64,000 nucleotides of DNA from a virus, in the IMG/VR virus record IMGVR_UViG_3300002301_000012, positions 30,041 through 94,040 of that record; one strand, written 5' to 3'. A program made the position numbers and the translations under genes. Shown piece after piece: positions 1-64,000 of this stretch (positions are counted from its first letter, which is position 1; each line of letters starts with the position of its first letter). The notes under the pieces were generated by a model, which was not told the origin of the DNA, did no database searches, and was given only the letters and a program-made list of their open reading frames with translations.

Positions 1-739
1 AAGCCAGCGCAAGGTCGACAGTGGCCAGTTTCGGTACGTACGAATTCTTGGCTTCCGTTCGCGAACACCAGCCTTCAGCGCGTACGCAGCAGGCAACCTG
101 TGTAAGTAGCGCCAAGGCTGTAAAGTAGTGGCTCCGTACGCCACCTTCGCCGCCTCCAAAGCCTTCGTCCTCGTATGCGCCAAGTTCCTCATCGAGGCAG
201 GCAAGCATCTCAGCGTATTCGGCCAGTCCGCTGGCGTTTTCGCTGCGCAGGAAGTCCGCGAGGCAGTTTCGGCCAACCTGCTTCCAGCCGCCTTCTGTGC
301 TTTGCAGGACGTACGTGTCTTTGCGAATGCGGTCCGTGTTGCAGTGGTCGCAGGCGGTTCCAGCCGTTCTGTATTCAAGTGGCAGTGTGGTTTCAAAGCC
401 TGGAACCGTGCGCAGAAGGTTTCCGCCGTCTTCGTGCTGTATGGTGGCCGCCATGGCCCAGCCATTCACGCGCGGGCAGTTTCCGGTCAGTGTCACCAGA
501 ACCAGGCGAATGGTGTATCTCCGGTACAGGCCGGTTTCTTCGTCGAGAGCACGCTTTGTAAGCGTTTCGAAGTGTTCGCCGGTTTCCGTCAATACCAGCG
601 GGTCCATCTTGAGCTTCGCAGCCCGCTTGTTCATCTTGGCGATCCGCGCCTTGAGCGCTTCCATGTTGGCTTCCGGCACGCTGTATATCGAGTTTCCGGC
701 TGCGTCGGTCGGCCTTGGTTGTTTTTCTTCGTTTTCCAT
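1..739 (-). CDS. Conserved phage protein with CDHC...QVGRNCLADFL Zn-binding motif (runs off window edge)
   Basis: Not in the ORF track. Hand translation from ATG at 739 gives MENEEKQPRP...ACDHCNTDRIRKDTYVLQSTEGGWKQVGRNCLADFL, open to base 1. GGAG RBS and a sigma70-like promoter lie upstream. Confidence 0.8.
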   Translation of the reverse strand, partial: MENEEKQPRPTDAAGNSIYSVPEANMEALKARIAKMNKRAAKLKMDPLVLTETGEHFETLTKRALDEETGLYRRYTIRLVLVTLTGNCPRVNGWAMAATIQHEDGGNLLRTVPGFETTLPLEYRTAGTACDHCNTDRIRKDTYVLQSTEGGWKQVGRNCLADFLRSENASGLAEYAEMLACLDEELGAYEDEGFGGGEGGVRSHYFTALALLTQVACCVRAEGWCSRTEAKNSYVPKLATVDLALA

Positions 740-780
740 CTTTGTTCTCCTTGGCAGGTGGTTGGTCTGCCTTCAAGTTC

Positions 781-809
781 AGAATAGAGGATCACAATGT
801 CGAATGCAA
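781..809 (-). promoter_or_regulatory. sigma70-like promoter TTGCAT-N17-TATTCT
   Basis: Read directly on the minus strand. Shares the ttttccNcttgcattcg context with the promoter at 2502-2529. Confidence 0.6.
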
Positions 810-819
810 GGGGAAAAGA

Positions 820-966
820 TCAGAATTCTTCGAGACACGCCTCCGGATACTTGTTCTGGAGCCTGCTGATAGCCAGTTCCAGGTCGTCGTAGATATCGCC
901 GCCCGGTCCGTAGCCATTGGCTTCGAGTAGTTCACGCGCGTTCTGTAGTGCTTCGAGTAGTTTCAT
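820..966 (-). CDS. Small hypothetical protein (48 aa, MKLLEALQNARELLEANGYG...)
   Basis: Hand-translated ORF with a GAGG RBS, co-oriented with its neighbours. Confidence 0.55.
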   Translation of the reverse strand: MKLLEALQNARELLEANGYGPGGDIYDDLELAISRLQNKYPEACLEEF

Positions 967-1007
967 AAATTCGCCTCACTTTCGCCTTTCTTGACCGTTT
1001 TGGCTGG

Positions 1008-2035
1008 TCAGGCCATCGGAATGTCGATATGCTGCTCGTTTACCTCTAATCCGGCAGAATGAGCAATGTACGGGTCAATCCAAATGATCTTGGATTCGGA
1101 CCTGCCTTTTCCGAAGTGTTGCCTGCGCATATGGCCAGCACGCCAGCGCAGTTCGGTAAAGTGCGCTTTCGGGTCAGCAGCCAGTCCGCGCCGGTCGATA
1201 GCATACTTCCGACCGATGAATGTTGGCGCATGAATGCGGCGTCCGCTTTTCGGCAGGCGTTTGCCCGTTGGCGCACCAGCCTCTACCAGTTCGGGTCGCG
1301 CCATCATTAGCAGAAGGAGGTTCGCCGCCAATCCGGCCATGCGGCAGGAGAACTCTGCTGGCATGGCATCCTTCAGCAGTTCATCGACATAGGTTACTTC
1401 ATCGATATAGTTCGAATCAGGCTCCAGCTTCTGTGACACTGGAAAAGCGCAATCCTGAATTGTCAGGCCCACTGGTTCAGGCATCCAAAACACGTCGATT
1501 CTGTCGTCCGAAGCCATCCGGAATGGCTTGATGAGTGATTTGGAAACAAAGCCATGCGGAAAACGGCTAATGCCAAGTGCGTAAATCGATGAGCCAGAGG
1601 ATTCTTTCAGCAGTCCAGACGGAATCATAAACGTCATGGAAGGAAAAGGAAATTTGATGTCGGACCAAGTCATTGCCGCTGGAGGATGCGTCCGTAATAG
1701 CGCCTGTATCAGAGGTGCACTGACGTAGTATACGGGCCAGTCGTGTACGGCTCCTGAAGGCTGGCTATCATTCCGACGTTGCTGTGGAGTGGATGTGAGC
1801 CTTCGGCTATTGCAATATTGCAGGTGACAATACCTGAAGCAAAGGTCGCAGCAACGGCCTTCCATCCGCGAAAGTTACCAGGTGTCTCGATGTGTTTTGT
1901 GTAGCATTTCCGCCATACTTCTGGCGCGTTCGTCTCGATTGCTCTGGCAATCGCATCCAATGATGGAGCCAAGGAGTGCCACTGCTCATCAATAAGATTT
2001 TTGACAATTTTGGATCGGTCTAAGATTGCGTTCAT
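1008..2035 (-). pseudogene. Phage hypothetical protein with C-terminal WRAGHMRRQ..G...KIIWIDP motif, apparently split by a 1-nt frameshift near 1755
   Basis: ORF 1709..2035 (coupled start, MNAILD...MIASLQ) and ORF 1008..1865 (GAVHDWPVYYVS...) join into one plausible protein with a single frame change. Confidence 0.5.
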
Positions 2036-2451
2036 TATGCGACCTCAGATATCTGCCTCGGTGCGTCCACATCAACTCCGAGCACTTCCATTTTGTTGGT
2101 GACAATACTGAGCGCTGCACAAAGGTTGAGGAAGTGCTGCCGACCGAAGTTGTCCAGCCTGCACCCGCGATTGTAAGCGTCGATAATGGCGCGGTCAAGG
2201 CGCTTGTAGATCGAATGCAAAGCCAGTCTGCCTTCGATAATGGCGTCGGCACTCATTGTCCAGCCGCAGGTCATGCTGTGGCCTTCATTGGCGTCGTTCT
2301 CGCAGTGGCATTCGGCGGAACTATAGTGGTATCCGGCAGCCATCAGAAAGGCGTCATGGGCACCGCCGAAGTCCAGTCCTTCGTTCTGCGCAGCCAGCCC
2401 GATCTTATAGGCTTCCCGCGCTTCGTCGCGTGTTACAAAAATGGTCTTCAT
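2035..2451 (-). CDS. Hypothetical protein
   Basis: 138-aa ORF, GGAG RBS, directly downstream of the promoter at 2502-2529. Confidence 0.7.
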   Translation of the reverse strand: MKTIFVTRDEAREAYKIGLAAQNEGLDFGGAHDAFLMAAGYHYSSAECHCENDANEGHSMTCGWTMSADAIIEGRLALHSIYKRLDRAIIDAYNRGCRLDNFGRQHFLNLCAALSIVTNKMEVLGVDVDAPRQISEVA

Positions 2452-2501
2452 GCTGTTCTCCTTGAGGCTTGGTTAGTGCCTCTGATCTATTGATCAACTT
2501 C

Positions 2502-2529
2502 AGTATACGCCAGTTTTCGGCGAATGCAA
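2502..2529 (-). promoter_or_regulatory. sigma70-like promoter TTGCAT-N16-TATACT
   Basis: Read directly on the minus strand in an intergenic gap. Confidence 0.6.
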
Positions 2530-2745
2530 GCGGAAAATAAAAAAAGATCAGTCTGTGGCTGTGTCGCTCAGAGATACCTCCAGTCCGGATATCAGGCCAC
2601 CACAGAACGGGCAGCACCTGGCACAAAGAAGTTGCGAACCGTTGACTACATGGCAAGGCAGGTCGGCCGTTCCGGTGCATCGTCCGCAGGTCTCGCATGG
2701 CGCAGCCACCGCAAGAACGATCTGATGGTCCGGTGGCACCAGCAT

Positions 2746-2910
2746 TTACCGGATGTAGATCGCAGCCAGCGTCAGTGCTGCAATAATCATTCCACCTATA
2801 ACGACCACGGCAAAGAATACGCCAGTCGACGTCAGGAACCGCTTGTGATGGCCGTCGCGGCAGAGGCGGCTTTCATGGCTCAGTGGTGGAAACTGCCGAA
2901 TAATGCTCAT
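2746..2910 (-). CDS. Small membrane protein (MSIIRQFPP...; one C-terminal TM helix)
   Basis: C-terminal part of ORF 2746..3087, with hydrophobic stretch VFFAVVVIGGMIIAALTLAAIYI. Confidence 0.55.
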   Translation of the reverse strand: MSIIRQFPPLSHESRLCRDGHHKRFLTSTGVFFAVVVIGGMIIAALTLAAIYIR

Positions 2911-2917
2911 ATATAGT

Positions 2918-3265
2918 TCACGATCTCCCTGTTTCTGCTGTATATCGCTCGTTGGCCTTCGCGATCTCTGCTTCGATGCTGATTCCCCAACACGCTTCGA
3001 ACTGGTCCTTCCCGATCCGTTCAATCGAAAAGTTTCCAGCTTCGTGAAGGTGATACTTTGCCTCCAGCCGGATGGTTCTCCTGTCATCCTTTGGACTGCC
3101 GCAAAAACGAACGTGATGCGTGGTCGCAGGCAGCTTGCCGGATATGATGCACGGCTGCCTTGCCATCCAAGCTAGGTAAGCCTTGTCGATCAGTCTGCCT
3201 CTGCGCGGCTTCGAACGCTTCTGGCTGATCGGTTTGGTCGCTCGTGGAAGTGGAGTGCGCTTCAT
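2918..3265 (-). CDS. DUF968/Ref-like HNH-type nuclease
   Basis: MKRTPL...YLAWMARQPCIISG..ATTHHVR...DDRRTIRL pattern. ATGA overlap with the upstream methylase. The second CxxH is degenerate. Confidence 0.6.
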   Translation of the reverse strand: MKRTPLPRATKPISQKRSKPRRGRLIDKAYLAWMARQPCIISGKLPATTHHVRFCGSPKDDRRTIRLEAKYHLHEAGNFSIERIGKDQFEACWGISIEAEIAKANERYTAETGRS

Positions 3266-4359
3266 GCGGCATCCAAAGGGGTTGCTGGTTCCAATACATC
3301 GAAAAGAGAAGACTGCTGCGCAGGGATGCAATGCGGCGAAAACCAGATGCGCTCTCGGTTCGAGTTCTCGCGGCCCGCGCCATCCCCCTGTGATCCGTAG
3401 CCGCCGCGCGCCTTCCATGCAACGCAATCCCAAGAATCCGGCATCGCGTGCTCGCCTTCGTATCCGCAAAGTGCGATGCGAAGCAGCGGGTTATCGCCGT
3501 TCTCGATTGCCCAGCGCCGCACAGAATGCGCCACTGTGAGGCTGTCGGCTGCGTATAGCGTTTCGTTTCTGTCGGCCGTGTCTGCGTAAGGCGGATCGAG
3601 GAAGACACCCGTAATGCCATGCTTGAAAGTTACCGAAGGGCCTAAGATTCGCTGCCAGTCCCCGCAACACACACGAACCCTGCGGAGCCGTTCCGCGAGT
3701 TCGCGCATGTAGCCTCGAAGATCTACGGATCTTCGGGTTATAATTCCGCTTCCGTTTGGATTTATCAGTTCTGGAATTTGCCTGGAAATCCGCGTCCCCG
3801 AGGTGAGGTCGCTTGCGATGCACGCCTGTTCGCCACCCGCGTTCCCGAGGTGAGGTAGCTGGCGATGCACGCCCGTACCCGCGTTCCCGAGGTGAGGTCG
3901 ATTGCGATGCACGCCCTTACCCGCGTCCCCGAGGTGAGGTCGCTGGCTCGAAGCCGCACACCAACCAGAACCGATCCATATACTTTGTCCCCATACCCAC
4001 CATCCTGCCACCATCGAATCGAAATAGAACGGATCGGTTTTCATCCGCTCTTGAAACTCCATATTGTTCACGAGCCACAAATGCCGCGCGTGCTGGTCCG
4101 CTTCGTTCACGGGGTTGTCCGCGTGTGCTGCGACCGCTTCGGGATCGTTCTGTAGCGCTCTCCAGAAGTTCGCAACGAAGCAGTCCATATCGTTTATCGT
4201 CTCGGTGTGCGCCTCGTGGGGACGCGCTAAGAGCACAGCGCCGGAGCCGAAAAAAGGTTCCACGTAGTTCGGGACGTTGCCGAAGCGATCCCAGACGATA
4301 TCTGCAACCTTGGATTTGCCGCCGAACCATGGAAACGGAGCCTTCATGCGGCGTGTCAT
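3262..4359 (-). CDS. D12-class (Dam-like) N6-adenine DNA methyltransferase
   Basis: FPWFGGKS, YVEPFFGSGAV, ETINDMD and FLDPPY motifs. Confidence 0.9.
   Translation of the reverse strand: MTRRMKAPFPWFGGKSKVADIVWDRFGNVPNYVEPFFGSGAVLLARPHEAHTETINDMDCFVANFWRALQNDPEAVAAHADNPVNEADQHARHLWLVNNMEFQERMKTDPFYFDSMVAGWWVWGQSIWIGSGWCAASSQRPHLGDAGKGVHRNRPHLGNAGTGVHRQLPHLGNAGGEQACIASDLTSGTRISRQIPELINPNGSGIITRRSVDLRGYMRELAERLRRVRVCCGDWQRILGPSVTFKHGITGVFLDPPYADTADRNETLYAADSLTVAHSVRRWAIENGDNPLLRIALCGYEGEHAMPDSWDCVAWKARGGYGSQGDGAGRENSNRERIWFSPHCIPAQQSSLFDVLEPATPLDAA
3790..3945 (-). repeat. Four copies of a ~42-nt repeat inside the methylase (RPHLGxAGxGVH units)
   Basis: ccgcgtYcccgaggtgaggt begins at 3790, 3837, 3879 and 3921. 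Confidence 0.9.
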
Positions 4360-5069
4360 ACGGCACCCGCAAGACTTGGCAGTTCCAATTCAGGGATGCG
4401 CTTGAACTCCACACGCCAAACCCATGGGTTTGTGTACCAGGAGCCAGCACCGTTTACCGTATTCCAGAGCGCTTCAAATGTCTGCACGGCAGTGTTGAAA
4501 CCTCCAAATTGCTTCGGGCCACCATTTTCTCCCCAATAAAACGATACTGATTTCGGCATACGAAAAGCAGCAGGATATTCCTTCGCCCATATGCCCTCAG
4601 CCTCCGCGTCGGCCTCCGTGATGGCGTTCAGGCGCTCCGGTCGCACGCTGACCACCTCCAGCGTGTCGCGCGAGGCCCAGCGGGGAAGAAACAGCGGCGA
4701 TACCCACTTGCCAGCCTTCGCAGCGACTTTCGGTAGCACGTAGTCGGACGGGGCGCGCAGTCTGACTTCCTCCGCGCCATCCGCAGCATAGGAAACGTGC
4801 ATGTTTCCATTCGCTAACCAAGTTCCTGTCCACGTCTCTCTTGTCCACAGCCGATCGCCGGGAACACCATACGGGCAACGGATAGACACCGGGCCGGCGA
4901 AGTGGTGCCACGTCCACCCTGCCGGGTCAAACTCACCGCCATCGAGCGTGTAATCGTCTGGCGCTTCGTTGATCTTGTTCAGGCCGCGCGTGCGCCGCGT
5001 CTGTGTCTTGATTCCGGCACGCAAGGCGCGGACCATCGGCGTACTGAAAATGATCGGTCTTTCTTTCAT
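4356..5069 (-). CDS. ASCH/PUA-like phage protein
   Basis: MKERPIIFSTPMVRAL..G.KTQTRR, CPYGVPGDRLWTRETW, PRWASR and NPWVWRVEF signature. Confidence 0.8.
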   Translation of the reverse strand: MKERPIIFSTPMVRALRAGIKTQTRRTRGLNKINEAPDDYTLDGGEFDPAGWTWHHFAGPVSIRCPYGVPGDRLWTRETWTGTWLANGNMHVSYAADGAEEVRLRAPSDYVLPKVAAKAGKWVSPLFLPRWASRDTLEVVSVRPERLNAITEADAEAEGIWAKEYPAAFRMPKSVSFYWGENGGPKQFGGFNTAVQTFEALWNTVNGAGSWYTNPWVWRVEFKRIPELELPSLAGAV

Positions 5070-5314
5070 CGCGTTTCCTCTGGCTGTTGACGCATTTTCA
5101 TTTGCACCACCTCATTCATCAGTGATTCGTTAATTTTTCCGCGCCCGCGATCAAACTGGTAGAAAATGAGCGCCAAAGCTTTCAGCAGATCGTGATGAGA
5201 TTGTTGAGCAGTTGCGGCTTGGAAAGCGTGCTCGACCGCAGCATGAAGCAAGGCGTCATTATGGTATTCGACCAACGCCAAATCTTGCTCTGAGAGATCA
5301 AATGGTTTGTTCAT
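5066..5314 (-). CDS. Hypothetical protein
   Basis: 82-aa ORF with ATGA coupling to the next gene. Confidence 0.6.
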   Translation of the reverse strand: MNKPFDLSEQDLALVEYHNDALLHAAVEHAFQAATAQQSHHDLLKALALIFYQFDRGRGKINESLMNEVVQMKMRQQPEETR

Positions 5315-5409
5315 CGGTTTTTCCGCGCCCGCGATCAGATGGAACGAATACTCCTTCGACTGATTTCGACTGTTTCAGACTACCGATTTCGACTGATTTC
5401 GACCCCGCA

Positions 5410-5586
5410 TCAGTACAGCCCGCCATCGGCGTCGTCAAAGCACTGCTTGCGGCAATATTCCTTCATGTTGGCGGTCCATCCATGCATCGGCCATCCACCC
5501 CAATACCAACGCCAGCATATTCGGCACGGTTGAAACGGGAACCACCCGACATAGCGAGTCCACCAGTACTTCCATCCAGTCAGCAT
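5410..5586 (-). CDS. Small Trp-rich protein with CxxC...CxxxC (58 aa)
   Basis: Hand translation MLTGWKYWWTRYVGWFPFQPCRICWRWYWGGWPMHGWTANMKEYCRKQCFDD. Starts immediately after the upstream stop. Confidence 0.55.
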   Translation of the reverse strand: MLTGWKYWWTRYVGWFPFQPCRICWRWYWGGWPMHGWTANMKEYCRKQCFDDADGGLY

Positions 5587-6138
5587 CTACTTCTTCTCCG
5601 GCAGTGTCATCCAGTACTTCGGTTTGATAGGATACAGGCCGGGAAACGATCTCCACTCGTGTGTATTGGTGGTAACGATGTGTGTCAAGTAGGCAACCAG
5701 TGGAAAGTCGTAGCGGTCTGAAGAAACAAGGATCTTTGTCCCGTCTTTCGGTGCTGTTGCCATGTCCTGCCAGCCAGCGCCAGCAATCGATCCAATTCCG
5801 TTGTCCAGGCATTCGCGCGTCAGGCGCACGGCGTCGGATGCTACCGCAATAATATCTTTGGGACGAGGAACGCGAAAGCCGCATTGTTCAATCAGATTAA
5901 GGCAGCGAGTCTCAAAGTATGACAGATCGTTAGCCAGCTTTCGGCCAGCAACCACGGTAGCGGTCTCGTCAGGATAGCAGCGTGTTTCATGATCGCAAAA
6001 CGCGCAGCGTCCGTTAGATCCTAACTCGTGGTGATCGCACGGACCAAGGTTGCCTTCGTATGTATCGCACATACAACTGAGGTTCAGGAAGCGTTCGGTG
6101 TGCGTTGTGTCGCAGCGACCTTGCGAGATTCGAGCCAT
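5587..6138 (-). CDS. Cys/His-rich N-terminus fused to DUF551-like domain
   Basis: C-terminal WQDMATAPKDGTKILV...PKYWMTLPE. The start position is uncertain. Confidence 0.7.
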   Translation of the reverse strand: MARISQGRCDTTHTERFLNLSCMCDTYEGNLGPCDHHELGSNGRCAFCDHETRCYPDETATVVAGRKLANDLSYFETRCLNLIEQCGFRVPRPKDIIAVASDAVRLTRECLDNGIGSIAGAGWQDMATAPKDGTKILVSSDRYDFPLVAYLTHIVTTNTHEWRSFPGLYPIKPKYWMTLPEKK

Positions 6139-6142
6139 AGAC

Positions 6143-6358
6143 TTAGTTCTTGACCCCGTATACTTCAGCGTTGTACGGACACTTCTCTGTGTGGTACGGA
6201 GCCGTCGCGTTGCAGCGATGGCAGTGGCCACGGTAGAGAACCGCTTCGTCGTGCTCGATGGTTGCTCCGCGAACAGCAAGGATCGCCAAAGGCAGCGGAA
6301 CCGTTGCCAGTTCCAGTGTCCGTCCTCCCATCGCAGTGGCTTCAAAGTTGGTAACCAT
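6143..6358 (-). CDS. Hypothetical Zn-binding protein, probably leaderless (MVTNFEATAMGG...)
   Basis: ATG lies 7 nt downstream of an extended -10 TGGTAGGAT. CHRC...H...C motif. Confidence 0.55.
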   Translation of the reverse strand: MVTNFEATAMGGRTLELATVPLPLAILAVRGATIEHDEAVLYRGHCHRCNATAPYHTEKCPYNAEVYGVKN

Positions 6359-6365
6359 AGCCAGA

Positions 6366-6417
6366 ATCCTACCAGCAAACATAGGTACTTGTCAACTTGA
6401 AAACATGGTGGTAGCAT
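6366..6417. promoter_or_regulatory. Back-to-back promoters with overlapping -35 boxes
   Basis: Plus strand: TTGTCA(6389)-N17-TAGCAT(6412). Minus strand: TTGACA(6395)-N18-TAGGAT(6371). Both have TGn extensions and sit at the strand switch. Confidence 0.7.
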
Positions 6418-6425
6418 TAAGGCCA

Positions 6426-6599
6426 ATGGAGAAAACACAGTTTTCATTTCGGCTCGACGTTAATTTGCAGCAGGAATTACGAGAGGAAGCGGTCTTATTG
6501 CGCCGTGAGCGAGGGAACAGAGTCACAGTTCAGGAGATCGCCACGGAGGCGATCATGGAATGGCTGAACAAGCGGAAGCAGAATACTTCCAATGGCTGA
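6426..6599 (+). CDS. Ribbon-helix-helix DNA-binding protein
   Basis: MEKTQFSFRLDVNLQQELREEA...TVQEIATEAIMEWL shows the RHH strand-helix-helix pattern. Confidence 0.7.
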   Translation: MEKTQFSFRLDVNLQQELREEAVLLRRERGNRVTVQEIATEAIMEWLNKRKQNTSNG

Positions 6600-7002
6600 T
6601 CGCTCCAATTTGTTCGTTGGTCGCATTGTCGACGGCAAGTTCGTTCTGGACGACAGGGACGGCTTCGCCGCGCTGAAAAACAAACTGGAAGGAAACGACA
6701 TCGTGCTTCAGTTGCGGGAGCGTTTCAATCCAGAGGATATCGGACATTTGCGCCGATACTTCCATGGCGTCGTCCTTCCGCGGATCGCCGTGGCCGCTGG
6801 CTACAGCACCAGCAAAGAAGATCTGGCACACGTCAAGGGAGGATTGAAAGGGCGGTTTCTTACGGTTCCAATGGCTCCCGGTGAGCCGGTTATCATCAAG
6901 AGCACGGAGAGCCTTACGAGAAAAGAGTACTCTGAGTTCATCTTCAGTTGCCGCCAGTTCGCAGCGGAGACTTTGCATATTGACATCGAAGACCCAATAT
7001 GA
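6592..7002 (+). CDS. NinB/YbcN-like recombination-associated protein
   Basis: RRYFHGVVL...LKGRFL...KSTESLTRKEYSEFIFSCRQFAAE.L.I.I pattern. Confidence 0.6.
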   Translation: MADRSNLFVGRIVDGKFVLDDRDGFAALKNKLEGNDIVLQLRERFNPEDIGHLRRYFHGVVLPRIAVAAGYSTSKEDLAHVKGGLKGRFLTVPMAPGEPVIIKSTESLTRKEYSEFIFSCRQFAAETLHIDIEDPI

Positions 7003-7129
7003 AACGAGCAATTGTCAATCCCGCGAGTCCGGCCCGCGCAGCGCACTCGGGATGACAATCGCGAAGCCAACGTAAAAATTCTGAAAACGACGTTGTAACC
7101 AAAAAGCTGTATGCTGAAGAGGAGTCCAC

Positions 7130-7630
7130 ATGGAAGAACCAAACCGTTATCGTCACCACCGAAGACATCATCCTGTACATCATGATCGAAATCGAGCGGT
7201 GCGATTAAGGTTTACGTTCACGACGGCAGATAAGATTCAATTCACAGGAGATCACTTACATATGCAGGAAAACCTCGTTGCAGGACAATCCGTATCAGTT
7301 ATCGGATCGCCCGTCATTTCCGATGGCGTAACGCCCAGCCAGGCCACGCTGTCCAACGTTCAGTACACCAGTTCGGATTCGACGGTCTTCACCGTTGCAG
7401 CCGATCCCAACACTCCGAACGGCGCTATCATCACCAGCGTCGGTGCCGGAACCGCAACGCTTACAGAGACGGCCACAGCGACAGAGCCGGATGGAACAAC
7501 CACGGAACAGATCCAAGGCGTGGCCACCATCACGGTAACGGCTGCGCCGCCTCCTCCACCTCCACCGGCTGCCTCGTTGGTCTTTGCCTTCGGGACGCCA
7601 TTCACCACGCCTGCACCCGCAGCAGCGTAA
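7130..7630 (+). CDS. Ig-like (Big_2-type) domain protein with poly-Pro tail; alternative start at 7262
   Basis: YTSSDSTVFTV...ITSVGAGTATLT motif. GGAG RBS precedes both ATGs. Confidence 0.7.
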   Translation: MEEPNRYRHHRRHHPVHHDRNRAVRLRFTFTTADKIQFTGDHLHMQENLVAGQSVSVIGSPVISDGVTPSQATLSNVQYTSSDSTVFTVAADPNTPNGAIITSVGAGTATLTETATATEPDGTTTEQIQGVATITVTAAPPPPPPPAASLVFAFGTPFTTPAPAAA

Positions 7631-7685
7631 GAAAGGACAAGACGCGCAGGAAGGACTAGCCTTCGAACGATTCGTGCTGGAGCAA

Positions 7686-7743
7686 CAAACAGCGGCTTGG
7701 ATTCGGCAGCGGTAACCACCGGATTCTGGCCGCTTTTGTTTTG
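7686..7743 (+). terminator. Probable intrinsic terminator
   Basis: agcggct...ggccgct stem followed by tttgttttgt. Confidence 0.5.
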
Positions 7744-7770
7744 TGCGCCTGGATTTGGTAGTCTGAAGTC

Positions 7771-8508
7771 GTGCCAGAGTTAAAATCACCGAAACATGAA
7801 TATTTTGCTATCGGCATCACAAACGACGTAAACCCTACGGAGGCTTACATTTCCGCTGGGTATTCGAAAGCTGGCGCGGCTGCCGGCGCATGGAGATTGT
7901 TAAATCTCAAAAAAATTCGTGATAGGATTAACGAATTACGAGCAGAAAGACACGCTGCCATCACAAAACGTGTGATAGAAGGCGAGATTCTGACGACGAC
8001 TGAATGCCTGATTGCTGAACGCAATCAACAGGTTAGGCTAAAGTGGCAGCGGTATCAAAAGCTATCACAAATTGTGCAGGAACGGACATCGTTCTTCACT
8101 GATCCAAAGAACGAGGCGATAATCGCACTGGGTGGACCGGACAAGCTTCCAGGCGTCGATACTGGCTTCGTGACGCTACGGTACAGGACACTTGGCCGAA
8201 AGGTCGTGCCGGAACTGAATCTGGATGTGCCTTTGTTGCGCGAGATGAGCTTACTGGAGGAACAGGTCGGTCGAATGATGGGATTCATCCAGCCGATCAG
8301 TATTAGCCAGACGAACAACAGTCAGACGGTCGCTGTGCAAGCCGTTCAGGCGAATGTATACATGCGGGACAAGCCACCTGAATTAGTCGGTCGGTCTGTT
8401 GATCAATTGCGAAAACTGATGGACCTCGCCAAGGCATGTCAGGCTTCTGGCGTTCACGTGGAACTGCCGCAACTTTCAGCGCCGCCTCCTGCTGCCGATG
8501 CTCGGTGA
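7771..8508 (+). CDS. terS: Terminase small subunit
   Basis: LKSPKHEYFA...TEAYISAGYS....A.RLL....IRDRINELR HTH, immediately upstream of TerL. Confidence 0.85.
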   Translation: MPELKSPKHEYFAIGITNDVNPTEAYISAGYSKAGAAAGAWRLLNLKKIRDRINELRAERHAAITKRVIEGEILTTTECLIAERNQQVRLKWQRYQKLSQIVQERTSFFTDPKNEAIIALGGPDKLPGVDTGFVTLRYRTLGRKVVPELNLDVPLLREMSLLEEQVGRMMGFIQPISISQTNNSQTVAVQAVQANVYMRDKPPELVGRSVDQLRKLMDLAKACQASGVHVELPQLSAPPPAADAR

Positions 8509-10243
8509 AGAGTTATTCACGAAAACGCAGAATGCTGCTGTCTGGTCCGCAATGTACCAGCCAGAAATCTATCGAGACAGGCCCGATGACTTTTCGCACA
8601 TGGTGCTCGACTCCGAAACATGGAGCAAGCAAAGCGAAATACTCAACAGCTTATGTCGTTATGGGCAGACGTGGGTTAAAGCCTGTCACGGTTCAGGCAA
8701 GAGTTATGCTGCGGCGCTGGCTTTGCTGTACTGGCTTGGGATCTGGGACGATGGCGTAGTCATATCAACCGCGCCGAAACAAGATCAAGTTGAACGCATA
8801 CTCTGGGGAGAAGTTCATGCTGCGATTCGTCGCAGCAAGTATCCGTGGCCGCAGCCAAACGTCGCCAGCCTGCGATTCAACGAAAAGCGTTATGCGACAG
8901 GAACGACCACTACAGTTACAGCGCAAAAAGGTTCAACAGCATTTCAGGGCACACACTCCGGCCATGTCCTGATCATCGTGGACGAGGCACCTGGTATTCA
9001 TCCTGCAATCTGGGGTGCTATCGAAGGTATTCGTGCGGCCGGCTACGTCCGCGTGCTGGCACTCGGCAACCCAACTATTCCCAGCGGTCCATTTTACGAT
9101 GCTTTCACCACTCGGTCGCCGAACATCAACTGCATTACGATTTCAGCATTCGACACGCCGAACTTCAAAGACGTGTATCTGAAGTACATAGACACACAGA
9201 CTGGCAAAATCGTTATTTTCGGCAACCTCAACGGGCGCAACCTTCTGGAGATGGATGTCGACGAACTGAACGACAATCCTGCGCCATATCTGACGACCAA
9301 AAGCTGGGTGCGCGAACTGTACGACAAGGTGGGACCGGATCACTACAGCTTCATATCGCGAGCGCTGGGACAATTCCCGCACGAAGCACCGGATTCTCTT
9401 ATCTCTCTTCGTTGGCTGGAACTGGCTGCCGAACGCGAGTTCTTTGCGGAAGATAATGACAAACCGATCAAAGGTGGTATCGACGTTGCCGGCCCAGGCG
9501 AGGACGAGACAACACTGTTTTTGCGCCAAGGTCGGAACGTGCTGCTACAGAAGGCATATCCAGAGGCTGACCCAACAGGACGTGTGCTGGCTGATCTGAT
9601 GCCGTTTAGGGATCGCATAGAAAACCTGAATATCGATGCTGATGGGATCGGATACTACTTCGCCAAAACCATCGAAAGCAATGGCTACAAGGTAACGTTT
9701 TGCCACGCTGGATGGGCAGCTATCGACACAGATCAATTCTTCAATTGGAAGGCTGAGATGTACTGGGGTTTCCGGATGCGGTGTCAGGCCGGCGACATCG
9801 CGGGATTAAAGGATTCCGTCACCTCTGGACAATTAACCACAATCCGTTGGAATAATAACCCCAGGGGTCAGACGGTGATAGAGTCAAAAGAGGATGCGAG
9901 GAAGCGCGGCGTGAAGTCACCGGATCGCGCAGAAGGAGCGATGCTTGCCTTCGCAGAGGCTCCAGTGCATGGAATCCTCGAACTTTGGCGCGATGAGTAT
10001 GAGGCGCAAAAGCGCAAGGCACCAGAGCCTCGCGGTCCGAAGGTGGAGGATACCACCGCGATACCGTTTAAAGAGCAGGCAGCCGCAGCCAAAGAAGAAT
10101 CCGAAGTGCCATGGACTAAGGCACCAGAATCAGCGCCTAAGCTACCAGCGCGGCCTGTGTGCGACCAGTGCGGTTCCACTGGCGTCCGTGTATTCAGCGA
10201 GGCGTGGCAATGCGCTGTGTGCGGTGCAAGCGGTAAGATCTGA
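8498..10243 (+). CDS. terL: Terminase large subunit with C-terminal Zn-ribbon extension
   Basis: Walker A KACHGSGKS, Walker B IIVDEAPG, LGNP, and nuclease motifs GIDVAGPGEDET and SPDRAE. Confidence 0.95.
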   Translation: MLGEELFTKTQNAAVWSAMYQPEIYRDRPDDFSHMVLDSETWSKQSEILNSLCRYGQTWVKACHGSGKSYAAALALLYWLGIWDDGVVISTAPKQDQVERILWGEVHAAIRRSKYPWPQPNVASLRFNEKRYATGTTTTVTAQKGSTAFQGTHSGHVLIIVDEAPGIHPAIWGAIEGIRAAGYVRVLALGNPTIPSGPFYDAFTTRSPNINCITISAFDTPNFKDVYLKYIDTQTGKIVIFGNLNGRNLLEMDVDELNDNPAPYLTTKSWVRELYDKVGPDHYSFISRALGQFPHEAPDSLISLRWLELAAEREFFAEDNDKPIKGGIDVAGPGEDETTLFLRQGRNVLLQKAYPEADPTGRVLADLMPFRDRIENLNIDADGIGYYFAKTIESNGYKVTFCHAGWAAIDTDQFFNWKAEMYWGFRMRCQAGDIAGLKDSVTSGQLTTIRWNNNPRGQTVIESKEDARKRGVKSPDRAEGAMLAFAEAPVHGILELWRDEYEAQKRKAPEPRGPKVEDTTAIPFKEQAAAAKEESEVPWTKAPESAPKLPARPVCDQCGSTGVRVFSEAWQCAVCGASGKI

Positions 10244-10249
10244 GAACGC

Positions 10250-10277
10250 AAAAAAGCCCGCTCCGGAAGAGCGGGCT
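10250..10277 (-). terminator. Intrinsic terminator between convergent units
   Basis: agcccgctc-cggaa-gagcgggct stem with an A6 tract on the left (U-tract on the minus strand). Confidence 0.75.
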
Positions 10278-10606
10278 GGTGCTGTCTAAGCAGCGGCTCA
10301 GAAATTCGCTCCAGACATGCAAGCGAAATCTGATCTTTTTTAAGCGAGCAGCCCTTTGAGCCGGATAGTAAAACGGCGGATATCGTCATGCGGACCACCC
10401 GCAGCCAGCAGAGACCAGTCGCAGAGCCTTGTCCAGCAGCAGACCGCCTTTGCCACAACACTGCGGTGCTGTTCATTTCCGGCTATTCGATGCGTGGATA
10501 TCCAGCGCTCTTGCACACGACTGGAACATGCGAAGGACTCCTGCCTCGTTTTCCCAGTCACCTTCGATGCTTTGCATCCAGATTAAATTGTCCAGCCAGA
10601 CAGGGT

Positions 10607-10771
10607 TCATCGTTTTCCTTTCTTCGTTCGCGGGCTGGCCGCTATCGCCAGTCGCACGCTGACTGCATTCTGTGCGCTCCGTTGCTCGGAGTCGAGCTTA
10701 CTCCACCGGGACAGTGCTGCCTCACGACGGGCGACGCTGACCTCCGCGCGGGATTTACGCTTGCGCGGCAT
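10607..10771 (-). CDS. Small basic protein (54 aa, MPRKRKSRAE...)
   Basis: Hand-translated. Abuts the upstream stop and is ATGA-coupled to a further 45-aa ORF (10473..10610). Confidence 0.5.
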   Translation of the reverse strand: MPRKRKSRAEVSVARREAALSRWSKLDSEQRSAQNAVSVRLAIAASPRTKKGKR

Positions 10772-11038
10772 TCAGATCGTTATCCTTCCACACTTTGCGT
10801 AAGTGCTGCGGATAGTTCGCAGGTCGCCGTATTCCGTGATCCAGCCGTTAACCGTAAGCCACGCATCAGCGTCTTCGTTCATCGCTTCGCGTGCCTGGCG
10901 AACCGTAAGCCCCTGTGCCATTTCCGTGCTAAAGGCATCGGTAGTGCCGATCTCTCGTACAATTCGCGCCGCAGCGGCTTCTGCCGACACCGAGCGAAAC
11001 TGAATCTTCATGTTGGTCGAATTGATGATGGTTACCAT
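10772..11038 (-). CDS. Hypothetical protein
   Basis: 88-aa ORF with GGAGG RBS. Confidence 0.65.
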   Translation of the reverse strand: MVTIINSTNMKIQFRSVSAEAAAARIVREIGTTDAFSTEMAQGLTVRQAREAMNEDADAWLTVNGWITEYGDLRTIRSTYAKCGRITI

Positions 11039-11041
11039 GGC

Positions 11042-11236
11042 TTATTTCGCCTCCTGTGTGGAGTATCTGTACTTGACGACACTGCCGAACAGGTCGTGTG
11101 TAACGCCAGGTGAGCGTAGCGTACTGTATCTACCGGCACGCAGGTAGTAGATCGCATTCATGATGCTGCGCCATGCTCCAGGTGACTTGGTATCGTCCGC
11201 TGCCTGTGCGAGAACTTCAATCGGATCGATCTTCAT
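11042..11236 (-). CDS. Hypothetical protein (MKIDPIEVL...)
   Basis: AGGAG RBS before the ATG at 11236, downstream of the promoter at 11296-11324. Confidence 0.6.
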   Translation of the reverse strand: MKIDPIEVLAQAADDTKSPGAWRSIMNAIYYLRAGRYSTLRSPGVTHDLFGSVVKYRYSTQEAK

Positions 11237-11295
11237 TTGCTTTTCTCCTATTTTCGTTTCCATTTTTTCCCTCGATCAACCTTCGATCTGATACC

Positions 11296-11324
11296 AGTAT
11301 ACACGGTGCAAATGCACTTTGCAA
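11296..11324 (-). promoter_or_regulatory. sigma70-like promoter TTGCAA-N17-TATACT
   Basis: Read directly. The spacer contains the palindrome gtgcaaatgcac, a possible operator. Confidence 0.65.
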
Positions 11325-11592
11325 TACATGATGCAAATGGTTTGCGAAAGAAAGGCGAACGTACTGTTAAATCATGTCGTACAATGAGTCCTATGGAGCC
11401 ACCAAACCGCCAGTGCAGATGCGTTAACACCGATCCGATGAACTGCCGCAGGTATCGCGGACTGACTGGAGCCTGTGCTTGTCTTTGCCACGGCCAGCCA
11501 CAGCAGAAGGCCACCACTGCGCAGGAACTGCGAAAGCCGACAGGAACGCGGTCGGAGTTGAAAAAGTAGCACGGTGAAACATTACGCTGAAT

Positions 11593-11796
11593 ATGGATAC
11601 TAGAAACGCTTTTGAATCATTGGCTGCCGGCCTGAAGCGACGGAATAAGGCCAAGCGAAGCCAGCGCAGTCGGTTCAACGGGCCGTTGCCGGGATGCCAA
11701 GTGAAGGAGATTCACTGCTCTGGCAAGTGCAAGCAGTGCCTTGCAGTTCGCTCGCGCAACTACCGGCGATTCGGAACTACCGTTGCACCTCAGTGA
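11593..11796 (+). CDS. Small Cys-rich protein
   Basis: 67-aa ORF with C..H.C..C..C. A similar small Cys-rich ORF ends at 11569. Confidence 0.45.
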   Translation: MDTRNAFESLAAGLKRRNKAKRSQRSRFNGPLPGCQVKEIHCSGKCKQCLAVRSRNYRRFGTTVAPQ

Positions 11797-12061
11797 TTCG
11801 CGACCACTGCGCAATCGGCGGCGACAGCATTCCCTGCGAACGGAACCATATCTTCCATCCATCGCGTTCAAGTTGACGGTTAGCCTCGTTCCACTTCCAT
11901 CCACCGTGAACGCGAAGTCGGTCTTTCATATCTTCGATGGAAGTGTCTGGCGTGTATGGTTTGTAGCGTCCGAACAAATCGGGTCCGCTGCCAGCCCATG
12001 GAATAAGCGCGGCATCGGCACGTCCTGCTGCTATTGAGTCCTCAATGTCTTGAATATTCAA
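11777..12061 (-). CDS. Hypothetical protein
   Basis: 94-aa ORF coupled to the methylase stop. Confidence 0.5.
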   Translation of the reverse strand: MNIQDIEDSIAAGRADAALIPWAGSGPDLFGRYKPYTPDTSIEDMKDRLRVHGGWKWNEANRQLERDGWKIWFRSQGMLSPPIAQWSRITEVQR

Positions 12062-12690
12062 AATTGCAAAACCCCTTGGCTCAATCTTTTGGCAGAGATT
12101 TCACAATACCGCTCCTCGATCTCGATTCCGATGCACCGACGATTTAGATCCTTGCAGGCACGTGCTGTTGTGCCAGATCCTAAGAACGGGTCCACAATTA
12201 ATTCACCTTCCAGCGATGCACGATTGATAAGCCACTTCCATTGATCGATAGGCTTCGGACAGGGATGGCCGTTCTTTTCTGCTGCGGTTGTCGCAGTGTA
12301 AGAATCAGGACGAGAGCCTTTCCCCGCATATGGGTCAGTGCCGTAAAACAGGATCGGCTGCCAACAAGTGAATCCCCACGGATTGACGCCAGATCCGGCA
12401 GGATAGGAAAAACTTCCGATCCAGTCCGGTTGAGGGTATCTGAATAGATGGCGGATTCCGCTGGTTAAAGCGATTCGCTTGGTAGAAAATCGCAATAGTG
12501 CAAGAACGGACAGTGCCAGCGTAACATCGTCTGCTGAATCGTGGCCGCTGGCGTAGTTCTCTCCGATGCCATACTGAGGATCTGTAATTGCGGCGTCGAA
12601 ACCTGCCTCGCATAATGCAGGCAGTAGATCCAAGCAGTTCGCGTGGTAAATCGTAATACCAGCCTGTTCATCCACGAAGTAAGGTTTCAT
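12058..12690 (-). CDS. N4/N6 DNA methyltransferase (beta class)
   Basis: ITIYHANCL, ITDPQYG, HPCPKP, VDPFLGSGTT and IGIEIEERYC motifs. Confidence 0.9.
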   Translation of the reverse strand: MKPYFVDEQAGITIYHANCLDLLPALCEAGFDAAITDPQYGIGENYASGHDSADDVTLALSVLALLRFSTKRIALTSGIRHLFRYPQPDWIGSFSYPAGSGVNPWGFTCWQPILFYGTDPYAGKGSRPDSYTATTAAEKNGHPCPKPIDQWKWLINRASLEGELIVDPFLGSGTTARACKDLNRRCIGIEIEERYCEISAKRLSQGVLQF

Positions 12691-12893
12691 TTTTGTTCGA
12701 AGTCCAATATACGCTGGTTGGCAAAGCGAAGTCGAGTCCTGCCAGCACGCCAGAGCTTACCAAGGCGGCTGCGCTCTGCTGGCGACCGGCGCGACCATAC
12801 CAGCTTCATTGCGGCGCTGCGGTTGCCGTTCACGGACGGCCTGTTTTTTCTCGTTGACAGTTCGCCTCTCAATGGATAATACTATAGCAAGTA

Positions 12894-13082
12894 GTGAGCG
12901 ACGAGACAACAGGAAATACAGTATCGATCAAGGCAAGGCTACGCAAGTGCCGCTTTTGCGGTTACGAGTGGGCGCTCAGATCGCTATTGCGTCCTGAGCC
13001 GACACGGTGCCCTAACAACGCCTGTCGGTCGACACGGTGGAAGGAAGGAACGAGGAGACGTGGAAAAAACAAACCAGCCTGA
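12894..13082 (+). CDS. Small Zn-ribbon protein
   Basis: CRFCGYEW...PTRCPNNACRSTRW. Confidence 0.7.
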   Translation: MSDETTGNTVSIKARLRKCRFCGYEWALRSLLRPEPTRCPNNACRSTRWKEGTRRRGKNKPA

Positions 13083-13890
13083 AGAAAATCAGGTAGTAAT
13101 ACAGGAGGCATCGTCGGACCTTCAGTTCTCGATCCACATGGAGCGCGTTCAGCAGGGTCCAACGTTCAACGACCTGCGCAAGATGTCGCGGCACGAGCGG
13201 TTGCGCCCGCTCATAGAGCAGCGCAAAGACCGCATCTATGCGGCTCCGTGGAAGTTCGAACCTGAGTCGCGGTACTGGCGCGGCAGCGATACGATCCAGA
13301 TGTCGCGAAGGCTGACAGAAGTATTTGCTGAGCCAGACGGCCTGATTCCATTTCAAAAGTGGCTGCGCATCGTGCTGGAGGATGTGTTCGTTGTCGATGC
13401 GGTCGCAGTGTATATCGAGAAGCGAGCGTTCAAGAAGCCACTATCAGAGGTTTTCCCTGATGGAATATCGGAAACGACCATTCGGCCTTACTTTCGACTG
13501 ATCGATCCTTCCACGATTGCATTAATAGTCGACCAGTTCGGCAACCGGCCAGTCTACACAGCAGAGCATCCTGTGCCGTTTGCAGTGCAGGCAACGGACG
13601 ACGAGCCAGTGTTTTTCAGCGAAAAGGAGCTTTACCACGGCATTCGGCACGACCGGCGCAAAGACGGCTGGCTGTGGGGCAAGAGCAAGATCGAGCAGGT
13701 CGCGGCGCTGGAGTACGAGTGCTCGCAGATGGTACTGAAGGAAAGCAAAGACAAGGCCATGTTCGGCGTGTTTGAACCGCTGATTGGCGACACTGCCGGC
13801 GACCTGGACTGGCTGGAAGAAATGATCAACGGAATTGTTATGCAGTGCTACGGTGAGACGCATTGCCGGTTCCGCTGGCTGGTGAACTGA
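13060..13890 (+). CDS. Truncated portal-protein paralogue
   Basis: FAEPDGLIPFQKWLRIVLEDVFVVDAVAVY aligns with WAKPDGFNTFRQWLRMLSEDLLVCDAVACY of the 18681 portal. Further collinear blocks are present. Confidence 0.8.
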   Translation: MEKTNQPEENQVVIQEASSDLQFSIHMERVQQGPTFNDLRKMSRHERLRPLIEQRKDRIYAAPWKFEPESRYWRGSDTIQMSRRLTEVFAEPDGLIPFQKWLRIVLEDVFVVDAVAVYIEKRAFKKPLSEVFPDGISETTIRPYFRLIDPSTIALIVDQFGNRPVYTAEHPVPFAVQATDDEPVFFSEKELYHGIRHDRRKDGWLWGKSKIEQVAALEYECSQMVLKESKDKAMFGVFEPLIGDTAGDLDWLEEMINGIVMQCYGETHCRFRWLVN

Positions 13891-13894
13891 TTTT

Positions 13895-14026
13895 ATGAGT
13901 TACGTGTGGGCTGATCCGTCGAGTAAAGATTGCATTGGCAAAGATGACGAACGTCCTTCACTGGCCGGGGCGATTTTTCTGGTCGTTCTGATCGTTGCGG
14001 CGCTTTCATTCTGGAAAGGACAGTAG
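13895..14026 (+). CDS. Small membrane protein (43 aa)
   Basis: Hand-translated, fills the intergenic gap, TM segment LAGAIFLVVLIVAALSFW. Confidence 0.5.
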   Translation: MSYVWADPSSKDCIGKDDERPSLAGAIFLVVLIVAALSFWKGQ

Positions 14027-14029
14027 GCT

Positions 14030-14401
14030 GTGCATCAGTCCATCCTCTACGACATCCTCGGTGTAAAGCGCGGCGCTACGGTTGACGAAATCAACAAAGC
14101 GTATCGCAAGCGAGCGTTCGACCTGCATCCGGATCGAAACCATAATCCAGATGCGCTGGAACAGATCAATCTACTGAATGTCGCGCGGGCCACGCTGGTC
14201 GACAAAAAGAAGCGAACGCAGTACGATGCCTCATTGATTCGGCTAGGCGGTGTCAGCCACGCCTGGTTCTGTCCTGAGTGCGATAACGTGCAGGTCTTTG
14301 TCAGCCAATACATCTGGAAGTGCAATGTATGTGGGCTGTGGGGAAGGCTGATCAAGGTAGCTGCTTACATCGGTGAGGAAGTGAAGGAGGTTCCCGCGTG
14401 A
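14030..14401 (+). CDS. DnaJ J-domain protein with C-terminal Zn ribbon
   Basis: LYDILGV..AT..EINKAYRKRAFDLHPDRN...LVD..KR.QYD with an intact HPD, followed by CPEC...CNVC. Confidence 0.9.
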   Translation: MHQSILYDILGVKRGATVDEINKAYRKRAFDLHPDRNHNPDALEQINLLNVARATLVDKKKRTQYDASLIRLGGVSHAWFCPECDNVQVFVSQYIWKCNVCGLWGRLIKVAAYIGEEVKEVPA

Positions 14402-14715
14402 TAGCGTACTGGTTCACTTGGTTATTTCTGGCTCTGGCAATAGCGTTCAACATGTATGTTCACTGGCGTGTTCGGCACGACCCAATGTGGCCGGATCGAG
14501 CGTTAGACGAACTGAGGTACACAATTCGCACTTTTCGGATTGTTGAACGACGGAAGGCTATACGTAAATACAAGCAGAAGATTGCTGAAGGAATGCGGCG
14601 ACCTAGGAAGGTCGAGATCATTGAATACGTGTGGGGACGCTGCATGACCAACACTGAAATCGAGTTTCTGATTTATGGGAATAACCTGATCGGTGGCAGG
14701 AGGTTTCCGAAGTGA
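14398..14715 (+). CDS. Membrane-anchored hypothetical protein
   Basis: N-terminal TM helix, GTGA-coupled on both sides. Confidence 0.65.
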   Translation: MIAYWFTWLFLALAIAFNMYVHWRVRHDPMWPDRALDELRYTIRTFRIVERRKAIRKYKQKIAEGMRRPRKVEIIEYVWGRCMTNTEIEFLIYGNNLIGGRRFPK

Positions 14716-14987
14716 CACAATCCATGCTCAACTTTGATCCGCCATCCATCCCGGTCAATGTGACAGTGGACCAGCGGGAAGTCAAACGCCTGTCGAAGCA
14801 GTGCGCCGCTATCCTCGAACGACTGCAAGCCGGCGATGCCACGAACCACGAACTGGCGCAGATTGCTCTGAAGTACACCAGCCGAATAAGCGACCTTCGT
14901 GCAGCTGGATACCAGATCGAAGTGGCTTCTCGCGATCACGATTCCGGCCTTGTTTGGTATAGACTAGTCAAGGAGAAAACGCAATGA
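14712..14987 (+). CDS. Winged HTH DNA-binding protein
   Basis: ILERLQAG.ATNHELAQIALKYTSRISDLRAAGYQIE...Y.L. Confidence 0.75.
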   Translation: MTQSMLNFDPPSIPVNVTVDQREVKRLSKQCAAILERLQAGDATNHELAQIALKYTSRISDLRAAGYQIEVASRDHDSGLVWYRLVKEKTQ

Positions 14988-15403
14988 CGAAGCCTGATTT
15001 GATGCTTTGCATGGCAGCCGCCGCTTGTTTATTTATGGTACGCGGTTCGGCCATGTACTTGCTTCGTTATTGGCACTGGTGGCGAGCACGTAAAGCTCTT
15101 GAGCGATTGCAGACACTAATGCAAAGCAGCGGTCCTGAGACATCGTACAAGCTGGCTATCGTTCAGCAGGCGTTGCTGGAACGCAAACCGCGACTGTTTC
15201 CTGTTCTTCGCGCCAACATCAATGCGTTGCGCGCGCTGGCCATTCTGTTGCCGGTAGCGATAAAGACTGTACTTCTGTGGAACCACGAGTTAACGTGGAC
15301 ATTCGTGGCCAGCCGGTATCCTGCCGAATGGAAACGGGCGTGCGCGATTTGTCCTAAATACGAAACAGTTCGCCAGCGGGAAGGCGTGAAGGAAATCGCA
15401 TGA
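14984..15403 (+). CDS. Hypothetical membrane protein
   Basis: ATGA-coupled ORF with hydrophobic segments. Confidence 0.6.
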   Translation: MTKPDLMLCMAAAACLFMVRGSAMYLLRYWHWWRARKALERLQTLMQSSGPETSYKLAIVQQALLERKPRLFPVLRANINALRALAILLPVAIKTVLLWNHELTWTFVASRYPAEWKRACAICPKYETVRQREGVKEIA

Positions 15404-15921
15404 TCTTTGAGCGCATCGGGCGGATATTCGCTCCCTCAAATTCGGTTGAAAAACCGGAAGTGGCCACCGATAAACCGTTGATAGAAAAGCCAGTTGCAGA
15501 TGAGGCGAATTGCTCAAGCATAAAGGGCAGATCGATGGTCGGCTACTCTCGGCGTGGGTTCTTGGGAATGCTGGCATCAGCTGCGGTCGCCTCTGAGATA
15601 AAAAAACCAGAATGGTTGAGCGAAATTCGGGATCGCGCTGATGCTCATGTTGCCAATCTCGCAGACGGTGGATACTACGACATAAAGTGGCCTATCAAAA
15701 CGCGGTGGCATGAGTTCGGTGTTTTGTGTACAGAAACACTAGAGGTTTTTATTCCGATGCAATCGCCTGTTGGTCTATCGCGTGGCGAGTACCATGTATC
15801 GGAGACTGGCGTTTTTACCTTCAATCAGGCCGACGCGAATAAAACCGTATCGATTTCACACAATGAATACGCGCGAAGAAAGTGTCCGGCGACTGCTGCG
15901 CTACCGTGGGACCACCGATGA
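15400..15921 (+). CDS. Chimeric protein: twin-arginine motif + capsid C-terminus-like segment + tail-tube-like segment
   Basis: SRRGFLG motif, plus internal alignments to the 27888 capsid and 32899 tail tube (see findings). Confidence 0.7.
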   Translation: MIFERIGRIFAPSNSVEKPEVATDKPLIEKPVADEANCSSIKGRSMVGYSRRGFLGMLASAAVASEIKKPEWLSEIRDRADAHVANLADGGYYDIKWPIKTRWHEFGVLCTETLEVFIPMQSPVGLSRGEYHVSETGVFTFNQADANKTVSISHNEYARRKCPATAALPWDHR

Positions 15922-16355
15922 AATTGATTCTGTTTGGTTTGATCCTGATTAGCGCCAATATCGCAGTGATCTGGTTGACGTTGCAGTTTCTACCGGCGAC
16001 AGTCTGGCCGGTACTGTACTATCGCAAGGCGCAACGCGCATGGGTGAAACACTCCCCTTTGCTTGATGCCAGGTGGCGTCGGCTGAAGTACTGGCCGCAC
16101 AAAGTCGCTCGGTCCTGGATTGAACGCTGGATGATTTGGCGTGTCCGCGAATACTTTCTGTGGTTCCCTGATCGGACCACCTGTCCAGCGTGCGGAAAGA
16201 AGGCTGTTCATCCGTTCGAGTTCCATCCGCAGGCGCGAGTCCTTCGAGTGACTTGCTTACGCTGCAAAGCCAACTTTCCGAAGCAGCCGATATATAGTGC
16301 GGCATCGTGGATGCCGGATCTACCAGTGGCAAAACCAAACAAGGAGCAGGAGTAG
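15918..16355 (+). CDS. Membrane-anchored Zn-ribbon protein
   Basis: MKLILFGLIL... TM segment, CPAC...CLRC, ATGA coupling. Confidence 0.65.
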   Translation: MKLILFGLILISANIAVIWLTLQFLPATVWPVLYYRKAQRAWVKHSPLLDARWRRLKYWPHKVARSWIERWMIWRVREYFLWFPDRTTCPACGKKAVHPFEFHPQARVLRVTCLRCKANFPKQPIYSAASWMPDLPVAKPNKEQE

Positions 16356-16361
16356 AAAAAA

Positions 16362-16562
16362 ATGAACGAAGAACCTCAATCGAAAGAACCATCTGGATTT
16401 GTTGTGCCAGTGAAGGCGATATCTGAAACACGGCTGGTTCACCAGGCCATTCAGGTATCGCGGCGCGACGAGCGAAACAGGGAAAACCATTCACTCGGTC
16501 TGCATGTGGATCGGATTCCGACCTGTCCAGACTGTCCACCGTACAGAGAGACACGTGCATGA
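16362..16562 (+). CDS. Hypothetical protein
   Basis: 66 aa, AGGAG RBS. Confidence 0.55.
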   Translation: MNEEPQSKEPSGFVVPVKAISETRLVHQAIQVSRRDERNRENHSLGLHVDRIPTCPDCPPYRETRA

Positions 16563-16879
16563 CCGGCGACCAGCGGATGTTCATTCGAAGACATTTGCAG
16601 TTTTTCGAGGAGGTTGATCCTCGGAATGGCAGACGCGCTGCAATTCGGGCGGCTTACGATTCAGGAATTAAAGCGCTGGAGATCGCTCGGTTTCTGCGGG
16701 TTCATCACAAAGCCGTCTATGCGGCAATACACCACAAACGGCCGGCCAAGACAACACTGGAGATGGCGCGGAAGCAGATCATCACCGCCCGCAAAGCGAT
16801 GTCACGAGCGCAAAGTGCATTGCGTGTTGCCGAAGGCAAAGAACGGGCGGCGCTGGAAAGGTTGAAGCTACGAGCATGA
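16559..16879 (+). CDS. HTH-containing protein
   Basis: AYDSGIKALEIARFLRVHHKAVYAAI. Confidence 0.6.
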   Translation: MTGDQRMFIRRHLQFFEEVDPRNGRRAAIRAAYDSGIKALEIARFLRVHHKAVYAAIHHKRPAKTTLEMARKQIITARKAMSRAQSALRVAEGKERAALERLKLRA

Positions 16880-17118
16880 GGCGCGTAAAGACTGCCGTTC
16901 CTATGGATGAGTGCAAGCGCAGGGTGTTAGCATTCATCCGCAAAGAGCCTAAGCGTTTACACAAAGCCTCTGAGTTTGCCTGTGAAATATGGCCTGACTC
17001 GGAATTTACAGCGCAAGGTGCCGGAGCCGCTGCTAGTCGTATTCTCAAGGCTTTGGAAAAAGATAACCTGGTTGAATGGATCAGTTCGACTGCGGACTGG
17101 GGATGGAGGTTACGATGA
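16876..17118 (+). CDS. Winged-helix protein
   Basis: AASRILKALEKDNLVEW...WRL, ATGA-coupled. Confidence 0.6.
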   Translation: MRRVKTAVPMDECKRRVLAFIRKEPKRLHKASEFACEIWPDSEFTAQGAGAAASRILKALEKDNLVEWISSTADWGWRLR

Positions 17119-17321
17119 GCCTTGAAGTCTACGGCGACGGCGATGCGGAAGACCTCTGCGAACTCGCAAACCGCTACGATCACAGCCTGTATCCAGATGG
17201 CAAGTGGCGCGAAGACGACTCGGAGCCAGGTAAGACCGACGCCGAGATGTGGGAGTACGTGGAAGACAGACGGCAATCGGATCTGGAGGATATGGCGTTG
17301 AGCGGGGAGGATATGGCGTGA
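17115..17321 (+). CDS. Small acidic protein
   Basis: MSLEVYGDGD..., GGAGG RBS, coupled to its neighbours. Confidence 0.55.
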   Translation: MSLEVYGDGDAEDLCELANRYDHSLYPDGKWREDDSEPGKTDAEMWEYVEDRRQSDLEDMALSGEDMA

Positions 17322-18547
17322 GTTTCGAGATCAGGCAGGGTCATACGCTCGACTTGCTCCGTGCGATGCCAACCGATAGCGTCCATTGCGTCTGTTCCTC
17401 GCCCCCCTACTGGGGGCTGAGGGATTACAAGATCGAACCTCAGATATGGAACGATCCCGGCAACTGCGAACATCACTTTACGGATGAAGAAATCGCTACT
17501 GAAGTCGGCCGGGGAAATTGGGCGCAGGCGGTTAATGGCCGTGGGGAGGCACAAGGAGATATCGCTGCCTTCCGTGAACCGATCCGAGCGACACAGTCGC
17601 GGGGCTTCTGTGCGTGTGGTGCCTGGCGTGGGCAACTCGGCATGGAGCCGACGCCGGAATTATTCATCGCGCATATTACCGATATCTTCCGCGAAGTACG
17701 CCGGGTGCTCAGACCAGACGGTACGTGCTGGATCAATATTGGTGACTCGTATGCCGCGCATCCTGGACAGCGCAAGACGACGGATAAGGCTGGTCCTAAG
17801 CAGCAGACGAATACAGCGTCTCCCCAGACGCCTTCACGCTGCGTCGATGGCCTTAAAGCCAAGGATCTCGTTGGCATTCCGTGGATGATGGCCTTTGCGC
17901 TTCGTGCCGACGGTTGGTATCTGCGTTCTGAGATCATCTGGCAGAAAATCAATCCCATGCCGGAATCGGTACGTGATCGACCGACAAAGGCGCATGAGCA
18001 AATCTTTCTTTTATCAAAGTCTTCAAAGTATTGGTACGACGCTGATGCGATTAAGGAACGGGCCGGAGACGATACGCACGCTCGATACGCGCGGGGTCGA
18101 TCAGACGACCACAAATGGGCCGATGGTGGACCAGGCAACCAATCCATAGCGAAATCATTCGCGCATATGGCAAACCGCGAACGTGTCCGCGCGGCTGGCG
18201 TGAATCCGAAGTGCGCCGAACCGGGCAGCGGGATCAAGCAGAACTCCAGTTTCAGCGCAGCGGTCAAAGACATCGTTGAATACCGCAACAAGCGCGACGT
18301 ATGGCCGATGGCTTCCATGCCAACACCGGAGGCGCATTTTGCTACCTTCCCGCTGGAGTTGCCGGAAACCTGTATTCTCGCTGGTTGTCCGCCGGATGGT
18401 CTGGTGCTCGATCCGTTTTCCGGGGCCGGAACCACTGGACTCGCCGCACTGAAGCATGGTCGTAGCTTTCTCGGGCTGGAACTCAATCCTGAATACATCG
18501 CCATCGCCCATTCCCGCCTGAACAAAAGGATGCCCCTGTTCGCTTAA
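17318..18547 (+). CDS. N4-cytosine/N6-adenine DNA methyltransferase
   Basis: SSPPYWGLRDY, VRRVLRPDGTCWINIGDSY, HFATFP and LDPFSGAGTT motifs. GGAGG RBS before the GTG. Confidence 0.92.
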   Translation: MSFEIRQGHTLDLLRAMPTDSVHCVCSSPPYWGLRDYKIEPQIWNDPGNCEHHFTDEEIATEVGRGNWAQAVNGRGEAQGDIAAFREPIRATQSRGFCACGAWRGQLGMEPTPELFIAHITDIFREVRRVLRPDGTCWINIGDSYAAHPGQRKTTDKAGPKQQTNTASPQTPSRCVDGLKAKDLVGIPWMMAFALRADGWYLRSEIIWQKINPMPESVRDRPTKAHEQIFLLSKSSKYWYDADAIKERAGDDTHARYARGRSDDHKWADGGPGNQSIAKSFAHMANRERVRAAGVNPKCAEPGSGIKQNSSFSAAVKDIVEYRNKRDVWPMASMPTPEAHFATFPLELPETCILAGCPPDGLVLDPFSGAGTTGLAALKHGRSFLGLELNPEYIAIAHSRLNKRMPLFA

Positions 18548-18641
18548 ACCTATTATGCAGATTTCCAACTTCAAACCCCTCGACAAAAACACCCTACGCG
18601 GCGTGTTATAGCCAGTTAGTTTCCTACTGACTAATCCTGTA

Positions 18642-18671
18642 TAGCGAAGAACAGTGCCTTTCGGTTATGAT
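18642..18671 (+). promoter_or_regulatory. Putative late promoter TAGCGA-N18-TATGAT, 9 nt before the portal ATG
   Basis: The same geometry recurs at 25655, 40352 and 48340. Confidence 0.6.
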
Positions 18672-18680
18672 ACGCACTGA

Positions 18681-21600
18681 ATGGCCAACTTCCAGGTACC
18701 AGAAGGCGCAAAGCGTCTTGGACCGATCAATGCTTTGATCGGAACGCAACCAACACAAGTCGCTGGTGTTTCGCCGTCGTTCTGGTTTTCTCCTCTTCAG
18801 CCTGTAACGCCAACAGCGCCATCCGATTACAAACCTCGCCAGTGGGGCTATCAACCTGGTGCCAACCTCATTTGGCAGCCGAAGTCGGACGAAGGCTACG
18901 GTTACGATCTGCTGCGTCAACTGTCTTTGTCTTGGGATCTTCTTCGCATGGCGCTGGAGATGAAAAAGGACGAAATCGGAGATGTCGAGTTCGAACTTCG
19001 GCTGAAGCGACAGGACAACGAGAAGCAGGCAGACTACAAAAACAGGACGCTGAAAGGCGCGAAAGAACTGCAAGACCTTAAGCAGTTCTGGGCCAAGCCG
19101 GATGGTTTCAATACGTTCCGGCAGTGGCTTCGTATGCTATCCGAAGATCTTCTGGTCTGCGATGCCGTAGCCTGCTATCTTCCGCGCGACAACAAAGGCA
19201 AAGTCGCGATGGTCATGCCGACTGACGGCGCATCGTGGAACAGGCTGCTCACCGATCAGGGAATCACTCCTCGCGATCCAACCAGCGCTGCATACCAACA
19301 GGTTTGTTACGGCTTCCCTGCATGGGATGGTACAACGCAGGACGTCGTGTTCAGTATGCAGAACCCGACAACATACCGGCGCTATGGGTACTCCCGCGTT
19401 GAAAGATGCCTGACAACAGTGGCCTTCGGTATTCGTCGTCAGATGTTCCAGATTGCGGAGTACTGCTATTCATCCGACACTGAGGTACTGACAAGCCGTG
19501 GTTGGCTGAAGTGGCCTGATGTCACCATGGACGATACATTTGCAACGCGGCGCATGGAAAGTGGCGAGTTTGAATGGCAGAAGGCTGAAGGTTACATTCG
19601 GAAACAGTTCAACGGTAATTTGATCCGTTTCAAAAATGTAAGCCTTGACATTTTGGTGACGCCAAACCACAGGATGCTCGTTGGTGACCTGCCCGGCAGA
19701 TACCAGCGCGGTTGTCCTACAGCAAAAGTTCCTCGCATCAAAGAGTGTTTAGTCGAAGCTTCCAATTTGGCTCTTCAGAGAGCGTTGTCAGGCCCGAACA
19801 TTTCGGCGTGGATTCCACAGGTTTCCGAATGGAATGGCGGCGTCCGTATCGAAGACAAGGTGTGGTTGTCTCCGAACAACAAAGAGATAACCGTTCGCAT
19901 GACAGGTGATCAGTACTGTGCCTTCATGGGCATGTACTTGGCAGAGGGATGCGTTGGCGGCAGCGAAAAACCTACACTTGTTCATATCTGCCAGCCAAAA
20001 GACAAAAAAGGAATCCATCAGATTTTCAGTGACATGTTGTCTGAGATCTTTGGTGCAGACGTACACCACGACGGAAAGATGTTTTCATGGTCACGAAAAT
20101 CATTGGCCTTGTACCTTCGGCAATTCGGGCTAGCAAATGAAAAGTTCATACCTGAAGAGATTAAGAACGCGCCCAAAGATCAATTACAGATATTCTGGCG
20201 ATACTACGCATTGGGTGATGGCGAATCGGCGACTGCTATCGGCGAAAAGAAACGTTCTCAGCAGGTATTCACTGTTAGTAAAAAACTGTCTGACGATCTG
20301 ACGGAAGTTGTGCAAAAAATAGGTTTGCGCCCAAATGTCGGTGTTCGCGCTGCGGGCAAAGCCTTTTTCGGTAAACCAGGACTGGGACGTGAAATAAACG
20401 CTAGTGAAGGCTATACGATAACTGCGACCGACCAGCCATGCACAAGAAATTGGGATGTTGAATTTGTCCCTTACGATGGTGAAGTGTTCTGCGTATCGGT
20501 GCCGAACCACACGTTGTATGTTCGGCGCAATGGGAAACATGCGTGGTGCGGGAACACGGCCGGCAATATACCGGAAGCGTTTTTGTTCATGCCTTCGGAC
20601 ATTCCACCGCAGCGACTGAAGGAGTTTCAGGATTACATCGATTCGATCCTAAGCGGTAATCTTGCGGAGCGTCGCAAGATCCGTATGATGCCTGGATTCG
20701 GCGACAGCGGCAAACCGAACATCGTGTTCCCGAAGGAAGCGCTGCTCAAAGATGAACTGGACGTGTGGTTGGCGCAGCTGGTTTGTGCGATTGTCGGCGT
20801 GAGTGCGCAGCCGTTCCTCAAAATGGTGAATCGCGCAAGTTCAGAAGAAGCGAACGACGCAGCCCGCGAAAAGTGGCTGAAGCCTGATGTCGATTTCTTT
20901 TGCGAGTACATTAATACCTGCCTTGAGCGCATGGGAATGGATCAGTACGAAATAGCTGCGAAGGCGCAGCGCGATACCGATCCACTGAAGCAGGCGCAGG
21001 CAGATGCGGCGGTGTGGGGTAAGGTTTACACGCCGAACGAACTTCGCGAGCAGCGCGGAGAAGATCCTGTGGAAGGCAAGAACGCAAACCGGCTCGGTGT
21101 ACTCAGTCCGATGAACGGTTTCATGCCACTCGATCCTGATGATGACGATCTGGCTTTGATGCAGCAAATGAAGGCTACTCCTCCCAAACCTGACGGAAGT
21201 GGTGGAGGTGGAGGTTCGCCGGCACCGAACGGCGGCGGTAGCGGTGGCAGCCCGAAGCCGAAGACTAAACCATCTGCAAAGAAATCGTTGGCAGCAACGT
21301 GGGATCTTGAAAAAGATCACAAGTACGGATGTATCATGGTTCCAATCGATCCAGCGTCCGAAGCCGGTCTTCGCATGAAAGCAATGAGGGATGCAATACC
21401 AGATGCAGACCTGATGGAAGGCAACGGAACCTCGCGCGAGGAAGAACCGCATGTCACTGTGCGATACGGGATCAAGGACGGCGGCGAAGGTCTGCCGGAA
21501 TACCTGACTGGCCTTGCACCATTCACGCTGAAGTTCGGTAAAACAATGGCATTTGCGCCTTCTGAACAGTCTGATGGCGCGGCTCCGCTGGTGGTTCAGG

Positions 21601-23873
21601 TTGATTCGCCTGAGTTGCACGCAGTTAACGCACAGTTGGCACAGGAAGCGACGTTCAAAGAGGCTACATTCGACTACCATCCACACGCGACGCTGGCATA
21701 CGTCGCGCCTGAACGCGCACAGCGGTACGTTGACGACGACTATCTGGACGGCGTGGAATATCCAGTGCGGTCCATTGTGATTACAATGCCAGATGGAAGT
21801 TCGCAGGAAATCATGCTGACAGGCGGATTCGCAGCACCTGCGAAGTTCAGCGGAAGCGCTGCGCTGCGGCCAGCGTCATCGCGCATCAAAAATAAAAATA
21901 AAAAACCGACGAAAGGCGTCACGCCTCCACCGATAGACCTATCGGACAGCACACAGATCGATTCCGGTTATCGCAGCAGTCCAGGTGCAACGCAGTCAAG
22001 TACTGTAGCAGTCGAGGACGGTGGCCAAGTGGAGCCGGGAGGCGTGGACGAAAACAATCCGGCTGAAGATCCACCACGCGCAGATCACAAACCAATGCAG
22101 CGAACGGTCCATGCGTTCTTTAAGGCGCAGGCGGCCGCTGCTTTCGACCGACTTAAGCGGATCGGTGAACTTCACAAGGTCATCAAGGCGTCAGATGATG
22201 GCGATGATCAGGACGATGATGCTGAGCGCATCGGCGAAGCAGAACTGCTGTCCGCTGCGAATGACATAAACTGGCGCGAACTGATACCACAGGTTCTGGC
22301 GCATCTGCAAGAGGCTGGCAACTTCGGTGTTGTGAACGGTCTGCATCGCGCGGCAGTGGCCGGTGTCGGTGAAACGTCGGCTTCCATCGGACCAGCACAA
22401 ACGCTTGCTGCTGAATACGCTAAGGACCGCGCTGCCGAAATGGTCGGCATGAAATGGGTCGACGGCGAACTGGTCGAAAATCCGAACGCAATGTGGGCTA
22501 TCAGCGACACAACGCGAGACCAGTTGCGTGAAATAATCGCGCAGGCACTATCGGAAGAAACGCCGATTGACGTGCTTGCCGAACGTATCCGCGATGCTGG
22601 TTCGTTTTCTGAATCGCGTGCGGAGACTATCGCCAATACTGAGATCGCAACGGCACAGGAGAAAGGCGTTACTGGCTCGTGGAAGGCTACAGGAGCAGTT
22701 GAGAAGGTGCGCTGGTCTCCATCGTCGCTCGGGCCATGTCCGGAGTGTCTGGACAACGTTTTGGCAGGTTCAATACCGTTTGGAGATACTTTCCCCACTG
22801 GTGTATTAGCTCCTCCGAACCATCCGAACTGCTTCGCTGGTGATGCAGTCGTATCGGCCAGCGGAGTTTCGGTAGCGTACAGTCGTTGGTTTGAAGGGGA
22901 AGTCATCATCCTGCGAGTCTCTGGCGCACCAGACATTACCGTCACGCCAAATCACCCGATACTGACGCAACGTGGATGGGTCGCTGCTGGTGATTTGGAA
23001 CTCACGGATAAGGTCTTGCAGTGCGTTGATCCAAATCTGGCTGTCTCCCTGATGAACCCAGACGATAATCACATGGAAACCGGCATCCAGGAGATAGCGC
23101 ACACGCTTGGGATGTCGCACAGCGTGTTGTTCAGTATTGTGCCAACCTCCACCGAAGACTTCCACGGCGATGGAATCGCCAACGGCAAAGTCGATATTGT
23201 AGGCACCGCAGGCGCGCTGTCTTGTGACCAGTCCGATAGAATTCAGCACAGAGAAAACACGCTGCTCTGCGCTCTGCATGAGCGGGGGCTTTTGCTGAAT
23301 AGCGATTGCGTGCATCCGTTTGGTATCTTCGGGGACGATTCTTCCGCGACTGGCAGCATGAGCAGCAGCGGTCTGATGAAGTCGTTGGTCTTTGGTCAGT
23401 TGTCCCATGCGGACAATGGCGGCTTCATGGGTTCCACGGACCATCAAACCAGAACGCTTGAAAGCTTTGATGATCATTGTATGGTGGGTGTCATGCCTTT
23501 TCCCGATAGACAAAGCAGACTCACCAGCCAAGTAGCTTGTGTGCATAGCCATCAATTCGGGCAGCGTGAATTTGCAGTCTCTTCCTTTGCGCATCGGATC
23601 GCCCGGTTGGCGAAGAGAGATTCCAGAACGAATCAAGTTAAGACGAACCATACCGTAACCAAGCTGGTATCGCGCACAAATAGTCTGGAGCGTGTCGCCA
23701 GCCTGATACGCTTTGCAGATGTCGTCAAGTTGTGGAAGAATCGTTTTGCGGGGCATGTGTTTAACCTCAGTACAGATACCGGCACGTATTTTGCTAACAC
23801 TATACTTGCACACAACTGTCGGTGTGCTTTGATTATCACAAAGGTTCGCGGTAAAGAGGAGAAAGCAGCATGA
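18681..23873 (+). CDS. Portal / 2H-phosphoesterase / MuF (gpF-like head morphogenesis) polyprotein containing two inteins
   Basis: Portal motifs in the N-terminal part; HVTV and HATL 2H motifs; MuF motifs SRAETIANTE...CPEC...PPNHPN|CRC; two Hint domains. Confidence 0.9.
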   Translation: MANFQVPEGAKRLGPINALIGTQPTQVAGVSPSFWFSPLQPVTPTAPSDYKPRQWGYQPGANLIWQPKSDEGYGYDLLRQLSLSWDLLRMALEMKKDEIGDVEFELRLKRQDNEKQADYKNRTLKGAKELQDLKQFWAKPDGFNTFRQWLRMLSEDLLVCDAVACYLPRDNKGKVAMVMPTDGASWNRLLTDQGITPRDPTSAAYQQVCYGFPAWDGTTQDVVFSMQNPTTYRRYGYSRVERCLTTVAFGIRRQMFQIAEYCYSSDTEVLTSRGWLKWPDVTMDDTFATRRMESGEFEWQKAEGYIRKQFNGNLIRFKNVSLDILVTPNHRMLVGDLPGRYQRGCPTAKVPRIKECLVEASNLALQRALSGPNISAWIPQVSEWNGGVRIEDKVWLSPNNKEITVRMTGDQYCAFMGMYLAEGCVGGSEKPTLVHICQPKDKKGIHQIFSDMLSEIFGADVHHDGKMFSWSRKSLALYLRQFGLANEKFIPEEIKNAPKDQLQIFWRYYALGDGESATAIGEKKRSQQVFTVSKKLSDDLTEVVQKIGLRPNVGVRAAGKAFFGKPGLGREINASEGYTITATDQPCTRNWDVEFVPYDGEVFCVSVPNHTLYVRRNGKHAWCGNTAGNIPEAFLFMPSDIPPQRLKEFQDYIDSILSGNLAERRKIRMMPGFGDSGKPNIVFPKEALLKDELDVWLAQLVCAIVGVSAQPFLKMVNRASSEEANDAAREKWLKPDVDFFCEYINTCLERMGMDQYEIAAKAQRDTDPLKQAQADAAVWGKVYTPNELREQRGEDPVEGKNANRLGVLSPMNGFMPLDPDDDDLALMQQMKATPPKPDGSGGGGGSPAPNGGGSGGSPKPKTKPSAKKSLAATWDLEKDHKYGCIMVPIDPASEAGLRMKAMRDAIPDADLMEGNGTSREEEPHVTVRYGIKDGGEGLPEYLTGLAPFTLKFGKTMAFAPSEQSDGAAPLVVQVDSPELHAVNAQLAQEATFKEATFDYHPHATLAYVAPERAQRYVDDDYLDGVEYPVRSIVITMPDGSSQEIMLTGGFAAPAKFSGSAALRPASSRIKNKNKKPTKGVTPPPIDLSDSTQIDSGYRSSPGATQSSTVAVEDGGQVEPGGVDENNPAEDPPRADHKPMQRTVHAFFKAQAAAAFDRLKRIGELHKVIKASDDGDDQDDDAERIGEAELLSAANDINWRELIPQVLAHLQEAGNFGVVNGLHRAAVAGVGETSASIGPAQTLAAEYAKDRAAEMVGMKWVDGELVENPNAMWAISDTTRDQLREIIAQALSEETPIDVLAERIRDAGSFSESRAETIANTEIATAQEKGVTGSWKATGAVEKVRWSPSSLGPCPECLDNVLAGSIPFGDTFPTGVLAPPNHPNCFAGDAVVSASGVSVAYSRWFEGEVIILRVSGAPDITVTPNHPILTQRGWVAAGDLELTDKVLQCVDPNLAVSLMNPDDNHMETGIQEIAHTLGMSHSVLFSIVPTSTEDFHGDGIANGKVDIVGTAGALSCDQSDRIQHRENTLLCALHERGLLLNSDCVHPFGIFGDDSSATGSMSSSGLMKSLVFGQLSHADNGGFMGSTDHQTRTLESFDDHCMVGVMPFPDRQSRLTSQVACVHSHQFGQREFAVSSFAHRIARLAKRDSRTNQVKTNHTVTKLVSRTNSLERVASLIRFADVVKLWKNRFAGHVFNLSTDTGTYFANTILAHNCRCALIITKVRGKEEKAA
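19464..20555 (+). mobile_element. Intein 1 (364 aa) with LAGLIDADG homing endonuclease, in the portal domain
   Basis: Y|CYSSDTEVLT...VTPNHRM...FMGMYLAEG...YALGDG...YDGEVFCVSVPNHTLYVRRNGKHAWCGN|T. Confidence 0.93.
21320..21830 (+). other. 2H phosphoesterase domain, Acb1/T4 gp57B-like
   Basis: EEPHVTVRYG (His at 21450) and DYHPHATLAY (His at 21684), flanked by low-complexity linkers. Confidence 0.8.
22806..23756 (-). CDS. Antisense HTH-repeat + DUF559/Vsr-like endonuclease nested in intein 2
   Basis: GAGGT RBS before the ATG at 23756. Two HTH units (Y.AG.S/T...I..R.......I/V...L.RSG...R), then AEQR...Q..G.YNIDF...IAVEVFGGGWH...LLDAGFHVIIVW. Confidence 0.8.
   Translation of the reverse strand: MPRKTILPQLDDICKAYQAGDTLQTICARYQLGYGMVRLNLIRSGISLRQPGDPMRKGRDCKFTLPELMAMHTSYLAGESALSIGKRHDTHHTMIIKAFKRSGLMVRGTHEAAIVRMGQLTKDQRLHQTAAAHAASRGRIVPEDTKRMHAIAIQQKPPLMQSAEQRVFSVLNSIGLVTRQRACGAYNIDFAVGDSIAVEVFGGGWHNTEQHAVRHPKRVRYLLDAGFHVIIVWVHQGDSQIWINALQDLIREFQITSSDPSTLRQYRVIWRDGNVWCARDSQDDDFPFKPTTVRYRNSAGRYDCITSEAVRMVRRS
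22830..23816 (+). mobile_element. Intein 2 (329 aa) in the MuF HPNCRC motif
   Basis: HPN|CFAGDAVV...VTPNHPILTQRGWVAAGDL...FAGHVFNLSTDTGTYFANTILAHN|CRC. Confidence 0.92.
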
Positions 23874-24400
23874 AAACGTTAACTGGACTGACGTGGATCG
23901 TGGTCGGCGCTGTGCTGATCGCGAGTGGATTGTGGATTCCTATTTCAGAAGCTCAAACGCCTGTTGCGCGGCCGTCGATCACAGCGATGGGTCCGATGAT
24001 ACCCGTTCAGATCAAACTTACGGGACTGACGAGCACCGGCTATTCGTGGATTCCACTTAACCACATCGGCAATGGTGTCGGCCAGTTCCAGGTGTCGCAG
24101 AACAATCCGCAGGGAGACGTTTACTTCGGCCAGTCGCAGCGGGATCGCGCAGGAAAGTTGATACTCGGCACAGTGACAGGCGGCTCCAGCCCGCAGGTCA
24201 CGATCAAAGACACAACAGGATTCATCGTCGCTAATGCCTGGGGTGCGAATGCGTCGTCCGTGCTGCAAGCAAACAATACCTATACGCTGGATGCTTTATC
24301 CGGCACATGGCTGCAAGGCGGTTTCACGATTACCTGTTCAGACGGTAACTCCGGTGTCGATTGCGGGAAAATCAACGCAGAGCTTTTCTGGCAGCAGTAA
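23870..24400 (+). CDS. Exported or membrane-anchored beta-rich protein
   Basis: Signal-like N-terminus ending SEA|Q, GAGGAG RBS. Confidence 0.7.
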   Translation: MKTLTGLTWIVVGAVLIASGLWIPISEAQTPVARPSITAMGPMIPVQIKLTGLTSTGYSWIPLNHIGNGVGQFQVSQNNPQGDVYFGQSQRDRAGKLILGTVTGGSSPQVTIKDTTGFIVANAWGANASSVLQANNTYTLDALSGTWLQGGFTITCSDGNSGVDCGKINAELFWQQ

Positions 24401-24419
24401 ACCAAAAGGACACACGAAC

Positions 24420-24833
24420 ATGCGCATCGCAGACATCATCAAAAACACTAATGCATTTAACGCCGCCAAGTTTCAGAAAGAAAATCCAAACCACGATGAC
24501 AAGGGGCAGTTTACAACATCGACTGGTGGATTCGCGTCAAGTGCTAATTTGACAGTGCATGATCCGCGCGGTGGAACCGCTCCTGCTAATTCAGTCGGCC
24601 ATGATGCCAATGCAGCAGGTAATAAATATGATCCGCACATGATGGCAGCTGATCTTCGTGGCCAGGAAATAGGACGTGAAGTCGCTCGTAGCGGCAAGAC
24701 TGGAAATCAAGCGCACAGTGCAATCAGAAGAGAGGCGCGGGCTCATGCTGCTAGTCAACCGCACAACAAGCGTGAGGCTGCGTTTAATCAGGCATTCCGC
24801 AGTGCTGTATCGTCGTACCACGAACATATTTGA
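24420..24833 (+). CDS. Putative internal head protein with NPNHDDKGQFT motif
   Basis: AAGGA RBS. Motif of the NPxHDxxGxF type seen in head-module proteins. Confidence 0.6.
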   Translation: MRIADIIKNTNAFNAAKFQKENPNHDDKGQFTTSTGGFASSANLTVHDPRGGTAPANSVGHDANAAGNKYDPHMMAADLRGQEIGREVARSGKTGNQAHSAIRREARAHAASQPHNKREAAFNQAFRSAVSSYHEHI

Positions 24834-25150
24834 CGCATTCGCAGCGCCAAGCGTTTTGTGCAGCGGTAGCAGCCGCGATTCGCAATACTCCATCTGCAAT
24901 ACAAAGCCTGAAGTGTGTAAAGTGTCAGCGGCAGGATTACGTCGTGGCTGCTGACAAAAAGATCTGCGGATCTACGTTTCTGAAGTCTGGATGGCGTCTG
25001 GGGCCAGTGTGTCCGACATGCATCTCGCGATCCTCTCAAGCAATGCCAGTGTAATGACAGGAGTGCCTAACGGTTCTATTCCGCAGGTACATCCGAGTCC
25101 ATCAGTCATTGCACGTTGATAGCAAGCATTAGAATGATCTGTAATATTAA

Positions 25151-25378
25151 TCACGAGCAGTCGTTCCTTTCCTTCCACATTGCTTCGAGATCAGCCTGCT
25201 GGCGAACGTAATACAGACAATCTGAAACGTGCCGGTGCGATACGTACATACCCATATGGCGGCGTGGTTGGTCGCAAGTAATTGGTCCGCGACAGTCGCC
25301 GCAGCGCACGGTCAGCGCTTCGTTTATCTCTTCGATGGTGAACGTGTTATCTGATGTGACGGTTTCGCGAAGACTCAT
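25151..25378 (-). CDS. Small Zn-binding protein
   Basis: CGDC...H...C. Part of a short inverted operon (24972-25576). Confidence 0.5.
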   Translation of the reverse strand: MSLRETVTSDNTFTIEEINEALTVRCGDCRGPITCDQPRRHMGMYVSHRHVSDCLYYVRQQADLEAMWKERNDCS

Positions 25379-25402
25379 GGCTGAGGCACATCCTTTCGTG
25401 TC

Positions 25403-25576
25403 TTACGCTTGCTGTGGAACGTCCCTGGGGTTGATGCGCCACAATCTGCCGATTTTGAATCCTCGAAGTTTCTTTGTTCGAAGGTGCGTCAGCACTGTCG
25501 ATTCGCTGAGTCCAGTGATGGTGGCCACCTCCTTGGCGCTCAGTAGTCTATGAAGGTCTTTATCTGTTGTAGCCAT
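25403..25576 (-). CDS. Excisionase-family (HTH_17) DNA-binding protein, 57 aa
   Basis: Hand translation LLSAKEVATITGLSESTVLTHLRTKKLRGFKIGRLWRI. Confidence 0.8.
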   Translation of the reverse strand: MATTDKDLHRLLSAKEVATITGLSESTVLTHLRTKKLRGFKIGRLWRINPRDVPQQA

Positions 25577-25693
25577 TTGCACTTATTCATAACACAACAT
25601 TAGCGCAATTCGCCACTCTTCGTTTGTTCATGGCAATAGTGCCGGATCTTGCTGTGGCGAATCGACATAAGCCTTTGCAATGATTACGAACGA

Positions 25694-27823
25694 ATGGAAC
25701 TCCTGAAGTACTTTCCTCTGGTGAAGGTCGATGAGCGAGACCACACGGTTTCGGGAATTGCGACAGCGGAAATACCGGATGCTGACAACGAGATTGCGGA
25801 CTACGAGGGCTGCAAGGCTGCGTATACGCTTTGGGCAGGCGAAGCGAGCGCTTCGACAAAAGCTGCTGGACAAGATCCAAGCTATGGCAATATTCGGCTC
25901 CAGCATGGGATGGACATCGGCGGTAAAGTCGTACAATTTCCAACTTTCGACGATGCCAACAAGCGCATTTCGCTGGTGACTCGTCCCAAAAACGACGAGA
26001 TCTGGAAAGATCTTAAAGATGGAATGTATCGCGGATTTTCTCACGCGGGACAATATCAGTTCCGCAAATGCGCTGTTGACGGAACTGACATTGCGAGAGG
26101 CAATTTCTGTCCGACATGCGACAAAAACGTGACAGTGCGATATGCACCGATCCTTGCTGAAGTCAGCTACGTGGATTCACCGTGCCTAAAGAATGCAACG
26201 TTCACCGCAGTCAAGGCTGACGGAACCGCCGTCGAAAAGAAGTTTGAAGGCGTTGAAAGTCCGATTACTCAGGATACGGAAGCAACTCTCAAAGAGATTC
26301 TGGCGCGGCTGAACCAGTTGGCACCGCCGATCAACATCACGCCGACAGCAGAGAGTCAATCTGCGAAAGCAGCAGCAGTGAAGAAGGCGCAATCGTTTCT
26401 TGTGGTCGAGTCGGACGGAACGCACCACCTGCCGTATACCGACGAGGATGGAACGCTTAACCATCGGTTGATGGGTGCAGCATGGGCTTCTTTGCATGGC
26501 GGCTATCGCGGCAACAAGTACGAAGGGCCGGATAAAGACAAGGCCATCGCGCAGCTTACTTCGCTGTACGAAAAAGAAGGCATGGAGACGCCAGCGGCCA
26601 AGTTTACGCGCGTCTGCACCGAAGCAATCGACAAAGCAGCGGTCAAACTGAACCTGCAAAAGGGAATGTACGAGGTTACTCAGGTCGCTCAGGTACTTGA
26701 ACAACTGGCATGGATTCAGCAATCCGCACTGTGGGAACGCCAGATGGAAGACGACGACTCAACACTTCCCGAAGAGTTTCTCGCGGTTCTGGAACATGCA
26801 GCACAGGTTTTTTTACATCAGGTCGCCGAAGAAACCGGCGAACTGACGGCATCCGCGCAGGCGGCGATGGCAGCAGCAACGGCGGCAGATGCCGCAGAAA
26901 CGATCAAAACTTCCAAAGGAGTCACGACTATGGCAAAGGGCAGCACCAACTCATTCGTTAAAATCTTCGCGCCGATTCTCGGAGCGGAAAAGGCACATTC
27001 ACTGGCTCACCACATGAGCAAGATGGTCAAGTGCGTCAAAGAGCACAACGCCGATGGCTTCGGTTTGCACAAAGCTCACCATGCGTCAATGACGGACCAT
27101 CTTGACAAGGCGATTGCTGCGGCTCCAGTCGTTCAGACCGGTGTTGTCGACAAGTCCGCTGGCTTCATGGCACACATGAAGAAGGCGAAGGAATGCGCTG
27201 ACGGCCACTGCGAGTCTGGTGTGGAGATGCACCAGGACCATGCAGACGAAATGGCAGACCACTTCGGCAAGCTTGGCAAAATTCTCGGTGTCGAGGAAGC
27301 AGACAAGTGGGCGGATGAAGCAGCGGACACGCCGGAAGAAATCGGCGGCGAACCGCGCGGCGCTGCACCGGACACCTACACGAAGGGACGCAAGGCCAAC
27401 GCCGGCGGCGCACCTGCTCCTTCGAACGACGACGCGAACAAAGAATCATTCACGAAGGCAGATGTAGCCGAAATCGTGGCTGCAACCATCGGCGAATTCA
27501 TGAAGAATCTGAAGGACGGGCTGGGTGCCGAACCGGAACCTGCACCGCAGACAGCCCAGCGTTCTGCCGGTATCGGTGACCGCAACAATGTGCGGTGGCC
27601 TGTATCTGGTCCTGGCGGCAACGTCTCGAAGCGGCAAGACACTGCCGCCTCGACGCCTGCCACGCCTGCTGGCGCAGCACCCGCTGCAACGGAACCGACC
27701 GCAGAAGATTTCCAGAAGGCATTTCGCGGCGATCCGGAAGCGCTGAAAAAGATTGGTCTCGGCGGTCCCGGCGATACGCTGCCGCCCGAAGTCGCGTACA
27801 ACATGGCCATGGTCGGCAAGTAG
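25694..27823 (+). CDS. Prohead protease-scaffold fusion
   Basis: FPLVKVDERDHTVSGIAT..PD.D.E, NIRLQH, YRGFS and EVSYVDSP motifs; long Ala/His-rich tail; lies directly before the capsid gene. Confidence 0.85.
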   Translation: MELLKYFPLVKVDERDHTVSGIATAEIPDADNEIADYEGCKAAYTLWAGEASASTKAAGQDPSYGNIRLQHGMDIGGKVVQFPTFDDANKRISLVTRPKNDEIWKDLKDGMYRGFSHAGQYQFRKCAVDGTDIARGNFCPTCDKNVTVRYAPILAEVSYVDSPCLKNATFTAVKADGTAVEKKFEGVESPITQDTEATLKEILARLNQLAPPINITPTAESQSAKAAAVKKAQSFLVVESDGTHHLPYTDEDGTLNHRLMGAAWASLHGGYRGNKYEGPDKDKAIAQLTSLYEKEGMETPAAKFTRVCTEAIDKAAVKLNLQKGMYEVTQVAQVLEQLAWIQQSALWERQMEDDDSTLPEEFLAVLEHAAQVFLHQVAEETGELTASAQAAMAAATAADAAETIKTSKGVTTMAKGSTNSFVKIFAPILGAEKAHSLAHHMSKMVKCVKEHNADGFGLHKAHHASMTDHLDKAIAAAPVVQTGVVDKSAGFMAHMKKAKECADGHCESGVEMHQDHADEMADHFGKLGKILGVEEADKWADEAADTPEEIGGEPRGAAPDTYTKGRKANAGGAPAPSNDDANKESFTKADVAEIVAATIGEFMKNLKDGLGAEPEPAPQTAQRSAGIGDRNNVRWPVSGPGGNVSKRQDTAASTPATPAGAAPAATEPTAEDFQKAFRGDPEALKKIGLGGPGDTLPPEVAYNMAMVGK

Positions 27824-27887
27824 TAGCCGACCATTCACCGAACAGTAATAAACCGGAACGAAAAAACAAGGAGCAACGGAAAACATC

Positions 27888-29519
27888 ATGTCAAGCCAAG
27901 CACTCGCAAGTCTGGCACTTCTCGGTAAATCTCTCGGCCAGGAGATGATGGCCACACTTCGAAAGGACGTCACGACTTCGGGGCTTAGCTCGACATCGCA
28001 GTTGTCGTACTACTACCTGGAACAGACGGCCAAGAACATCTACCCGGTGTTCTATCCGATTCTGGCCAGCACGCCTCGTGTCTCGCCGGAATGGGGTGGC
28101 CAGCGCGTCGGTGGTACGTCGGTCAACTGGAAAGCAGTTGTTTCCATCGCCAATGGCGGTGCGCCGTGGACGTCGGAAGGCAACCGCAACGCCTACATGA
28201 ACTTCACCACACGGAACTACACGGCGCAGCATAAGTCGTGGGGTCCGGACGTGAAGGTTACGTTCTTCGCGCAGCAGGCTGGTCTCGGATTCGACTCGAA
28301 TCTGGCCATCGCTCAGATGGGCGCACTGAACCAACTGCTCAACGACGAAGAGCGCATGATTCTGTTCGGCAACAGCGGACCGGCCAGCGCAGGTGGTAAT
28401 GGTTTTGCGCTCGGACAGTGCGCAACGCCGACACTGACTGCGGCCACAACCGGTGGCGCTCTTGCAAGCGGACTGACTTGCACAGTGTTTTGCGTCGAAC
28501 TGACTGGCTGGGGCGTTCGCTATGCCGGCACGATTGCTTACGGGCTGGCTGGCGGTGGCCTTGGTAAGAGCGGCGTTCAGCTTCCGTTTACACGGACCAA
28601 TGCGGACGGTTCTACCGACATCATCAACGGTGGCACTGGCATCGTATCAGCGACGTCTGCCGAAGTAACGACTGGCGGCAGCGGTAAGGCTTCGCTGACT
28701 GCGACTGTCGTTGGTTCTGTCGCAGCAATGGGCTGGGCCTGGTATCTGGACACCACGGATGCCAGCGTTGGCAATCTGGCGAACGCTTATTTCGTCGGCA
28801 CGACAACCGTTCCGACCATCACAATCACTGCCGTGCCTTCGACGTCAACCAATCAGGTTGGTAGCGCAACCGGCGCGAATGGAACCAGCCTGTCCACAGA
28901 CAACTCGTGGAATACGCTGGACATCGACGGTATCACAACCTGGAACATCGGCACGCAGGGTTCTTCGCAGCCTGCGTATCTGGCGAACCTTCAGGGCGCC
29001 GGATGGACTTCGAACGGTGACGGAACCATTGCGGAAATCGAAACAGCGGCCAACTACCTCTGGCAGAATTACGAAATCTCCATCGACCAGATTTTCCTCG
29101 GTGGTGCTCTCATTCAGTCGTTCTCCCGCGCTATCTTCACCACAGGCAGCGGAACGGCCGGAGCACAGCGCATCATCATCGACCGCGATGCGGCTGGCGG
29201 CGTAACAGGTGGACAGATCGTTCGCGAATACGTCTGGAAGTACAGCAACACTGCACTCCAGAAAATCGTTCCGGTCCGCGCGCATCCGTGGCTTCCCGGT
29301 GGTGTCTGCATGTTGGACCTGACGACCAATCCGTACCCGGCTGCCGGTGGCGCAATTCCGGCTGTTCGTCGCATGGTCATGCTTGAAGACCACTTTGCGA
29401 TTCGCTTCCCGTACGTCAACTTGCAGCATCAGCTTGGCACGTACGCATTCGGCACGCTGGAGCATTATCTGCCTTTCGGAGGCGGATTTATCACTGGCGT
29501 TGCCAACAAGGTCAACTAG
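27888..29519 (+). CDS. Major capsid protein with inserted beta-rich domain
   Basis: Position, strong AAGGAG RBS, and LEQTAKNIYPV..P....PRV, EERMIL.GN and HPWLP.G motifs. Confidence 0.85.
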   Translation: MSSQALASLALLGKSLGQEMMATLRKDVTTSGLSSTSQLSYYYLEQTAKNIYPVFYPILASTPRVSPEWGGQRVGGTSVNWKAVVSIANGGAPWTSEGNRNAYMNFTTRNYTAQHKSWGPDVKVTFFAQQAGLGFDSNLAIAQMGALNQLLNDEERMILFGNSGPASAGGNGFALGQCATPTLTAATTGGALASGLTCTVFCVELTGWGVRYAGTIAYGLAGGGLGKSGVQLPFTRTNADGSTDIINGGTGIVSATSAEVTTGGSGKASLTATVVGSVAAMGWAWYLDTTDASVGNLANAYFVGTTTVPTITITAVPSTSTNQVGSATGANGTSLSTDNSWNTLDIDGITTWNIGTQGSSQPAYLANLQGAGWTSNGDGTIAEIETAANYLWQNYEISIDQIFLGGALIQSFSRAIFTTGSGTAGAQRIIIDRDAAGGVTGGQIVREYVWKYSNTALQKIVPVRAHPWLPGGVCMLDLTTNPYPAAGGAIPAVRRMVMLEDHFAIRFPYVNLQHQLGTYAFGTLEHYLPFGGGFITGVANKVN

Positions 29520-29554
29520 TTCGTTTTCAACGGATTAACAGGAGAAATAAGGAA

Positions 29555-30904
29555 ATGTCAGTCAATCCAACACTCGCAAGCGAACTGGCTCAGGTATCGT
29601 CGCCAGGAACGTCGTACACAGTCAGTCAGCAGGCGCTGCTGTCGACCATCGAAAACCACATCGCCAACGATATCGACCCGTTCGCTCTCGTTGCAAATCC
29701 GGCCAACTCGCAATCTGTTCTTGGCGCGCGTCTTCGCCTTAATGCGATGACCGCGCCGGTTGTAACGATCACTCCGGTCGGTGGCGCTGCCGGATCGCAA
29801 ACGTACGTTGTGGTCGCAAAAATCAATTTGGCGAATCTTCTGCCAAGTGCGTCGGCGTCGACATCGACCGGTCCAACTACGCTGTCTGCGACCACATACA
29901 ACACGCTTACATGGCCTGTAGTCAACGGTGCCACGCAGTACGATGTGTACCGTACCTCGGGTGGTGCAACTCAAGGTCTCATCGCAGCCAATCTGACGTT
30001 CGCTTCTGGCGTGTCGCCGTCGTACAACGACATCGGCACAGCAGGAGACACAACCTCTGCTCCGACAATGACTGCTTTGTTCGCGTCCGCGACATTCGCG
30101 GATCTGAACTCCATCGGCATCGCAACGCCAACTCTGGTGTCCTCTGCTGTGATTGGCACAGCCGGATCGACCACATGGACCTATGTCGTGGTTGCCGATT
30201 CTTACGTCGGTAGCGCGGCAGCTGGTTCAACCTCGGTGACAACCGGTATCGCGACAATGGTCGCGGGCACCAGTTACAACCAGATCAGCTGGAACTATGT
30301 TGCCGGAGCCTATCAGTATCGGATATTCCGCACTGTCGCAGGCACTTCGCCAAGCACCACAGGACTGATCGGAACTGTGGCGCAAATCGAACAGGCCACG
30401 TTCACATTCAACGACAACGCGCTGGCTGGCACTGCTTACACACCGCCAACCGGCAATACAACCGGTTCTCTGGCCACAGCCTCCAATCTTTATGCGGCTG
30501 GCATCAGCCTTGTCAACGGCACATCGGCGCAGACTGCGGCTGCCGGAACCACACTTACAACCGCAAACCTGTTGTGCAATACGATGCTTCGCTCTGGCGC
30601 CGCCGGCGTCAGTGACGCTACTCCGACCGCTGCCGCTATCGTGGCGGCGCTTGGCGGCGCGGGTGCTGCCAGCGGGACGGTAGGACCGGCTGTCAAGGTC
30701 GGCATGTCGTGGCGCTGGACGATTCGAAACGCCAACTCAGGCACTTTGACTATCACCGCTGGCAGCGGCGTGACTCTGGCTGCGGGAAACACGAACACAA
30801 CGCCAACCGTCAACGCTCACGAATTTCTGATTGTTGTCACCAACGTGACGGCAGGCAGCGAAGCGGTCACGATTTATTCGAACGGTCCGTCCGGAGCGTA
30901 CTAA
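29555..30904 (+). CDS. Head decoration/fibre protein with two FN3-like repeats
   Basis: Repeated TYVVVA...YN..(T/S)W..V.GA.QY..(Y/F)RT..G.I. Follows the capsid gene and precedes a terminator. Confidence 0.7.
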   Translation: MSVNPTLASELAQVSSPGTSYTVSQQALLSTIENHIANDIDPFALVANPANSQSVLGARLRLNAMTAPVVTITPVGGAAGSQTYVVVAKINLANLLPSASASTSTGPTTLSATTYNTLTWPVVNGATQYDVYRTSGGATQGLIAANLTFASGVSPSYNDIGTAGDTTSAPTMTALFASATFADLNSIGIATPTLVSSAVIGTAGSTTWTYVVVADSYVGSAAAGSTSVTTGIATMVAGTSYNQISWNYVAGAYQYRIFRTVAGTSPSTTGLIGTVAQIEQATFTFNDNALAGTAYTPPTGNTTGSLATASNLYAAGISLVNGTSAQTAAAGTTLTTANLLCNTMLRSGAAGVSDATPTAAAIVAALGGAGAASGTVGPAVKVGMSWRWTIRNANSGTLTITAGSGVTLAAGNTNTTPTVNAHEFLIVVTNVTAGSEAVTIYSNGPSGAY

Positions 30905-30945
30905 GCGCTTTTCGGATCGGACTCGCATTGGTGAAGTTTTCTCCC

Positions 30946-30988
30946 GACGCGCGGGTTTTGGGGTGACCCGGCCCGCGCGTTAGTTTTT
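30946..30988 (+). terminator. Intrinsic terminator after the capsid/decoration genes
   Basis: gacgcgcgggtt...ggcccgcgcgtt stem followed by agttttt. Confidence 0.65.
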
Positions 30989-31005
30989 GAAAGGAAAGGA
31001 AGTAC

Positions 31006-31902
31006 AAGGCCATCGGCATCTTCGACATCCCGGCTGCTGCTCCATCGACATACGATCTTACGGATGTCGCAAGCGTTACTGCGCTTGTAAATATCGGGAC
31101 ACCGACGCAATTCGCGATAACGGGCATAACGAACGCTGCAACCGCAGTTGTAACAAGCGCAGCAACAGTCCAAATCGGTCAGTATGTCGCCTTCCAGAAC
31201 GTCGCCGGCATGACACAGATCAACGGACTAACGGGATTGGTTCTTTCGCTGGGAACCGGTACGTTCACCGTTGCAATCAATACCACAGCGTTCGGAGCAT
31301 ATGTGTCTGGTGGTACGGTCTACGTTGCAAGCCAGGCACAGGCTATCGTGCAGGGTTTAATCACATCTGCGAGCCTGCGGTTCCTGAATGACACTGGACG
31401 CACACTCGGCGCGAATGGGACCGGACCATACGCAGGAATCGACTCGTACACGGACACATACGACGGCAACGATGGTATCAGGATGTTTCTTGTCAATGCG
31501 CCGATTGTGACCGTATCTTCGTTGGTGGTCGGCAACACAGCGATCAATCAAAGCCTGAACTTCAACAGCGGAGGTTTCGTGATCGATGGAACCAAAGCCA
31601 GCTTGTCTATCCGGAATGGCGGCGGGACGACTGTAACGCTCGGTGCGCCTGGTTTTTATGGCACCTTCGGACCATATCCGCAGAGCGTCTTTGTGAGCTA
31701 CACAGCCGGATACGCAATCACTCCGCAGGATATTTCCGACACGATCACGTACTTTGTCGCAGAAGTGTATCGCGGAAAGGATTGGCTCGGACAAGCCAGT
31801 CAGAATTTGGCAGAACTTGGAACGATCTCGTATCGAGCCTGGGATCAAAGTCCGCGAGTAAAGCACTGCGTCAGCAACTATAAGCGCTACGCCTTGGTGT
31901 GA
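31006..31902 (+). CDS. Head-tail adaptor with inserted FCCH-like domain; no canonical start codon at the apparent 5' end
   Basis: Frame open from 30991; DLTDVASV...LITSAS and VSYTAGY..TP.DI adaptor motifs. The first ATG (31210) falls mid-domain. Confidence 0.7.
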   Translation, partial: KAIGIFDIPAAAPSTYDLTDVASVTALVNIGTPTQFAITGITNAATAVVTSAATVQIGQYVAFQNVAGMTQINGLTGLVLSLGTGTFTVAINTTAFGAYVSGGTVYVASQAQAIVQGLITSASLRFLNDTGRTLGANGTGPYAGIDSYTDTYDGNDGIRMFLVNAPIVTVSSLVVGNTAINQSLNFNSGGFVIDGTKASLSIRNGGGTTVTLGAPGFYGTFGPYPQSVFVSYTAGYAITPQDISDTITYFVAEVYRGKDWLGQASQNLAELGTISYRAWDQSPRVKHCVSNYKRYALV

Positions 31903-31905
31903 ACT

Positions 31906-32382
31906 ATGCCGCTACCAGATTTTGAAATCACGACCGGACTCGATGCGCTTCAGGCGATGGCTGAACACAAGCTCGAAGTGTTTCAGCGTGCGGTTATCAC
32001 TCACATCGACGACAACAACGCTGTGCTTCAGCAGAGGCTTCAGGAAGCCTATTCTGGCGGCGTTGTCAAACAGCGTTCAGGCAAGGCTGCACGTTCTGTG
32101 GAATCGATTACGGCGCATGTCGAAGGATTTAGCGTCACAGGTGAGGTTCACGCAGGCGGTGGCACCGCGCCATACGTGAGATATCTCGAAGAAGGCACGT
32201 CAGCGCATGACATCGTAGCAAAAGGCAAAGCTCTTGCATTTATCATGGGCGGCCAGCAGGTGTTTTTCAAGCGTGTTCATCATCCAGGCACACCGGCGTA
32301 TCACATCGTTGAAAACACCTTCGATGCAATGAGAGATCAAATCATCGCAGATTTACAGTCGATTCCAGCGGAGGTTCTGTAA
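31906..32382 (+). CDS. HK97 gp10-like neck/tail-completion protein
   Basis: RSG...RS...APYVRYLEEGT..H.I...F.KRV.HPGT. Confidence 0.8.
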   Translation: MPLPDFEITTGLDALQAMAEHKLEVFQRAVITHIDDNNAVLQQRLQEAYSGGVVKQRSGKAARSVESITAHVEGFSVTGEVHAGGGTAPYVRYLEEGTSAHDIVAKGKALAFIMGGQQVFFKRVHHPGTPAYHIVENTFDAMRDQIIADLQSIPAEVL

Positions 32383-32383
32383 A

Positions 32384-32866
32384 ATGAACGTCTCGCGTGA
32401 GGCTGTATCTGTTGCGCTGTTTTCGCTGTTCACACCACTGCTGGCACCTGGCGGTCCGTTCGTGACTGTTTCTCGTCGGTATCCGACGAAGGCCACCATG
32501 GAAGACGCTCAGACGCAGCCAGCGCTGTATCTGGTGGAGGATGACGAAAACGATAACGAAGAGCAGATCTATTCGCAACAGAGATATTTGCTGCGGTTTA
32601 AGGTGGTCGTTCTCAGTCAGACACCTGACGACGGTATGACATCGGCCGGAACAATTCTCAATCCTCTGCTGGATGCTGTGGATAACGCGATGAAGCTAAC
32701 GCCGGCAGGAACGCCACTCAACGGCATGAAGCAAACGCTGTCAAACGTTGGCAGCCCTCCTTTGGTCGCGAATGCATGGATCAATGGCAGGGTGTTTAAG
32801 AATGCGGGCGTGCTCAGTGCGCAGAATTACGGAATTTTCAACGTCAGTGTAGTGACCGGACAGTAA
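32384..32866 (+). CDS. Tail terminator
   Basis: Position before the tube gene; QPALY...LNPLLDAV...QTL. Confidence 0.7.
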   Translation: MNVSREAVSVALFSLFTPLLAPGGPFVTVSRRYPTKATMEDAQTQPALYLVEDDENDNEEQIYSQQRYLLRFKVVVLSQTPDDGMTSAGTILNPLLDAVDNAMKLTPAGTPLNGMKQTLSNVGSPPLVANAWINGRVFKNAGVLSAQNYGIFNVSVVTGQ

Positions 32867-32898
32867 CGAAGTAAAACGGAAAAGGAGATCAAAATCGT

Positions 32899-33651
32899 AT
32901 GTATCAATTTGGTGATGGACTCATGTTCGTGGCTCCTGTGGGAGGCAACGAGGCGACCAATCCTTCGCCGTCGCAATTGCTGACGGTCCAGAGTTTCAAA
33001 TTCGACGTCAAGGTTACACTGGTGCCTCTGAAGGGGCAAAACCAGTTTCCCGATGACGTGGCACCGGGCGATAAAGAAGGGTCCGGATCTTTCGCCATCG
33101 GCAATAACCAAATCACGCAGGAGAACAATATTCTCTATGCCGATGCGCTGACAACAGGCATTAAACAAGTGACGCAGCAAACGGCGGCTATTCCAGGTTC
33201 ACCGTTTTCGATCACTGTGACCAACAGCGCCAACTTTTTCAAAGATCTTGGCGTGCGCAACTCCGCGACAGGCGCATTTTTCCAAGCCGTGGCCAGCGGA
33301 CCTACTGCTGGGCAGTATTCCGTCGCTGCTGGTGTGTATACATTTTCAACGGCAGACCATACTTCCGGTGTCAGTGTCATCATCAGCTATGCATGGACAG
33401 ATTCCAGCGTCGGAAACACGCTGACGGTAAACAATCAACTGATGGGCTACGGACCAATCGTGGAAATCTGGTTCTCGGAAACCTATCAGAGCGTTTCAGG
33501 CAATCCGAACGGACTTCATCTGTTCAATTGCCGCATCGGATCGGTGAAAAAGGATATTAAGCGAGACGGCTATCTGGTGCCTGAATACGACTTCATGGCA
33601 TATCCGAATTCGTCGAATCAGGTCTTCGAAGAGTTCCAGGTCGCCAACTAA
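32899..33651 (+). CDS. Tail tube protein with auxiliary beta domain
   Basis: MYQFG.G...L.GQNQFP..VA.G; AAGGAG RBS; followed by a terminator and the chaperone gene. Confidence 0.8.
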   Translation: MYQFGDGLMFVAPVGGNEATNPSPSQLLTVQSFKFDVKVTLVPLKGQNQFPDDVAPGDKEGSGSFAIGNNQITQENNILYADALTTGIKQVTQQTAAIPGSPFSITVTNSANFFKDLGVRNSATGAFFQAVASGPTAGQYSVAAGVYTFSTADHTSGVSVIISYAWTDSSVGNTLTVNNQLMGYGPIVEIWFSETYQSVSGNPNGLHLFNCRIGSVKKDIKRDGYLVPEYDFMAYPNSSNQVFEEFQVAN

Positions 33652-33681
33652 ACTCGGTGTGGCGTAACAGACTCGGATTAT

Positions 33682-33730
33682 CGCGCGGCGCACGCCTTTG
33701 TCACGAAGGACGTGCGCCGATTGCGTTTTT
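33682..33730 (+). terminator. Terminator hairpin after the tail tube
   Basis: cggcgcacg-cctt...aagg-a-cgtgcgccg followed by gcgttttt. Confidence 0.65.
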
Positions 33731-33757
33731 GGCTTATACTAATTGCAAAGAAAGATT

Positions 33758-34440
33758 ATGCAAATTACAAAAACAGTCGACCTTGGCAATGGCTGCCTGA
33801 TTACTTTGGCATCGCTCACCTACGATCAAGTAGAGAAGTCTCTGGAACGTCAGAACCCGACATCGTGGGGAGAGATGCGAGCCGTCGCCTGGGACGATAT
33901 CGTAATGGGATTTCGAAACGTCGACGGCCAGCAGGACAAAACGAAGGAGGACATCAAAGAACTCCTGAATGCGTACTTCCTGCCTTTGGTCGCCGTCCGA
34001 AAGGTTCAGGAACTTCACGCTGCTGTGATGGAACTCAGCGGATACGAGCCGGAGAAAAAAAAGCCGGGGGAAGAAAAGGCGGCAACGGCACCTCTTCCCG
34101 AATAGACTTCGGAAGACTCCGCTGCCGCATAGCGTCGTCTGGTATTTGTTCGATATTCGATGTTGGCCGGTTGCCGTGGGCTGTAGTGCTGAAGTTGCTG
34201 GAATATTGGGAGGACTTTCCTCCACTTCATGAGGTGCAGCGAATGTCTTTGATGGCGACGACAACATGGAAACCGGCCAGCGCGGATGCACTGCTCGATC
34301 CAGCGACACGCGCAGCCAATAATCGACTGGCCTCAATGACCACAGCCGGTCGCGGACCAACCAAAGCGTTTACGCAGCTTCCGCCATTGATGCAGAGCGC
34401 TTTGGTTGCGATGAAAAGTCACAGCAAACTGATCCAGTAA
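33758..34440 (+). CDS. Tail assembly chaperone (33758..34105) with -1 frameshift extension to 34440
   Basis: A AAA AAG (34057) and G GGG GAA (34066) in the zero frame. The -1 frame is open to 34440, just before the tape measure gene. Confidence 0.85.
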
Positions 34441-34449
34441 CCATACACT

Positions 34450-36657
34450 ATGGCCGATACGATACTGTCCGCTGGAACCCGCGTTGATCTGTCAGGCATT
34501 CAAAGCCTGCGTGCTGAACTTGCTATTTTGCAGGCGACGTACAGCGCAGTATCCGGTGACATTCGGCAGTCCGTCAATCGCGTTGTCGACGCAGAGCGGC
34601 AAGCAACGGAGGCGATTGCAGCAGGCCACACAAAGCTGGCCAGCGTTTTGCAGTCGGCTGCAAACAGCGAACGCGCATCACTCGACAGCCTGATCGCGAA
34701 GCAAATCGAAGTCAAGAACACGATGGAAGAAATTGCAGGTTCCAGTGGCCATGCAGTTTCAGAAATTCAAGCTGTCAGCGGAACGATTCGAACTTTGGAT
34801 GGTAACGGTGGCATCAGGGCTGCGGAACGTTTTCTTACTATGATTCCAGGCCTAGCACCGGCATTACAGGCTGCTTTTCCTGTAGTTGGTGCTCTGGCTT
34901 TCGGAAAAGTGCTTCTGGAAACCATAGATAAATTTGGTAAAGCTTCAGAAGCTGAGAAGAAGTTCGCTGAAGACAACAAAAAGCTGGATACGGAGATGAC
35001 CAGCTTAGAGGGGCACATACAATCATTAAACGTAGAGCTTCAAAAGCTTACGTTTAATGCGGCAGCAGGCGAAAAACTGAAAGGTATTTACGATCAGCAG
35101 CAAGCCGATGCTGATATGGATCATCTGAAAGCGACCGAACGTCAAATTAAGTTTATTCAACAGGAAATCAACCAAGCACAATCAGTGGCGGCAATCGGTG
35201 GTAAGTTTATCACCAAGCACTGGCTTGGGATGGATGTCGACGAACTTAAAAACCAGTTATCGCTGGCACAAAAGGAAATTGATAAAACACAAGAAGAGAT
35301 CGTTCTGGACAACAAAAAGGCCGAAGTAGCGAAAGCGCAACAGGCCAAAGATGCCATTGAGGAATCCAAGAAGGCCAACGAGAAAAAGCTTGAGGAAGCC
35401 AAAAAGTCCTTTACCGAGTTGTCTGAAGAAAGGGACAAAGCTCTTAAGTTCATCAAAGACCGTGATCTGAATTTGTTCGAATTTTACGCTGAAGAGTTTC
35501 GAGCGCAGGAAGAAGCGGATCGCAAGGCGGAAGCGGAACAAAAACGTCACGACGAGGCACTTGCTCGTCAGTTCGACGAGGAAATGAAGGTCATCGTTGA
35601 CAACGCCAAGCAGGCAGCGGAAGTCAAAAAACAAGCGATTCAGGATGCCAATTCGGCAGCCAGTGAAGCGCGGTCGCGAACAGAGACCTCCGGTTCTATT
35701 TCCGGCGATAACCTGGAGGCGCAGCGTTCGCGTGTGGAGTCAGCGTCGAAGGTCAGCGGTAAGGGAGGCGGCTCGGCGCAATCTGAAGTTAATTACCTTG
35801 AGCAGTTGCGTGTCATCGACGCTGAAATCATTCAGGAAAAGTGGAACACGGCAAGTAAGATTTTAGCCATCGACCAGGCTGCCGCTGCCGAAGACCCGTC
35901 GAAAGAGAATCTCAACCGCGTTCAATCTGACATAGCAAAGCTCGCTGCCATTCAGCGTGAAGGCGCATCGAAGATGGCGACAGACAACGCTGCTATTCTG
36001 AACGTCGAGCAGGAGCAGTATAAAAAGTTTTTCGACAAGATCAATCAGGAAGCCACCAAGGCTTTCAACGACTTGCTTCAGCATCCGAAGAAGTTCACGC
36101 AGGACTTGAACAATATCTGGCAGGGAATGGTCACGAGCTTTGCTGACTATCTGCTGAAGCTCGGACTGAAATGGGTAGAAAAAATTGCGCTTCAGGAAGC
36201 TCAGGAGCTTGGTCTTAACGCTGTTTTGCAGGCGTTGCATTTAACGGCAGCGGCAAGCCAGCAGGCCACAACAGCCGCAGCTAACTCACTGTCCGCGCAA
36301 AGTGCAGCAGCATTGGCTGCGACGAATACCTTTGCCTGGTACAGTGCTGTCGATCCGCTGATTGCTCCGGAAATGGCAGCTATCGCATATGCGGAAGCTG
36401 AAACCCTTGCAGCGCCAGCCGCACTTGAGACAGGTACGAACTATGTGCCTAAAGGCGGCTTGTACGAACTTCATCAAGGTGAAGCTGTAGTTCCGAAGCC
36501 GTTCAATCCCGCTGCTGGTGGTACAGGCGTCGGAAACACATTCAACGTGACACAGCACATAAATGGTGGTGTGCAACATTCACCGGGACAGATCGCAGAC
36601 ATGGCAGTCCAGAAACTGCAAAGCTTTGCGCGGCGGTCGAATATGAGGATGGCTTGA
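34450..36657 (+). CDS. Tape measure protein
   Basis: Ala/Glu/Lys-rich helical protein ending GTNYVPKGGLYELHQGEAVVPKPFNP; canonical position. Confidence 0.9.
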   Translation: MADTILSAGTRVDLSGIQSLRAELAILQATYSAVSGDIRQSVNRVVDAERQATEAIAAGHTKLASVLQSAANSERASLDSLIAKQIEVKNTMEEIAGSSGHAVSEIQAVSGTIRTLDGNGGIRAAERFLTMIPGLAPALQAAFPVVGALAFGKVLLETIDKFGKASEAEKKFAEDNKKLDTEMTSLEGHIQSLNVELQKLTFNAAAGEKLKGIYDQQQADADMDHLKATERQIKFIQQEINQAQSVAAIGGKFITKHWLGMDVDELKNQLSLAQKEIDKTQEEIVLDNKKAEVAKAQQAKDAIEESKKANEKKLEEAKKSFTELSEERDKALKFIKDRDLNLFEFYAEEFRAQEEADRKAEAEQKRHDEALARQFDEEMKVIVDNAKQAAEVKKQAIQDANSAASEARSRTETSGSISGDNLEAQRSRVESASKVSGKGGGSAQSEVNYLEQLRVIDAEIIQEKWNTASKILAIDQAAAAEDPSKENLNRVQSDIAKLAAIQREGASKMATDNAAILNVEQEQYKKFFDKINQEATKAFNDLLQHPKKFTQDLNNIWQGMVTSFADYLLKLGLKWVEKIALQEAQELGLNAVLQALHLTAAASQQATTAAANSLSAQSAAALAATNTFAWYSAVDPLIAPEMAAIAYAEAETLAAPAALETGTNYVPKGGLYELHQGEAVVPKPFNPAAGGTGVGNTFNVTQHINGGVQHSPGQIADMAVQKLQSFARRSNMRMA

Positions 36658-36658
36658 A

Positions 36659-37342
36659 ATGAGTACGCCGATTCTGGAACCTTTGCCAGGTCTTGTCAGC
36701 GATTACAAGCGCAGTGCAACTTGGGAAGGACTGCTCGTTCAGACATCTGCTTCTCAACTGGAAGCGCGAATGCAGCAGCAAAGTTTTGATCGATACTCGT
36801 GGGATCTTGAGTTCAACTACCTGGGTCTTCAGCAGCGCGGCACCTACACGGATGCCATCGCGGCGAAGAACTATCAGTACCTGATGGGATTCTACGCACA
36901 GCAGGGCGGCGGTCTTCTCAGCTTTTTCTATCGTGACCAGGAAGACAACAATACCGGCAGTGGTTCATCGAACGCAGCTTTCATTGCAACCGGCGATGGT
37001 TCCACATTGGCGTTTCAGCTTCAGCGGCCGTTTGGCAATAACTTTCAGCCGGTATACGGCATCGACACTCGACCTGCTATCACTTACGGGCCGTACTTAC
37101 AGCCCGCTGCGCTGACGCCGCAGGCATATGTTGCGGGTTCGCCTGTTAGTGCCAGCTTCGCCACGGAAACCGGCATTATGACGCTTGCCAGTGCATCAGG
37201 CACTGCTGGTCAGCCGATCAGTGCGGTATTCTCTTATTTATGGAGAGTTCGGTTCGTGGAAAACTCGCTGGAGTTCGACCGGATGTGGAACGCTTACTAC
37301 AGCCTGAAGAGCTTCAAAATCATACAAGTACTCGCGCCATAA
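36659..37342 (+). CDS. Distal tail protein (DUF2460, GTA-like)
   Basis: RYSWDL.F..L, L.GFY...G...SF.Y.D..D, GDGST..FQL and VRF..N.L motifs. Confidence 0.85.
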   Translation: MSTPILEPLPGLVSDYKRSATWEGLLVQTSASQLEARMQQQSFDRYSWDLEFNYLGLQQRGTYTDAIAAKNYQYLMGFYAQQGGGLLSFFYRDQEDNNTGSGSSNAAFIATGDGSTLAFQLQRPFGNNFQPVYGIDTRPAITYGPYLQPAALTPQAYVAGSPVSASFATETGIMTLASASGTAGQPISAVFSYLWRVRFVENSLEFDRMWNAYYSLKSFKIIQVLAP

Positions 37343-37345
37343 CGC

Positions 37346-37750
37346 ATGTTTAAAGTCGCCAATCTGGAAACAACTGACGGTGGACACCTGACGGTACAGA
37401 AGAATCTGAACCTGCATGGTGCGCAGAAGATGGAGCACTATGCGCAGGAGGCGGCGCTCGGATACTTTCGCGAAACGACACTGGTTTGGACGTATGCCTG
37501 CATCACGATTTACGGCAACTCTACAACGATCACGAACGAACTGAATCGCATGGCAGAGGAAGGATGGACGCACTATCTGACATGCGGCAGCCGTGGGTAC
37601 TTCAAAAAAGCTGTTGAAGAATCAAATCCAGAACCAATGCCAGCGATTCCAGCGCCGAAGCCGGCCACTATATTCAGCACCTCCAGCAACGGCCACGGAA
37701 CCGGTTCATCTAATGGAAAGAACGGCAAGCACTCAGCAGGTCGAAAATGA
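37346..37750 (+). CDS. Hypothetical protein inserted in the tail-tip module (DUF4177-like)
   Basis: ELNRMAEEGW...YFKK; coupled to its neighbours. Confidence 0.55.
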   Translation: MFKVANLETTDGGHLTVQKNLNLHGAQKMEHYAQEAALGYFRETTLVWTYACITIYGNSTTITNELNRMAEEGWTHYLTCGSRGYFKKAVEESNPEPMPAIPAPKPATIFSTSSNGHGTGSSNGKNGKHSAGRK

Positions 37751-39285
37751 AATCAGCATCCGCTGCGCTTATCGCTTTTCTCGACCAACCGGATCTGGCA
37801 TTCTATGGCGCTGACATCTACACGTTCACGCTTCAAAATGGTACGGTGTTTCGCGCCAGCACGTTTGACAGACCGATCAGCTACAGCGGCGCAATCTATC
37901 CAGTTGCACGCGCGGCGGTGAACCAGCAGTACGCGATTACCGGAATCACGCAGGCGTCGATTGCGGTTTTGACGATTGACGGTCATCCGTTCACTGTCGG
38001 CGATCCATTTCAGGTTACCGGTGTATCCGGCATGACGCAGATCAACGGTCTTCAGGGATATGTCACCTTTGTGACGCCGAACACCATTGCAGTAACGATC
38101 AATAGTTCTTCGTTTTCCGCTTATACCTCGGGCGGCGTGGCAACACTTCTCAGCGTCCCGACGATTAGCAGATCGAAGGTTTCCATGGGTGTGGGACTAA
38201 AGGCTTCAAAGGTCGACATCGCCATTCAGGCAACACCTGAAACGCTTGTGAATGCGCAGCCGATGCTGACTGCGATTGCGCAGGGAATGTTTGACAATGC
38301 CTACGTGTCGATTCGACGCTGCTTCATGACTTATGGAGATGTGACGTACAACGCCGATCAATTGAACGGTCCTGCAATTTGCAATCTGACAGGATCGCCG
38401 TTTGGGACCGGCGACGGCACAATTCTGTGGTTCGCTGGTTGGGTTGGCTCCATCGACGACATCGGCACACTTTCTGCCAAGATGGAAGTGCGCGATCTGA
38501 TCTATTACCTGAATCGGCCAACGCCCAAGAACCTCATCAGCATCGGCTGCTGGCACCAACTGTTTGATGCAGGCTGCACTTTAAGTCCTTCAGGATCGTA
38601 CAACAGCATCAATTTTACGCAGACTGGCACGGTACAGGCCGGATCGACAGCGCAGGTCATTAACACAAATATTTCTGTTGGTGCGGCTCCATCTGCGCCG
38701 GCCAGTGCGCCGACCATTTTCGATCAAGGCAACCTCGGAATCAACATCGCTGCTCAGCAGTATTACGCGAAGGTAACGTACGTCTCGAATACAGGCGGTG
38801 AAAGTCTGCCGTCGCCGGAAGCAACCATTTTTCTGGCTCCATATCACGTTCCCGGCGTCAACTCGCCACCATCTGCAACCGGTGCAATCGGATGGAACTG
38901 CTACCTTGGCGATGCATCGGGCGACGAGCAGATTCAAAACGGCACTCCGATTGCAATCGGTACACACTACCTTGCGCCGAACGTAGGCATCAGCCAGAGC
39001 GGCCAGTTTACGCCAGCTTTCGCTTCCACCGGCTACTGGTCGCAAGGCGTGATAACCTTCACCAGCGGCGTCCTCAGTGGCCTGAGCGCGTTCGTCGAAA
39101 CATCCAACGATGCCACTGGCCAGATGGTTTTGCGCGTTCCTATGATCGCTGTACCATCGGTCGGAGATTCGTTCTCCGTACAAAGTGGCTGCGCAAAATC
39201 TTATGCGATCTGCAACCTGAAGTATGGAAACACAGCGCATTTCACAGGACTCCCATTCGTCCCAACTCCCGAACAGGGATGGTAA
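37747..39285 (+). CDS. Baseplate hub (DUF2163/BR0599-like) with FCCH-like and FN3-like insertions
   Basis: MKSAS..L, ADIYTFTL.NG, G.FDNA, C.H.LFD.GC and GC.K....C..KY.N..HF.GLPFVP motifs. Confidence 0.88.
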   Translation: MKSASAALIAFLDQPDLAFYGADIYTFTLQNGTVFRASTFDRPISYSGAIYPVARAAVNQQYAITGITQASIAVLTIDGHPFTVGDPFQVTGVSGMTQINGLQGYVTFVTPNTIAVTINSSSFSAYTSGGVATLLSVPTISRSKVSMGVGLKASKVDIAIQATPETLVNAQPMLTAIAQGMFDNAYVSIRRCFMTYGDVTYNADQLNGPAICNLTGSPFGTGDGTILWFAGWVGSIDDIGTLSAKMEVRDLIYYLNRPTPKNLISIGCWHQLFDAGCTLSPSGSYNSINFTQTGTVQAGSTAQVINTNISVGAAPSAPASAPTIFDQGNLGINIAAQQYYAKVTYVSNTGGESLPSPEATIFLAPYHVPGVNSPPSATGAIGWNCYLGDASGDEQIQNGTPIAIGTHYLAPNVGISQSGQFTPAFASTGYWSQGVITFTSGVLSGLSAFVETSNDATGQMVLRVPMIAVPSVGDSFSVQSGCAKSYAICNLKYGNTAHFTGLPFVPTPEQGW

Positions 39286-39412
39286 TATTTTGGATGGGAA
39301 GGAACACCGTCGCCAACTTGAATGGCTGCGTCTTGCACACGCAGCCATTTTCATTTTCTGTTACAGTGCAAGTCCGAACTGAAGTACACTAGTCAATGAA
39401 AGGAGGTTAACC

Positions 39413-39706
39413 ATGGCTGATGAAACGAAGGACTGTAGCCTTCGGGTCGGTATGGCTGTAATATACGTTGATCCTGTCGGAAGACAGCACAATGCTTTGA
39501 TTACAGCCTGCTGGGGTAAGCTGGAAGATGCTCCATGCATCAACTTGCTGTACGTGTCTGGCGATGAGTCCAAACAGGACTCATACGGTCGTCAGATTGA
39601 GCGGCATTCGTCCTGCTCGCACAAGACCCGTAATCCTGCGCATGGAAATTATTGGATGCTTAACGGTGATGTGCCGAATCCTGTAATTCCACTAACAGCA
39701 AGGTAA
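39413..39706 (+). CDS. Hypothetical protein (moron-like insert)
   Basis: AAGGAGG RBS; VG..V.Y.D..G....A.IT..W....CINL. Confidence 0.75.
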   Translation: MADETKDCSLRVGMAVIYVDPVGRQHNALITACWGKLEDAPCINLLYVSGDESKQDSYGRQIERHSSCSHKTRNPAHGNYWMLNGDVPNPVIPLTAR

Positions 39707-39792
39707 AAAGCAGAATCCGGCATCGTGGAACCTTAACGGAACCGTAAAACGATGCGGGTGATGCAATTTCAGACCAGAGCAGACTTAAAGCC

Positions 39793-40248
39793 ATGTTGAC
39801 GACCTCAGAAGCACGTGCGGCGGTGGTGTCAGAAGGAATGTCCTGGATGCGGACACCGTTTCACTTGGGAGCGCAGTTGAAAGGCATTGGCGTCGACTGC
39901 ACCAGTTTTATTCTCGCCTGTTATGGCGCTGCTGGTATTGCCTTAGAGATCTCGCCTCAGCCAGTGAAAAAAGACTGGTTTCAGCATCGCGAAGACGACC
40001 GTATAATAGCTCCCGTTCGCGCACACGCGCACGAGGTGCAATCGGGGCTACCCGGTGACCTTGTACTGTTCAAGATTGGCATGTCGTGGGCGCACGCGGC
40101 GGTTGTGCGCGAATGGCCAATACTGATTCATGCGAAGTGGTACTCCGGCGTGCAGCTTATTGACGTGACACAGTTCGAACTGCGGAAACTGCCACGGCTG
40201 ATATTTTCTCCGTGGCCAGAAGAAGAAAAGCCGGAAGCCCAAGGGTAG
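39793..40248 (+). CDS. NlpC/P60 tail-tip peptidase
   Basis: W..TPFH..A..KG.GVDC, PGDLVLF, HAA and LIHA motifs. Confidence 0.9.
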   Translation: MLTTSEARAAVVSEGMSWMRTPFHLGAQLKGIGVDCTSFILACYGAAGIALEISPQPVKKDWFQHREDDRIIAPVRAHAHEVQSGLPGDLVLFKIGMSWAHAAVVREWPILIHAKWYSGVQLIDVTQFELRKLPRLIFSPWPEEEKPEAQG

Positions 40249-40519
40249 GAATCCGGCTTTCTTATCGAACAAACCGCTGAATGTAGGGATGGCAGCCTGA
40301 ATGAATACTGACAGGTCGCCGTACGGCAATGCACTCAGTGTACTATGGCAGGTGCGAATTTGCACATCGTCGTGTTAATATTCGTATCGAAAACATGCAC
40401 AGGCATAGACGACGGAGTTGTTCATCTTCGGCCAAGCAACTGATCTGGATAGCTGTTTTGTTTTCAGTTGGGCTGGCTTTGTCTGCATTCGATCATCATT
40501 ACTTGTGGTTGGTTCCGTG

Positions 40520-41017
40520 ATGATGCAGAATCTTCTCACGCCAGAAGGATCGAAGTGGCTCGATACCTTTATGAAGTCGACGGCCTTCGACGCGCTGAAA
40601 ACGGCTTTATTGTTTTTCGTTGGACTCGGTGTCCATCGTCTTCGGCGGTCCATCAAGACTTTCCGGCCTGAATTGATTGAGGATGTGGCTCACAAGACAG
40701 TGCCTCTTGTCGCAAGCGAACTCAAGCTCCACATAGACGAGTCGGTTCGGCCGGGGATCGTCAATGACGTCACCGCTCACGTCGACAGTACTATTCGCAT
40801 CCACGAAGAGTCAGTCAAGATCAAATTACAGGCTGCCATGTCTTTGCACGAAGAGGACGATAATCGACGATTTGCGGAAGCTGAACGCCGGTCCGAAGAA
40901 GCGCGTATCGAGGCGCGGGTTCGCCACGAAGACACCAATCGCAGAATCGATCACGTGATAGCAATTGTCGAAAATTTAGGACCATTTCGAACGTCGCGCT
41001 CGAACGGCGACGATTAG
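40520..41017 (+). CDS. Single-TM coiled-coil protein (possible holin-type)
   Basis: One hydrophobic helix followed by a charged helical tail. Preceded by a small TM ORF at 40395..40520. Confidence 0.55.
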   Translation: MMQNLLTPEGSKWLDTFMKSTAFDALKTALLFFVGLGVHRLRRSIKTFRPELIEDVAHKTVPLVASELKLHIDESVRPGIVNDVTAHVDSTIRIHEESVKIKLQAAMSLHEEDDNRRFAEAERRSEEARIEARVRHEDTNRRIDHVIAIVENLGPFRTSRSNGDD

Positions 41018-41218
41018 TGTTCTGAAAATAGAACGTCATTTACGGTTACACTGATGATTAAGTGGACCGTTTCACAAAAATACTGGTCGGAATCGGAAGC
41101 GCCGTATGGGGCGTCCACGGCATATTGGAAGCGGTCAAGGCATGGATGGCCGGCAAATGGAAACAAAAACTTTCCCGTGTTCTGAAACCTAAGTAATTTT
41201 GGTTGTATACTGAGTTCC

Positions 41219-41368
41219 ATGGATAAACACGTATTCTCAGGCGATGGCGAGCACTGCGGACATTGCGGATCTGAACCGGATAACCCAGTTCACGAGCAAC
41301 CGAAAGAGCCAATCGCGCATCCGAACGCGCCCCCGTTCGACCCAGGAAGTGGTCTGCCACCTGAATGA
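41219..41368 (+). CDS. 49-aa His/Cys- and Pro-rich peptide
   Basis: MDKHVFSGDGEHCGHCGSEPDNPVHEQPKEPIAHPNAPPFDPGSGLPPE. TATACT lies 7 nt upstream; ATGA overlap with the next gene. Confidence 0.55.
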   Translation: MDKHVFSGDGEHCGHCGSEPDNPVHEQPKEPIAHPNAPPFDPGSGLPPE

Positions 41369-41943
41369 ACGCTAATCTATTTATCGTCGCTGTGGCCGTA
41401 ATCTACGCATCTATCGGCTTGGGCTGGCGAACAGCACCGTGGCAGTGGCGCATTTGGGCGCTGTTCTACGGCATAACTGAACTGGCACTTTACGAAGCTC
41501 TCCGCAGTCGCTTAAGCCATGTCTATCCTCCACTCTGGTACGCCCAGCAGTTCGGCACAGCACTTCTGTTGATCCCAGTCGTTCGCAAGACTATCAATCC
41601 GGCCATCAACCTCGTCGTCGTCAGCGGGATTATCGCGCTTATCTTCAGCGGAATCATCGCGCAGGCTCACCACTGGCCCACCAGCCACATGGAAACCGTG
41701 ATGGAAGTGTGTGGAACGGTTACGCTGATGCTCGGGTTTATCGCGGCCATCGGATCGATTGCTGTGAAAACGTTCGACGCTTACATCCTGGCTGGCTTTC
41801 TGCTGCTGTACTCCGCACTGATGCTCGGCGGCTCGGACTATTTGCAATCTACGGGGATCGGCTGTGCGTGGAGTGTGCTGGAGATTGCATCGTTCGGCGC
41901 GTGGGCTGTATACTATCGATCATGCAAAGGCAAGAGGCTGTAA
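41365..41943 (+). CDS. Polytopic membrane protein (~6-7 TM)
   Basis: Multiple hydrophobic helices across 192 aa. Confidence 0.8.
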   Translation: MNANLFIVAVAVIYASIGLGWRTAPWQWRIWALFYGITELALYEALRSRLSHVYPPLWYAQQFGTALLLIPVVRKTINPAINLVVVSGIIALIFSGIIAQAHHWPTSHMETVMEVCGTVTLMLGFIAAIGSIAVKTFDAYILAGFLLLYSALMLGGSDYLQSTGIGCAWSVLEIASFGAWAVYYRSCKGKRL

Positions 41944-42140
41944 AGCAGATCGTTCGCATTCTGCAACAGCACACGACCGTGCCTGTCGAGGAAGCCTCAA
42001 CGCTGGAAGAACTCTGCATCGAATCGCTGGAATTCATTACAGTCCTTTGGGAAATCGAATCGGCGCTGGATCGCACGGTCGAAATGATCGAATTCAGCAA
42101 TATCAAGACTGTGACCGAACTGGCACAACTTTTCATTTGA
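41922..42140 (+). CDS. Acyl carrier protein-like
   Basis: V..IL......V...TLEELCIESLEFITVLWEIE..L...V......IKTV.EL matches the ACP pattern with the phosphopantetheine Ser retained. Confidence 0.75.
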   Translation: MQRQEAVKQIVRILQQHTTVPVEEASTLEELCIESLEFITVLWEIESALDRTVEMIEFSNIKTVTELAQLFI

Positions 42141-42217
42141 CGGAGCGGTTCGAGTCCGCTCGCGCCTTCCACAAAATTCAACCATTACGCACTGTGAATG
42201 ATTTATCATAGATTTCA

Positions 42218-45200
42218 GTGAGTCTGTTCAAAACACCAAACGATCCGAACGCTCAGAACGCGGATACTGCGGCGTACTCAAACTACACGACGCAGACGAG
42301 CGTAATCGGCGGTGCGCTGCCAATTGTGATCGGTAAGGCGCGGCTGGCTGGTAACGTAATCTGGATCGGAGACTGGACGTCATCTGTTCCCGGCGGCAAT
42401 TCCAAACTCAGCGGCAAAGGCAGCGGCGGTGGTAAAGGCGGCCAAACTTACAACTATACTGCCAGCTTTGGCATCGTGCTTTGCCAAGGTGGGCCTGCGC
42501 CGGCCATCCTTGGCTCTGTGTGGAAGGACAGGTCGACGTACGTTCCTGAAGGCGTGCAGTCGCCAACACCTGGCTATTTTTCGACCGGACTGATCGGCCA
42601 ATCGCCGTGGCCTTACCTGACATCGAGCAAACCAGCGAATCAGGCGCTCGGATACTCCGAGATGGTTGTGGCCTGGTACGAGAATGCAAACCTCGGCAGC
42701 GGCGGCGCAATCTCAAATTACAGCTACGAGATCACTGGTCAGGCTGCGAACGTTGGCAATGTAAATATTGCTTCAGACGGCGTAAGCGTCACATGGGGAG
42801 GCGACGGTGCGCAGTTCAATCCATTGATCGCGCTGACCGGAACCATAGTGATCAGCGGGCTGACGTACAACTGCACCTGGCACAGTCCGACATCCTTAAC
42901 GCTGTCTACCAGCTACGGTGGTTCTGCGACTGGATTGTCATACAGTGCATTGCTGGGACCGGATGCGCTGGTGTCTGACGCCATCACGTTCATGTTGACA
43001 AACTTCAATTGTGCCAACATGAATCCGGCATATCTGGGAAGCATGGCGGGTGCAGGCGGTCTGGCGAACTATTGCATCGCCAATGGCCTTGGAATTTCGC
43101 CGATAGTCAACAATCAGGACACCTATTCGAGCAGGCTTACAGAGTGGCTACTGGTCTGCAATTCCGAAGCGTTTTCCTCTGAAGGTCTGATCAAGTTTGC
43201 CACTTACGGCGATACTGCAATCACTGGCAACGGCGTTACTTTTACGCCCAATCTGACGCCTGTTTACACGCTCGGACTCGATGACTTCGTTGTCGGTAAG
43301 AACACCAATTCGCCACCTGTTCAGTTCTCGCGAGTGGCTGCGCAGGACATCAATAACCGCATGGTGGTCGAATGGACCAATCGCGGAAACCAGTACAACA
43401 CGGAAACGATGGACGATGAGGATACGTGGTCCATCGACTATCAGGTTGGCCAGCGCAATACAGGGTCAACGATCTCCGTTCACAGTGTGTGTCTTCCCAC
43501 AGTGGCGCAGCAAGTGCTTACGGTGCAACTGAAGCGCAACGTGTACATGACGCGCAAAGCGTCCTTTACTCTTGGCTGGGCTTACTCTATTCTGGAACCG
43601 ATGGATCTGGTGCAGGTGCCGGAGCAGTATCCGTCCACCGATTACGTTGCAGTCCGCATCCTGACCATCGACGAAGACGATAACGGCAATCTGGCGATGA
43701 CGGGGGAAGTGTTGCCATTCCCGATCTTAACGCCATCGCTTTACCAGAAGCAGCAGTCAGGCGGATTCACTGCCGGATTTAATGCTTTACCCGGCTCGAC
43801 CAATGTGCCGGTATTTTTTGAGGCTACTCAGCAAATGCTGAATCAAAATCTCGTAACGCAGCTCACTCTTTTCATTGCACTGTCCGGAGGACCGAACTGG
43901 GGCGGATGCGCCGTTTACGCATCGACGGACGGCGGTGCCAGCTACGACCAGGTAGGAACGCAGAATGTCGGATCGCAGCAAGGCTCGCTGACTGCCAGTC
44001 TGGCGGCCGTCGTTGATACCAACGTGCCAGACACAACGCACACACTGAGTGTCAATCTGCAAGAATCGCTTGGCGATCTCGATACTTACACGCAAGCGGA
44101 AGCAGACAATAACGTCTCTCTGTGTGTGGTCGATCAGGAGTTGATGAGTTGGAAAACCGCAACGTTGACTGGTTCGAACGCTTTCAATTTGACGTACCTG
44201 CGGCGCGGTGTTTTCGGATCTCCATGCACAAGCCACGCGAGCGGTGCGTTCTTCGCTCAACTCAGCGGTGGAGAGGCATTCCAGTTCGATTACCAGCCTG
44301 CCGGTGCTTCTGGCATCGCATCGCAGGGTCCGCGCGTCGGACAGACGATCTACTTCAAGTTTCCCGCTTTCAATTTATCTGGACAGCAGCAGGAGGAGAC
44401 ATCGGCAGTCACTGCATATCCGTACACGCTGACTGCACCCTATGTGCGTCCACCGCTGAGCCTGAAGCCGTACTCGCAGGTTTACAGCTTCGCGCCTTCT
44501 GGATACGGCTATACACTGGCACAACAGAACGGCGGATCTTCTGTTGAAATAGAAGGCACCCCGCCTGTTAATTCATTTTCAAAATCAGTGACTGCACCAT
44601 CGATTGACTTCACAGCAACAGTCTCCGCTAATGCATTCGGCTTGATTCCAGCTGGGACATGGGTAGCTCAAGTTTTTGCTATTGATTCGTCTGGACTTTA
44701 CAGTACAGGTTCTAATTTGACGGAGTTTGTTTCTCCGGGGTTCGGCTATCAGGCGGCTTTTTCGGTTTCGTGGTCTTCATCTGCTGTTGCTTATGAAATC
44801 TTTACAGGAACTTCTTTGAATAATATGTTCGGCATGGGTAAGGTAACGCCCGGTTCTATACCTTCATCTCTTACGCTAACATCCATAGCGAATGGTGGCT
44901 ATGGGCCTCCAGACCAACAGGCCACTAATTTTCATGCGCGTGCGAAGCAGGTAATTCACGGCGGTATCGCAGCAACTACCATAGTCTCATCAACATTTAC
45001 GACTGTCGTGATCAACTGTCCCTCAGCACCAGCTTCAAATGAGTTTGCGAATCGCCAATTGATACTGGTCAGCCGTGCAGGTCTTCCTGCAACGCAAAGC
45101 TTCCCGACGCAGCAAATCAACGGTAACGACACAGGGACGCCATTGTGTACGCTAAACATTACCAGTCCAGGTGGTTCGTTTTACAATCCAGGCGATCTGG

Positions 45201-46234
45201 TGATCATCAGCACTTATTCTACTTCTTCGACGCAGACCAGTATCAATGACACGGGGCTGATTAGTCCGTTCGCACCCAACATGGCAATATCAGCAGCGAC
45301 TAATGCCAGCGCTGCTGCTCTTACCGTAAGTGCTGCACCATACACCGGAGAGTACGTCACAATCAGCGGTTTTTCTGGATCGTGGGCACCTGCCAATGGA
45401 ACCTTTCAGGCAACAAACCTAAGTTCATCAACGTTTTCTGTTCCAGTAAACAGCACTGGTTTCGGCGCTGTGACTGGCACACCTATTGTTGTGGGAGGGC
45501 TGACGCCACATGTCGAAAAAGGAAATCTTATCCGCGTTTTCATTGATCCAACCGGGTCCGCAAGTCCATCAGATCCTCCTGTGACTATTGTCGACAATAC
45601 CAATACAGGATGGACCACGACATCCTTCCTGAATGTGCCAGGAAACGGAACGATCTTTATTGAAGAAGAGCCTACATGGCGCACAAATGTAAACACTGTG
45701 GCAGCGCCAAACTCATCGGCTCCAGTTCTCAGCAGTCCTGAAACAGTGCCACTTATATCTGTCCCGACGACCAACCTTCAGGGGTTAGTGGCACTAGTTG
45801 AACTGTTGGCGCAAAACGTAAATGGGCTGGACTCTGCTGAACTCGGCGATGGTCTTCGTATGCTTTACATCGTTCCCGGTGCAGGCTCGTCGAATAACAC
45901 GGACGGACCTGTTTATACGATTCCTAACGTTGGGAACACGTTCACGCCAGATCTATCAAAAGGACTTAATCAGTATGTTCTTTTGACTGCAAACTCAATG
46001 ATAAACGCACCGATTAATGTGCCAGCAGGAACAAGCATTACTTGGACTCTGATTATTGATCAGGATAGCGCGGGTGGTCACAATGCGCTACTCCAGCCTG
46101 GCTCTTATTTTACTAACGTGAATATTCTCGGAACTGCTTTGGCAAATACAAGAAGCCAAACCAACTGGGTGACAGATCAATCTGGGAACACGACCATTTC
46201 GGGAACGCCATCTACAGATCAACCTATACCATGA
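42218..46234 (+). CDS. Central tail fibre / host-specificity (gpJ/GTA megatron-like) protein
   Basis: QTS..G..LPIV.G.ARLAGNVIW, LEPMDLV, WGGC.VY.S.DG.SY, L..LRRG.FG and IYFKF..FN motifs. Confidence 0.9.
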   Translation: MSLFKTPNDPNAQNADTAAYSNYTTQTSVIGGALPIVIGKARLAGNVIWIGDWTSSVPGGNSKLSGKGSGGGKGGQTYNYTASFGIVLCQGGPAPAILGSVWKDRSTYVPEGVQSPTPGYFSTGLIGQSPWPYLTSSKPANQALGYSEMVVAWYENANLGSGGAISNYSYEITGQAANVGNVNIASDGVSVTWGGDGAQFNPLIALTGTIVISGLTYNCTWHSPTSLTLSTSYGGSATGLSYSALLGPDALVSDAITFMLTNFNCANMNPAYLGSMAGAGGLANYCIANGLGISPIVNNQDTYSSRLTEWLLVCNSEAFSSEGLIKFATYGDTAITGNGVTFTPNLTPVYTLGLDDFVVGKNTNSPPVQFSRVAAQDINNRMVVEWTNRGNQYNTETMDDEDTWSIDYQVGQRNTGSTISVHSVCLPTVAQQVLTVQLKRNVYMTRKASFTLGWAYSILEPMDLVQVPEQYPSTDYVAVRILTIDEDDNGNLAMTGEVLPFPILTPSLYQKQQSGGFTAGFNALPGSTNVPVFFEATQQMLNQNLVTQLTLFIALSGGPNWGGCAVYASTDGGASYDQVGTQNVGSQQGSLTASLAAVVDTNVPDTTHTLSVNLQESLGDLDTYTQAEADNNVSLCVVDQELMSWKTATLTGSNAFNLTYLRRGVFGSPCTSHASGAFFAQLSGGEAFQFDYQPAGASGIASQGPRVGQTIYFKFPAFNLSGQQQEETSAVTAYPYTLTAPYVRPPLSLKPYSQVYSFAPSGYGYTLAQQNGGSSVEIEGTPPVNSFSKSVTAPSIDFTATVSANAFGLIPAGTWVAQVFAIDSSGLYSTGSNLTEFVSPGFGYQAAFSVSWSSSAVAYEIFTGTSLNNMFGMGKVTPGSIPSSLTLTSIANGGYGPPDQQATNFHARAKQVIHGGIAATTIVSSTFTTVVINCPSAPASNEFANRQLILVSRAGLPATQSFPTQQINGNDTGTPLCTLNITSPGGSFYNPGDLVIISTYSTSSTQTSINDTGLISPFAPNMAISAATNASAAALTVSAAPYTGEYVTISGFSGSWAPANGTFQATNLSSSTFSVPVNSTGFGAVTGTPIVVGGLTPHVEKGNLIRVFIDPTGSASPSDPPVTIVDNTNTGWTTTSFLNVPGNGTIFIEEEPTWRTNVNTVAAPNSSAPVLSSPETVPLISVPTTNLQGLVALVELLAQNVNGLDSAELGDGLRMLYIVPGAGSSNNTDGPVYTIPNVGNTFTPDLSKGLNQYVLLTANSMINAPINVPAGTSITWTLIIDQDSAGGHNALLQPGSYFTNVNILGTALANTRSQTNWVTDQSGNTTISGTPSTDQPIP

Positions 46235-48342
46235 TGAAACCTATTTACTTGTTGCTGATCTTTTCTGGTCTTTGTTACGCACAGGTGACTGTAACTAGCC
46301 CAGCTGTCTTCACTGGCAGTGGGCTGAATGATGCCACGAGTGGCGGTATCTGGACGCCACTGCCGACAAATGCCAGCTATGTCGTTACGATATCAGCCAC
46401 TGGCACGCCAGATCAATTCACATGGACGTTGAATAATGGCACGGCCAGTGCGCCCATTGCAATCACTGGCTCAGTGCAAACACTTTCCAACGGGATCACA
46501 GTCACCTTCGCGGCGACAACGGGGCATTCACTTGCAGACTATTGGACAATAAAGGTGTCGGCGAATAGCTCTTCCTCCAGTGTTAATTGGATTCACAGGC
46601 TCTGGAATGCCATCACACGCACCTCACAGGACAAGATGCGAGACACGGTAAGCGTGAGAGATTTCGGGGCGCAAGGCGACGGCTCCAGCGACGACACTGC
46701 AGCTTTCCAGAACGCCATAAATGCCGTGGCAAAGGCCGGGTACAACGCATCTCAAACCGCTCCTGGAGCAACTGTCCACGTCCCAATTGGTCATTACATA
46801 GTCGGTCCTTTGTTCATGTCCAGGGGTGTTCGTCTTGAATGCGACTCGATGGCAGAGGGCAGCACACTGATGATGAAATCCAACTCCGAGACGATGCTGA
46901 CCTTTTCCAATGCTGCATTTTCCGGGGCCGCGAACTGCTTTATCGATAGCAACGGAAAGACTGGGACGACTGGCATCGAAGAGGATACAACGCCAACGAA
47001 TAACCACTTCTCGAATATTGCCATGAACAACCTTGGGACTTGCGTGACGACTACGAGCGCTTACTTCAATCTGTTTGAGAATGTTCGCTGTTACGGGCCG
47101 ACATCATACGGTTTTTTGTTCGGAAATTCTTCAAATTCATTGACCTGTATAGATTGCAGCGTTTACTCCAGTGCCACCAGCACCCTTTGTTTGCAAGTAG
47201 CTCAATCCCTTGGCGTTACAATCAGCGGTGGAACCTACGAGGCGAATTGCTACATCCAGGTGTATGGCACAAACGGCACGACAATCGCCGGAAACTATTT
47301 TGAGAACGCGACTGGGATGGAATCGCCTTATGGCTGGATAAATCTTGGGATCGGCTCGCCGTACTTAACATCGGGAACCTCGATTACAGGAAACACGTTC
47401 AGGGGCGGCGCGCCCTATGCACTACAAATCCAAGGCGCGGACGGTGTGACAGTCTCGGCTAACGACATCGCAGCCGATACTGATGCCTTTTTCATCGTAA
47501 ACAATGTCGGCGCAACGTATCCAAATAGGGGGCTGAATCTCGGAAATAACACTTACAACATCGGTGGTCTGGGATATGATCCGACAAAGCTGCTTGCATA
47601 CAACGCCAACCCGACGACCGAAAACACGCTGAATTCTAACACAAATCAGGAGGTAATCGATCCGCTTCTGTTCACCGCTCCGCTCTATGGTACGGCTTAT
47701 GCCTTTAAGGAACCGCCTGATCCAAGTATTATGAACAACCAAGCCGCTCTGTATTGGGATGGAACGGCGCTGTGGGCGAAGTTTAAAAACAGTTCTGGTA
47801 CGATATTTCACACTCAGATTTCCGATCCCGGCAATGTGCATACTGTTGGACCAGCCGGAACAGGCGGCCAACTTGTCGTCAATACGCCATCGTTGAATTC
47901 TTCGTTCCCGTCTTGGTTCAATGTCTCTGGAACTTATGGCAGTCTTCTTTCCACTATCATTCTCGACGCTTATGGCGTGCAATCGGGTGGAGGATACACC
48001 TCGAATTTTCTTTTCCGGACATACACGGGGTCCAGCAACACAGGCAGCGTGACGTTCGATAATGGCGGTGGAGTCACTGCCAGTAGTTTGGCTGGAAGCG
48101 GTACAAGGTGTTTGCAGGCAACAAATGCTGGCATGGTTCAGCTTTCAGCGGCCGCCTGCGCGGCGACGCTAACTGCTGGAACAAGCATTTCGATTGTAGG
48201 CAATGCGATAAACAACACAGCACCTTTCCCTGGTGGCACGACCGTAACATATACTGGTGTGCCGACTGGATGCACGTTCACTGGTGGCGTACCAAGCGGT
48301 TGTACATCAACCACTCTGATTTTTACAAACGGTCTGAAATAG
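46231..48342 (+). CDS. Signal-peptide beta-helix (pectate-lyase-3-like) tailspike-like protein
   Basis: MMKPIYLLLIFSGLCYA|Q; RTSQDKMRDTVSVRDFGAQGDGSSDDTAAFQNAI. Confidence 0.85.
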   Translation: MMKPIYLLLIFSGLCYAQVTVTSPAVFTGSGLNDATSGGIWTPLPTNASYVVTISATGTPDQFTWTLNNGTASAPIAITGSVQTLSNGITVTFAATTGHSLADYWTIKVSANSSSSSVNWIHRLWNAITRTSQDKMRDTVSVRDFGAQGDGSSDDTAAFQNAINAVAKAGYNASQTAPGATVHVPIGHYIVGPLFMSRGVRLECDSMAEGSTLMMKSNSETMLTFSNAAFSGAANCFIDSNGKTGTTGIEEDTTPTNNHFSNIAMNNLGTCVTTTSAYFNLFENVRCYGPTSYGFLFGNSSNSLTCIDCSVYSSATSTLCLQVAQSLGVTISGGTYEANCYIQVYGTNGTTIAGNYFENATGMESPYGWINLGIGSPYLTSGTSITGNTFRGGAPYALQIQGADGVTVSANDIAADTDAFFIVNNVGATYPNRGLNLGNNTYNIGGLGYDPTKLLAYNANPTTENTLNSNTNQEVIDPLLFTAPLYGTAYAFKEPPDPSIMNNQAALYWDGTALWAKFKNSSGTIFHTQISDPGNVHTVGPAGTGGQLVVNTPSLNSSFPSWFNVSGTYGSLLSTIILDAYGVQSGGGYTSNFLFRTYTGSSNTGSVTFDNGGGVTASSLAGSGTRCLQATNAGMVQLSAAACAATLTAGTSISIVGNAINNTAPFPGGTTVTYTGVPTGCTFTGGVPSGCTSTTLIFTNGLK

Positions 48343-48378
48343 CGAAAAGCTTGCTTGTTATTGTATACTCGCGGCGAG

Positions 48379-50406
48379 ATGCGAAATTCCCGACTGGTCT
48401 GGGTTGTCTTTGCCGCGACATTGATCGTCGCGTGTTGTGGTCTGTCGTGGCTCGATGGTCAGAGCTTGCAGTCGATACCTGGCGGCGGAAATGGCGGTGT
48501 TGGCGTTGGCGCGACGAATCCAACTGCCACATGCGCTGGCACGGTAACTTCATGTGCTGTAACGATTACGACGCTGGGGTTGACATCAGCCACAATCGAC
48601 ACAGCAATTGCCAAGTGTTACGTCACATCATCTGGTGCTGATCTGCCAATCACTGGATACACCGTCAGCGGCGGTCCTCCTTATACGACCTTTACGCCAA
48701 CGTTTACGAGCACAACTGGCGTCTATTGCACGGTCAACAGCAATGGTGGTCAGGGAGCGACAGGTATCACCGGCGCTATCGGCCCGACTGGAGCCACGGG
48801 AAGCACTGGAGCGACTGGGAGTACTGGTGCAACCGGACCGATCAGCGCGGTTACCGCTTCTTCGCCGTTGGCATCAAGCGGTGGATCTACGCCTAATATA
48901 ACGATCAGTTCCAGTATCGGATCTGGTCCGGTCGTGCTTGAAAATTCTCCTGCACTGACAAGTCCGAACCTCGGCACTCCAACAGTGATCAATTTGACGA
49001 ACGGAACCAATCTGCCGGTATCGACAGGTATCAGCGGATTAGCGACTGGCGTTGCAACGGCTCTGGGAACAGGCGTATCTGGCAGCGGCAGCATCTGTCT
49101 GACATCCGGTTCTTCCTGCGCCGGAGTGACGCTCCAGACAAACGGATCAAACAATGCAAGCCAAACAACACTGAATCTGGTCAATGGTTCGAACGTAACG
49201 CTTACGAACACAGGCGGCGGAACGGTGTCTATCGCGGCGACAGGCGGCGGAAGTGGTTCCGGAATCGGTGCGGCTCTATTTTGTCCTGCTACTGGAGTCT
49301 CTACCGGAACAGCAGTCTGCACGACAACACCGTCAATCTATCCGGCCTGTTATGCGACGACGGGCAGCATCAACCTGAACGTCACCGTCGATAGCAACGT
49401 TGCCGGCCCTACTACACTCAATGTCGACGGATGCGGCGCTCTGAACGTCTACTTCCAGGGGCAACCGTTAAGCGCGAACCAAATGGTAGTTGGCACTGGC
49501 AGCGGCAACATGTACAACATCGGCTACCAGTCAGGCGGCAGCGGACTCTGGCAGATGTCGTATAGCCCAGGCTCTGCTGGCGCGGCCGGACCGACCGGGC
49601 CGACCGGAGCTACTGGTACGGGAGCCACCGGCGCGACGGGTGCGACGGGCGTCACCGGATCGACCGGAGCCACCGGCGCGACAGGCCCACTCGGTTCGGC
49701 GAATACCGTAGTCAGCCACACGTTTGCTTCAGCCGGGTCTTTCAACTACGTTCACAACCAAAACACAGCCTACCCGATCATTACCTGCTGGCAAAACACC
49801 GCTCCCGGCGATATCGGCGTGAGTGTCGGGCTGACAGAAGTCGACGTGAATACAACCTCAGTGACAGTCTCGGGCGCGGCGACGGTTTACTGCGCGTTCA
49901 ATTCAGCGGGTTCGGCTGGTGCCGCGGGAGCCACAGGACCGACTGGTGCAACGGGTGCAACTGGTGCGACAGGTACAGCCGGAGCGACCGGTGCAACGGG
50001 TGCCACCGGCGCGACGGGCAGCATCACCGGAAACATCAAGCAATTCGTCGCCAACTTCTACAATGCTGGCTCGACTTTGGCGACCACGGTATCTCCTGCC
50101 GTCACGATGCAAAACAACTGCACGATTACCGGCTGGTCCCTCACGATTCCATCCACCGACGCTGGTACGGCTACGGTGAAATTCCTTAAAATAGCGGCCG
50201 GAACTTCCTCTCCGACGACGGCTAATTCCATAAACGCAAGCGGGGTCGGTCTGGCAACCGGGACGCATGTCAGATCCACTACGGTGACAGACTTCTCGGT
50301 CGGCACTGGTACTGCCGTCACGCAGGGAGACGTTCTCGCAGTGCAATTATCCGCCGTCGCCTCAATGGTCGGTCCCCTCGTCGTCGGTCTGGAGTGTACG
50401 CAATGA
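48379..50406 (+). CDS. Signal-peptide collagen-like fibre protein
   Basis: Hydrophobic N-terminus ending LDG|Q, three (GAT/GPT/GST)n tracts, and SP.L..P.LGTP fibre motif. Confidence 0.85.
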   Translation: MRNSRLVWVVFAATLIVACCGLSWLDGQSLQSIPGGGNGGVGVGATNPTATCAGTVTSCAVTITTLGLTSATIDTAIAKCYVTSSGADLPITGYTVSGGPPYTTFTPTFTSTTGVYCTVNSNGGQGATGITGAIGPTGATGSTGATGSTGATGPISAVTASSPLASSGGSTPNITISSSIGSGPVVLENSPALTSPNLGTPTVINLTNGTNLPVSTGISGLATGVATALGTGVSGSGSICLTSGSSCAGVTLQTNGSNNASQTTLNLVNGSNVTLTNTGGGTVSIAATGGGSGSGIGAALFCPATGVSTGTAVCTTTPSIYPACYATTGSINLNVTVDSNVAGPTTLNVDGCGALNVYFQGQPLSANQMVVGTGSGNMYNIGYQSGGSGLWQMSYSPGSAGAAGPTGPTGATGTGATGATGATGVTGSTGATGATGPLGSANTVVSHTFASAGSFNYVHNQNTAYPIITCWQNTAPGDIGVSVGLTEVDVNTTSVTVSGAATVYCAFNSAGSAGAAGATGPTGATGATGATGTAGATGATGATGATGSITGNIKQFVANFYNAGSTLATTVSPAVTMQNNCTITGWSLTIPSTDAGTATVKFLKIAAGTSSPTTANSINASGVGLATGTHVRSTTVTDFSVGTGTAVTQGDVLAVQLSAVASMVGPLVVGLECTQ

Positions 50407-51845
50407 TGAAAAAATTATTTGTATTCCTGTTGTGCGGAAACCTGTTCACTGCGATGGCTGCGTTCAACTCGACCGCAATCTGGCAAACCAGCACAGTGAT
50501 CGGCGACGACACTAACGCCGGTGGCGCTTATGATCCCAGTGTGTCGTTCCCCGGCACGAACGAGAGCCTGGCGGCGGCAACTGCGCTCACGCTTACCTTG
50601 TCTGGTTCGGGCACCACGGCGACGTCTTCGCCGGCCTTCTCTGCAACCACGCATGGACCGGGGAATTTCATTCAGATCACAGGCGGATCGGGCTGTACGA
50701 CCGGCACCTATGAAATGCTCACGTTCACACTGGCTGGCCTTATCGGAACGTTCGACCGTACGATGGGAAGTGCCAGTTCCATCTGTACCGCTTACATGGG
50801 CGGTCCGTCTTTGACTCTTGGCCACGTTGCTGGCCTGGTAGTGACCGGAAACCAAGTGTGCGTCAAGGCTGATGGGACATACTCACTGACATCGAATCTG
50901 ACGATCACCGCGACATCTGGAGCTGCGTCAACCGTAACGATCTGGCAGGGATATGGCACGACGTGCGGCGACAGGACACAGGCGGTAGTCCAAGCTGGAG
51001 CCAATGGGCTGACCGGCATGTTCACAATGAGCAATCAGGCCACACAGGTCAGCAGCTTTATTCTGGACTGCAACTCAACCACCGGAACGGTCCGTGGGAT
51101 CAACATCACGAGCGCAAACGATGTCGTCGACAACGTGCTGGTGAAAAACTGCGGCACGAACGGAATACTCGCTGCAACCAATTATCCCGTGACGATCATA
51201 AACACCCGCGTTACCGGATCTTTGTCTCTCTGCAACGCTGGTATCGGTTTCACCGGAACCGGCATTATGACGCTGCTCGGAGTTCTCGTGGATGCAAATC
51301 AATGCCATGGTCTTTTGACGGGCGGAAACGTCTTCATGGCAAACTCGATCTTTGCCAACAATACGGGAGCAACTACGGATGGCTTCCGGTGGACAGGGAC
51401 CTGGAGTTCGGCTCTCTCCATAATGAATTCTGTGTTTTACGGGAATGGAGAATATGGTTTCAACGCCACGACGACTTCCGCCGACAACGTTGTATTTCTC
51501 AGAAACAACATCGCCTATGGCAATGCGACCAAGAATTTCCAGTTTTTCTCGGTTGGCTCAGCCTCGAATATCAACGTTGACTACAACGCCTATCCAACCG
51601 GAACCAACACTCACTATCCGATAGGCCCGCACGATCAGGCGATAACCGGAGATCCGACTGTGGGATGCGGAGGATCGACACCGAATTGCGCTCTAAACAC
51701 CACGGCTGGTGCGGGTGCGCTGTTGCAGTCTGCCGGCTTCCCGGGAGCGTTGCAGGTCGGTGGCACTGGGTATTTGGCAATTGGCGCATTGCAGCCGCAG
51801 ACCACGGTCGGCAGCGGAGCAACTTCTTACATCTATGCTCAGTAG
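50403..51845 (+). CDS. Signal-peptide right-handed beta-helix protein
   Basis: MMKKLFVFLLCGNLFTAMA|A; N-rich beta-helix repeats; ends LAIGALQ. Confidence 0.8.
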   Translation: MMKKLFVFLLCGNLFTAMAAFNSTAIWQTSTVIGDDTNAGGAYDPSVSFPGTNESLAAATALTLTLSGSGTTATSSPAFSATTHGPGNFIQITGGSGCTTGTYEMLTFTLAGLIGTFDRTMGSASSICTAYMGGPSLTLGHVAGLVVTGNQVCVKADGTYSLTSNLTITATSGAASTVTIWQGYGTTCGDRTQAVVQAGANGLTGMFTMSNQATQVSSFILDCNSTTGTVRGINITSANDVVDNVLVKNCGTNGILAATNYPVTIINTRVTGSLSLCNAGIGFTGTGIMTLLGVLVDANQCHGLLTGGNVFMANSIFANNTGATTDGFRWTGTWSSALSIMNSVFYGNGEYGFNATTTSADNVVFLRNNIAYGNATKNFQFFSVGSASNINVDYNAYPTGTNTHYPIGPHDQAITGDPTVGCGGSTPNCALNTTAGAGALLQSAGFPGALQVGGTGYLAIGALQPQTTVGSGATSYIYAQ

Positions 51846-51869
51846 AAAATATCTATGCTCAGTAGAAAA
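51831..51869 (+). repeat. 19-bp tandem duplication at a gene junction
   Basis: atctatgctcagtagaaaa at 51831 and 51851. Confidence 0.9.
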
Positions 51870-54800
51870 CTCATAGTTCTGGCGATGATCGCATTGCCGT
51901 GCTTCGGTCAGGCGACAGCCAATGGTGTGTTCAGCGAGCAGTTCAATGGCGCAAATACTCAGTGGACAATCGGCGGGACCGGCGTAACGTATAGCGGAAC
52001 AACGACACCGGGGATGTCGGTAACGAACGCCACAGCGGGACAGGCCAGCGCTTCATGGACGGTCGGCAGTTCACCGTTCACACTGACCTACCAGATGCCG
52101 TCGCTATCCGTCTGGCAGAACCAGACTGGACTGACTGGCATGGTGTTCGGCATATCCACCGGCGTGCCTGGGTCGATGACATCTGCCGACTACTCCTATG
52201 TTGTGGCGATCACAAAGACTGGCTTTTATTGCAGCGCGCGCACCGGAGACGTGCTGCCGAACAGCGGCGGTGCCATGGCAGGCACGGATCTATCAAATCT
52301 CGGAACGGGCGGAAGTCGTCACTTTGTCAATGCTGCATACTCGACCATCGCATGGCCTGTGTCTTCCAGTCAGGCAGCGATTCCTCAGAACTGGAACTGG
52401 TGGGTAACTATATCCCGCGATGGCAGCAACAATGCGACGTTCTCGATCTTCACGGATCAGTTTCAGGGCGGTACTGTGGCCTATTACAGCGGCACGTGGG
52501 CGATTACGTCGACGTACCGAACCAAGTCGATAGCAAACGTGTGGATGGTGAATGAGACATCAGGCGGCGGTGGAAACACCTTGGTGACCGCGCTCGTGAA
52601 TAACATCTATGGATACACGTCGGTGACGGGTGGAACGGCTCACACGGTGACGAGCGTCGTACCGAGCGGAGGGTCTACGACGTTTCAATCCGGCAATACG
52701 GTAACGATCACCGGAACGAACTTCGACAACTCCAGCGCGTATACGGTCAATGTCGGCGCGGGCAGCACATTGCAATCGGTGACGGCTTCCTACGTGAGCG
52801 CAACGACCCTTACTGCAACATTACCGACCGAAAGCAATTCCGCTACGCCATACCTGTTCCAAGTGACGCGGAATGGAATCAACGCTCTCCTGCAAAGCGG
52901 GATTACATACTCCGGACCGGTTGTCTACAGCATGGACCCGCACGAGGTGCCCCTGATACCTGCCAACTCGGCAGACGGTACGATCACGATCACAGGTGCC
53001 GGATTCGATGCGACCACAGCCGTGACTATCGGCGGCACTGCGGCTACTGTAACGGTTGTCGATCCATGCCACCTAAGCGTCATAGTTCCCTCGGGCAGTG
53101 CTGGACTGCCAACTGTGCTGGTCACAATTGCCAGCGGCGCGACCACGGTCTATAACTCAGCCAGCAGCGGCACCTATCCACCAGCCGGAAAGGTGAACTT
53201 CGGGTATGCGCCTCATCCATACATGCACTTCACACCGACCACGCTTACCGCAATCCAGGCGAAATACTCGAATCCGGCATATGTGAACTATCGGTGGATG
53301 ATGGATGCGGAGATCACACCACCGCTGGCCTATACGTCTAATCCGCTGAACCAGTGTCCCAGCTACCCGCCGACCGGCTGCACTTCCGGCTATACGACGC
53401 AGACCACCGGCGCATACGGATACCACTATCTTCTCGCGCAGGACTCAGCATCTCTTACCGCGTTCAATTCCGCAGTCTACTCTGTGTCGTCGACGAGCAA
53501 CGACCTCGGTTTGGTCCAACTGGCGCAGATCGCATGGGGAGCCAACAATGTTCCGTTCAATCTCGGGACTGCCGATACTCTCGGCGTGATGTATGACGCG
53601 CTGTTTCCGACGCTGACTCCCGCGCAGCGGATCTTGTGGCTGAATATGCTCGACTCGGCCTGCAATGGGTTCTACTACATGTGGGCCACGCAGGACGCAA
53701 ACACGTACCCGGCCGGTAACAGTTGGGATAACCGCATCGCAGTCGCCAATGGCGGCGGAGGATCGGCGGCAGTGGCTGTGGCCTTCTCTCTGGCACATCT
53801 CAAGGGATACACGACCGGATCTCCGTGGCTGGCCATCACTGGCGTGACGCTTACCAACGATGCCGTGTCCAGCCTCGTGACGCTGACCGACAACTACGGA
53901 AACAATGAGTGGCTTGCCGATGGGACCGGTGTCGAAGGAGCCTTTTATTCGGACTACGGCGGCATCGCCTACCTTCGCTTTGCGGATGCGATCTGTGGGT
54001 TGAACACGTACAAAGGCACTAGCCCTTGTGATCAGGGAACGTTCTCGACACACTTCAGCAGCTTTGCCACATGGGCCAAGAATACTTTGTGGAACGGCTT
54101 CAACTGGGATACGTGGAGCGATACCCAACCGCAATACAACCTTCTGCCTTCGCTGATTTTCTGGTGCCAGCACAGTGCAGTACCGCAGGCGTGCTTCATG
54201 GCCGACACGCTGGCTCAACAGGTGGCAGCCAATCAACTTGGAGGCTTGTGGATCAATACGATGACGGTGCTTCCGGCATCATACTCGGATTCGTTCTATG
54301 ACTTCATCTGGAGAGATCAGACGACTTATCCCGGTTCCTTTACGTCGTTTCCGACACTGGGCGTACAGGCGACAGGACAGCAAGCGAGGATGCGAAGCAA
54401 CACTAACTGGGACGCTGACTTCTCGATAGCGCTGAAGGGAAAATCGGCAAACGAAGACTCGGACGGCCACAATCACCCAGACCAAGGCGGAATCACCATG
54501 AACTATCAGGATGAGTGGTTCCTGATCGATCCAGGCTATGAAATTCCGGCTGCGGCGAACCATTCGATTCTGATCGTGGACGGAGTATCGCCGACCATTA
54601 GTTCTCAGGGCACGCACACGGCCACAATCGACACGACGCAGAACCAAGACGCGAACAACTGGCACTGCGCCACAGTGAACGCCAAAAATGCCTACCTGAC
54701 GGATGTGACTCTATTGAGGCGCAATGTCTGCCTGTACGCCAACCTTTCAACCGGTGTGCGGGTCGGTGTGGTGCTCGATGACATCGCGCAAAGCGGAGCC

Positions 54801-55214
54801 GGTTCTGTGCAGGGGCTTTGGCAGACAGGCAGAGCAGTTTCCAATGTCACAAGTGCTGGATTCCAGATCAACGGCTACCTGAATACGATGTTCGTTCGGT
54901 GGTTTGGGCCGACGTCTTCATCGGGTTTACAGGCAGTTTCACTCGATTGCTCGACGGGCGCTCCGTCGTGGGCATTTTGCCAGTTGCAGCCAGCGGGAAT
55001 CTCCTACAGCGCGGTGCAGGACGCCTACACGGATTCATCGACACAACCGCGTGTGACCTGCTTCTCGCCACAAAGCGTGAACGGTGGGCCGGCAGCGGCA
55101 ACATGTTCCGTGGCTTATACCTCGGGAACGGTCACCCTGACGTTGAGCAACGGCGCTGGAGCGGTCTGGACGAATGGAACGGGAACATGGAATCTTTCGA
55201 GCGTGACTCCGTAA
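51855..55214 (+). CDS. Signal-peptide protein with two IPT/TIG domains and a heparinase II/III-like lyase domain
   Basis: CFG|Q; VTITGTNF and ITITGAGF; EG..Y..YG; GHNHPDQG.I......FLIDPGY...NHSILIVDG. Confidence 0.8.
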   Translation: MLSRKLIVLAMIALPCFGQATANGVFSEQFNGANTQWTIGGTGVTYSGTTTPGMSVTNATAGQASASWTVGSSPFTLTYQMPSLSVWQNQTGLTGMVFGISTGVPGSMTSADYSYVVAITKTGFYCSARTGDVLPNSGGAMAGTDLSNLGTGGSRHFVNAAYSTIAWPVSSSQAAIPQNWNWWVTISRDGSNNATFSIFTDQFQGGTVAYYSGTWAITSTYRTKSIANVWMVNETSGGGGNTLVTALVNNIYGYTSVTGGTAHTVTSVVPSGGSTTFQSGNTVTITGTNFDNSSAYTVNVGAGSTLQSVTASYVSATTLTATLPTESNSATPYLFQVTRNGINALLQSGITYSGPVVYSMDPHEVPLIPANSADGTITITGAGFDATTAVTIGGTAATVTVVDPCHLSVIVPSGSAGLPTVLVTIASGATTVYNSASSGTYPPAGKVNFGYAPHPYMHFTPTTLTAIQAKYSNPAYVNYRWMMDAEITPPLAYTSNPLNQCPSYPPTGCTSGYTTQTTGAYGYHYLLAQDSASLTAFNSAVYSVSSTSNDLGLVQLAQIAWGANNVPFNLGTADTLGVMYDALFPTLTPAQRILWLNMLDSACNGFYYMWATQDANTYPAGNSWDNRIAVANGGGGSAAVAVAFSLAHLKGYTTGSPWLAITGVTLTNDAVSSLVTLTDNYGNNEWLADGTGVEGAFYSDYGGIAYLRFADAICGLNTYKGTSPCDQGTFSTHFSSFATWAKNTLWNGFNWDTWSDTQPQYNLLPSLIFWCQHSAVPQACFMADTLAQQVAANQLGGLWINTMTVLPASYSDSFYDFIWRDQTTYPGSFTSFPTLGVQATGQQARMRSNTNWDADFSIALKGKSANEDSDGHNHPDQGGITMNYQDEWFLIDPGYEIPAAANHSILIVDGVSPTISSQGTHTATIDTTQNQDANNWHCATVNAKNAYLTDVTLLRRNVCLYANLSTGVRVGVVLDDIAQSGAGSVQGLWQTGRAVSNVTSAGFQINGYLNTMFVRWFGPTSSSGLQAVSLDCSTGAPSWAFCQLQPAGISYSAVQDAYTDSSTQPRVTCFSPQSVNGGPAAATCSVAYTSGTVTLTLSNGAGAVWTNGTGTWNLSSVTP

Positions 55215-55225
55215 AGGAATGGCAA

Positions 55226-57052
55226 ATGAAGAAAAATAAACTTACACAAAAACCGCGCGAGAGTAACCTTGGCCTCATTCTCGCAGTTATAGTGATCGCG
55301 CTGTGCGTTATTGCACTTCCCGCGCACGGGCAATCAGTGGATCTTCAGCAGCGGAATATCGCGCACGGCGCGTCACTGCCAAGTAATTGCACTGTCGGCG
55401 ATGAGTTCGACCTGACATCGGCAACTGCGGGCCAGAACTATTATCTCTGCACTGCGAGCAATACTTTCACACAGCAGGCAGGCGGCGGGGGAGGAGGTAC
55501 ATCTGCCGTGTTTGCCGGATCTGCATCTCCTGCGCCATCTTTCTCTGCAACTCCGACTTTCTCACTCGCTGCGGTATCCAATCAGAGTCCGCTTCGCATC
55601 GAGCCTGGAGTTATGACAGCCAACGTCACTGCCGTTACATTCTCAAACGTGACGGCTGGTGCTAAGTTTTCAATTGCATGGACACAGGCTGCCTCTGGTG
55701 GCCCATATACCGTTACCTATGGCGGATCGACAGTTAATACATGCGCGATCTCACCGATTGCTTCCGTTATCACTGTGCAGGAATTCGAGGTTGGAAACGA
55801 CGGTTCCACCGTGAAGGGCACGTCGTGCTCGTCCAGTGAGACTGGTGTAATACGAAACGTGGAAGTCTCCAATCCTTCAGCGCCGAGTGCTGGCTATGCA
55901 CTGAACGGGGATTCGACCAACCATGTCCTGCACTACGTGGACAGCACACAGGCCAGCGTAACCGCCGTGCCCGTCACCTGCACGAACCAGGTAGCTACGG
56001 CACTGAGTGCGGCTGGTGTCTTCACGTGTACCTCGATCACCAGCGCTTATGTTTCAGGCACTACGGGAACCGGTAACTTCGTTTTGGCAACATCTCCTAC
56101 CTTGGTAACACCTGCTCTCGGTACTCCGGCCAGCGGTAACGCAAGCAACCTGACGAACCTTCCGATCACGTTGACAACTACCGGAACCAGCGGTGCGGCA
56201 ACATACACGCAAAGCACGAGCACGCTCAATATCCCGCAGTATGCTGGCGGATCTACAGGAACGGTCGGAGGCTGCGGCAGCGCGGGAATAAATGCGAAGA
56301 CTGGCAGTTATACCTTAACGTCCAGCGATGCTGGATACCTGGTTACCTACAACGGGTCTTCTCTCACAGCTACACTGTACGCATCGCCAGCGTCCGGGTA
56401 TCAAGCCTGCATCGAAAATCTGAACGCTTCCCCGTTGACGGTTGCCACAAATTCTCTTCAGTACAACACTGCGACAACATCGATCACGCTTCAGCAGTAC
56501 CAGACCATATCATTTTCGTCCAACGGAACCAATTATTTCGGCACTATACCGAGTGTGGCCGGAACTGGAAACTCATTTACTCAGGCCAGTAATGGACAGA
56601 CGCAGGCTGCGACCACTGCCTATCAACGTCGGTCTTGCACTTTCGACAATGATTTCATCGGCACAGCGATGGTCGCTGGTGACTTCACCGGAAAGTGTGT
56701 AGTTCCTTTTGCGGCTACCATTGTCGAGGTTGACGTAAGCGGCGGAACGGGAACCTCGACTGCGGCAACGGCACCAACGTATTCCGGAACCGGCTCCATT
56801 CAGATAGGTAAGCATGGGGCGTCGAACTCCACAGCACTGCTTTCCGGCGCACTGGCGACGGCTTCTGGTGTAGCGTGTGCATTGACCACTACATCGGGAA
56901 CATGCTTGTTCAATAACGCCATGACATCCAGTTCCAGTATCACAATTTCCACCACGACTCTTGCAGTCGGTGACCAGCTTTATATTCTTCCCGGCACGCC
57001 CGATGGAACACAGACTTGGTACAGCGTGACGGTAGTGTTCACGGCAAACTAA
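55226..57052 (+). CDS. Signal-peptide tail-fibre-like protein
   Basis: AHG|Q; LPSNCTVG...YLCTASNT; GTGNFVLATSPTLVTPALGTP; NAKTGSYTL..SD.G. Confidence 0.8.
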   Translation: MKKNKLTQKPRESNLGLILAVIVIALCVIALPAHGQSVDLQQRNIAHGASLPSNCTVGDEFDLTSATAGQNYYLCTASNTFTQQAGGGGGGTSAVFAGSASPAPSFSATPTFSLAAVSNQSPLRIEPGVMTANVTAVTFSNVTAGAKFSIAWTQAASGGPYTVTYGGSTVNTCAISPIASVITVQEFEVGNDGSTVKGTSCSSSETGVIRNVEVSNPSAPSAGYALNGDSTNHVLHYVDSTQASVTAVPVTCTNQVATALSAAGVFTCTSITSAYVSGTTGTGNFVLATSPTLVTPALGTPASGNASNLTNLPITLTTTGTSGAATYTQSTSTLNIPQYAGGSTGTVGGCGSAGINAKTGSYTLTSSDAGYLVTYNGSSLTATLYASPASGYQACIENLNASPLTVATNSLQYNTATTSITLQQYQTISFSSNGTNYFGTIPSVAGTGNSFTQASNGQTQAATTAYQRRSCTFDNDFIGTAMVAGDFTGKCVVPFAATIVEVDVSGGTGTSTAATAPTYSGTGSIQIGKHGASNSTALLSGALATASGVACALTTTSGTCLFNNAMTSSSSITISTTTLAVGDQLYILPGTPDGTQTWYSVTVVFTAN

Positions 57053-57592
57053 ATGAAACTATTTACGAATGGCTTTCCAAAGGCAGGAAATCACGCGCTG
57101 GTCAAGGCGTGCGAACTGCTCGGCGCAACGTGTGAGGTAAATCACTCCACGTTTGCCGAATGGCGTCCGGACGGCACATCGCATACCGTGATGATCATCC
57201 GTGATCCGCGCGACATCGTGATATCGTTTCTTCGGTTTAATGGTAAACAGGTAAATCCAGGTGAGTTCATGTCTGCGGTCCGCGAGTTTCGGCCCGATAC
57301 TTCTCTCGTCGGCGAACTAGCCAAATTTGAAGGATGGCTCTACAGCGATTCGCTGATCGTCCGCTATGAGGCTTTGATCACAGATGACAGAGAAATGCGA
57401 CGTATCGCGAAGTTCCTTGGACTTGACTATGAAGAAGGCGTGTGGGAGGATCTTCCTGGTCGAACGTGGACATGGAACGAAGTCCACTCGGACTATCGCA
57501 CCATCTGGAACGATGCGATCGAATCTGAATGGGCTGCGGTCGGTGGAAATCAGTTGCTGGAACGTTGGGGGTACGAACCGTGGAAATCCTGA
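57053..57592 (+). CDS. PAPS-dependent sulfotransferase
   Basis: GFPKAGNHAL (5'-PSB loop), IIRDPRDIVIS (3'-PB) and VRYEAL...RIAKFLGL. Confidence 0.85.
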   Translation: MKLFTNGFPKAGNHALVKACELLGATCEVNHSTFAEWRPDGTSHTVMIIRDPRDIVISFLRFNGKQVNPGEFMSAVREFRPDTSLVGELAKFEGWLYSDSLIVRYEALITDDREMRRIAKFLGLDYEEGVWEDLPGRTWTWNEVHSDYRTIWNDAIESEWAAVGGNQLLERWGYEPWKS

Positions 57593-59073
57593 TTCACACG
57601 CGACACAAAGAGCATCCATCCACTGTTAAGCCAGGCGACGTCATCACTATTCAACGGGACGGCTGGCCATGGAGTAAGATCGAGCGCACGCATCCGGAAT
57701 GGCGAATCATAAAAACCGGCGAACTGCACGGCACCCACGTCACATGTCTCCAGTCTTCTCCCGTGCTGAATCCGTGTTCGCACTTTCGCGCATGGGCTAT
57801 CGACTTCGACAAGCTATCCGCGGCCGATCAGTTCTGCGGTGCGCGGCGGTCCGTCTTTGTTGCGGTGGATGCCAAAGAGTTGCGGAAGGCCACTATCCAA
57901 AGACCGGACGTCTCTGATGTCGAGCCGAATCCTTCCCGTGTCGATCCACTAGTCGCCGCTATTCCATTTGCCGCCTCTCTGAATAAGCCATCGCGCAGGG
58001 GAATACTGAAAGGCATCCTCGGCGTATCAGCGCTGATGTTGATGCGACAGAAAGCTCAAGCAGGCACTGTCACGAGCACTATTGGGACTTCCAGCCGGAA
58101 CTATTCGACGATTGCCGCCTGGATCGCGAGCCTTCCGTCAAACGCAGTCACCGCAGGAAACAGTTACATCGGAGCCTGCTATAACGATTCCGAGTTCACA
58201 GGTACCGGAACGATTGCTACTTTCACTGCGATCACGACCGATTCCAGCCACACGATCACACTGACGGCGGCCACGGGTCAAAGTTTTCAAGACAATGCCG
58301 GGGTTCGGACCAACGCGCTGAAATACAACCAGTCAAATGGTGTCGGCGTTCGGAAGACTGACAACTATGCTGCGATTGTGCAGATTAGCGGCATAGTTAA
58401 TTATCTGACTTTAAGCAGGTTACAACTTAGCCGATCTGCCACAGGAGCGGGATCGGTCGTGCTACTCGACAACGTAGGATGCACAAATTTGCTATGCACA
58501 AATTTGCTATGCAATGTGGCAGGCAGCAGTGGTACTCCGTGGACCGTTGGCGTAACCGGTGGGTCGGTTGTCTGCTCCAATGTTCTGATCATCGTCAATA
58601 GCAGCAATGCTCTGACTTCTATATTTAATAATAATGGCGGACCTACTCTGTTTGTAGGGTGCTCTGCTGTCAGGCCATCGGACAAGACCGCCGGCGGAAT
58701 AGCCTTCACGTCTGCGGCCGGAAGCCCGACGCTTCAGTCTTCCTGTTCATTCGGATTCACCACCGCATCTTCAGGCACGTGGGGCGGCAGTTCTCAAAAA
58801 AATGCGACTGACCAAAGCAGCATAGCCGGAACCAGCAGTCAGACAAGCATTACCTACAGTTCGGCTACACCATTCCAGGACGCTGCCAGTACGGCGCTCG
58901 ATCTGAGGGCTATAGCCGCAACGTCTCTGGTCGGTAACGGTTATCTGGACTCCACCAACGCTCCGAATGACATCAGCGGATCTCCTCGACCGTCCAATCC
59001 GACCATCGGAGTATGGGAGGACAATCCGTTTACTCCGTCACCAGTACCACATCATAAGGTGGTCAGTAATTGA
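57580..59073 (+). CDS. Small phage domain fused to a Tat-motif beta-helix protein
   Basis: Internal SRRGILKG...AQA at 57991-58062; IGT..R.YSTI.AW; DI.G.PR...PTIG.WE. Confidence 0.75.
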   Translation: MEILIHTRHKEHPSTVKPGDVITIQRDGWPWSKIERTHPEWRIIKTGELHGTHVTCLQSSPVLNPCSHFRAWAIDFDKLSAADQFCGARRSVFVAVDAKELRKATIQRPDVSDVEPNPSRVDPLVAAIPFAASLNKPSRRGILKGILGVSALMLMRQKAQAGTVTSTIGTSSRNYSTIAAWIASLPSNAVTAGNSYIGACYNDSEFTGTGTIATFTAITTDSSHTITLTAATGQSFQDNAGVRTNALKYNQSNGVGVRKTDNYAAIVQISGIVNYLTLSRLQLSRSATGAGSVVLLDNVGCTNLLCTNLLCNVAGSSGTPWTVGVTGGSVVCSNVLIIVNSSNALTSIFNNNGGPTLFVGCSAVRPSDKTAGGIAFTSAAGSPTLQSSCSFGFTTASSGTWGGSSQKNATDQSSIAGTSSQTSITYSSATPFQDAASTALDLRAIAATSLVGNGYLDSTNAPNDISGSPRPSNPTIGVWEDNPFTPSPVPHHKVVSN

Positions 59074-62000
59074 AAGTAATTAGAATATCTGTTAGCGTTG
59101 TGGCGTTTTTTTTGGCGGTGTCCGCCTGTGCGCAAACTATAGGCTGGACGAAAGAAACCAACCCTGTACCGGGATACACCAATGGGGGATATGAAAACCC
59201 AACCGGAGCATACGATCCGGTGTCGGGGAGGAATGTTCTTCACGTTCTGAAGGTTTTCGGATCAAGCACGAGCTACGTTCATTTGGTAAATGGCTCTCCT
59301 ACCGTAACAAGGGTAAGCGGAGATTTTTTTTCGGCGATCTGGACGTGGCCGGATCAAATCTCTGTTGCCGGGTATGGATTCATGAAGGTCGCCTCTGGCA
59401 CCACACCGACTAGCTGCACTTCTGGAATTCCAATCTCATGCACTGTATTCACGGCTACTACCAATTTTACCGGAACCACCGGGAATTATACATGGACTGC
59501 AGCCTCAACCTCTATCTACAGTGATCTGTTTGGGTTTTATCAGGCTTCTACTAACTCATTCATAGCCGGTCCAGGATGGGGAAGTCTGCATCGTCAATGC
59601 TATACGGATTCATCCATTTACAACCTACCAGACGCCAGACAAGCAGGGAACTGGGCAACAGATACAAAGCGAAACCGTCTGTACCTTGGCGGAGGCGTCA
59701 ACAATGGTTGCCAATGGGATGTCACGACGAATGGCACCAGCACCGTGACGATAAACCTTGCGCAGGGACTGTATTTTATTCCAGGCAGCCTATATGTAGG
59801 CATACAAGTAGCCATTCCTGGAAACGGTTCTACCTACTATACGGTTGCCAGCGTGCCCGACGAGCAGCATATGACAATCAACTGCGGCGGATCGTATCCA
59901 GCATGTCCGAACGGTCCGGTAACAGCCTTTCTGGCTCCCTCCAACATGTATCCGGGGGGGATCAATCAGTTGACGGACATGGGATACCTTTCCCTTAACA
60001 GTGATCCGACCACTGATACATGGACCCAGTTGCCGCAATCCTCTGTGGCCGGATTCTCCGGTCCGTTTTACGTGACATCAATGGCCTATGATACCATCGA
60101 CGATGCCATCGTACTGTTCGGAGAAGTTGGCGGACATACCAGCACTTATGTGATGTGTTCGGCTGACGGTAACGTTGGCGGCACGCTGACATCTGCACAA
60201 TTGGCGGTTGGGTGCGTAACCAGTAACGTGTTCGTTCAGGTTACGACCAATACGCCGCCCCCTGGTTTGTACGATCCGTTTGTCACTTATGACCATGCAT
60301 TCGGCGTGATCTGGCAAACCGGAGGATCTTCTTTGATAACGCAAGCCACAAACCAGACTGATGTCTGGAAATACACGCCATCCACAAAAACATGGGCACA
60401 GATGAACACGACAAACCAGCCCTCTCAGACTAGCCTGGTAGAATTCTTTCCCCCTGTTATTTTTAACTCCTCGTCGGACTGCATCGTAACGCATGTTCCA
60501 GATGTGCCGCAGACGAAGCAATGGTGTCCCGCGATCAGCAACGCATGGGTGACGCTTACGGCATCTGGCTCCAGCATCCCAACTTGCTCAAACCCGGGTG
60601 GAGGAAACTGTGGAACGTCGGGAATTATGACGACATACGATCCGAACACCGGAAATTTTTTGGCTGTACAGCAGACGCTATCGGTTTACCCTAATATGTG
60701 GCAGGGGCAATTACCAGTGCCACCTACAATCACAAGTTCCTCGGCACTGACAACGGCAGTACAGGGATCTGTCTACACATGGACGTTTGTTGGCATAGGA
60801 GAGATGCCGATCACATGGTCTGTGTCTGGTGGCAGCCTACCGGCCGGCCTGACCCTGAACTCCAGCAGTGGGATACTTTCGGGCACTCCCTCAGTGCGTG
60901 GACTGTTTTCTTTCGTCGTGCAGGCGGCAAATGGGATTTCTCCGAATGCCACACAAAATATTACTTTGTTGATAGATCCACCTATCACTGATCTTGGAAT
61001 CGGCCACTCTACTTACAACTGTCTCGATGTAGACGGGGACGGTTACGGCGTTGGTCCCGGATGTCTGGGGCCGGATGCGGACGACAACGACGCCACCGTT
61101 CATTCCTATTCCGATGTGATCACAACGTATGGATCGCTTGCTACATTCTGGCTTCACATGGGATGGGCACTTACGGGAGTGTTGTACGTGGACGGCGGGT
61201 CTGGCAGTTGCGCTTCAGTTTCCACCCCTTTTACTTATTCGGCCACAACAGCCTGTGCTACCATTGACGCGGCCATAACGGCGATGACAGCGGGACAGGC
61301 GGTCGTCATGCGCTCGGTAACGCAGAACCGCACTACTCCAGTACAGCTAAAGGCCGGAACGCTGAGTGGAAGCACGTGCACAGCGTATTCGTACTACCTG
61401 GCTTACCCTGGCGAGCAGCCGGATTTTGAATATAATTCGGACTCCAATGGTGCCGGTTTTTCTTCTGGAACGCAAAGCTGCTTCGTGCTGGACGGCATGA
61501 AATTTTATCAGTCATGTCTTGCCAATAAGACTTGCAGCGGGGGCGGATATGGGATGGCAAATAGCACGACGGTCTATGGCATGACGTACAGCCACAACGA
61601 TGTGGGAGGCTTTACAGACAACATCTTTATCCAGTACAACCAGATGGGCACGCAGATAACTCATGATTACGTACACGATTCTTACGCTGGAGGCGATTTC
61701 GGACACGGTATCTATCTGGGAAGCAACGTAACCACCAGTTCCGGGACGACCATACAGGGGAACATTTTTCTGAACGCTGAACAAGCATGTATCCATGCAA
61801 ACGGGCCGATGACATCTATTCTGATTGACTCTAACATGATCTACGGATGCAACCAGGGTATATTGTTTCAGTCCGGGGTCGCTCACTCGACCGTGCAGAA
61901 CAACACACTGCACACAGTCGCTACGACACCATTCGAGTTGAATACCTACGCAAACTCGTACTCGACCAATCCATGGCAATGCCATGACGAGAACTACAAC

Positions 62001-62645
62001 CTCATCGTGAATAACACGATCTTCATGGACGGGCAAAGCTATAATACTAGCATCGTCACCGACGAGGACTCCGGACACGGCGACATCGAAGTCATAGATG
62101 ACGGCACCTGTCAGGCGCAGGCCGGGTATACTCCCGACCTCGGACACAACACGTACAGTAACAACCTGTTGGTACATTACTGCGGAACGAACTGCGTCGA
62201 TTACATCGGGCCGATTGTGCGGTACGGCGGAACACAAGACGTAACTTACAGGACTTCGGACACCTATTCAAATAACCTTTTGAATAACTACGATGCCGCT
62301 ACGCATATCATCGATCCATTGGATAACGTGGTATTCCAGAACTGTTCGTGGTTCGAGAACACGGCCAACATCCCATTGGCCAGTGGAACGGTTTGCGGCT
62401 CCAGCCCGCTTTTTGTTGCCGCGAATCCGCAATGGAACACGCTTCCGCAGAACTGGAATCTGGCAGTATACTCCACTTCTCCCGCTGTAAACGCAGCGCT
62501 GGCGTCCACCGCGCCGGCTTACGACATCGTGGGCAATATCAGGCAGAGCACGCCGACCATTGGTGCATACGACATGTCCTTAAACCAGTCGTATACGGGA
62601 GCGAGTGGATTCGGGTTCGTGTTCTCTGGCAGCGCGATTCACTGA
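59070..62645 (+). CDS. Signal-peptide multidomain protein: kelch-like propeller, Ig-like, DxDGDG Ca-binding motif, beta-helix
   Basis: ACA|Q; DVWKYTP..KTW; GSLPAGLTLNSSSG.LSGTP; CLDVDGDGYG...D.DDND; SPAVNA...DI.G..R...TIGAY. Confidence 0.85.
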   Translation: MKVIRISVSVVAFFLAVSACAQTIGWTKETNPVPGYTNGGYENPTGAYDPVSGRNVLHVLKVFGSSTSYVHLVNGSPTVTRVSGDFFSAIWTWPDQISVAGYGFMKVASGTTPTSCTSGIPISCTVFTATTNFTGTTGNYTWTAASTSIYSDLFGFYQASTNSFIAGPGWGSLHRQCYTDSSIYNLPDARQAGNWATDTKRNRLYLGGGVNNGCQWDVTTNGTSTVTINLAQGLYFIPGSLYVGIQVAIPGNGSTYYTVASVPDEQHMTINCGGSYPACPNGPVTAFLAPSNMYPGGINQLTDMGYLSLNSDPTTDTWTQLPQSSVAGFSGPFYVTSMAYDTIDDAIVLFGEVGGHTSTYVMCSADGNVGGTLTSAQLAVGCVTSNVFVQVTTNTPPPGLYDPFVTYDHAFGVIWQTGGSSLITQATNQTDVWKYTPSTKTWAQMNTTNQPSQTSLVEFFPPVIFNSSSDCIVTHVPDVPQTKQWCPAISNAWVTLTASGSSIPTCSNPGGGNCGTSGIMTTYDPNTGNFLAVQQTLSVYPNMWQGQLPVPPTITSSSALTTAVQGSVYTWTFVGIGEMPITWSVSGGSLPAGLTLNSSSGILSGTPSVRGLFSFVVQAANGISPNATQNITLLIDPPITDLGIGHSTYNCLDVDGDGYGVGPGCLGPDADDNDATVHSYSDVITTYGSLATFWLHMGWALTGVLYVDGGSGSCASVSTPFTYSATTACATIDAAITAMTAGQAVVMRSVTQNRTTPVQLKAGTLSGSTCTAYSYYLAYPGEQPDFEYNSDSNGAGFSSGTQSCFVLDGMKFYQSCLANKTCSGGGYGMANSTTVYGMTYSHNDVGGFTDNIFIQYNQMGTQITHDYVHDSYAGGDFGHGIYLGSNVTTSSGTTIQGNIFLNAEQACIHANGPMTSILIDSNMIYGCNQGILFQSGVAHSTVQNNTLHTVATTPFELNTYANSYSTNPWQCHDENYNLIVNNTIFMDGQSYNTSIVTDEDSGHGDIEVIDDGTCQAQAGYTPDLGHNTYSNNLLVHYCGTNCVDYIGPIVRYGGTQDVTYRTSDTYSNNLLNNYDAATHIIDPLDNVVFQNCSWFENTANIPLASGTVCGSSPLFVAANPQWNTLPQNWNLAVYSTSPAVNAALASTAPAYDIVGNIRQSTPTIGAYDMSLNQSYTGASGFGFVFSGSAIH

Positions 62646-62648
62646 GGC

Positions 62649-62677
62649 TTGCATATTTTTATTGCCTGATGTAATCT
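62649..62677 (+). promoter_or_regulatory. sigma70-like promoter TTGCAT-N17-TAATCT
   Basis: Read directly. Same -35 as the promoters at 804, 2524 and 63556. Confidence 0.6.
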
Positions 62678-62683
62678 GTAATT

Positions 62684-63042
62684 TCGCGGCTGAATCAGTT
62701 TCCGGTTAGCCATTCCGGTTCGCGTTTCGGCAACTCAGTCGCGGCCAGTTTTTAGCGCGGTGGAGAAGTCCGACCTGCGCCACCAAGATCCCACACACGA
62801 CGAGGGTGCGGGCGATGTAGGACGTAAGTAAAGGCAAGCGAGTACGACGGGCATGGTCAGTAGTCGGGATGGTTGCAAGCGCATTTCCGGCGAACAAAAC
62901 GGAGTGGTATCCGTCTGGAATAGACCTTAATGAACTTGACGGAATCGCCGGCTGAAGTCTGAGATAGCTGCCATCCGCCTATCAGAAGTCCAGTGAACCA
63001 CACTGGCAAACGAAGCGCCCCGGGAAACTGGGGCGCTTTCGT
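62684..63042 (+). ncRNA. Candidate ~350-nt structured non-coding RNA, family not recognised
   Basis: Lies between a promoter and a terminator, has no credible ORF, and contains at least six nested or serial stems. Confidence 0.55.
63010..63042. terminator. Probably bidirectional terminator
   Basis: acgaagcgccccgg-gaaa-ctggggcgctttcgt between convergent units. Confidence 0.75.
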
Positions 63043-63057
63043 CATTTCAGCCGCCTA

Positions 63058-63231
63058 CTACCGCCAGTTGCATCCCCAGCACTCGATCCCCGGATCGCTC
63101 GGATCGCAGAGTGCGCAGTGATTGCCGGTTTTCGGCGTTCCGATCTGTTTCAGCGACGCCTTTCCGTGTGTCGTTCCGGCGCTCATGGTTGCGACCGCAA
63201 GCAGCGCGGCCAACAGAATATTCGTTTTCAT
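63058..63231 (-). CDS. 57-aa secreted Cys-rich peptide
   Basis: Hand translation MKTNILLAALLAVATMSA|GTTHGKASLKQIGTPKTGNHCALCDPSDPGIECWGCNWR; AAGGAG RBS. Confidence 0.65.
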   Translation of the reverse strand: MKTNILLAALLAVATMSAGTTHGKASLKQIGTPKTGNHCALCDPSDPGIECWGCNWR

Positions 63232-63555
63232 TTGTATTTAAGTCTCCTTGGGTTTCCTGACGCCGAACGGGTCAGGTGTTTCGGTTGCGCTCAGTTGACG
63301 CGCACTTGTATAGTCGGCAGAATGGCGGAAGTTCTCCAGTCCGCAGTCGGATATATTTTCACGCAGCGAGTAAACACCCAGCGCAACTCAATTCGTGCGC
63401 CCGAATTACACCCTTGACCTGCGTGAAGTCCAGCGGTCACACTCTGGTCGAATGCACTTAATAAGCCACGAGCCGCGAGTGTGATTGCTCGAAGGAACTT
63501 TCGATGCAACATTTAAAAAAAATGCCGCTGGAAATCTCATCCTAACACAACCCGC

Positions 63556-63584
63556 TTGCATCCGTTGATAAGTTTTGATAAGGT
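63556..63584 (+). promoter_or_regulatory. sigma70-like promoter TTGCAT-N17-TAAGGT
   Basis: Read directly, upstream of the GGGGG RBS and ATG at 63607. Confidence 0.5.
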
Positions 63585-63606
63585 GAAGTCTGAACCGGGG
63601 GACATA

Positions 63607-64000
63607 ATGGAGAAAATCACAACACTGAAGCCAGAATGGAAAGAAGCGATCCCCGAGTGGAACAGGAAATGGATCACATCTGGACTGTCCACCAAACCTG
63701 CTGATTTTGAAGCGTTCGAGCGCGGTGCTAAAGAGTGCTACCGTTACGCTGGTATTTCATGGCCGGGTGTCGTGGTGCGTGTCTCGTCGCCGTTGGTCGG
63801 TGCATTGGCTGCGCCCATAGCAGCCAATGTCATTGCGCTTGCAAGAGCAGGATGCCTGGACCATCGCGCTAAACATAGCGAAGTGCTGCACGTGGACTCG
63901 GCGGTGGGCTCGGCGGTGGACTCGGCGGTGGACTCGGCGGTGGACTCGGCGGTGTACTCGGCGGTGGGCTCGGCGGTGGACTCGGCGGTGTACTCGGCGG
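63607..64000 (+). CDS. DUF6745-like phage protein with (V-x-S-A)n repeats, truncated by the window edge
   Basis: MEKITTLKPE...W...W...GLSTKPAD......CY..AG...P...V.SP, then the repeats. Confidence 0.75.
   Translation, partial: MEKITTLKPEWKEAIPEWNRKWITSGLSTKPADFEAFERGAKECYRYAGISWPGVVVRVSSPLVGALAAPIAANVIALARAGCLDHRAKHSEVLHVDSAVGSAVDSAVDSAVDSAVYSAVGSAVDSAVYSA
63892..64000 (+). repeat. 12-nt coding tandem repeat gtg(gac/ggc/tac)tcggcg
   Basis: Nine units are visible up to the window end. Confidence 0.95.

Follow-up and report, generated by a model that had tools for sequence, protein, structure and literature searches.

A candidate accessory-gene hot spot with partial copies of virion proteins between the terminase and portal genes of an uncultured phage

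In an uncultured 94-kb phage, the genes for the large terminase subunit (terL) and the portal protein are separated by 8,437 bp, and we give about an even chance to the view that this gap is a lineage-specific hot spot for accessory genes, consisting of an old core and later additions, rather than one mobile island. The old core, common to relatives of the phage, would comprise a protein with a Tat-like leader and a capsid C-terminal peptide together with a J-domain co-chaperone. The gap would have grown to 8.4 kb through a self-contained leftward cassette with an orphan methylase and through a rightward operon. The operon would have contributed a mini-portal, a second orphan methylase, an acidic protein and small proteins of the DNA-binding, membrane and zinc-ribbon types. 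The gene map, homologies and synteny on which this account is built were observed directly, and the relevant features of the window (the whole 64,000-nt stretch of phage DNA that was analysed) are as follows.

8498-10243, plus strand: large terminase subunit, terL, 581 aa (phrog_2, E = 4.5e-23; tblastn matches to annotated terminases)
10255-10277, minus strand: intrinsic-terminator-like hairpin (consensus scan and reading of the sequence; a consensus match only)
10473-11263, minus strand: three or four small ORFs of 45, 54, 88 and 73 aa, the 54-aa ORF being doubtful (translations, codon usage)
11777-12061, minus strand: 94-aa ORF overlapping the methylase stop by 4 nt (translation, codon usage)
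12058-12690, minus strand: orphan DNA methyltransferase, N6_N4_Mtase, 210 aa (PF01555, E = 2.9e-21; phrog_67, E = 1e-37; PADLOC type II and orphan MTase models)
12691-12893, no strand: divergent intergenic region with sigma-70-like promoters (consensus scan)
12894-13082, plus strand: basic zinc-ribbon protein, 62 aa, first ORF of the operon, overlapping the next gene by 23 nt (weak UPF0547 match)
13060-13890, plus strand: mini-portal, 276 aa (similarity to own portal, short family, AF2 model, Foldseek, VIA-align)
13895-14026, plus strand: single-pass membrane peptide, 43 aa (translation)
14030-14401, plus strand: J-domain protein, 123 aa, ending in a terL-type zinc ribbon (PF00226, 70.5 bits)
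14398-15403, plus strand: three small ORFs (105 aa, N-terminal TM; 91 aa, phrog_21071, helix-turn-helix-like; 139 aa, two TM-like segments)
15400-15921, plus strand: leader-plus-virion-peptide protein, 173 aa (phrog_8234, E = 1.2e-4; phrog_13692, E = 7.9e-3)
15882-17321, plus strand: five small ORFs (157 aa, TM and zinc ribbon; 66 aa; 106 aa, HTH_23-like; 80 aa; 81 aa)
17249-18547, plus strand: second orphan DNA methyltransferase, up to 432 aa (PF01555, E = 5.6e-44; phrog_67, E = 2.7e-66; PADLOC MTase_II, E = 3.8e-91)
18681-23873, plus strand: fusion of portal, 2H phosphoesterase and MuF, 1730 aa, with two inteins; right border of the gap (Pfam and PHROG matches, translation)
27888-29519, plus strand: probable major capsid protein, 543 aa, phrog_13692 (gene position and PHROG family)
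32899-33651, plus strand: protein in the tail-tube position, 250 aa, phrog_8234 (gene position and PHROG family)

The original prediction, that terL and the portal gene are set apart by some 8.4 kb filled with small genes, was borne out, but the number of genes and their supposed common direction were not. About 25 co-directional genes had been proposed, whereas the plus-strand ORFs within 10388-12879 score as non-coding by codon usage and the real genes there lie on the minus strand, which brings the count for the gap to about 20 genes, arranged as two divergent transcription units. By codon usage, 10473-10610, 10772-11038 and 11042-11263 have positive scores and the plus-strand ORFs that overlap them have negative ones. 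This layout follows from the strand assignment by translations and codon usage, with which the promoter-like and terminator-like sites agree. The leftward cassette runs from 12690 to 10473 and includes one methylase; the rightward operon (12894-18547) closes with the second, and its ORFs overlap or are tightly packed from end to end, in keeping with the translational coupling claimed for this segment. The hairpin that ends the leftward cassette has a 10-bp stem with seven GC pairs and a T run, and lies 12 nt past the terL stop. Promoter-like sites are located on the minus strand at 12735-12706 and on the plus strand at 12854-12883 (TTGACA-18-AATACT, 10/12); we treat them as leads only because shuffled sequences contain at least as many such sites as the region does.

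Both predicted methylases contain a PF01555 domain, with scores of 76.9 and 151.1 bits against a curated cut-off of 26.7 that place them among the N6_N4 methyltransferases. As catalytic motif of the (D/S)PP(Y/F) type and as FxGxG motif, the 210-aa protein has DPQY and FLGSGTT and the longer one, the true start of which is probably downstream of 17249, has SPPY and FSGAGTT. The shorter of the two lies on the strand opposite to the other, the minus strand. Among the neighbouring ORFs, PADLOC yielded methylase models only and no nuclease family was found with Pfam or PHROGs; with no cognate nuclease gene alongside the methylases, a restriction-modification system was rejected. The methylases presumably shield the phage DNA from restriction. 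The small leftward ORFs at 10473-11263 have no Pfam or PHROG match, and the 94-aa ORF has no Pfam match. The zinc-ribbon, helix-turn-helix and single-TM proteins expected in the gap are present; the 157-aa protein gave a weak, sub-threshold match to a Lar-like ribbon (17.3 bits against 28.6), the 80-aa ORF has a homolog at another site in the relative G002, and the 81-aa ORF is strongly acidic (pI 4.1). The screen of the gap ORFs against defence panels (PADLOC, Pfam, PHROG) thus recovered the methylases and no other known defence or anti-defence family, and the claimed enrichment in protective functions and structural mimics stands for the two methylases and for the genes derived from portal, terminase, capsid and tube, not for any further defence family.

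The copies of virion proteins are real: the mini-portal, the capsid and tube segments and the zinc ribbon all pass statistical tests. The portal paralogue was confirmed by both sequence and fold comparison. The mini-portal is 30% identical to the phage's own portal over 122 aa (E = 6e-9), no closer than it is to foreign portals; its AF2 model (pLDDT 87.5) produced a Foldseek portal match (E = 2.7e-9), and VIA-align matched 235 of its residues to the portal of phage 812 (PDB 8q7d) with a Z of 19.1 and an rmsd of 4.3. The predicted model has the wing and stem core of the portal fold. By alignment, the wing core and the first stem helix are retained, and the N-terminal ~60 residues, the clip, the second stem helix with the tunnel loop, and the crown are missing. 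An alignment of 60 sequences showed that some 125 columns of clip, second stem and tunnel loop are reduced to ~30 residues in all members of a short family (250-321 aa) with a common end point. The four short proteins, at 36-54% identity, all terminate directly after the last wing strand, at an RFRW motif (RFRW.V) that leaves no crown, and retain every nearly invariant residue of the aligned N-terminal part of portals. The likeness to phage portals such as that of phage 812 is one of fold and of these residues, but solved portals have at least ~340 aa. Given its missing parts and its length of 276 aa, the mini-portal is probably unable to form a DNA channel or to dock the terminase, and a functional portal was rejected, the clip, tunnel-loop helix and crown all being absent.

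The chimera of capsid and tube, likewise confirmed, is the 173-aa protein, and its two PHROG matches are to the families of the phage's own tube-position and capsid-position proteins. The identity of these parents as tail tube and capsid is probable, judging from gene position and PHROG family, and a homolog of the 543-aa protein fills the capsid slot in Brevundimonas phage Polewnik. The 173-aa protein has a conserved N-terminus, MIFERIGRIFAP, and a Tat-like sequence, KGRSMVGYSRRGFLGML, at residues 42-58, followed by a segment (~89-124) resembling the C-terminal ~35 residues of the capsid protein (~499-534) and by a tail-tube-like piece of ~30 residues (127-155) that corresponds to residues ~141-160 of the 250-aa protein. 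With a capsid HMM, eight members of the family, encoded by different phages, scored 4-26 bits at a single site (six of the eight at 11-26), and a tube HMM scored 17.9 bits; the shuffle maxima were 4.1 and 9.1 bits, respectively (6000 sequences). Across the family, the tube piece was found in this phage's member only. In two of three lineages (G001 and G002), the capsid C-terminus is best matched to the leader protein of the same phage.

The leader is invariant in all 20 members of the family, including the Tat motif (S/T-R-R-x-F-L-K followed by a moderately hydrophobic stretch), which reads SRRGFLGMLASAAVA and occurs in no other credible ORF of the genome. Tat signal peptides are expected to carry the motif within ~30 residues of the N-terminus and a signal-peptidase site; the motif starts at residue 50 here and at ~26 in G001. 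Such a leader would cause the capsid-peptide protein to be exported, a fate at odds both with head assembly and with a decoy acting in the cytoplasm. The invariance of the leader, together with the common ends and invariant residues of the mini-portals, suggests that the mimics are conserved and not decaying.

The predicted J-domain protein was also verified: its PF00226 score far exceeds the cut-off of 27.8, and an HPD motif (in LHPDRN) is present, as in the co-chaperone family. A type I DnaJ was rejected, as there is neither a G/F-rich linker nor a four-CxxCxGxG domain and the J domain is followed by a single CxxC-x13-CxxC ribbon. The terL protein ends in a zinc ribbon of the same spacing (residues ~555-581), and the ribbon of the J-domain protein is 37% identical to it over 27 aa and 45% identical over 29 aa to the terL ribbon of the relatives G001 and G003. 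The suggestion that the terminase, too, is mimicked accordingly holds for this C-terminal ribbon of ~27 residues and for no wider part of the protein.

Comparison with relatives indicates how the gap may have been assembled. In phage Polewnik, the nearest isolated phage, terL and the portal gene are adjacent. In distant relatives, the distance between them is ~1.9 kb (G002), 3.15 kb (G001) and ~3.9 kb (G003, with one extra gene), against 8.4 kb in the present phage. In G001, G003 and G004, a homolog of the leader protein and a J-domain gene (PF00226, E = 5e-16) immediately precede the portal gene; the leader-protein homolog of G002 is encoded between the capsid and neck genes. No mini-portal, tube piece, J-protein ribbon or methylases were found in the terL-portal gap of the relatives, and the distribution of the mini-portal is sporadic. 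Co-occurrence of the mimics in relatives thus applies to the capsid-peptide and J-domain genes, which are in or near the head module in three of them, but not to the other components. The single island of the original prediction resolved into the two divergent units: the gap is flanked by short chance repeats only, direct or inverted, Pfam and PHROG searches found no integrase, transposase or recombinase family in it, and its GC content (0.52-0.58) is inside the range of the window, with no compositional break. With no repeats, recombinase or GC break, and with the same arrangement present in four studies, a mobile genomic island or integrated element was rejected.

Judging from their architecture, the three virion-derived genes would compete for surfaces that are normally bound by the parent protein. 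The capsid-peptide protein and the J-domain protein stay with the head genes in relatives, so the partner that they bind is more likely a component of phage assembly or chaperoning, whereas the mini-portal, being sporadic, is more likely to be a dispensable factor aimed at the host or at rival phages. An unlikely alternative, the one put forward in the original prediction, is that the locus is a multi-target immune decoy module, in which fragments made ahead of the virion proteins would occupy host pattern-recognition receptors of portal, terminase, capsid and tube without triggering them while the methylases would add protection against restriction. Bacterial receptors are documented that sense the portal (Avs4, Avs11, SpbK), the terminase (Avs1-3), the tail tube and others (PMC13581612; PMC13728456). 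The fragments lack the working parts of the parent proteins, the operon has a sigma-70-like promoter in common with counter-restriction genes, and a sporadic mini-portal is in line with anti-defence genes, which usually are sporadic. However, a copy of a trigger should activate a sensor, not silence it, and the portal to be imitated shares only ~30% identity with the mini-portal. The terminase parts reported as targets of Avs1-3 are the ATPase or nuclease folds, and the terminase-derived part here is a zinc ribbon. In addition, the capsid-peptide gene is inside the structural module in G002 and specifies an export-type leader, and no known anti-defence family was matched in the Pfam/PHROG search beyond the methylases and the sub-threshold Lar-like ribbon. 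We regard as distinctly unlikely the more elaborate proposal of a dedicated virion-mimic module, in which pieces of portal, capsid, tube and terminase that do not activate the host's pattern-recognition receptors would jointly blind several of these at once, one piece being attached to a shared targeting leader and another to a J domain that recruits chaperones.

It is very unlikely that the genes are weapons against rival phages, with the mini-portal and the capsid and tube peptides co-assembling with, or capping, virion proteins made by related phages, co-infecting or resident as prophages, and so poisoning assembly, as satellites use homologs of capsid proteins. The portal wing is reported to contact the scaffolding protein and neighbouring subunits (PMC13386823), and the mini-portal retains the wing without the channel and the terminase-docking clip; its equal distance from own and foreign portals and its sporadic distribution also agree with this use. 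Nevertheless, co-assembly is putative, no superinfection-exclusion family was matched, and the capsid peptides of G001 and G002 are closest to their own capsid proteins, so that such a weapon would poison the phage itself. Recombination debris, that is, functionless in-frame pieces scattered by double-strand-break repair in a genome rich in inteins and homing endonucleases, seems highly improbable. The portal-MuF gene does have two inteins, the internal deletion of the mini-portal begins near the site of intein 1 in the true portal, and the tube piece is confined to one family member, but no ORF is broken, all are translationally packed, the mini-portal model is confident, the mini-portals share ends and invariant portal residues at their level of divergence, and the capsid-like segment is kept in eight proteins from different phages. 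It is scarcely credible, finally, that the mini-portal is a portal derivative kept for moonlighting against host physiology and stripped of its assembly parts, for example to inhibit RelA/SpoT. The T7 portal, Gp8, binds RelA and SpoT, and deletion of its clip, which the mini-portal lacks, strengthens the interaction; however, binding is abolished by deletions into the stem or of the N- or C-terminal regions and seemingly requires an intact ring, all of them parts that the mini-portal is missing (PMC13483052).

A lineage-specific hot spot therefore remains our preferred reading, and it implies that the junction of terL and portal can turn into a site for accessory genes. Two unannotated protein families are defined, the wing-only mini-portals and the leader-tagged proteins with a capsid C-terminal peptide. 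Bacterial immune receptors sense portal, terminase, capsid and tail tube, the proteins copied here. The three fragment genes of the locus are compact, intact and conserved, and their expression alongside such receptors makes it possible to address whether phages use partial copies of their own proteins as decoys. The original prediction recognised no described system of this form, and we likewise found no description of such a gene set in the literature.

Several known systems resemble parts of the locus. Hypervariable 'moron' regions of phages with orphan methyltransferases share with it the self-contained, reverse-oriented cassette that brings promoter-like and terminator-like sites of its own, the orphan PF01555 methylases and a content that varies among relatives at a fixed genome position; here, however, the slot is between terL and the portal gene, which are adjacent in the nearest isolated phage, and three of the genes derive from the phage's own packaging or virion proteins. 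Phage-encoded J-domain proteins are known, such as Rki of phage RB43, likewise a stand-alone HPD-bearing J domain in a lytic-type phage, but here the C-terminal module is the ribbon that otherwise ends the terminase of the lineage, and relatives keep the gene in synteny with the portal gene. The internal proteins of T4 combine a common capsid-targeting sequence with variable cargo and, like the leader family, have a short conserved N-terminal leader, a hypervariable body and a gene beside the head genes, whereas the present leader resembles a twin-arginine export signal and its cargo includes capsid and tube copies. Finally, gp24 of T4 is a paralogue of the capsid protein gp23, and Ccm of SaPIbov5 is a capsid homolog; as in these cases, a separate gene encodes an additional, diverged version of a head or packaging protein, but the copies described here cover only parts of their parents (the wing of the portal, 35 residues of the capsid protein, 30 of the tube protein and a zinc ribbon), are fused to unrelated modules (the leader and the J domain) and are clustered in one operon.

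The gap between terL and the portal gene (10244-18680) is 8,437 bp long. The two border genes and the features that define the organization of the gap are as follows.

8498-10243: terL, with a match to phrog_2 (E 4.5e-23), tblastn matches to annotated terminases and a C-terminal CxxC-x13-CxxC zinc ribbon
10277-10255, minus strand: strong terminator-like hairpin that closes a leftward cassette just beyond the terL stop
12735-12706, minus strand: promoter-like site of the leftward cassette, which starts after this site
12854-12883, plus strand: promoter-like site (TTGACA-18-AATACT) ahead of the rightward operon
12894-18547, plus strand: rightward operon of 14 ORFs, nearly all junctions overlapping or <=6 nt
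17076-17321: gene for an 81-aa, strongly acidic protein (pI 4.1), directly upstream of the second methylase gene and overlapping it
18681-23873: portal gene, a 1730-aa fusion of portal, 2H phosphoesterase and MuF, interrupted by two inteins

Originally, about 25 co-directional genes were predicted in this gap. However, in a codon-usage test trained on the long genes of the same phage, the plus-strand ORFs in 10388-12879 all gave Arg/Cys/Ser-rich translations with negative scores, and positive scores were obtained on the minus strand for 10473-10610, 10772-11038, 11042-11263, 11777-12061 and the methylase gene 12058-12690. The left third of the gap is thus better read leftward, and the rightward run from 12894 to 18547 stands. 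Promoter-like sites in the gap region are not more frequent than in shuffled sequences, and the motif YTATAGCVAG was dropped as a shared promoter because it occurs just twice in the window. Inside the leftward cassette, there is a stretch of about 500 nt (11264-11776) in which neither strand has an ORF with a positive codon score and which yielded no match to an Rfam family or a tRNA; its edge holds a promoter-like site (11324-11296, minus strand). Neither flanking repeats nor a recombinase nor a GC break was found at the gap region, which argues against a single mobile island.

Comparison with relatives suggests a different reading. Across the structural genes, the window is collinear with G001 and G003 (30-58% identity), and G002 is more distant. 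The terL-portal gap measures about 1.9 kb in G002, 3.15 kb in G001, 3.9 kb in G003 and 8.4 kb in the window phage; in phage Polewnik, the two genes overlap. A homolog of the 173-aa protein encoded at 15400-15921 (hereafter leader protein) and a J-domain gene are located just upstream of the portal gene in three relatives (G001, G003 and G004), and in G002 the leader-protein homolog is found between the capsid and neck genes. No methylase, portal paralog or other gene of the expanded region was detected in the relatives' gaps. We consider that there is an even chance that the gap is a hot spot specific to the lineage, built around an old core of two genes and strongly expanded in the window phage. 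For the core pair, leader protein and J-domain protein, a role in assembly or chaperoning would be favored because of the linkage to head genes. The mimics of virion proteins noted in the original prediction are real, as detailed below, but they do not travel as a set.

The portal paralog (mini-portal; 276 aa, 13060-13890) shows 30% identity to the phage's own portal over 122 residues (BLASTP, E 6e-9) and is no closer to it than to foreign portals. When 1.84 billion representative proteins were searched, the results were three short homologs that match end to end (250, 321 and 260 aa; 54, 46 and 36% identity), followed by hundreds of full-length portals that cover residues ~29-215 only. All short family members stop at a common RFRW.V motif and, within the aligned part, the mini-portal keeps all the nearly invariant portal residues. 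PDB sequence searches found nothing, but AF2 gives a confident model (pLDDT 87.5, pTM 0.83) that resembles solved portals (Foldseek E 2.7e-9), including that of phage 812 (VIA-align Z 19.1, rmsd 4.3, 235 residues aligned). According to the alignment, the mini-portal lacks the N-terminal ~60 residues, the clip, the crown and the second stem helix together with its tunnel loop. Taken together, alignment and model describe a conserved, folded, wing-plus-one-helix portal derivative that, because of these losses, is predicted to be incapable of channel formation or terminase docking. The mini-portal was not found in G001-G003, which have one portal each, and this sporadic distribution would favor an accessory role. 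Intein 1 of the portal gene (19464-20600, portal residues ~262-640), which contains LAGLIDADG-type motifs, is inserted where the portal's first stem helix ends; the internal deletion of the mini-portal starts some 15-20 residues downstream of the corresponding point. Intein 2 has a 60-nt match to an intein-bearing head gene of phage Snoke, which has no bearing on the gap.

The leader protein has only two PHROG matches, phrog_8234 (E 1.2e-4) and phrog_13692 (E 7.9e-3), which are, respectively, the families of the phage's own tube-position protein (250 aa, 32899-33651) and capsid-position protein (543 aa, 27888-29519). The capsid and tube identities are putative and derive from gene position and a homolog in the Polewnik capsid slot, not from the fold; PDB sequence searches with these two proteins and a 449-aa protein found nothing, and the Atlas suggestion PF17236 (SU10_MCP) was ruled out, with no match in the genome. 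About 20 small proteins make up the family of the leader protein; they have in common an N-terminal F.R.G.IF.P element and an invariant KGRSMVGYSRRGFLGML stretch that looks like a twin-arginine signal, and their C-terminal parts are highly variable. An HMM built from four capsid-position homologs, with 6000 shuffled family sequences as the control, matched eight family members, every time at capsid columns ~507-541 (six with 11-26 bits and two with 4-5 bits, against a shuffle maximum of 4.1 bits). In G001 and G003, plain BLASTP aligns the small leader protein with the phage's own capsid C-terminus (48% identity, 31 residues), and the capsid-like peptide matches its own capsid better than foreign ones in two of three lineages only. 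The tube HMM, likewise built from four homologs, matched solely the leader protein of the window phage (residues 127-155, 17.9 bits; shuffle maximum 9.1). Given eight matches for the capsid HMM versus one for the tube HMM, the capsid-like segment appears to be a long-standing feature of the family and the tube piece to be a local addition.

Profile comparison of the small family with the single capsid and tube proteins gave weak hhalign results (probability about 1%), and the AF2 model of the leader protein is poor (pLDDT 57). For the capsid-like/tube-like part alone, disorder is predicted, which would be normal in a peptide whose folding requires its partner. Atlas neighbors with tube-like or head-completion folds (TM about 0.4 or less) are leads only, and the predicted complex of this part with the 543-aa protein neither supported nor contradicted an interaction. 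In P0009, a leader-family protein from ENA, the segment resembling the capsid C-terminus is directly followed by a second capsid piece (residues 111-141, N-terminal columns 50-80, 21 bits), so that family members apparently can hold more than one. The gap of G003 contains one extra gene compared with its close relative G001 (10485-11126 of locus L018, minus strand; 213 aa, phrog_5059, function unknown), and the N-terminus of its product, MNRRDMLRLFGVGATIV, looks like a twin-arginine signal, which would make it a second export-type protein at the hot spot.

The suspected terminase mimicry comes down to a ~27-residue zinc ribbon at the C-terminal end of the J-domain protein (14030-14401), which also carries the HPD motif. 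This ribbon is 37% identical to that of the phage's own terL. Its identity to the C-terminal ribbon of the G001 and G003 terL, which otherwise differs (phrog_979), is 45%; the J-domain proteins of these two relatives do not have this ribbon. The phrog_2-type terL (9990-10243) and the 717-aa phrog_979 type (8560-8757 of locus L003) are barely alignable, and both end in a CxxC-x13-CxxC...WG.LI ribbon; one ribbon closing two such proteins suggests a lineage-specific docking module.

Among the other gap genes, two encode PF01555 methyltransferases (above the cut-off; catalytic motifs DPQY and SPPY), with a nuclease partner found beside neither. The small proteins contain zinc ribbons, helix-turn-helix-like segments or single membrane spans, and the remaining genes had no match in Pfam, PHROG function labels or PADLOC. 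The 81-aa acidic protein has no family match, but its charge makes it a candidate for a DNA mimic or an anti-restriction protein; at the 3' end of its gene, there is a tandem repeat of 14 nt (17285-17298 and 17306-17319).

The IMG/VR phage record has a length of 94,040 bp and an estimated completeness of 92%, and the window is its right-hand 64 kb. No close relative was found among 50,697 deposited phages, and queries of viral and JGI metagenome collections with terL, the mini-portal alone and the mini-portal alignment found no relatives. Freshwater, marine and fish-gut metagenomes of four studies have contigs with pieces of 8000-20000, identical wherever compared, and the phage therefore is widespread; none of these contigs showed a variant with part of the gap missing. 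A 'joint' at 10338-11344 in the contig comparison was taken as a chance match to other DNA, its shorter side being just 21 letters. The nearest isolated phages with a homolog of the capsid-position protein are the Brevundimonas phages Polewnik and Strzyga (33% identity), a weak hint at an alphaproteobacterial host.

The original prediction interpreted the mimics as immune decoys within a counter-defense island. This would fit recent reports in which portal, terminase, tube and other core proteins are recognized by bacterial receptors (PMC13581612; PMC13728456). However, a copy of the trigger would be expected to activate the sensor, and the Tat-like leader points outside the cytoplasm, so that we regard decoys as unlikely, albeit with an appreciable chance. 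That the mimics poison the assembly of rival phages seems improbable to us, and that their genes are inert debris, against which conservation speaks, more improbable still. We found no description of truncated portal paralogs or virion-fragment decoys in the literature. Among known systems, the portal of phage T7 has a moonlighting role against RelA and SpoT (PMC13483052); by analogy, the mini-portal might moonlight as well, which we consider the most remote of these explanations.

What the first reader, a model, noticed from the sequence alone, without database searches (positions are those of the whole stretch)
13060..13890. Second, internally deleted portal paralogue in the accessory island
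Seen: four collinear blocks match this phage's own portal: FNDLRKMS..RLR..IE.RKD.I vs YDLLRQLS..LLR..LE.KKD.I; PDG...F..WLR...ED..V.DAVA.Y; WGKSKIEQ vs YGYSRVER; DLDWLEEMIN vs DVDFFCEYIN. About 125 portal residues between the last two blocks (excluding the intein) are replaced by ~30, and both termini are missing. The ORF is intact and strongly diverged, so it is not a fresh remnant. Known: phages use one portal, and Avs-type NLR defences sense portal folds. Inference: the missing part is the stem/clip, leaving a wing-only portal that could be a decoy for portal-sensing immunity or a dominant-negative inhibitor of competing phages.
Basis: partly seen in the sequence, partly recalled or inferred. 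Interest (0 to 1): 0.82.

Follow-up and report, generated by a model that had tools for sequence, protein, structure and literature searches.

The report
Stand-alone portal wing domain gene
An uncultivated 94-kb phage carries, besides its real portal gene, a small conserved gene for just the outer "wing" of a portal protein, so it cannot form a DNA channel and probably acts as a soluble mimic of the portal surface; its role is untested.

Summary
Window 13060-13890 (+) encodes a 276-aa protein homologous to HK97-type portals. A profile of the short family against a portal profile gives E 9e-32 for aa 27-215. The C-terminal block aligns collinearly with E 6e-5. About 125-129 portal residues are replaced by a 33-aa linker, and both portal termini are absent. 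The AlphaFold2 model (pLDDT 87.7) matches solved portals (Z 19.6, 240 residues aligned). Set against a modelled full-length relative, the missing parts are the lower stem helix, the clip, the second stem helix, the tunnel loop, half of the long wing helix, and the crown. It is therefore a closed-up wing domain.

It is not a decaying remnant. Six clusters (18 variants, 36-54% identical) keep the same architecture, the same ends and an invariant linker. The family is rare. It is absent from the TerL-portal region of 29 related phage loci, where TerL and portal are mostly 0.3-1.4 kb apart, so it is an accessory gene in a variable insertion hot spot.

Function is inferred only. I favour a non-channel mimic that competes for partners of the portal wing. 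A decoy for Avs4 or SpbK is disfavoured, because those sensors contact the clip and stem, which this protein lacks. This looks like a new variant of a known fold, of moderate interest.

The parts
13060..13890 (+). Mini-portal gene: 276-aa stand-alone portal wing domain (P0001), GTG start, purine-rich SD-like stretch just upstream
13138..13704 (+). aa 27-215: N-terminal alpha/beta part of the portal wing plus the start of stem helix alpha-3; homologous to portal profile positions 65-233 (P0010 numbering)
   Evidence: hhalign E 8.8e-32; hmmsearch with the portal HMM E 7e-32
13705..13803 (+). aa 216-248: rest of the shortened alpha-3 helix and a family-specific hydrophobic linker. Residues A233, F235, F238, E239, P240 and G243 are invariant. 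It replaces ~125 portal residues (lower stem, clip, alpha-5, tunnel loop, first half of alpha-6)
   Evidence: invariant columns; secondary structure of the two models
13804..13887 (+). aa 249-276: C-terminal half of the long wing helix and the last wing beta-strand (CRFRW); the protein ends where the portal crown would begin
   Evidence: hhalign E 6.3e-5 to P0010 359-385; second-domain hits in many portals
12854..12883 (+). Sigma-70-like promoter candidate (TTGACA-18-AATACT, 10/12) in the divergent intergenic region, just after a terminator-like hairpin at 12825-12840; it could drive the rightward operon that holds the mini-portal
   Evidence: consensus scan only; the number of sites in the region is near chance
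12894..13082 (+). 62-aa Cys-rich (Zn-ribbon-like) ORF overlapping the mini-portal start by 23 nt; first gene of the putative operon
   Evidence: no similarity to the N-terminal extensions of longer family members
10244..18680 (.). 8.4-kb accessory island between terL and portal: two N6/N4 DNA methyltransferases, a J-domain protein, small TM and Zn-ribbon ORFs
   Evidence: related phages have TerL-portal gaps of 0.26-1.4 kb, one of 7.1 kb
8498..10243 (+). Large terminase subunit
   Evidence: phrog_2, E 4.5e-23
18681..23873 (+). The phage's real portal: 1730-aa fusion of an HK97-type portal, a 2',5'-RNA-ligase/Acb1-like domain and a MuF domain, interrupted by two inteins (intein 1 = aa 262-625, nt 19464-20555)

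Best explanation
Shown:
- The gene encodes a compact, stand-alone copy of the wing domain of an HK97-type portal protein.
- The unit that threads down and back through the ring (lower alpha-3 stem, clip, alpha-5 stem, tunnel loop, first half of alpha-6) has been replaced by a conserved 33-residue hydrophobic linker.
- The portal's conserved N-terminal ~65 residues and the crown are absent.
- The same architecture is kept in six sequence clusters 36-54% identical, so it is under selection.
- The gene is absent from the equivalent region of related phages. It is therefore an accessory gene, not part of the core head-assembly set.

Inferred from established portal biology:
- Without clip, stem, tunnel loop and crown it cannot line a DNA channel, dock terminase or the head-tail adaptor, or make most of the inter-subunit contacts of a dodecamer.
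- What it keeps is the surface that portals present to neighbouring wings, to scaffolding protein and to the capsid shell.

Mechanism I commit to (inference): a soluble, non-channel mimic of the portal wing that competes for a wing-binding partner. By doing so it modulates or poisons portal-ring formation or incorporation. The likely target is co-infecting related phages. Alternatively it tunes assembly of the phage's own very large, intein-interrupted portal fusion. It is probably made from the island's own promoter rather than as a stoichiometric virion part.
For: Homology and collinearity.

Fold: AF2 pLDDT 87.7, pTM 0.84. Every top Foldseek hit is a portal. VIA-align gives Z 19.6, rmsd 4.0, 240 of 276 residues aligned to the phage 812 portal, spanning chain 64-433, so ~130 chain residues are skipped.

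Mapping of the loss:
- The full-length relative P0010 has H228-251, a clip region (E258-262, H268-281, H286-289, E292-296), H314-326, a loop, H343-373, E379-383 and crown helices H391-416.
- The mini has only H210-224, two short linker helices, H246-264 and E269-273.
- This matches the wing definition of the solved YonE portal: wing 60-240 plus 369-414, stem/clip/tunnel 249-368, crown 415-465 (PMC12847820).

Selection:
- 18 intact variants in six 90% clusters share the same ends.
- 47 columns are invariant, including the novel linker.
- The family forms one clade, SH-aLRT 99.

Accessory status:
- None of the 29 loci around related portals (36-52% identical; a 543-aa downstream protein, possibly the capsid protein, is 53-55% identical) has a second portal-like ORF.
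- TerL and portal there lie 0.26-1.4 kb apart in four loci and 7.1 kb apart in one.

Wing as an interaction site: abstracts of PMC13386823 and PMC9320234 describe the P22 and HSV-1 portal wing as the site of scaffolding-protein interaction.

Charge: all six minis are acidic over the wing (median pI 5.3, net charge -6.5). The own-portal clade is at pI 7.9 and other portals at 7.1. This points to a changed surface, not simple retention.
Against: - No interaction, oligomeric state, expression timing or phenotype is known.
- At ~30% identity to its own portal and 32-39% to any other, co-assembly with a particular portal is not predictable.
- The promoter call is a consensus match in a region where the number of matches is near chance.
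- Neighbouring genes (methyltransferases, a weak Lar-like hit) fit an anti-defence reading at least as well.
- Absence from relatives was checked only within +/-10 kb of their portals.
Confidence: 0.4

Rival explanations
1. Immune decoy or shield. The wing-only protein binds a host sensor of portal proteins (Avs-type STAND, ring-sensing RAZR-like, or another) without triggering it. Alternatively it caps nascent portal monomers so they are not sensed.
For: - Island context: two DNA methyltransferases and a weak Lar-like hit, plus weak partial similarities of two neighbouring ORFs to the phage's own TerL C-terminus and a tail-module protein.
- Many Avs families sense core structural proteins, including the portal (bioRxiv 10.64898/2026.01.04.697583).
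- RAZR assembles around the circumference of portal rings, which is the wing side (PMC13017515). A non-ring-forming wing could in principle compete there.
Against: - As summarised in PMC12847820, EcAvs4 contacts the stem, the clip and only part of the wing. SpbK docks on the clip. The mini lacks both regions.
- For Avs proteins, target binding is itself the activating step, so a binder is not obviously an inhibitor.
- RAZR-monomer contacts are described as probably weak.
- The family is very rare: six clusters in 5.8 billion proteins. It is not spread across unrelated phages, as many anti-defence genes are.
Confidence: 0.2
2. Exapted domain. The wing fold has been recruited for a task unrelated to portals or their partners, such as binding a host factor together with the neighbouring J-domain protein.
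For: - Long stem branch of the family.
- Consistent acidic shift.
- Loss in three of five aligned members of an Asp that is invariant in the 26 aligned portals (the VIDA motif).
- Invariant family-specific linker.
- Operon neighbours are non-structural.
Against: Most wing residues invariant across portals are still kept: F36, R49, K56, W64, P92, W101, E107. This is expected if portal-type contacts or fold constraints persist.
Confidence: 0.2
3. Genuine minor virion or assembly component needed by this phage, for example an extra ring or a vertex-associated protein.
For: It lies on the same strand as, and upstream of, the late structural operon. The portal wing fold naturally contacts capsid and scaffold.
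Against: - Related phages with a homologous portal and downstream head genes lack it near the portal.
- It sits in a variable insertion hot spot.
- It has lost four of the five elements that hold portal rings together.
Confidence: 0.1
4. Non-functional leftover of a portal gene broken by recombination or imprecise intein loss, open by chance.
For: The deleted segment spans the site where the real portal carries its intein (aa 262). The gene lies in a recombination-prone island.
Against: - 18 variants in six clusters down to 36% identity are all intact, with identical architecture and ends and 47 invariant columns.
- The model is compact and confident.
- Real portal fragments in the databases look different, with out-of-frame tails or contig-end cuts.
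Confidence: 0.05

Closest known systems
HK97-type phage portal proteins (Pfam PF04860 Phage_portal; TIGR01537 portal_HK97), including portal-MuF fusions
   Same: Same wing fold and the same conserved wing motifs (F..LR, RKD, PDG...W.R...ED, G.S..E). Profile-profile E 9e-32. Structural Z 15-20 to solved portals (812, GTA, HK97, lambda, G20c, T4).
   Different: Lacks the N-terminal ~65 residues, lower stem, clip, tunnel loop, half of alpha-6 and the crown. About half the size. No Pfam or NCBIfam hit at all. It cannot form the channel or the docking sites. The wing is acidic.
Assembly mimics used in phage-satellite conflict, e.g. SaPI CpmB, which resembles the helper's scaffolding protein (own knowledge, not checked here)
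   Same: Concept only: a shortened look-alike of a morphogenetic protein that competes for its partner.
   Different: Different protein and fold. That mimic is encoded by a satellite, not by the phage itself. No evidence here for any competitor.
Targets of portal-sensing defences (EcAvs4, Avs11, SpbK, RAZR)
   Same: It shares the fold class that these systems recognise.
   Different: The surfaces used by EcAvs4 (stem, clip, part of wing) and SpbK (clip) are mostly deleted (PMC12847820). RAZR needs a ring (PMC13017515).
5'-truncated partial portal copies downstream of full portals in IMG/VR loci L025, L032, L040, L047
   Same: Extra, incomplete portal-derived ORFs in a phage genome.
   Different: Those are 51-99% identical to the adjacent full gene. 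They lack the 5' part, keep stem and clip, and carry varied C-termini. The mini-portal is 30% identical to its portal, keeps both wing halves and has no C-terminal domain.

Membership tests
HK97-type portal protein (PF04860 / TIGR01537) | Wing domain fold | tested here: met
   AF2 model; Foldseek E 2e-9; VIA Z 19.6 with 240 residues aligned to the phage 812 portal
HK97-type portal protein (PF04860 / TIGR01537) | Two stem helices joined by a clip domain (terminase and adaptor docking) | tested here: not met
   Only ~15 residues of alpha-3 remain. The P0010 elements E258-262, H268-281, E292-296 and H314-326 have no counterpart
HK97-type portal protein (PF04860 / TIGR01537) | Tunnel loop and full-length kinked alpha-6 helix | tested here: not met
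   P0010 327-358 is absent. The mini helix 246-264 matches only P0010 359-373
HK97-type portal protein (PF04860 / TIGR01537) | Crown helices after the last wing strand | tested here: not met
   The protein ends 3 residues after strand 269-273. P0010 continues with H391-404 and H409-416
HK97-type portal protein (PF04860 / TIGR01537) | Reaches the curated family score | tested here: not met
   No Pfam family at E<=1 and no NCBIfam family at E<=0.1. Only phrog_9232 (portal) at E 0.011
HK97-type portal protein (PF04860 / TIGR01537) | Assembles into a 12-mer ring at one capsid vertex | not testable with these tools
   No multimer prediction and no experiment
Phage anti-defence decoy of a sensed structural protein | Retains the surface bound by the sensor | tested here: inconclusive
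   The stem and clip used by EcAvs4 and SpbK are deleted (PMC12847820). The wing periphery relevant to ring sensors is retained. Nothing is known for Avs11
Phage anti-defence decoy of a sensed structural protein | Blocks activation of the sensor | not testable with these tools
   Needs co-expression assays
Orphan recombination cassette of a polymorphic portal/MuF fusion | 5'-truncated copy nearly identical to the parent gene, with an alternative C-terminal domain | tested here: not met
   30% identity to the parent, N-terminal wing present, no C-terminal domain. Contrast L032 and L047

The most novel reading that the evidence does not exclude
Phages of this lineage make a purpose-built, monomeric copy of the portal wing as a molecular mimic. 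It either blunts host immunity that senses portal surfaces or rings, or poisons portal/scaffold assembly of competing phages. That would be a first case of a virus deploying a trimmed copy of its own portal as a weapon or shield.
Probability: 0.3. Interest if true: 0.8.

Novelty: new variant of a known kind. Interest (0 to 1): 0.55.

Why it matters
Portals are regarded as single-copy, indispensable and structurally constrained. That is why several bacterial immune systems use them as infection signals. A conserved, domain-trimmed portal derivative kept as an accessory gene shows that the wing can fold and be selected on its own. It also offers a simple reagent-like protein for asking what the wing binds: scaffold, capsid, neighbouring subunits or immune sensors. 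If it interferes with assembly or sensing, it would add a new class of phage-encoded mimic. If not, it is still a clean natural definition of the autonomous wing domain.

Tried and rejected
- **Contexts of the other family members.** Scans of viral contigs, metagenome contigs and genome contigs with P0001 or the family alignment found no member. The genome search could use neither 'relatives' (virus record) nor locus handles. Synteny and dN/dS for the homologues therefore remain unknown.
- **Close relatives of the phage.** Scans with TerL or the portal N-extein in IMG/VR found none. In cultured phages, only short methyltransferase DNA matches, TerL at 33% identity or less, and weak portal tblastn hits turned up.
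- **Other short phmmer hits (142-356 aa).** These are contig-end or frameshifted pieces of ordinary portals, not the mini architecture.
- **Fusion with the upstream Zn-ribbon ORF.** The mini-portal frame is open back to 12898, but it has no start codon there and no similarity to the N-terminal extensions of P0005. Rejected.
- **Orphan-cassette idea.** Rejected; see the membership test.
- **Primary Avs4 structure paper.** Not held. I relied on its summary in PMC12847820.
- **Prior descriptions.** A literature search for truncated or second portal proteins found nothing relevant.
- **Model coordinates.** Not available to scripts, so no surface or interface mapping was done.
- **Leads not verified.** The ESM Atlas lists several unnamed viral clusters of 245-291 aa with similar features. 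BFVD holds a 247-aa portal-fold protein from Bacillus phage phiBTP1. No accession or paper was found for the latter.

Full report
**Setting.** The window is the right-hand 64 kb of a single 94,040-bp contig whose ends overlap, so it is probably a complete phage genome. No cultured phage is close: TerL is at most 33% identical to any. TerS (7771-8508) and TerL (8498-10243) are followed by an 8.4-kb stretch of small genes. These include two N6/N4 DNA methyltransferases (12058-12690 on the minus strand, 17249-18547), a J-domain protein (14030-14401), and Zn-ribbon and membrane ORFs. Next comes a 1730-aa portal fusion (18681-23873). It carries an HK97-type portal, a 2',5'-RNA-ligase/Acb1-like domain and a MuF domain, and is interrupted by two inteins.

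**Observation.** The finding's ORF (13060-13890, GTG start, 276 aa, P0001) is as described.
- All four blocks lie at the stated places in both proteins.
- BLASTP against the phage's portal gives 30% identity over aa 29-137, E 5e-10. This is the strongest match between an island ORF and any structural or packaging protein in an all-against-all comparison of the genome; the only other is a weak 27-residue match (E 0.005) between the J-domain ORF and TerL.
- An exhaustive HMMER search of 1.84 billion representatives returned 435 hits. Three are short full-length relatives. Among the 150 best hits listed, the rest are 500-1400-aa portals matching aa ~28-215, plus short pieces of such portals (142-356 aa).
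- A profile of five short family members against a profile of 26 such portals gives hhalign probability 99.9%, E 8.8e-32.
- The last block was tested separately. The C-terminal 71 residues of the family align collinearly to P0010 359-385 with E 6.3e-5. The family HMM gives the same second-domain hit in some 35 independent portal ORFs.
- The conserved first ~65 portal residues and everything after the last wing strand are absent.

**Structure.** AlphaFold2 with a 64-sequence alignment gives pLDDT 87.7 and pTM 0.84.
- All leading Foldseek matches in the PDB are portals (best E 2e-9).
- VIA-align gives Z 19.6, rmsd 4.0 Å, with 240 of 276 residues aligned to the phage 812 portal. The alignment spans chain residues 64-433, so about 130 chain residues are skipped. 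Z is 13-17 for GTA, HK97, lambda, G20c, T4 and SPP1 portals.

To map the loss I modelled an intein-free full-length relative (P0010) and used the hhalign register.
- P0010 has a 24-residue stem helix (228-251), a clip (strands and helices 258-296), a second stem helix (314-326), a loop, a 31-residue wing helix (343-373), a strand (379-383) and crown helices (391-416).
- The mini-portal has a 15-residue helix (210-224), two short linker helices (230-242), a 19-residue helix (246-264), a strand (269-273), and then ends.
- This is the wing as defined for the solved YonE portal: wing 60-240 plus 369-414, stem/clip/tunnel loop 249-368, crown 415-465 (PMC12847820).

**Is it a functional gene?** Yes, very probably.
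- Two further database searches bring the family to six 90%-identity clusters: P0001/P0003/P0155, P0004, P0167, P0005, P0006 and P0007.
- There are 18 distinct variants, all intact.
- The window's own protein sequence (listed as P0155) was seen on 75 contigs, up to 98 kb.
- Members are 36-54% identical to P0001. They share the internal deletion and the C-terminal end, and have 47 invariant columns. Six of these lie in the linker (A233, F235, F238, E239, P240, G243), so the novel element is itself constrained.
- The other short database hits are ordinary portal fragments with out-of-frame tails.
- The family forms one clade with SH-aLRT 99.

**Origin.**
- With the own portal's relatives added (P0170-P0176, 46-68% identical), the own-portal group is also a supported clade.
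- A tree that forces minis and the own-portal clade together has a higher likelihood than the free quick search found, and is not rejected (p-AU 0.80).
- Duplication within this lineage is thus compatible and slightly favoured, but long branches are involved and it is not shown.

**Is it core or accessory?** I fetched 29 metagenome loci around portals 36-52% identical to the window's. Their downstream head genes are homologous; the 543-aa protein is 53-55% identical.
- None has a second portal-like ORF within the fetched sequence.
- TerL and portal are 0.26, 0.9, 1.1 and 1.4 kb apart in L088, L094, L083 and L104.
- They are 7.1 kb apart in L089, which has a different set of inserted ORFs.
- Eighty IMG/VR loci around P0010-type portals also lack the short form.
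- The TerL-portal junction is therefore an insertion hot spot, and the mini-portal is lineage-specific cargo rather than part of the conserved assembly set.
- Caveat: only +/-10 kb could be inspected.

**Expression clues are weak.**
- The gene is second in a rightward run of overlapping ORFs that starts in a divergent intergenic region.
- That region holds the best sigma-70-like match of the area (TTGACA-18-AATACT, 12854-12883), just after a terminator-like hairpin.
- The scan's overall count is near chance.

**Mechanism.**

Shown: a stabilised, autonomous wing.

Inferred from general portal knowledge:
- It has no channel, no terminase or adaptor docking, and has lost most ring-forming contacts.
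- It retains the surface used for wing-wing, scaffold and capsid contacts. The wing is described as the scaffolding-interaction site in P22 and HSV-1 (abstracts of PMC13386823 and PMC9320234).

Relative to portals, all six minis have become acidic over the wing: pI about 5.3, against 7.9 in the own-portal clade and 7.1 in others. An Asp that is invariant in the 26 aligned portals is lost in three of the five aligned minis. Both point to a modified interaction surface.

I therefore favour a soluble competitive mimic of the wing that modulates or poisons portal-ring formation or incorporation (confidence about 0.4).

The immune-decoy version is possible (about 0.2), but the available literature weakens it:
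[quoted passage not shown] SpbK docks on the clip (PMC12847820). Both regions are deleted here.
- For Avs proteins, binding is itself the trigger.
- A ring-sensing system such as RAZR, which wraps the ring circumference (PMC13017515), is the kind of sensor a non-ring-forming wing might compete with. However, per-monomer contacts there are described as probably weak.

Three further rivals are scored in the report sections: exaptation to an unrelated role, a true virion role, and a dead remnant.

**Comparison with known things.**
- It is a homologue of HK97-type portals, but it fails four of their defining structural features and all curated family thresholds. I file it as a portal-derived wing-domain protein, not as a portal.
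- I found no description of such a protein.
- It differs from the partial portal copies I came across in four IMG/VR loci. Those are 5'-truncated, 51-99% identical to the adjacent full gene and resemble orphan cassettes.

**Verdict.**
- Observation: confirmed.
- Structural inference: supported.
- Functional inference: untested, and partly disfavoured for the known clip/stem-directed sensors.
- Novelty and interest: a new variant of a known fold family. Interest is moderate, and would be high if the mimicry were shown to act on immunity or on competing phages.

Noticed in passing
L047:2172-12136; L032:2737-14647; L040:5853-11025; L025:857-6346: Four of 80 IMG/VR loci with P0010-type portals carry further ORFs downstream of the full portal on the same strand. 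There are 1-5 of them, they are 5'-truncated partial portal copies, 51-99% identical to the full gene and mosaic among themselves, and some have different C-terminal sequence. They look like orphan recombination cassettes of polymorphic portal/MuF fusions, or like assembly artefacts.
   Followed up: partly
window 15400-15921 and 32899-33651: Island ORF aa 103-152 resembles aa 114-160 of a tail-module protein (phrog_8234): 34% over 50 aa, pairwise E 0.001. The island ORF also hits phrog_8234 weakly (E 1.2e-4).
   Followed up: partly
window 14030-14401 and 8498-10243: The C-terminal Zn ribbon of the J-domain protein (aa 81-107) resembles the C-terminal Zn ribbon of TerL (aa 555-581): 37% over 27 aa, pairwise E 1e-4. 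This may only reflect the shared CxxC...CxxC pattern.
   Followed up: partly
window 18681-23873: The portal is a 1730-aa fusion: portal, a 2',5'-RNA-ligase-superfamily domain (aa 918-1017, with a weak Acb1 anti-CBASS match), and MuF. It has two inteins. Intein 1 sits at aa 262-625, in the alpha-3/clip junction, inside the segment that the mini-portal lacks.
   Followed up: partly
L089:2857-9934 versus L088, L083, L094, L104: The TerL-portal junction is a variable insertion site across related phages. The gaps are 0.26-1.4 kb in four loci. One locus has a 7.1-kb island of unrelated unknown ORFs (606 and 513 aa and smaller).
   Followed up: partly
BFVD entry R9RVM6 (Bacillus phage phiBTP1, 247 aa): A short uncharacterised protein of a cultured phage matches the mini-portal model (E 1.8e-7, TM 0.49/0.54). 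It could be another short portal-fold protein or a partial record. No accession or paper was found.
   Followed up: no
G000 contig ends (genome 1-92 and 93949-94040): The first 50 bases recur at 93949, so the contig ends overlap by about 90 nt. This suggests a complete circular or terminally redundant assembly.
   Followed up: no

Follow-up and report, generated by a model that had tools for sequence, protein, structure and literature searches.

The question raised by this locus is why a phage gene should place an export-type leader in front of short pieces that resemble the phage's own virion proteins. The gene lies in the window analysed here, a 64,000-nucleotide stretch of the IMG/VR record IMGVR_UViG_3300002301_000012. 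The first-pass annotation had described it as a chimera of a twin-arginine (Tat) motif, a capsid C-terminal fragment and a tail-tube fragment, arisen either as an epitope-string decoy or by gene birth from structural scraps. The open reading frame (ORF), the SRRGFLG motif and the capsid-like and tube-like segments were all located at the positions given there. The gene and its parts are as follows.

15400..15921, + strand: the whole gene, 173 aa, with ATGA start/stop overlaps at both ends
15400..15438, + strand: N-terminal peptide (residues 1-13), a predicted small beta-hairpin that does not vary within the close subfamily
15523..15591, + strand: leader core (residues 42-64), comprising K-G-R-S-M-V-G-Y, S-R-R-G-F-L-G, a 13-residue uncharged stretch and A-V-A
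15670..15762, + strand: copy of the major capsid C-terminal beta-hairpin (residues 91-121), from the capsid HMM, hhalign and AF2
15772..15864, + strand: copy of part of a tube/connector beta module (residues 125-155); the HMM alignment reaches back to residue 106
15886..15918, + strand: C-terminal tail ending in L-P-W, a motif also found by eye in P0007, P0010 and P0023

The ATGA overlaps, at 15400-15403 with the upstream gene and at 15918-15921 with the downstream gene, indicate translational coupling on either side, and the coupled neighbours on both sides are small membrane protein genes. In the close subfamily (alignment A1), columns 2-12 of the N-terminal peptide were invariant, and the AF2 model placed strands at residues 3-6 and 9-12 (pLDDT about 84). 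Since residues 1-13 are invariant in relatives, the start codon was assigned to 15400; an internal start at Met46, which would place the signal N-terminally, was ruled out on the same grounds. The AF2 model of the 173-aa protein (27-row alignment) was poor overall, with a pLDDT of 62.7 and a pTM of 0.24: structure was obtained for the leader helix and the capsid-type hairpin alone, and the pLDDT of the tube-like part was below 50. No Pfam family matched the ORF at E ≤ 10, PADLOC-DB gave no match at E ≤ 0.01 for the ORF and eight neighbouring genes, and an Atlas feature search with the ORF returned no usable match. The Atlas structure neighbours of the ORF, a YomU tube and an HCP/gp6 connector (TM 0.36-0.40), were a weak lead only. 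When 50,697 phage records were searched by tblastn, the only marginal matches were to the capsid gene of two Brevundimonas phages.

The twin-arginine motif S-R-R-G-F-L-G occupies residues 50-56 and fits the consensus S/T-R-R-x-F-L-K. It is followed by an uncharged, Ala-rich stretch of 13 residues, which ends before Ser65 with A-V-A at residues 62-64, a small-x-small site as judged by eye. Seven leader columns were invariant across 27 diverse family members; within the motif, the S, R, R, F and the following G did not vary. The uncharged run after the RR has a family-wide median of 16 residues (range 12-22); by its length it is signal-like and predicted to be too short for a stable membrane helix. 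The focal leader scored 14.2 bits against TIGR01409, below the cut-off of 16.7, which was passed by four of the ten members tested (P0011, P0013, P0019 and P0020; 18.9-21.9 bits). PF10518 did not match the focal protein, and no relative reached its cut-off of 22.7. The first Arg of the RR is residue 51 here (RR = 51-52) and lies between residues 27 and 72 in the family (median 37.5); this position is late for a putative signal peptide. Such a length before the RR is nevertheless not unheard of among Tat leaders: hydrogenase small subunits have long ones, and in Rieske-type proteins uncleaved Tat signals act as anchors. A lipoprotein signal was also considered and rejected, since no Cys follows the hydrophobic stretch of the focal protein, and in the few members where one does, a proper lipobox is lacking by eye. 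Compared with the ORFs of all phages retrieved, the N-terminal leader showed no similarity to virion proteins.

The source genes proposed for the two pieces were found at 27888-29519 (major capsid) and 32899-33651 (tail tube), with these counterpart segments.

29388..29480, + strand: the phage's own version of the copied hairpin, residues 501-531 of the major capsid protein
33253..33393, + strand: the phage's own tube/connector module, about residues 119-165 of the tail-tube protein (alignment A3)

The capsid gene product (543 aa) was modelled by AF2 with a pLDDT of 79.6, a pTM of 0.79 and strands at 494-510 and 513-526, and Foldseek placed the model among HK97-fold capsids (E 1e-10 to 1e-5). 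By this model, the source is a capsid protein of the HK97 fold, and its predicted C-terminal beta-hairpin corresponds to the copied piece. The matches had first been noticed by eye. When residues 66-173 were compared by BLASTP with all six-frame ORFs of the window, the tube ranked first at E 0.09 and the capsid third at E 0.8, so that the by-eye alignments alone were no better than chance; pairwise BLASTP against the phage's own proteins was likewise weak (capsid E 0.018, tube E 0.001). In contrast, HMMs of the two families, built from 40 homologues each, matched the ORF with E values of about 1e-8 each. The capsid HMM aligned with residues 92-122 (19-20 bits, E 1e-8), and since positions 477-507 of its 518 alone were matched, the capsid-like piece is a fragment and not a paralogue. 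With neither HMM did any of 5000 shuffled versions of residues 66-173 score above 6 bits; against these shuffled controls, which the first-pass annotation had called for, the pieces were significant. The family profile also aligned with the capsid profile in hhalign (91.5% probability, E 9e-7). When the whole 94-kb genome was translated in six frames and searched with the capsid profile, the capsid gene and ORF 15400-15921 were the only matches. Profile searches had been expected to return capsid and tube families; among 38,880 PHROG families, the two best matches of the ORF were phrog_8234 (E 1.2e-4) and phrog_13692 (E 0.008), which are the families of the phage's own tube and capsid proteins, respectively. 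AF2 predicted a hairpin in the capsid-like piece (99-105/108-114). The piece was identical at 16 of 31 positions to the sister-clade capsids P0072 and P0065 and at 8 of 31 to the phage's own capsid. The PDB, queried by sequence with the capsid and tube proteins as well as with the tube profile, yielded nothing usable.

The tube HMM matched residues 106-155 of the ORF (21-22 bits, E 4e-9), covering the tube fold only in part (HMM positions 119-165 of 247). By BLASTP, the tube-like piece matched the tube of phage Polewnik at E 9e-5 and a connector from locus L004 at E 1e-5. In Polewnik, the tube homologue stands in the order tube, two small genes, tape measure, and the Atlas neighbour clusters of the focal tail-tube gene product carry PF27173 YomU_Tube. 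A module of about 60-70 aa containing this element also occurs in gp6-like head-tail connector proteins of related phages; since connectors carry it too, the source of the piece may be either a tube or a connector. The chimera thus stood in its Tat-type motif, its capsid C-terminal piece and its tube-type piece, and the tail tube could not be kept as the certain source. Identity was 12 of 19 positions to sister-clade tubes and 8 of 19 to the phage's own tube.

The ORF is not a singleton: 79 contigs carry an identical protein, and the leader, K-G-R-S-M-V-G-Y-S-R-R-G-F-L-G-M, defines a family of 31 representatives (E ≤ 1e-3) among 1.8 billion proteins. A leader profile built without the focal protein (A5) matched the focal protein at E 3.4e-17 as its sole site in the genome. 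In contrast to the conserved leader, the domain that follows it is hypervariable among family members. Other Tat-motif proteins with structural fragments were looked for, as had been suggested, and were found in P0004, P0005, P0007, P0011 and P0019. The first four match capsid HMM positions 468-508, as does the focal protein. The same hairpin pattern (aromatic, Ile, W-P, Arg, Gly, Glu, Leu, Pro) is kept in P0002-P0005, P0007 and P0011, members that are otherwise little alike. P0005 additionally carries a piece of the capsid N-terminal region (HMM positions 25-51; E 4e-7, PHROG E 2e-6), and P0019 has a 54-residue stretch from another capsid family, PF25209/NF045541 (46% identity, E 2e-12). Among 123 capsids, the best match of the P0011 piece was the capsid of its own phage. 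Non-structural proteins contributed no detectable piece to any family member, and the source of the post-leader domain was not identifiable for most members. The recurrence of virion pieces in several members argues for selection on virion likeness. The leader and capsid hairpin are common to the wider family, and the tube/connector piece is specific to the focal lineage. Since the leader and hairpin occur in other phages and other members carry other capsid pieces, a fresh gene birth from structural scraps in the focal phage, one of the two origins proposed, was not supported; the other, a putative epitope-string decoy, would fit the repeated virion pieces.

The gene sits in a co-directional, translationally coupled block between terL and the portal gene, and is followed by this coupled neighbour.

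15918..16355, + strand: gene for a protein with an N-terminal membrane segment and a Zn ribbon (CxxC...CxxC), related by BLASTP to L002:10273-10656 (E 4e-6)

A Zn-ribbon membrane protein gene adjoins the family gene in this distant relative too; the Lar-like Zn-ribbon match of the downstream gene was weak. Genes nearby encode a J-domain protein and a partial paralogue of the portal of this same phage (E 6e-10). IMG/VR supplied four loci. In G001 and G003, the family gene is again followed by the genes for a Zn-ribbon membrane protein, a J-domain protein and the portal, in that order; in G002 it is located elsewhere, amid connector genes. The carrier is probably a virulent 94-kb tailed phage, which encodes many further proteins with export-type N-termini; no integrase or resolvase was found in its record. 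GTDB genomes contained no relative and no prophage copy of the family gene.

From these comparisons, the gene is a conserved accessory gene for a putative pre-protein of a long leader and a short domain. The short domain appears to consist of old copies of conserved beta elements, namely a capsid hairpin and part of a tube/connector module. Our leading guess for its function, judged from sequence, is a decoy or competitor role, and we tentatively predict that the post-leader domain is a molecular mimic of virion elements, a reading we regard as a real possibility though short of probable. Such a mimic would present conserved virion elements to a factor that recognises them, for which a host pattern-recognition defence protein or an assembly partner of a rival phage would be candidates. 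Among export routes, Tat is the one known for accepting cargo that is folded and has partners bound to it. The Tat-type leader may carry the mimic, perhaps together with a bound partner, to the membrane translocon or across it, and the adjacent conserved membrane Zn-ribbon protein may serve as a membrane partner.

Several observations speak against mimicry. The known capsid and tube sensors act in the cytoplasm, whereas a protein with a Tat leader would be expected in the periplasm or at the membrane. A copied trigger could activate a sensor instead of blocking it. The better match of both pieces to the sister clade than to the phage's own proteins is odd for a decoy that shields the latter. 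The focal leader is below the TIGR01409 cut-off and has a late RR, the AF2 model is poor, and the post-leader domains of the family are mostly without a source.

The fast-evolving exported domain might instead belong to an envelope protein unrelated to mimicry, with a role in lysis timing, superinfection exclusion or envelope remodelling, that has recruited bits of structural genes. The highly expressed structural genes of the phage itself would provide raw material by illegitimate recombination. The hypervariable domain behind a conserved leader, the lack of an identifiable source in most members, the coupling to small membrane proteins on both sides and the many export-type N-termini in this phage would all be in keeping with this, and the Gly/Ala-rich, 13-residue hydrophobic stretch could act as a releasable signal anchor like that of SAR domains. 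However, neutral scavenging would be expected to sample large non-structural genes too, and all five detectable captures are from virion proteins, four of them from capsid proteins, representing conserved elements of two capsid families. The hairpin pattern is, moreover, kept across members that share little else. We consider an envelope role somewhat unlikely, although it deserves to be taken seriously.

The closeness of the pieces to the sister clade has another possible meaning. The copied strands might replace a native strand on capsid, tube or connector subunits, and so regulate the phage's own assembly or poison that of co-infecting relatives, functionally like Tab and Tai. Pieces nearer to the sister-clade consensus than to the phage's own proteins are what would be expected of a self-sparing weapon against relatives. 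The copied element is the long edge hairpin of the AF2 capsid model, P0005 joins the hairpin to an N-terminal piece from the same capsid family, and phage-encoded assembly blockers are known (PMC10884400, PMC11364771). On the other hand, assembly is cytoplasmic and the leader would be expected to take the pieces out of that compartment, and the P0011 piece matches its own capsid best. The phage's own capsid hairpin is about 70% identical to the clade consensus and the whole protein is 58-59% identical to the nearest sister-clade capsids; judged by these values, the hairpin is no more diverged than the remainder of the capsid. Since the record has no integrase or resolvase and GTDB has no prophage copy, prophage defence of the Tab/Tai type is not at issue. 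Altogether, an assembly competitor seems unlikely.

It was also considered that the leader is an uncleaved signal anchor and the protein part of a membrane-bound morphogenesis or chaperone platform, with the products of nearby genes (portal paralogue, J-domain protein, small membrane proteins) as its partners. This would account for the co-directional coupled block between terL and portal, with its portal paralogue and DnaJ-domain gene, and for the same neighbourhood just upstream of the portal gene in G001 and G003. With the RR on the N-terminal side, however, the positive-inside rule would place the copied pieces in the periplasm, facing away from assembling heads. The uncharged run, 13 residues here against a family median of 16, is too short for a stable membrane helix, and the G002 gene lies elsewhere. 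Such a platform is improbable.

A functionless, decaying recombination scar or a chance similarity is highly improbable. In its favour, the within-window alignments were not significant, the structure model was poor, and the identity of the pieces to any known source is no more than about 50%. Against it, no shuffle came near the profile scores, the ORF is uninterrupted and translationally coupled on both sides, and the family shows conservation, with leader columns that do not vary. In P0011-type relatives on three phage contigs that were sampled, the only differences are in-frame indels and a few substitutions, which all lie beyond residue 79; the three close copies differ by 1-3 codons per pair, too few for dN/dS.

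Molecular mimicry remains the preferred reading. In a wider form, which we put forward as a doubtful proposal, Tat-leader mini-proteins would be a general counter-defence of tailed phages, in which copies of the virion elements read by bacterial pattern-recognition proteins (capsid hairpins, the N-terminal region of the capsid, tube/connector modules) would capture these sensors in the cytoplasm, and the Tat translocon, able to take folded complexes, would pin them at the membrane or expel them. In the focal member, two epitopes, one from the capsid and one of tube/connector type, would then be combined, and the membrane Zn-ribbon protein would be its dedicated partner, an assignment that we hold to be equally doubtful. 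If the pieces are functional mimics, they would represent a new class of phage accessory protein, self-derived virion copies on an export-type leader, and would mark the short capsid, tube and connector elements that are read by a host or rival factor, offering a sequence-based route to recognised virion surfaces. Tat-tagged virion mimics are apparently undescribed in the literature searched. The focal member is useful in that it unites pieces of two virion proteins, has a conserved gene for a membrane partner beside it and lies in a block that includes a partial copy of the portal of the phage itself; these features make the idea of a decoy or mimic module amenable to simple knock-outs.

Among known systems, Tat signal peptides (TIGR01409, PF10518) share with the leader S-R-R-x-F-L followed by a short, weakly hydrophobic Ala/Gly-rich stretch, and Pro and small-x-small sites occur in the family, several members of which pass TIGR01409. 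Unlike them, the focal leader falls below the cut-off, a conserved N-terminal peptide precedes its RR at residue 51, and the core region around the RR shows far more conservation than generic targeting requires. The putative cargo consists of copies of cytoplasmic virion proteins and not of a cofactor-binding enzyme.

The Gol peptide of T4 gp23 illustrates that about 30 capsid residues suffice for recognition by the host Lit protease, and a capsid piece of similar size may carry a recognition signal here. However, Gol lies within the capsid protein, triggers defence and is leaderless, whereas the focal piece is in a separate gene with a leader. Avs16 senses a conserved beta-hairpin of tail-tube proteins (bioRxiv 10.64898/2026.01.04.697583); Avs-type receptors are host sensors of core virion elements and resemble our case in the kind of element that is copied, which makes them a candidate target class only. 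DSAD1, a phage protein, is reported to inhibit DSR2 in competition with the tail tube (PMC11087589). It counters a tube-sensing defence, and the decoy reading proposed here is similar. To our knowledge, DSAD1 is not a copy of a tube protein and has no export leader. Tab and Tai are prophage or satellite proteins that block the tail assembly of competitors while the carrier is immune (PMC10884400, PMC11364771). They differ in being expressed from prophages or satellites and in not being virion fragments, they are not known to be homologous to the focal protein, and the focal phage has no integrase.

In Bodo saltans virus, ankyrin-repeat proteins with fragments of essential genes have been proposed as decoys (Deeg et al. 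2018, PMC5871332), a role that is a hypothesis in that system too. That virus is a eukaryotic giant virus, and its fusions join ankyrin repeats to catalytic-domain fragments; here, an export leader is joined to virion hairpins, and the ankyrin part is absent, no Pfam family having matched at E ≤ 10. What the two cases have in common is an accessory fusion of a targeting or binding part with fragments of the virus's own essential proteins, read as mimicry. Relative to the literature searched, the class itself is new.

The 173-aa ORF at 15400-15921 (+) exists where the first-pass annotation had placed a chimera of a Tat motif, a capsid C-terminal fragment and a tail-tube fragment. The motif strings were found at 15547, 15670 and 15772, and the proposed sources at 29388 (in ORF 27888-29519) and 33298 (in ORF 32899-33651). 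The focal ATG shares an ATGA with the stop codon of the upstream gene (15400-15403), the focal stop shares another with the ATG of the downstream gene (15918-15921), and AAGGA lies ca. 7 nt 5' of the start. Such overlaps at both ends of a gene are a usual sign of translational coupling. The ORF was not a singleton: the identical protein was present on 79 contigs, and five relatives had the same invariant N-terminal peptide (residues 1-13), the same leader and the same hairpin pattern.

When 1.84 billion representative proteins were searched with the family profile, 31 matched at E ≤ 1e-3; they are small, about 60-180 aa, and all contain the core K-G-R-S-M-V-G-Y-S-R-R-G-F-L-G-M. Seven columns of the leader core were invariant across 27 diverse members, and the sequence following the leader was hypervariable throughout the family. 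When the leader profile was built without the focal protein, it matched this protein at E 3.4e-17 as the sole copy in the genome. Judged by its sequence, the family leader fits the Tat consensus. The RR is followed by an uncharged Ala/Gly-rich run (a median of 16 residues in the family and 13 in the focal protein), whose end is often Pro plus small-x-small. Four of ten tested members scored above the TIGR01409 cut-off; the focal leader (14.2 bits) was below it (16.7), and PF10518 was sub-threshold or absent in all members tested. The RR is unusually late, at residue 51 in the focal protein and 27-72 in the family. Conservation of the leader core far exceeds the needs of targeting, which hints at a dedicated partner. 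A Cys/His-rich motif (C-x6-C-x-C-x5-C-H, starting C-I-G-N-D-P) is inserted in the leader n-region of members P0003, P0004 and P0005 and occurs in P0031, an unrelated 183-aa protein; the focal protein has no such motif.

The first source protein (543 aa, 27888-29519) belongs to phrog_13692 and had no match in a Pfam search. AF2 modelling with a 40-sequence alignment gave a pLDDT of 79.6 and a pTM of 0.79, and Foldseek placed the model among the HK97-fold capsid proteins of Pa223, SPO1, SU10 and HK97 (E 1e-10 to 1e-5). On this predicted fold, the protein is the major capsid protein, and the copied stretch corresponds to its final long beta-hairpin (strands 494-510 and 513-526 of the model). The second source protein (250 aa, 32899-33651; phrog_8234) is assigned as the tail-tube protein, because its homologue in Brevundimonas phage Polewnik is encoded directly 5' of two small genes followed by the tape-measure gene, and because the Atlas clusters nearest to it carry PF27173 YomU_Tube. 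Directly 3' of the capsid gene, a 449-aa ORF (29555-30904, +) shows only weak similarity, in its C-terminal part, to a head-scaffolding PHROG (E 1e-7), and a similar ORF follows the capsid gene in locus L007; the product could be a decoration protein or form a second shell.

The capsid and tube matches, which the first-pass annotation had made by eye, did not stand within the window alone and held at the family level. BLASTP of the focal ORF against the phage's own capsid and tube gave E 0.018 and 0.001; with every six-frame ORF of the window as a target, the same matches had E 0.8 and 0.09. Among 38,880 PHROG families, however, the two best matches of the ORF were exactly those of the capsid and tube sources, and the corresponding proteins of the distant phage Polewnik were matched by BLASTP at E 1e-7 (capsid) and 9e-5 (tube). 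Capsid and tube HMMs, each built from 40 homologues, gave the ORF 19-20 and 21-22 bits, respectively (E ~1e-8 each); in 5000 shuffles of residues 66-173, neither HMM produced a score above 6 bits. Alignment of the family with the capsids by hhalign gave a probability of 91.5% (E 9e-7), and when the entire 94-kb record was searched in six frames, the capsid profile matched the capsid gene and the focal ORF only. These results indicate that the capsid and tube likeness exceeds chance at the family level.

The capsid-like 31-mer was closer to other capsids than to that of its own phage. It was identical at 13-16/31 positions to most sister-clade capsids, with P0072 and P0065 matching best (16/31), versus only 7-8/31 for the phage's own subclade (P0033-P0036), and 113 of 123 capsids matched it better than the own capsid. 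The identities cover both clade-specific and family-invariant positions, which points to an origin in a genuine capsid gene and away from convergence. The first strand of the focal hairpin keeps the T-R-W typical of the mini-protein family and the second is nearly that of sister-clade capsids, a mix that may reflect later re-copying. In the own capsid, the hairpin shares ~70% identity with the clade consensus, compared with 58-59% for the whole protein against the nearest sister-clade capsids; its divergence is thus not unusual and gives no sign of escape. The tube-like piece likewise matched other tubes better (12/19) than its own (8/19). It is part of a module of ~60-70 aa that occurs also in gp6-like head-tail connector proteins of relatives, one of which matched the focal ORF by BLASTP (E 1e-5):

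L004, 8387-9286: connector with the module, tube HMM positions 97-169, 51 bits
L001, 10878-11690: connector with the module, tube HMM positions 97-169, 39 bits

The module was not seen in the window's own adaptor (31210-31902), and elsewhere in the family only P0010 has a faint trace of it.

Copying of virion elements was shown to be recurrent within the family, drawing on two capsid families and the tube/connector module; no family member had a significant match to non-structural families. Besides the hairpin, P0005 carries a piece of that capsid family's N-terminal region (capsid HMM positions 25-51, E 4e-7; PHROG E 2e-6). The hairpin of P0011 matched its own phage's capsid best (14/31), ahead of 122 other capsids. 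P0019 and P0022 contain a stretch from a different capsid family; P0019 matched NF045541 (E 1.7e-6), PF25209 and phrog_4523, and its residues 63-116 were 46% identical to a PF25209 capsid of a metagenome contig (E 2e-12). All three IMG/VR phages with a family gene (G001-G003) encode a phrog_13692-type capsid.

The record (94,040 bp, estimated 92% complete) contains no tyrosine or serine recombinase, and no relative of the focal gene was found in GTDB genomes; the phage is therefore probably virulent. The focal gene comes after terS/terL (7771-10243) and before a 1730-aa portal-MuF fusion (18681-23873), in a co-directional block opening after a terminator-like and promoter-like site at 12.83-12.88 kb:

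12825-12840, plus strand: terminator-like hairpin, consensus match only
12854-12883, plus strand: sigma-70-like promoter (TTGACA, 18 nt, AATACT) just 5' of the block, consensus match only
14030-14401, plus strand: DnaJ J-domain protein (PF00226, E 1e-19), in the block

The block also encodes several small membrane proteins and a partial paralogue (276 aa; 13060-13890, +) of the phage's own portal, related to its N-terminal part (30% identity over 122 aa, E 6e-10); this paralogue matches the portals of G001 and G003 as well (E about 5e-6). The C-terminal Zn ribbon of the J-domain protein is weakly like that of TerL (10/27 identical, E 1e-4), and loci L002 (11111-11830) and L005 likewise have a J-domain protein after the family gene. 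The coupled downstream gene encodes a membrane segment and a Zn ribbon; the gene after the family member in G001 is its homologue (E 4e-6). G001 and G003 both have the family gene first, then the Zn-ribbon membrane protein, the J-domain protein and the portal; in G002 the family gene lies among connector genes, 3.3 kb 3' of the capsid gene. ORF 18681-23873 (+), with its portal and MuF-type head-morphogenesis matches, also has stretches matching thymidylate synthase, RNA ligase and ribonucleotide reductase PHROGs, which are probably inserted elements. Several very large ORFs lie downstream of the tail genes (46231-62645, +), and those at 46231, 50394, 51855 and 59070 have Sec-type signal-peptide-like N-termini; the focal protein thus seems to be one of many that the phage exports. 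Three genes of DNA methyltransferase type lie in the window:

3262-4359, minus strand: DNA methyltransferase-type, D12 class
12058-12690, minus strand: DNA methyltransferase-type, N6_N4 class
17249-18547, plus strand: phrog_67 methyltransferase, directly 5' of the portal gene

The gene is conserved and looks expressed, and its product links a Tat-type leader to old copies of conserved elements of virion proteins. We infer that selection favours likeness to virion elements, so that the product would be a mimic. Our leading reading, held tentatively, is that it serves as decoy or competitor towards a factor recognising virion elements and that the leader would carry it to the membrane or across it. 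In contrast to Sec, Tat accepts cargo that is folded or has partners bound, which would be a reason for a Tat-type leader on a mimic. This decoy reading has weak points, in that all sensors known to us are cytoplasmic and that the pieces match sister-clade proteins better than self. An envelope protein that merely scavenges sequence is a rather less probable explanation. An assembly competitor of the Tab/Tai kind seems improbable, and a membrane morphogenesis platform more so. That the ORF is junk is very hard to credit.

In the literature searched, we found no description of proteins that combine an export leader with pieces of capsid or tube. Bacterial sensors recognise conserved parts of the virion, among them the tail-tube beta-hairpin (bioRxiv 10.64898/2026.01.04.697583), and prophages and satellites carry assembly blockers (PMC10884400, PMC11364771). 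The nearest published idea is the decoy role proposed for ankyrin proteins of Bodo saltans virus that carry fragments of essential genes (PMC5871332). The present case adds a second, non-capsid piece, closer similarity to the sister clade than to the phage's own proteins, and a conserved gene for a putative membrane partner.
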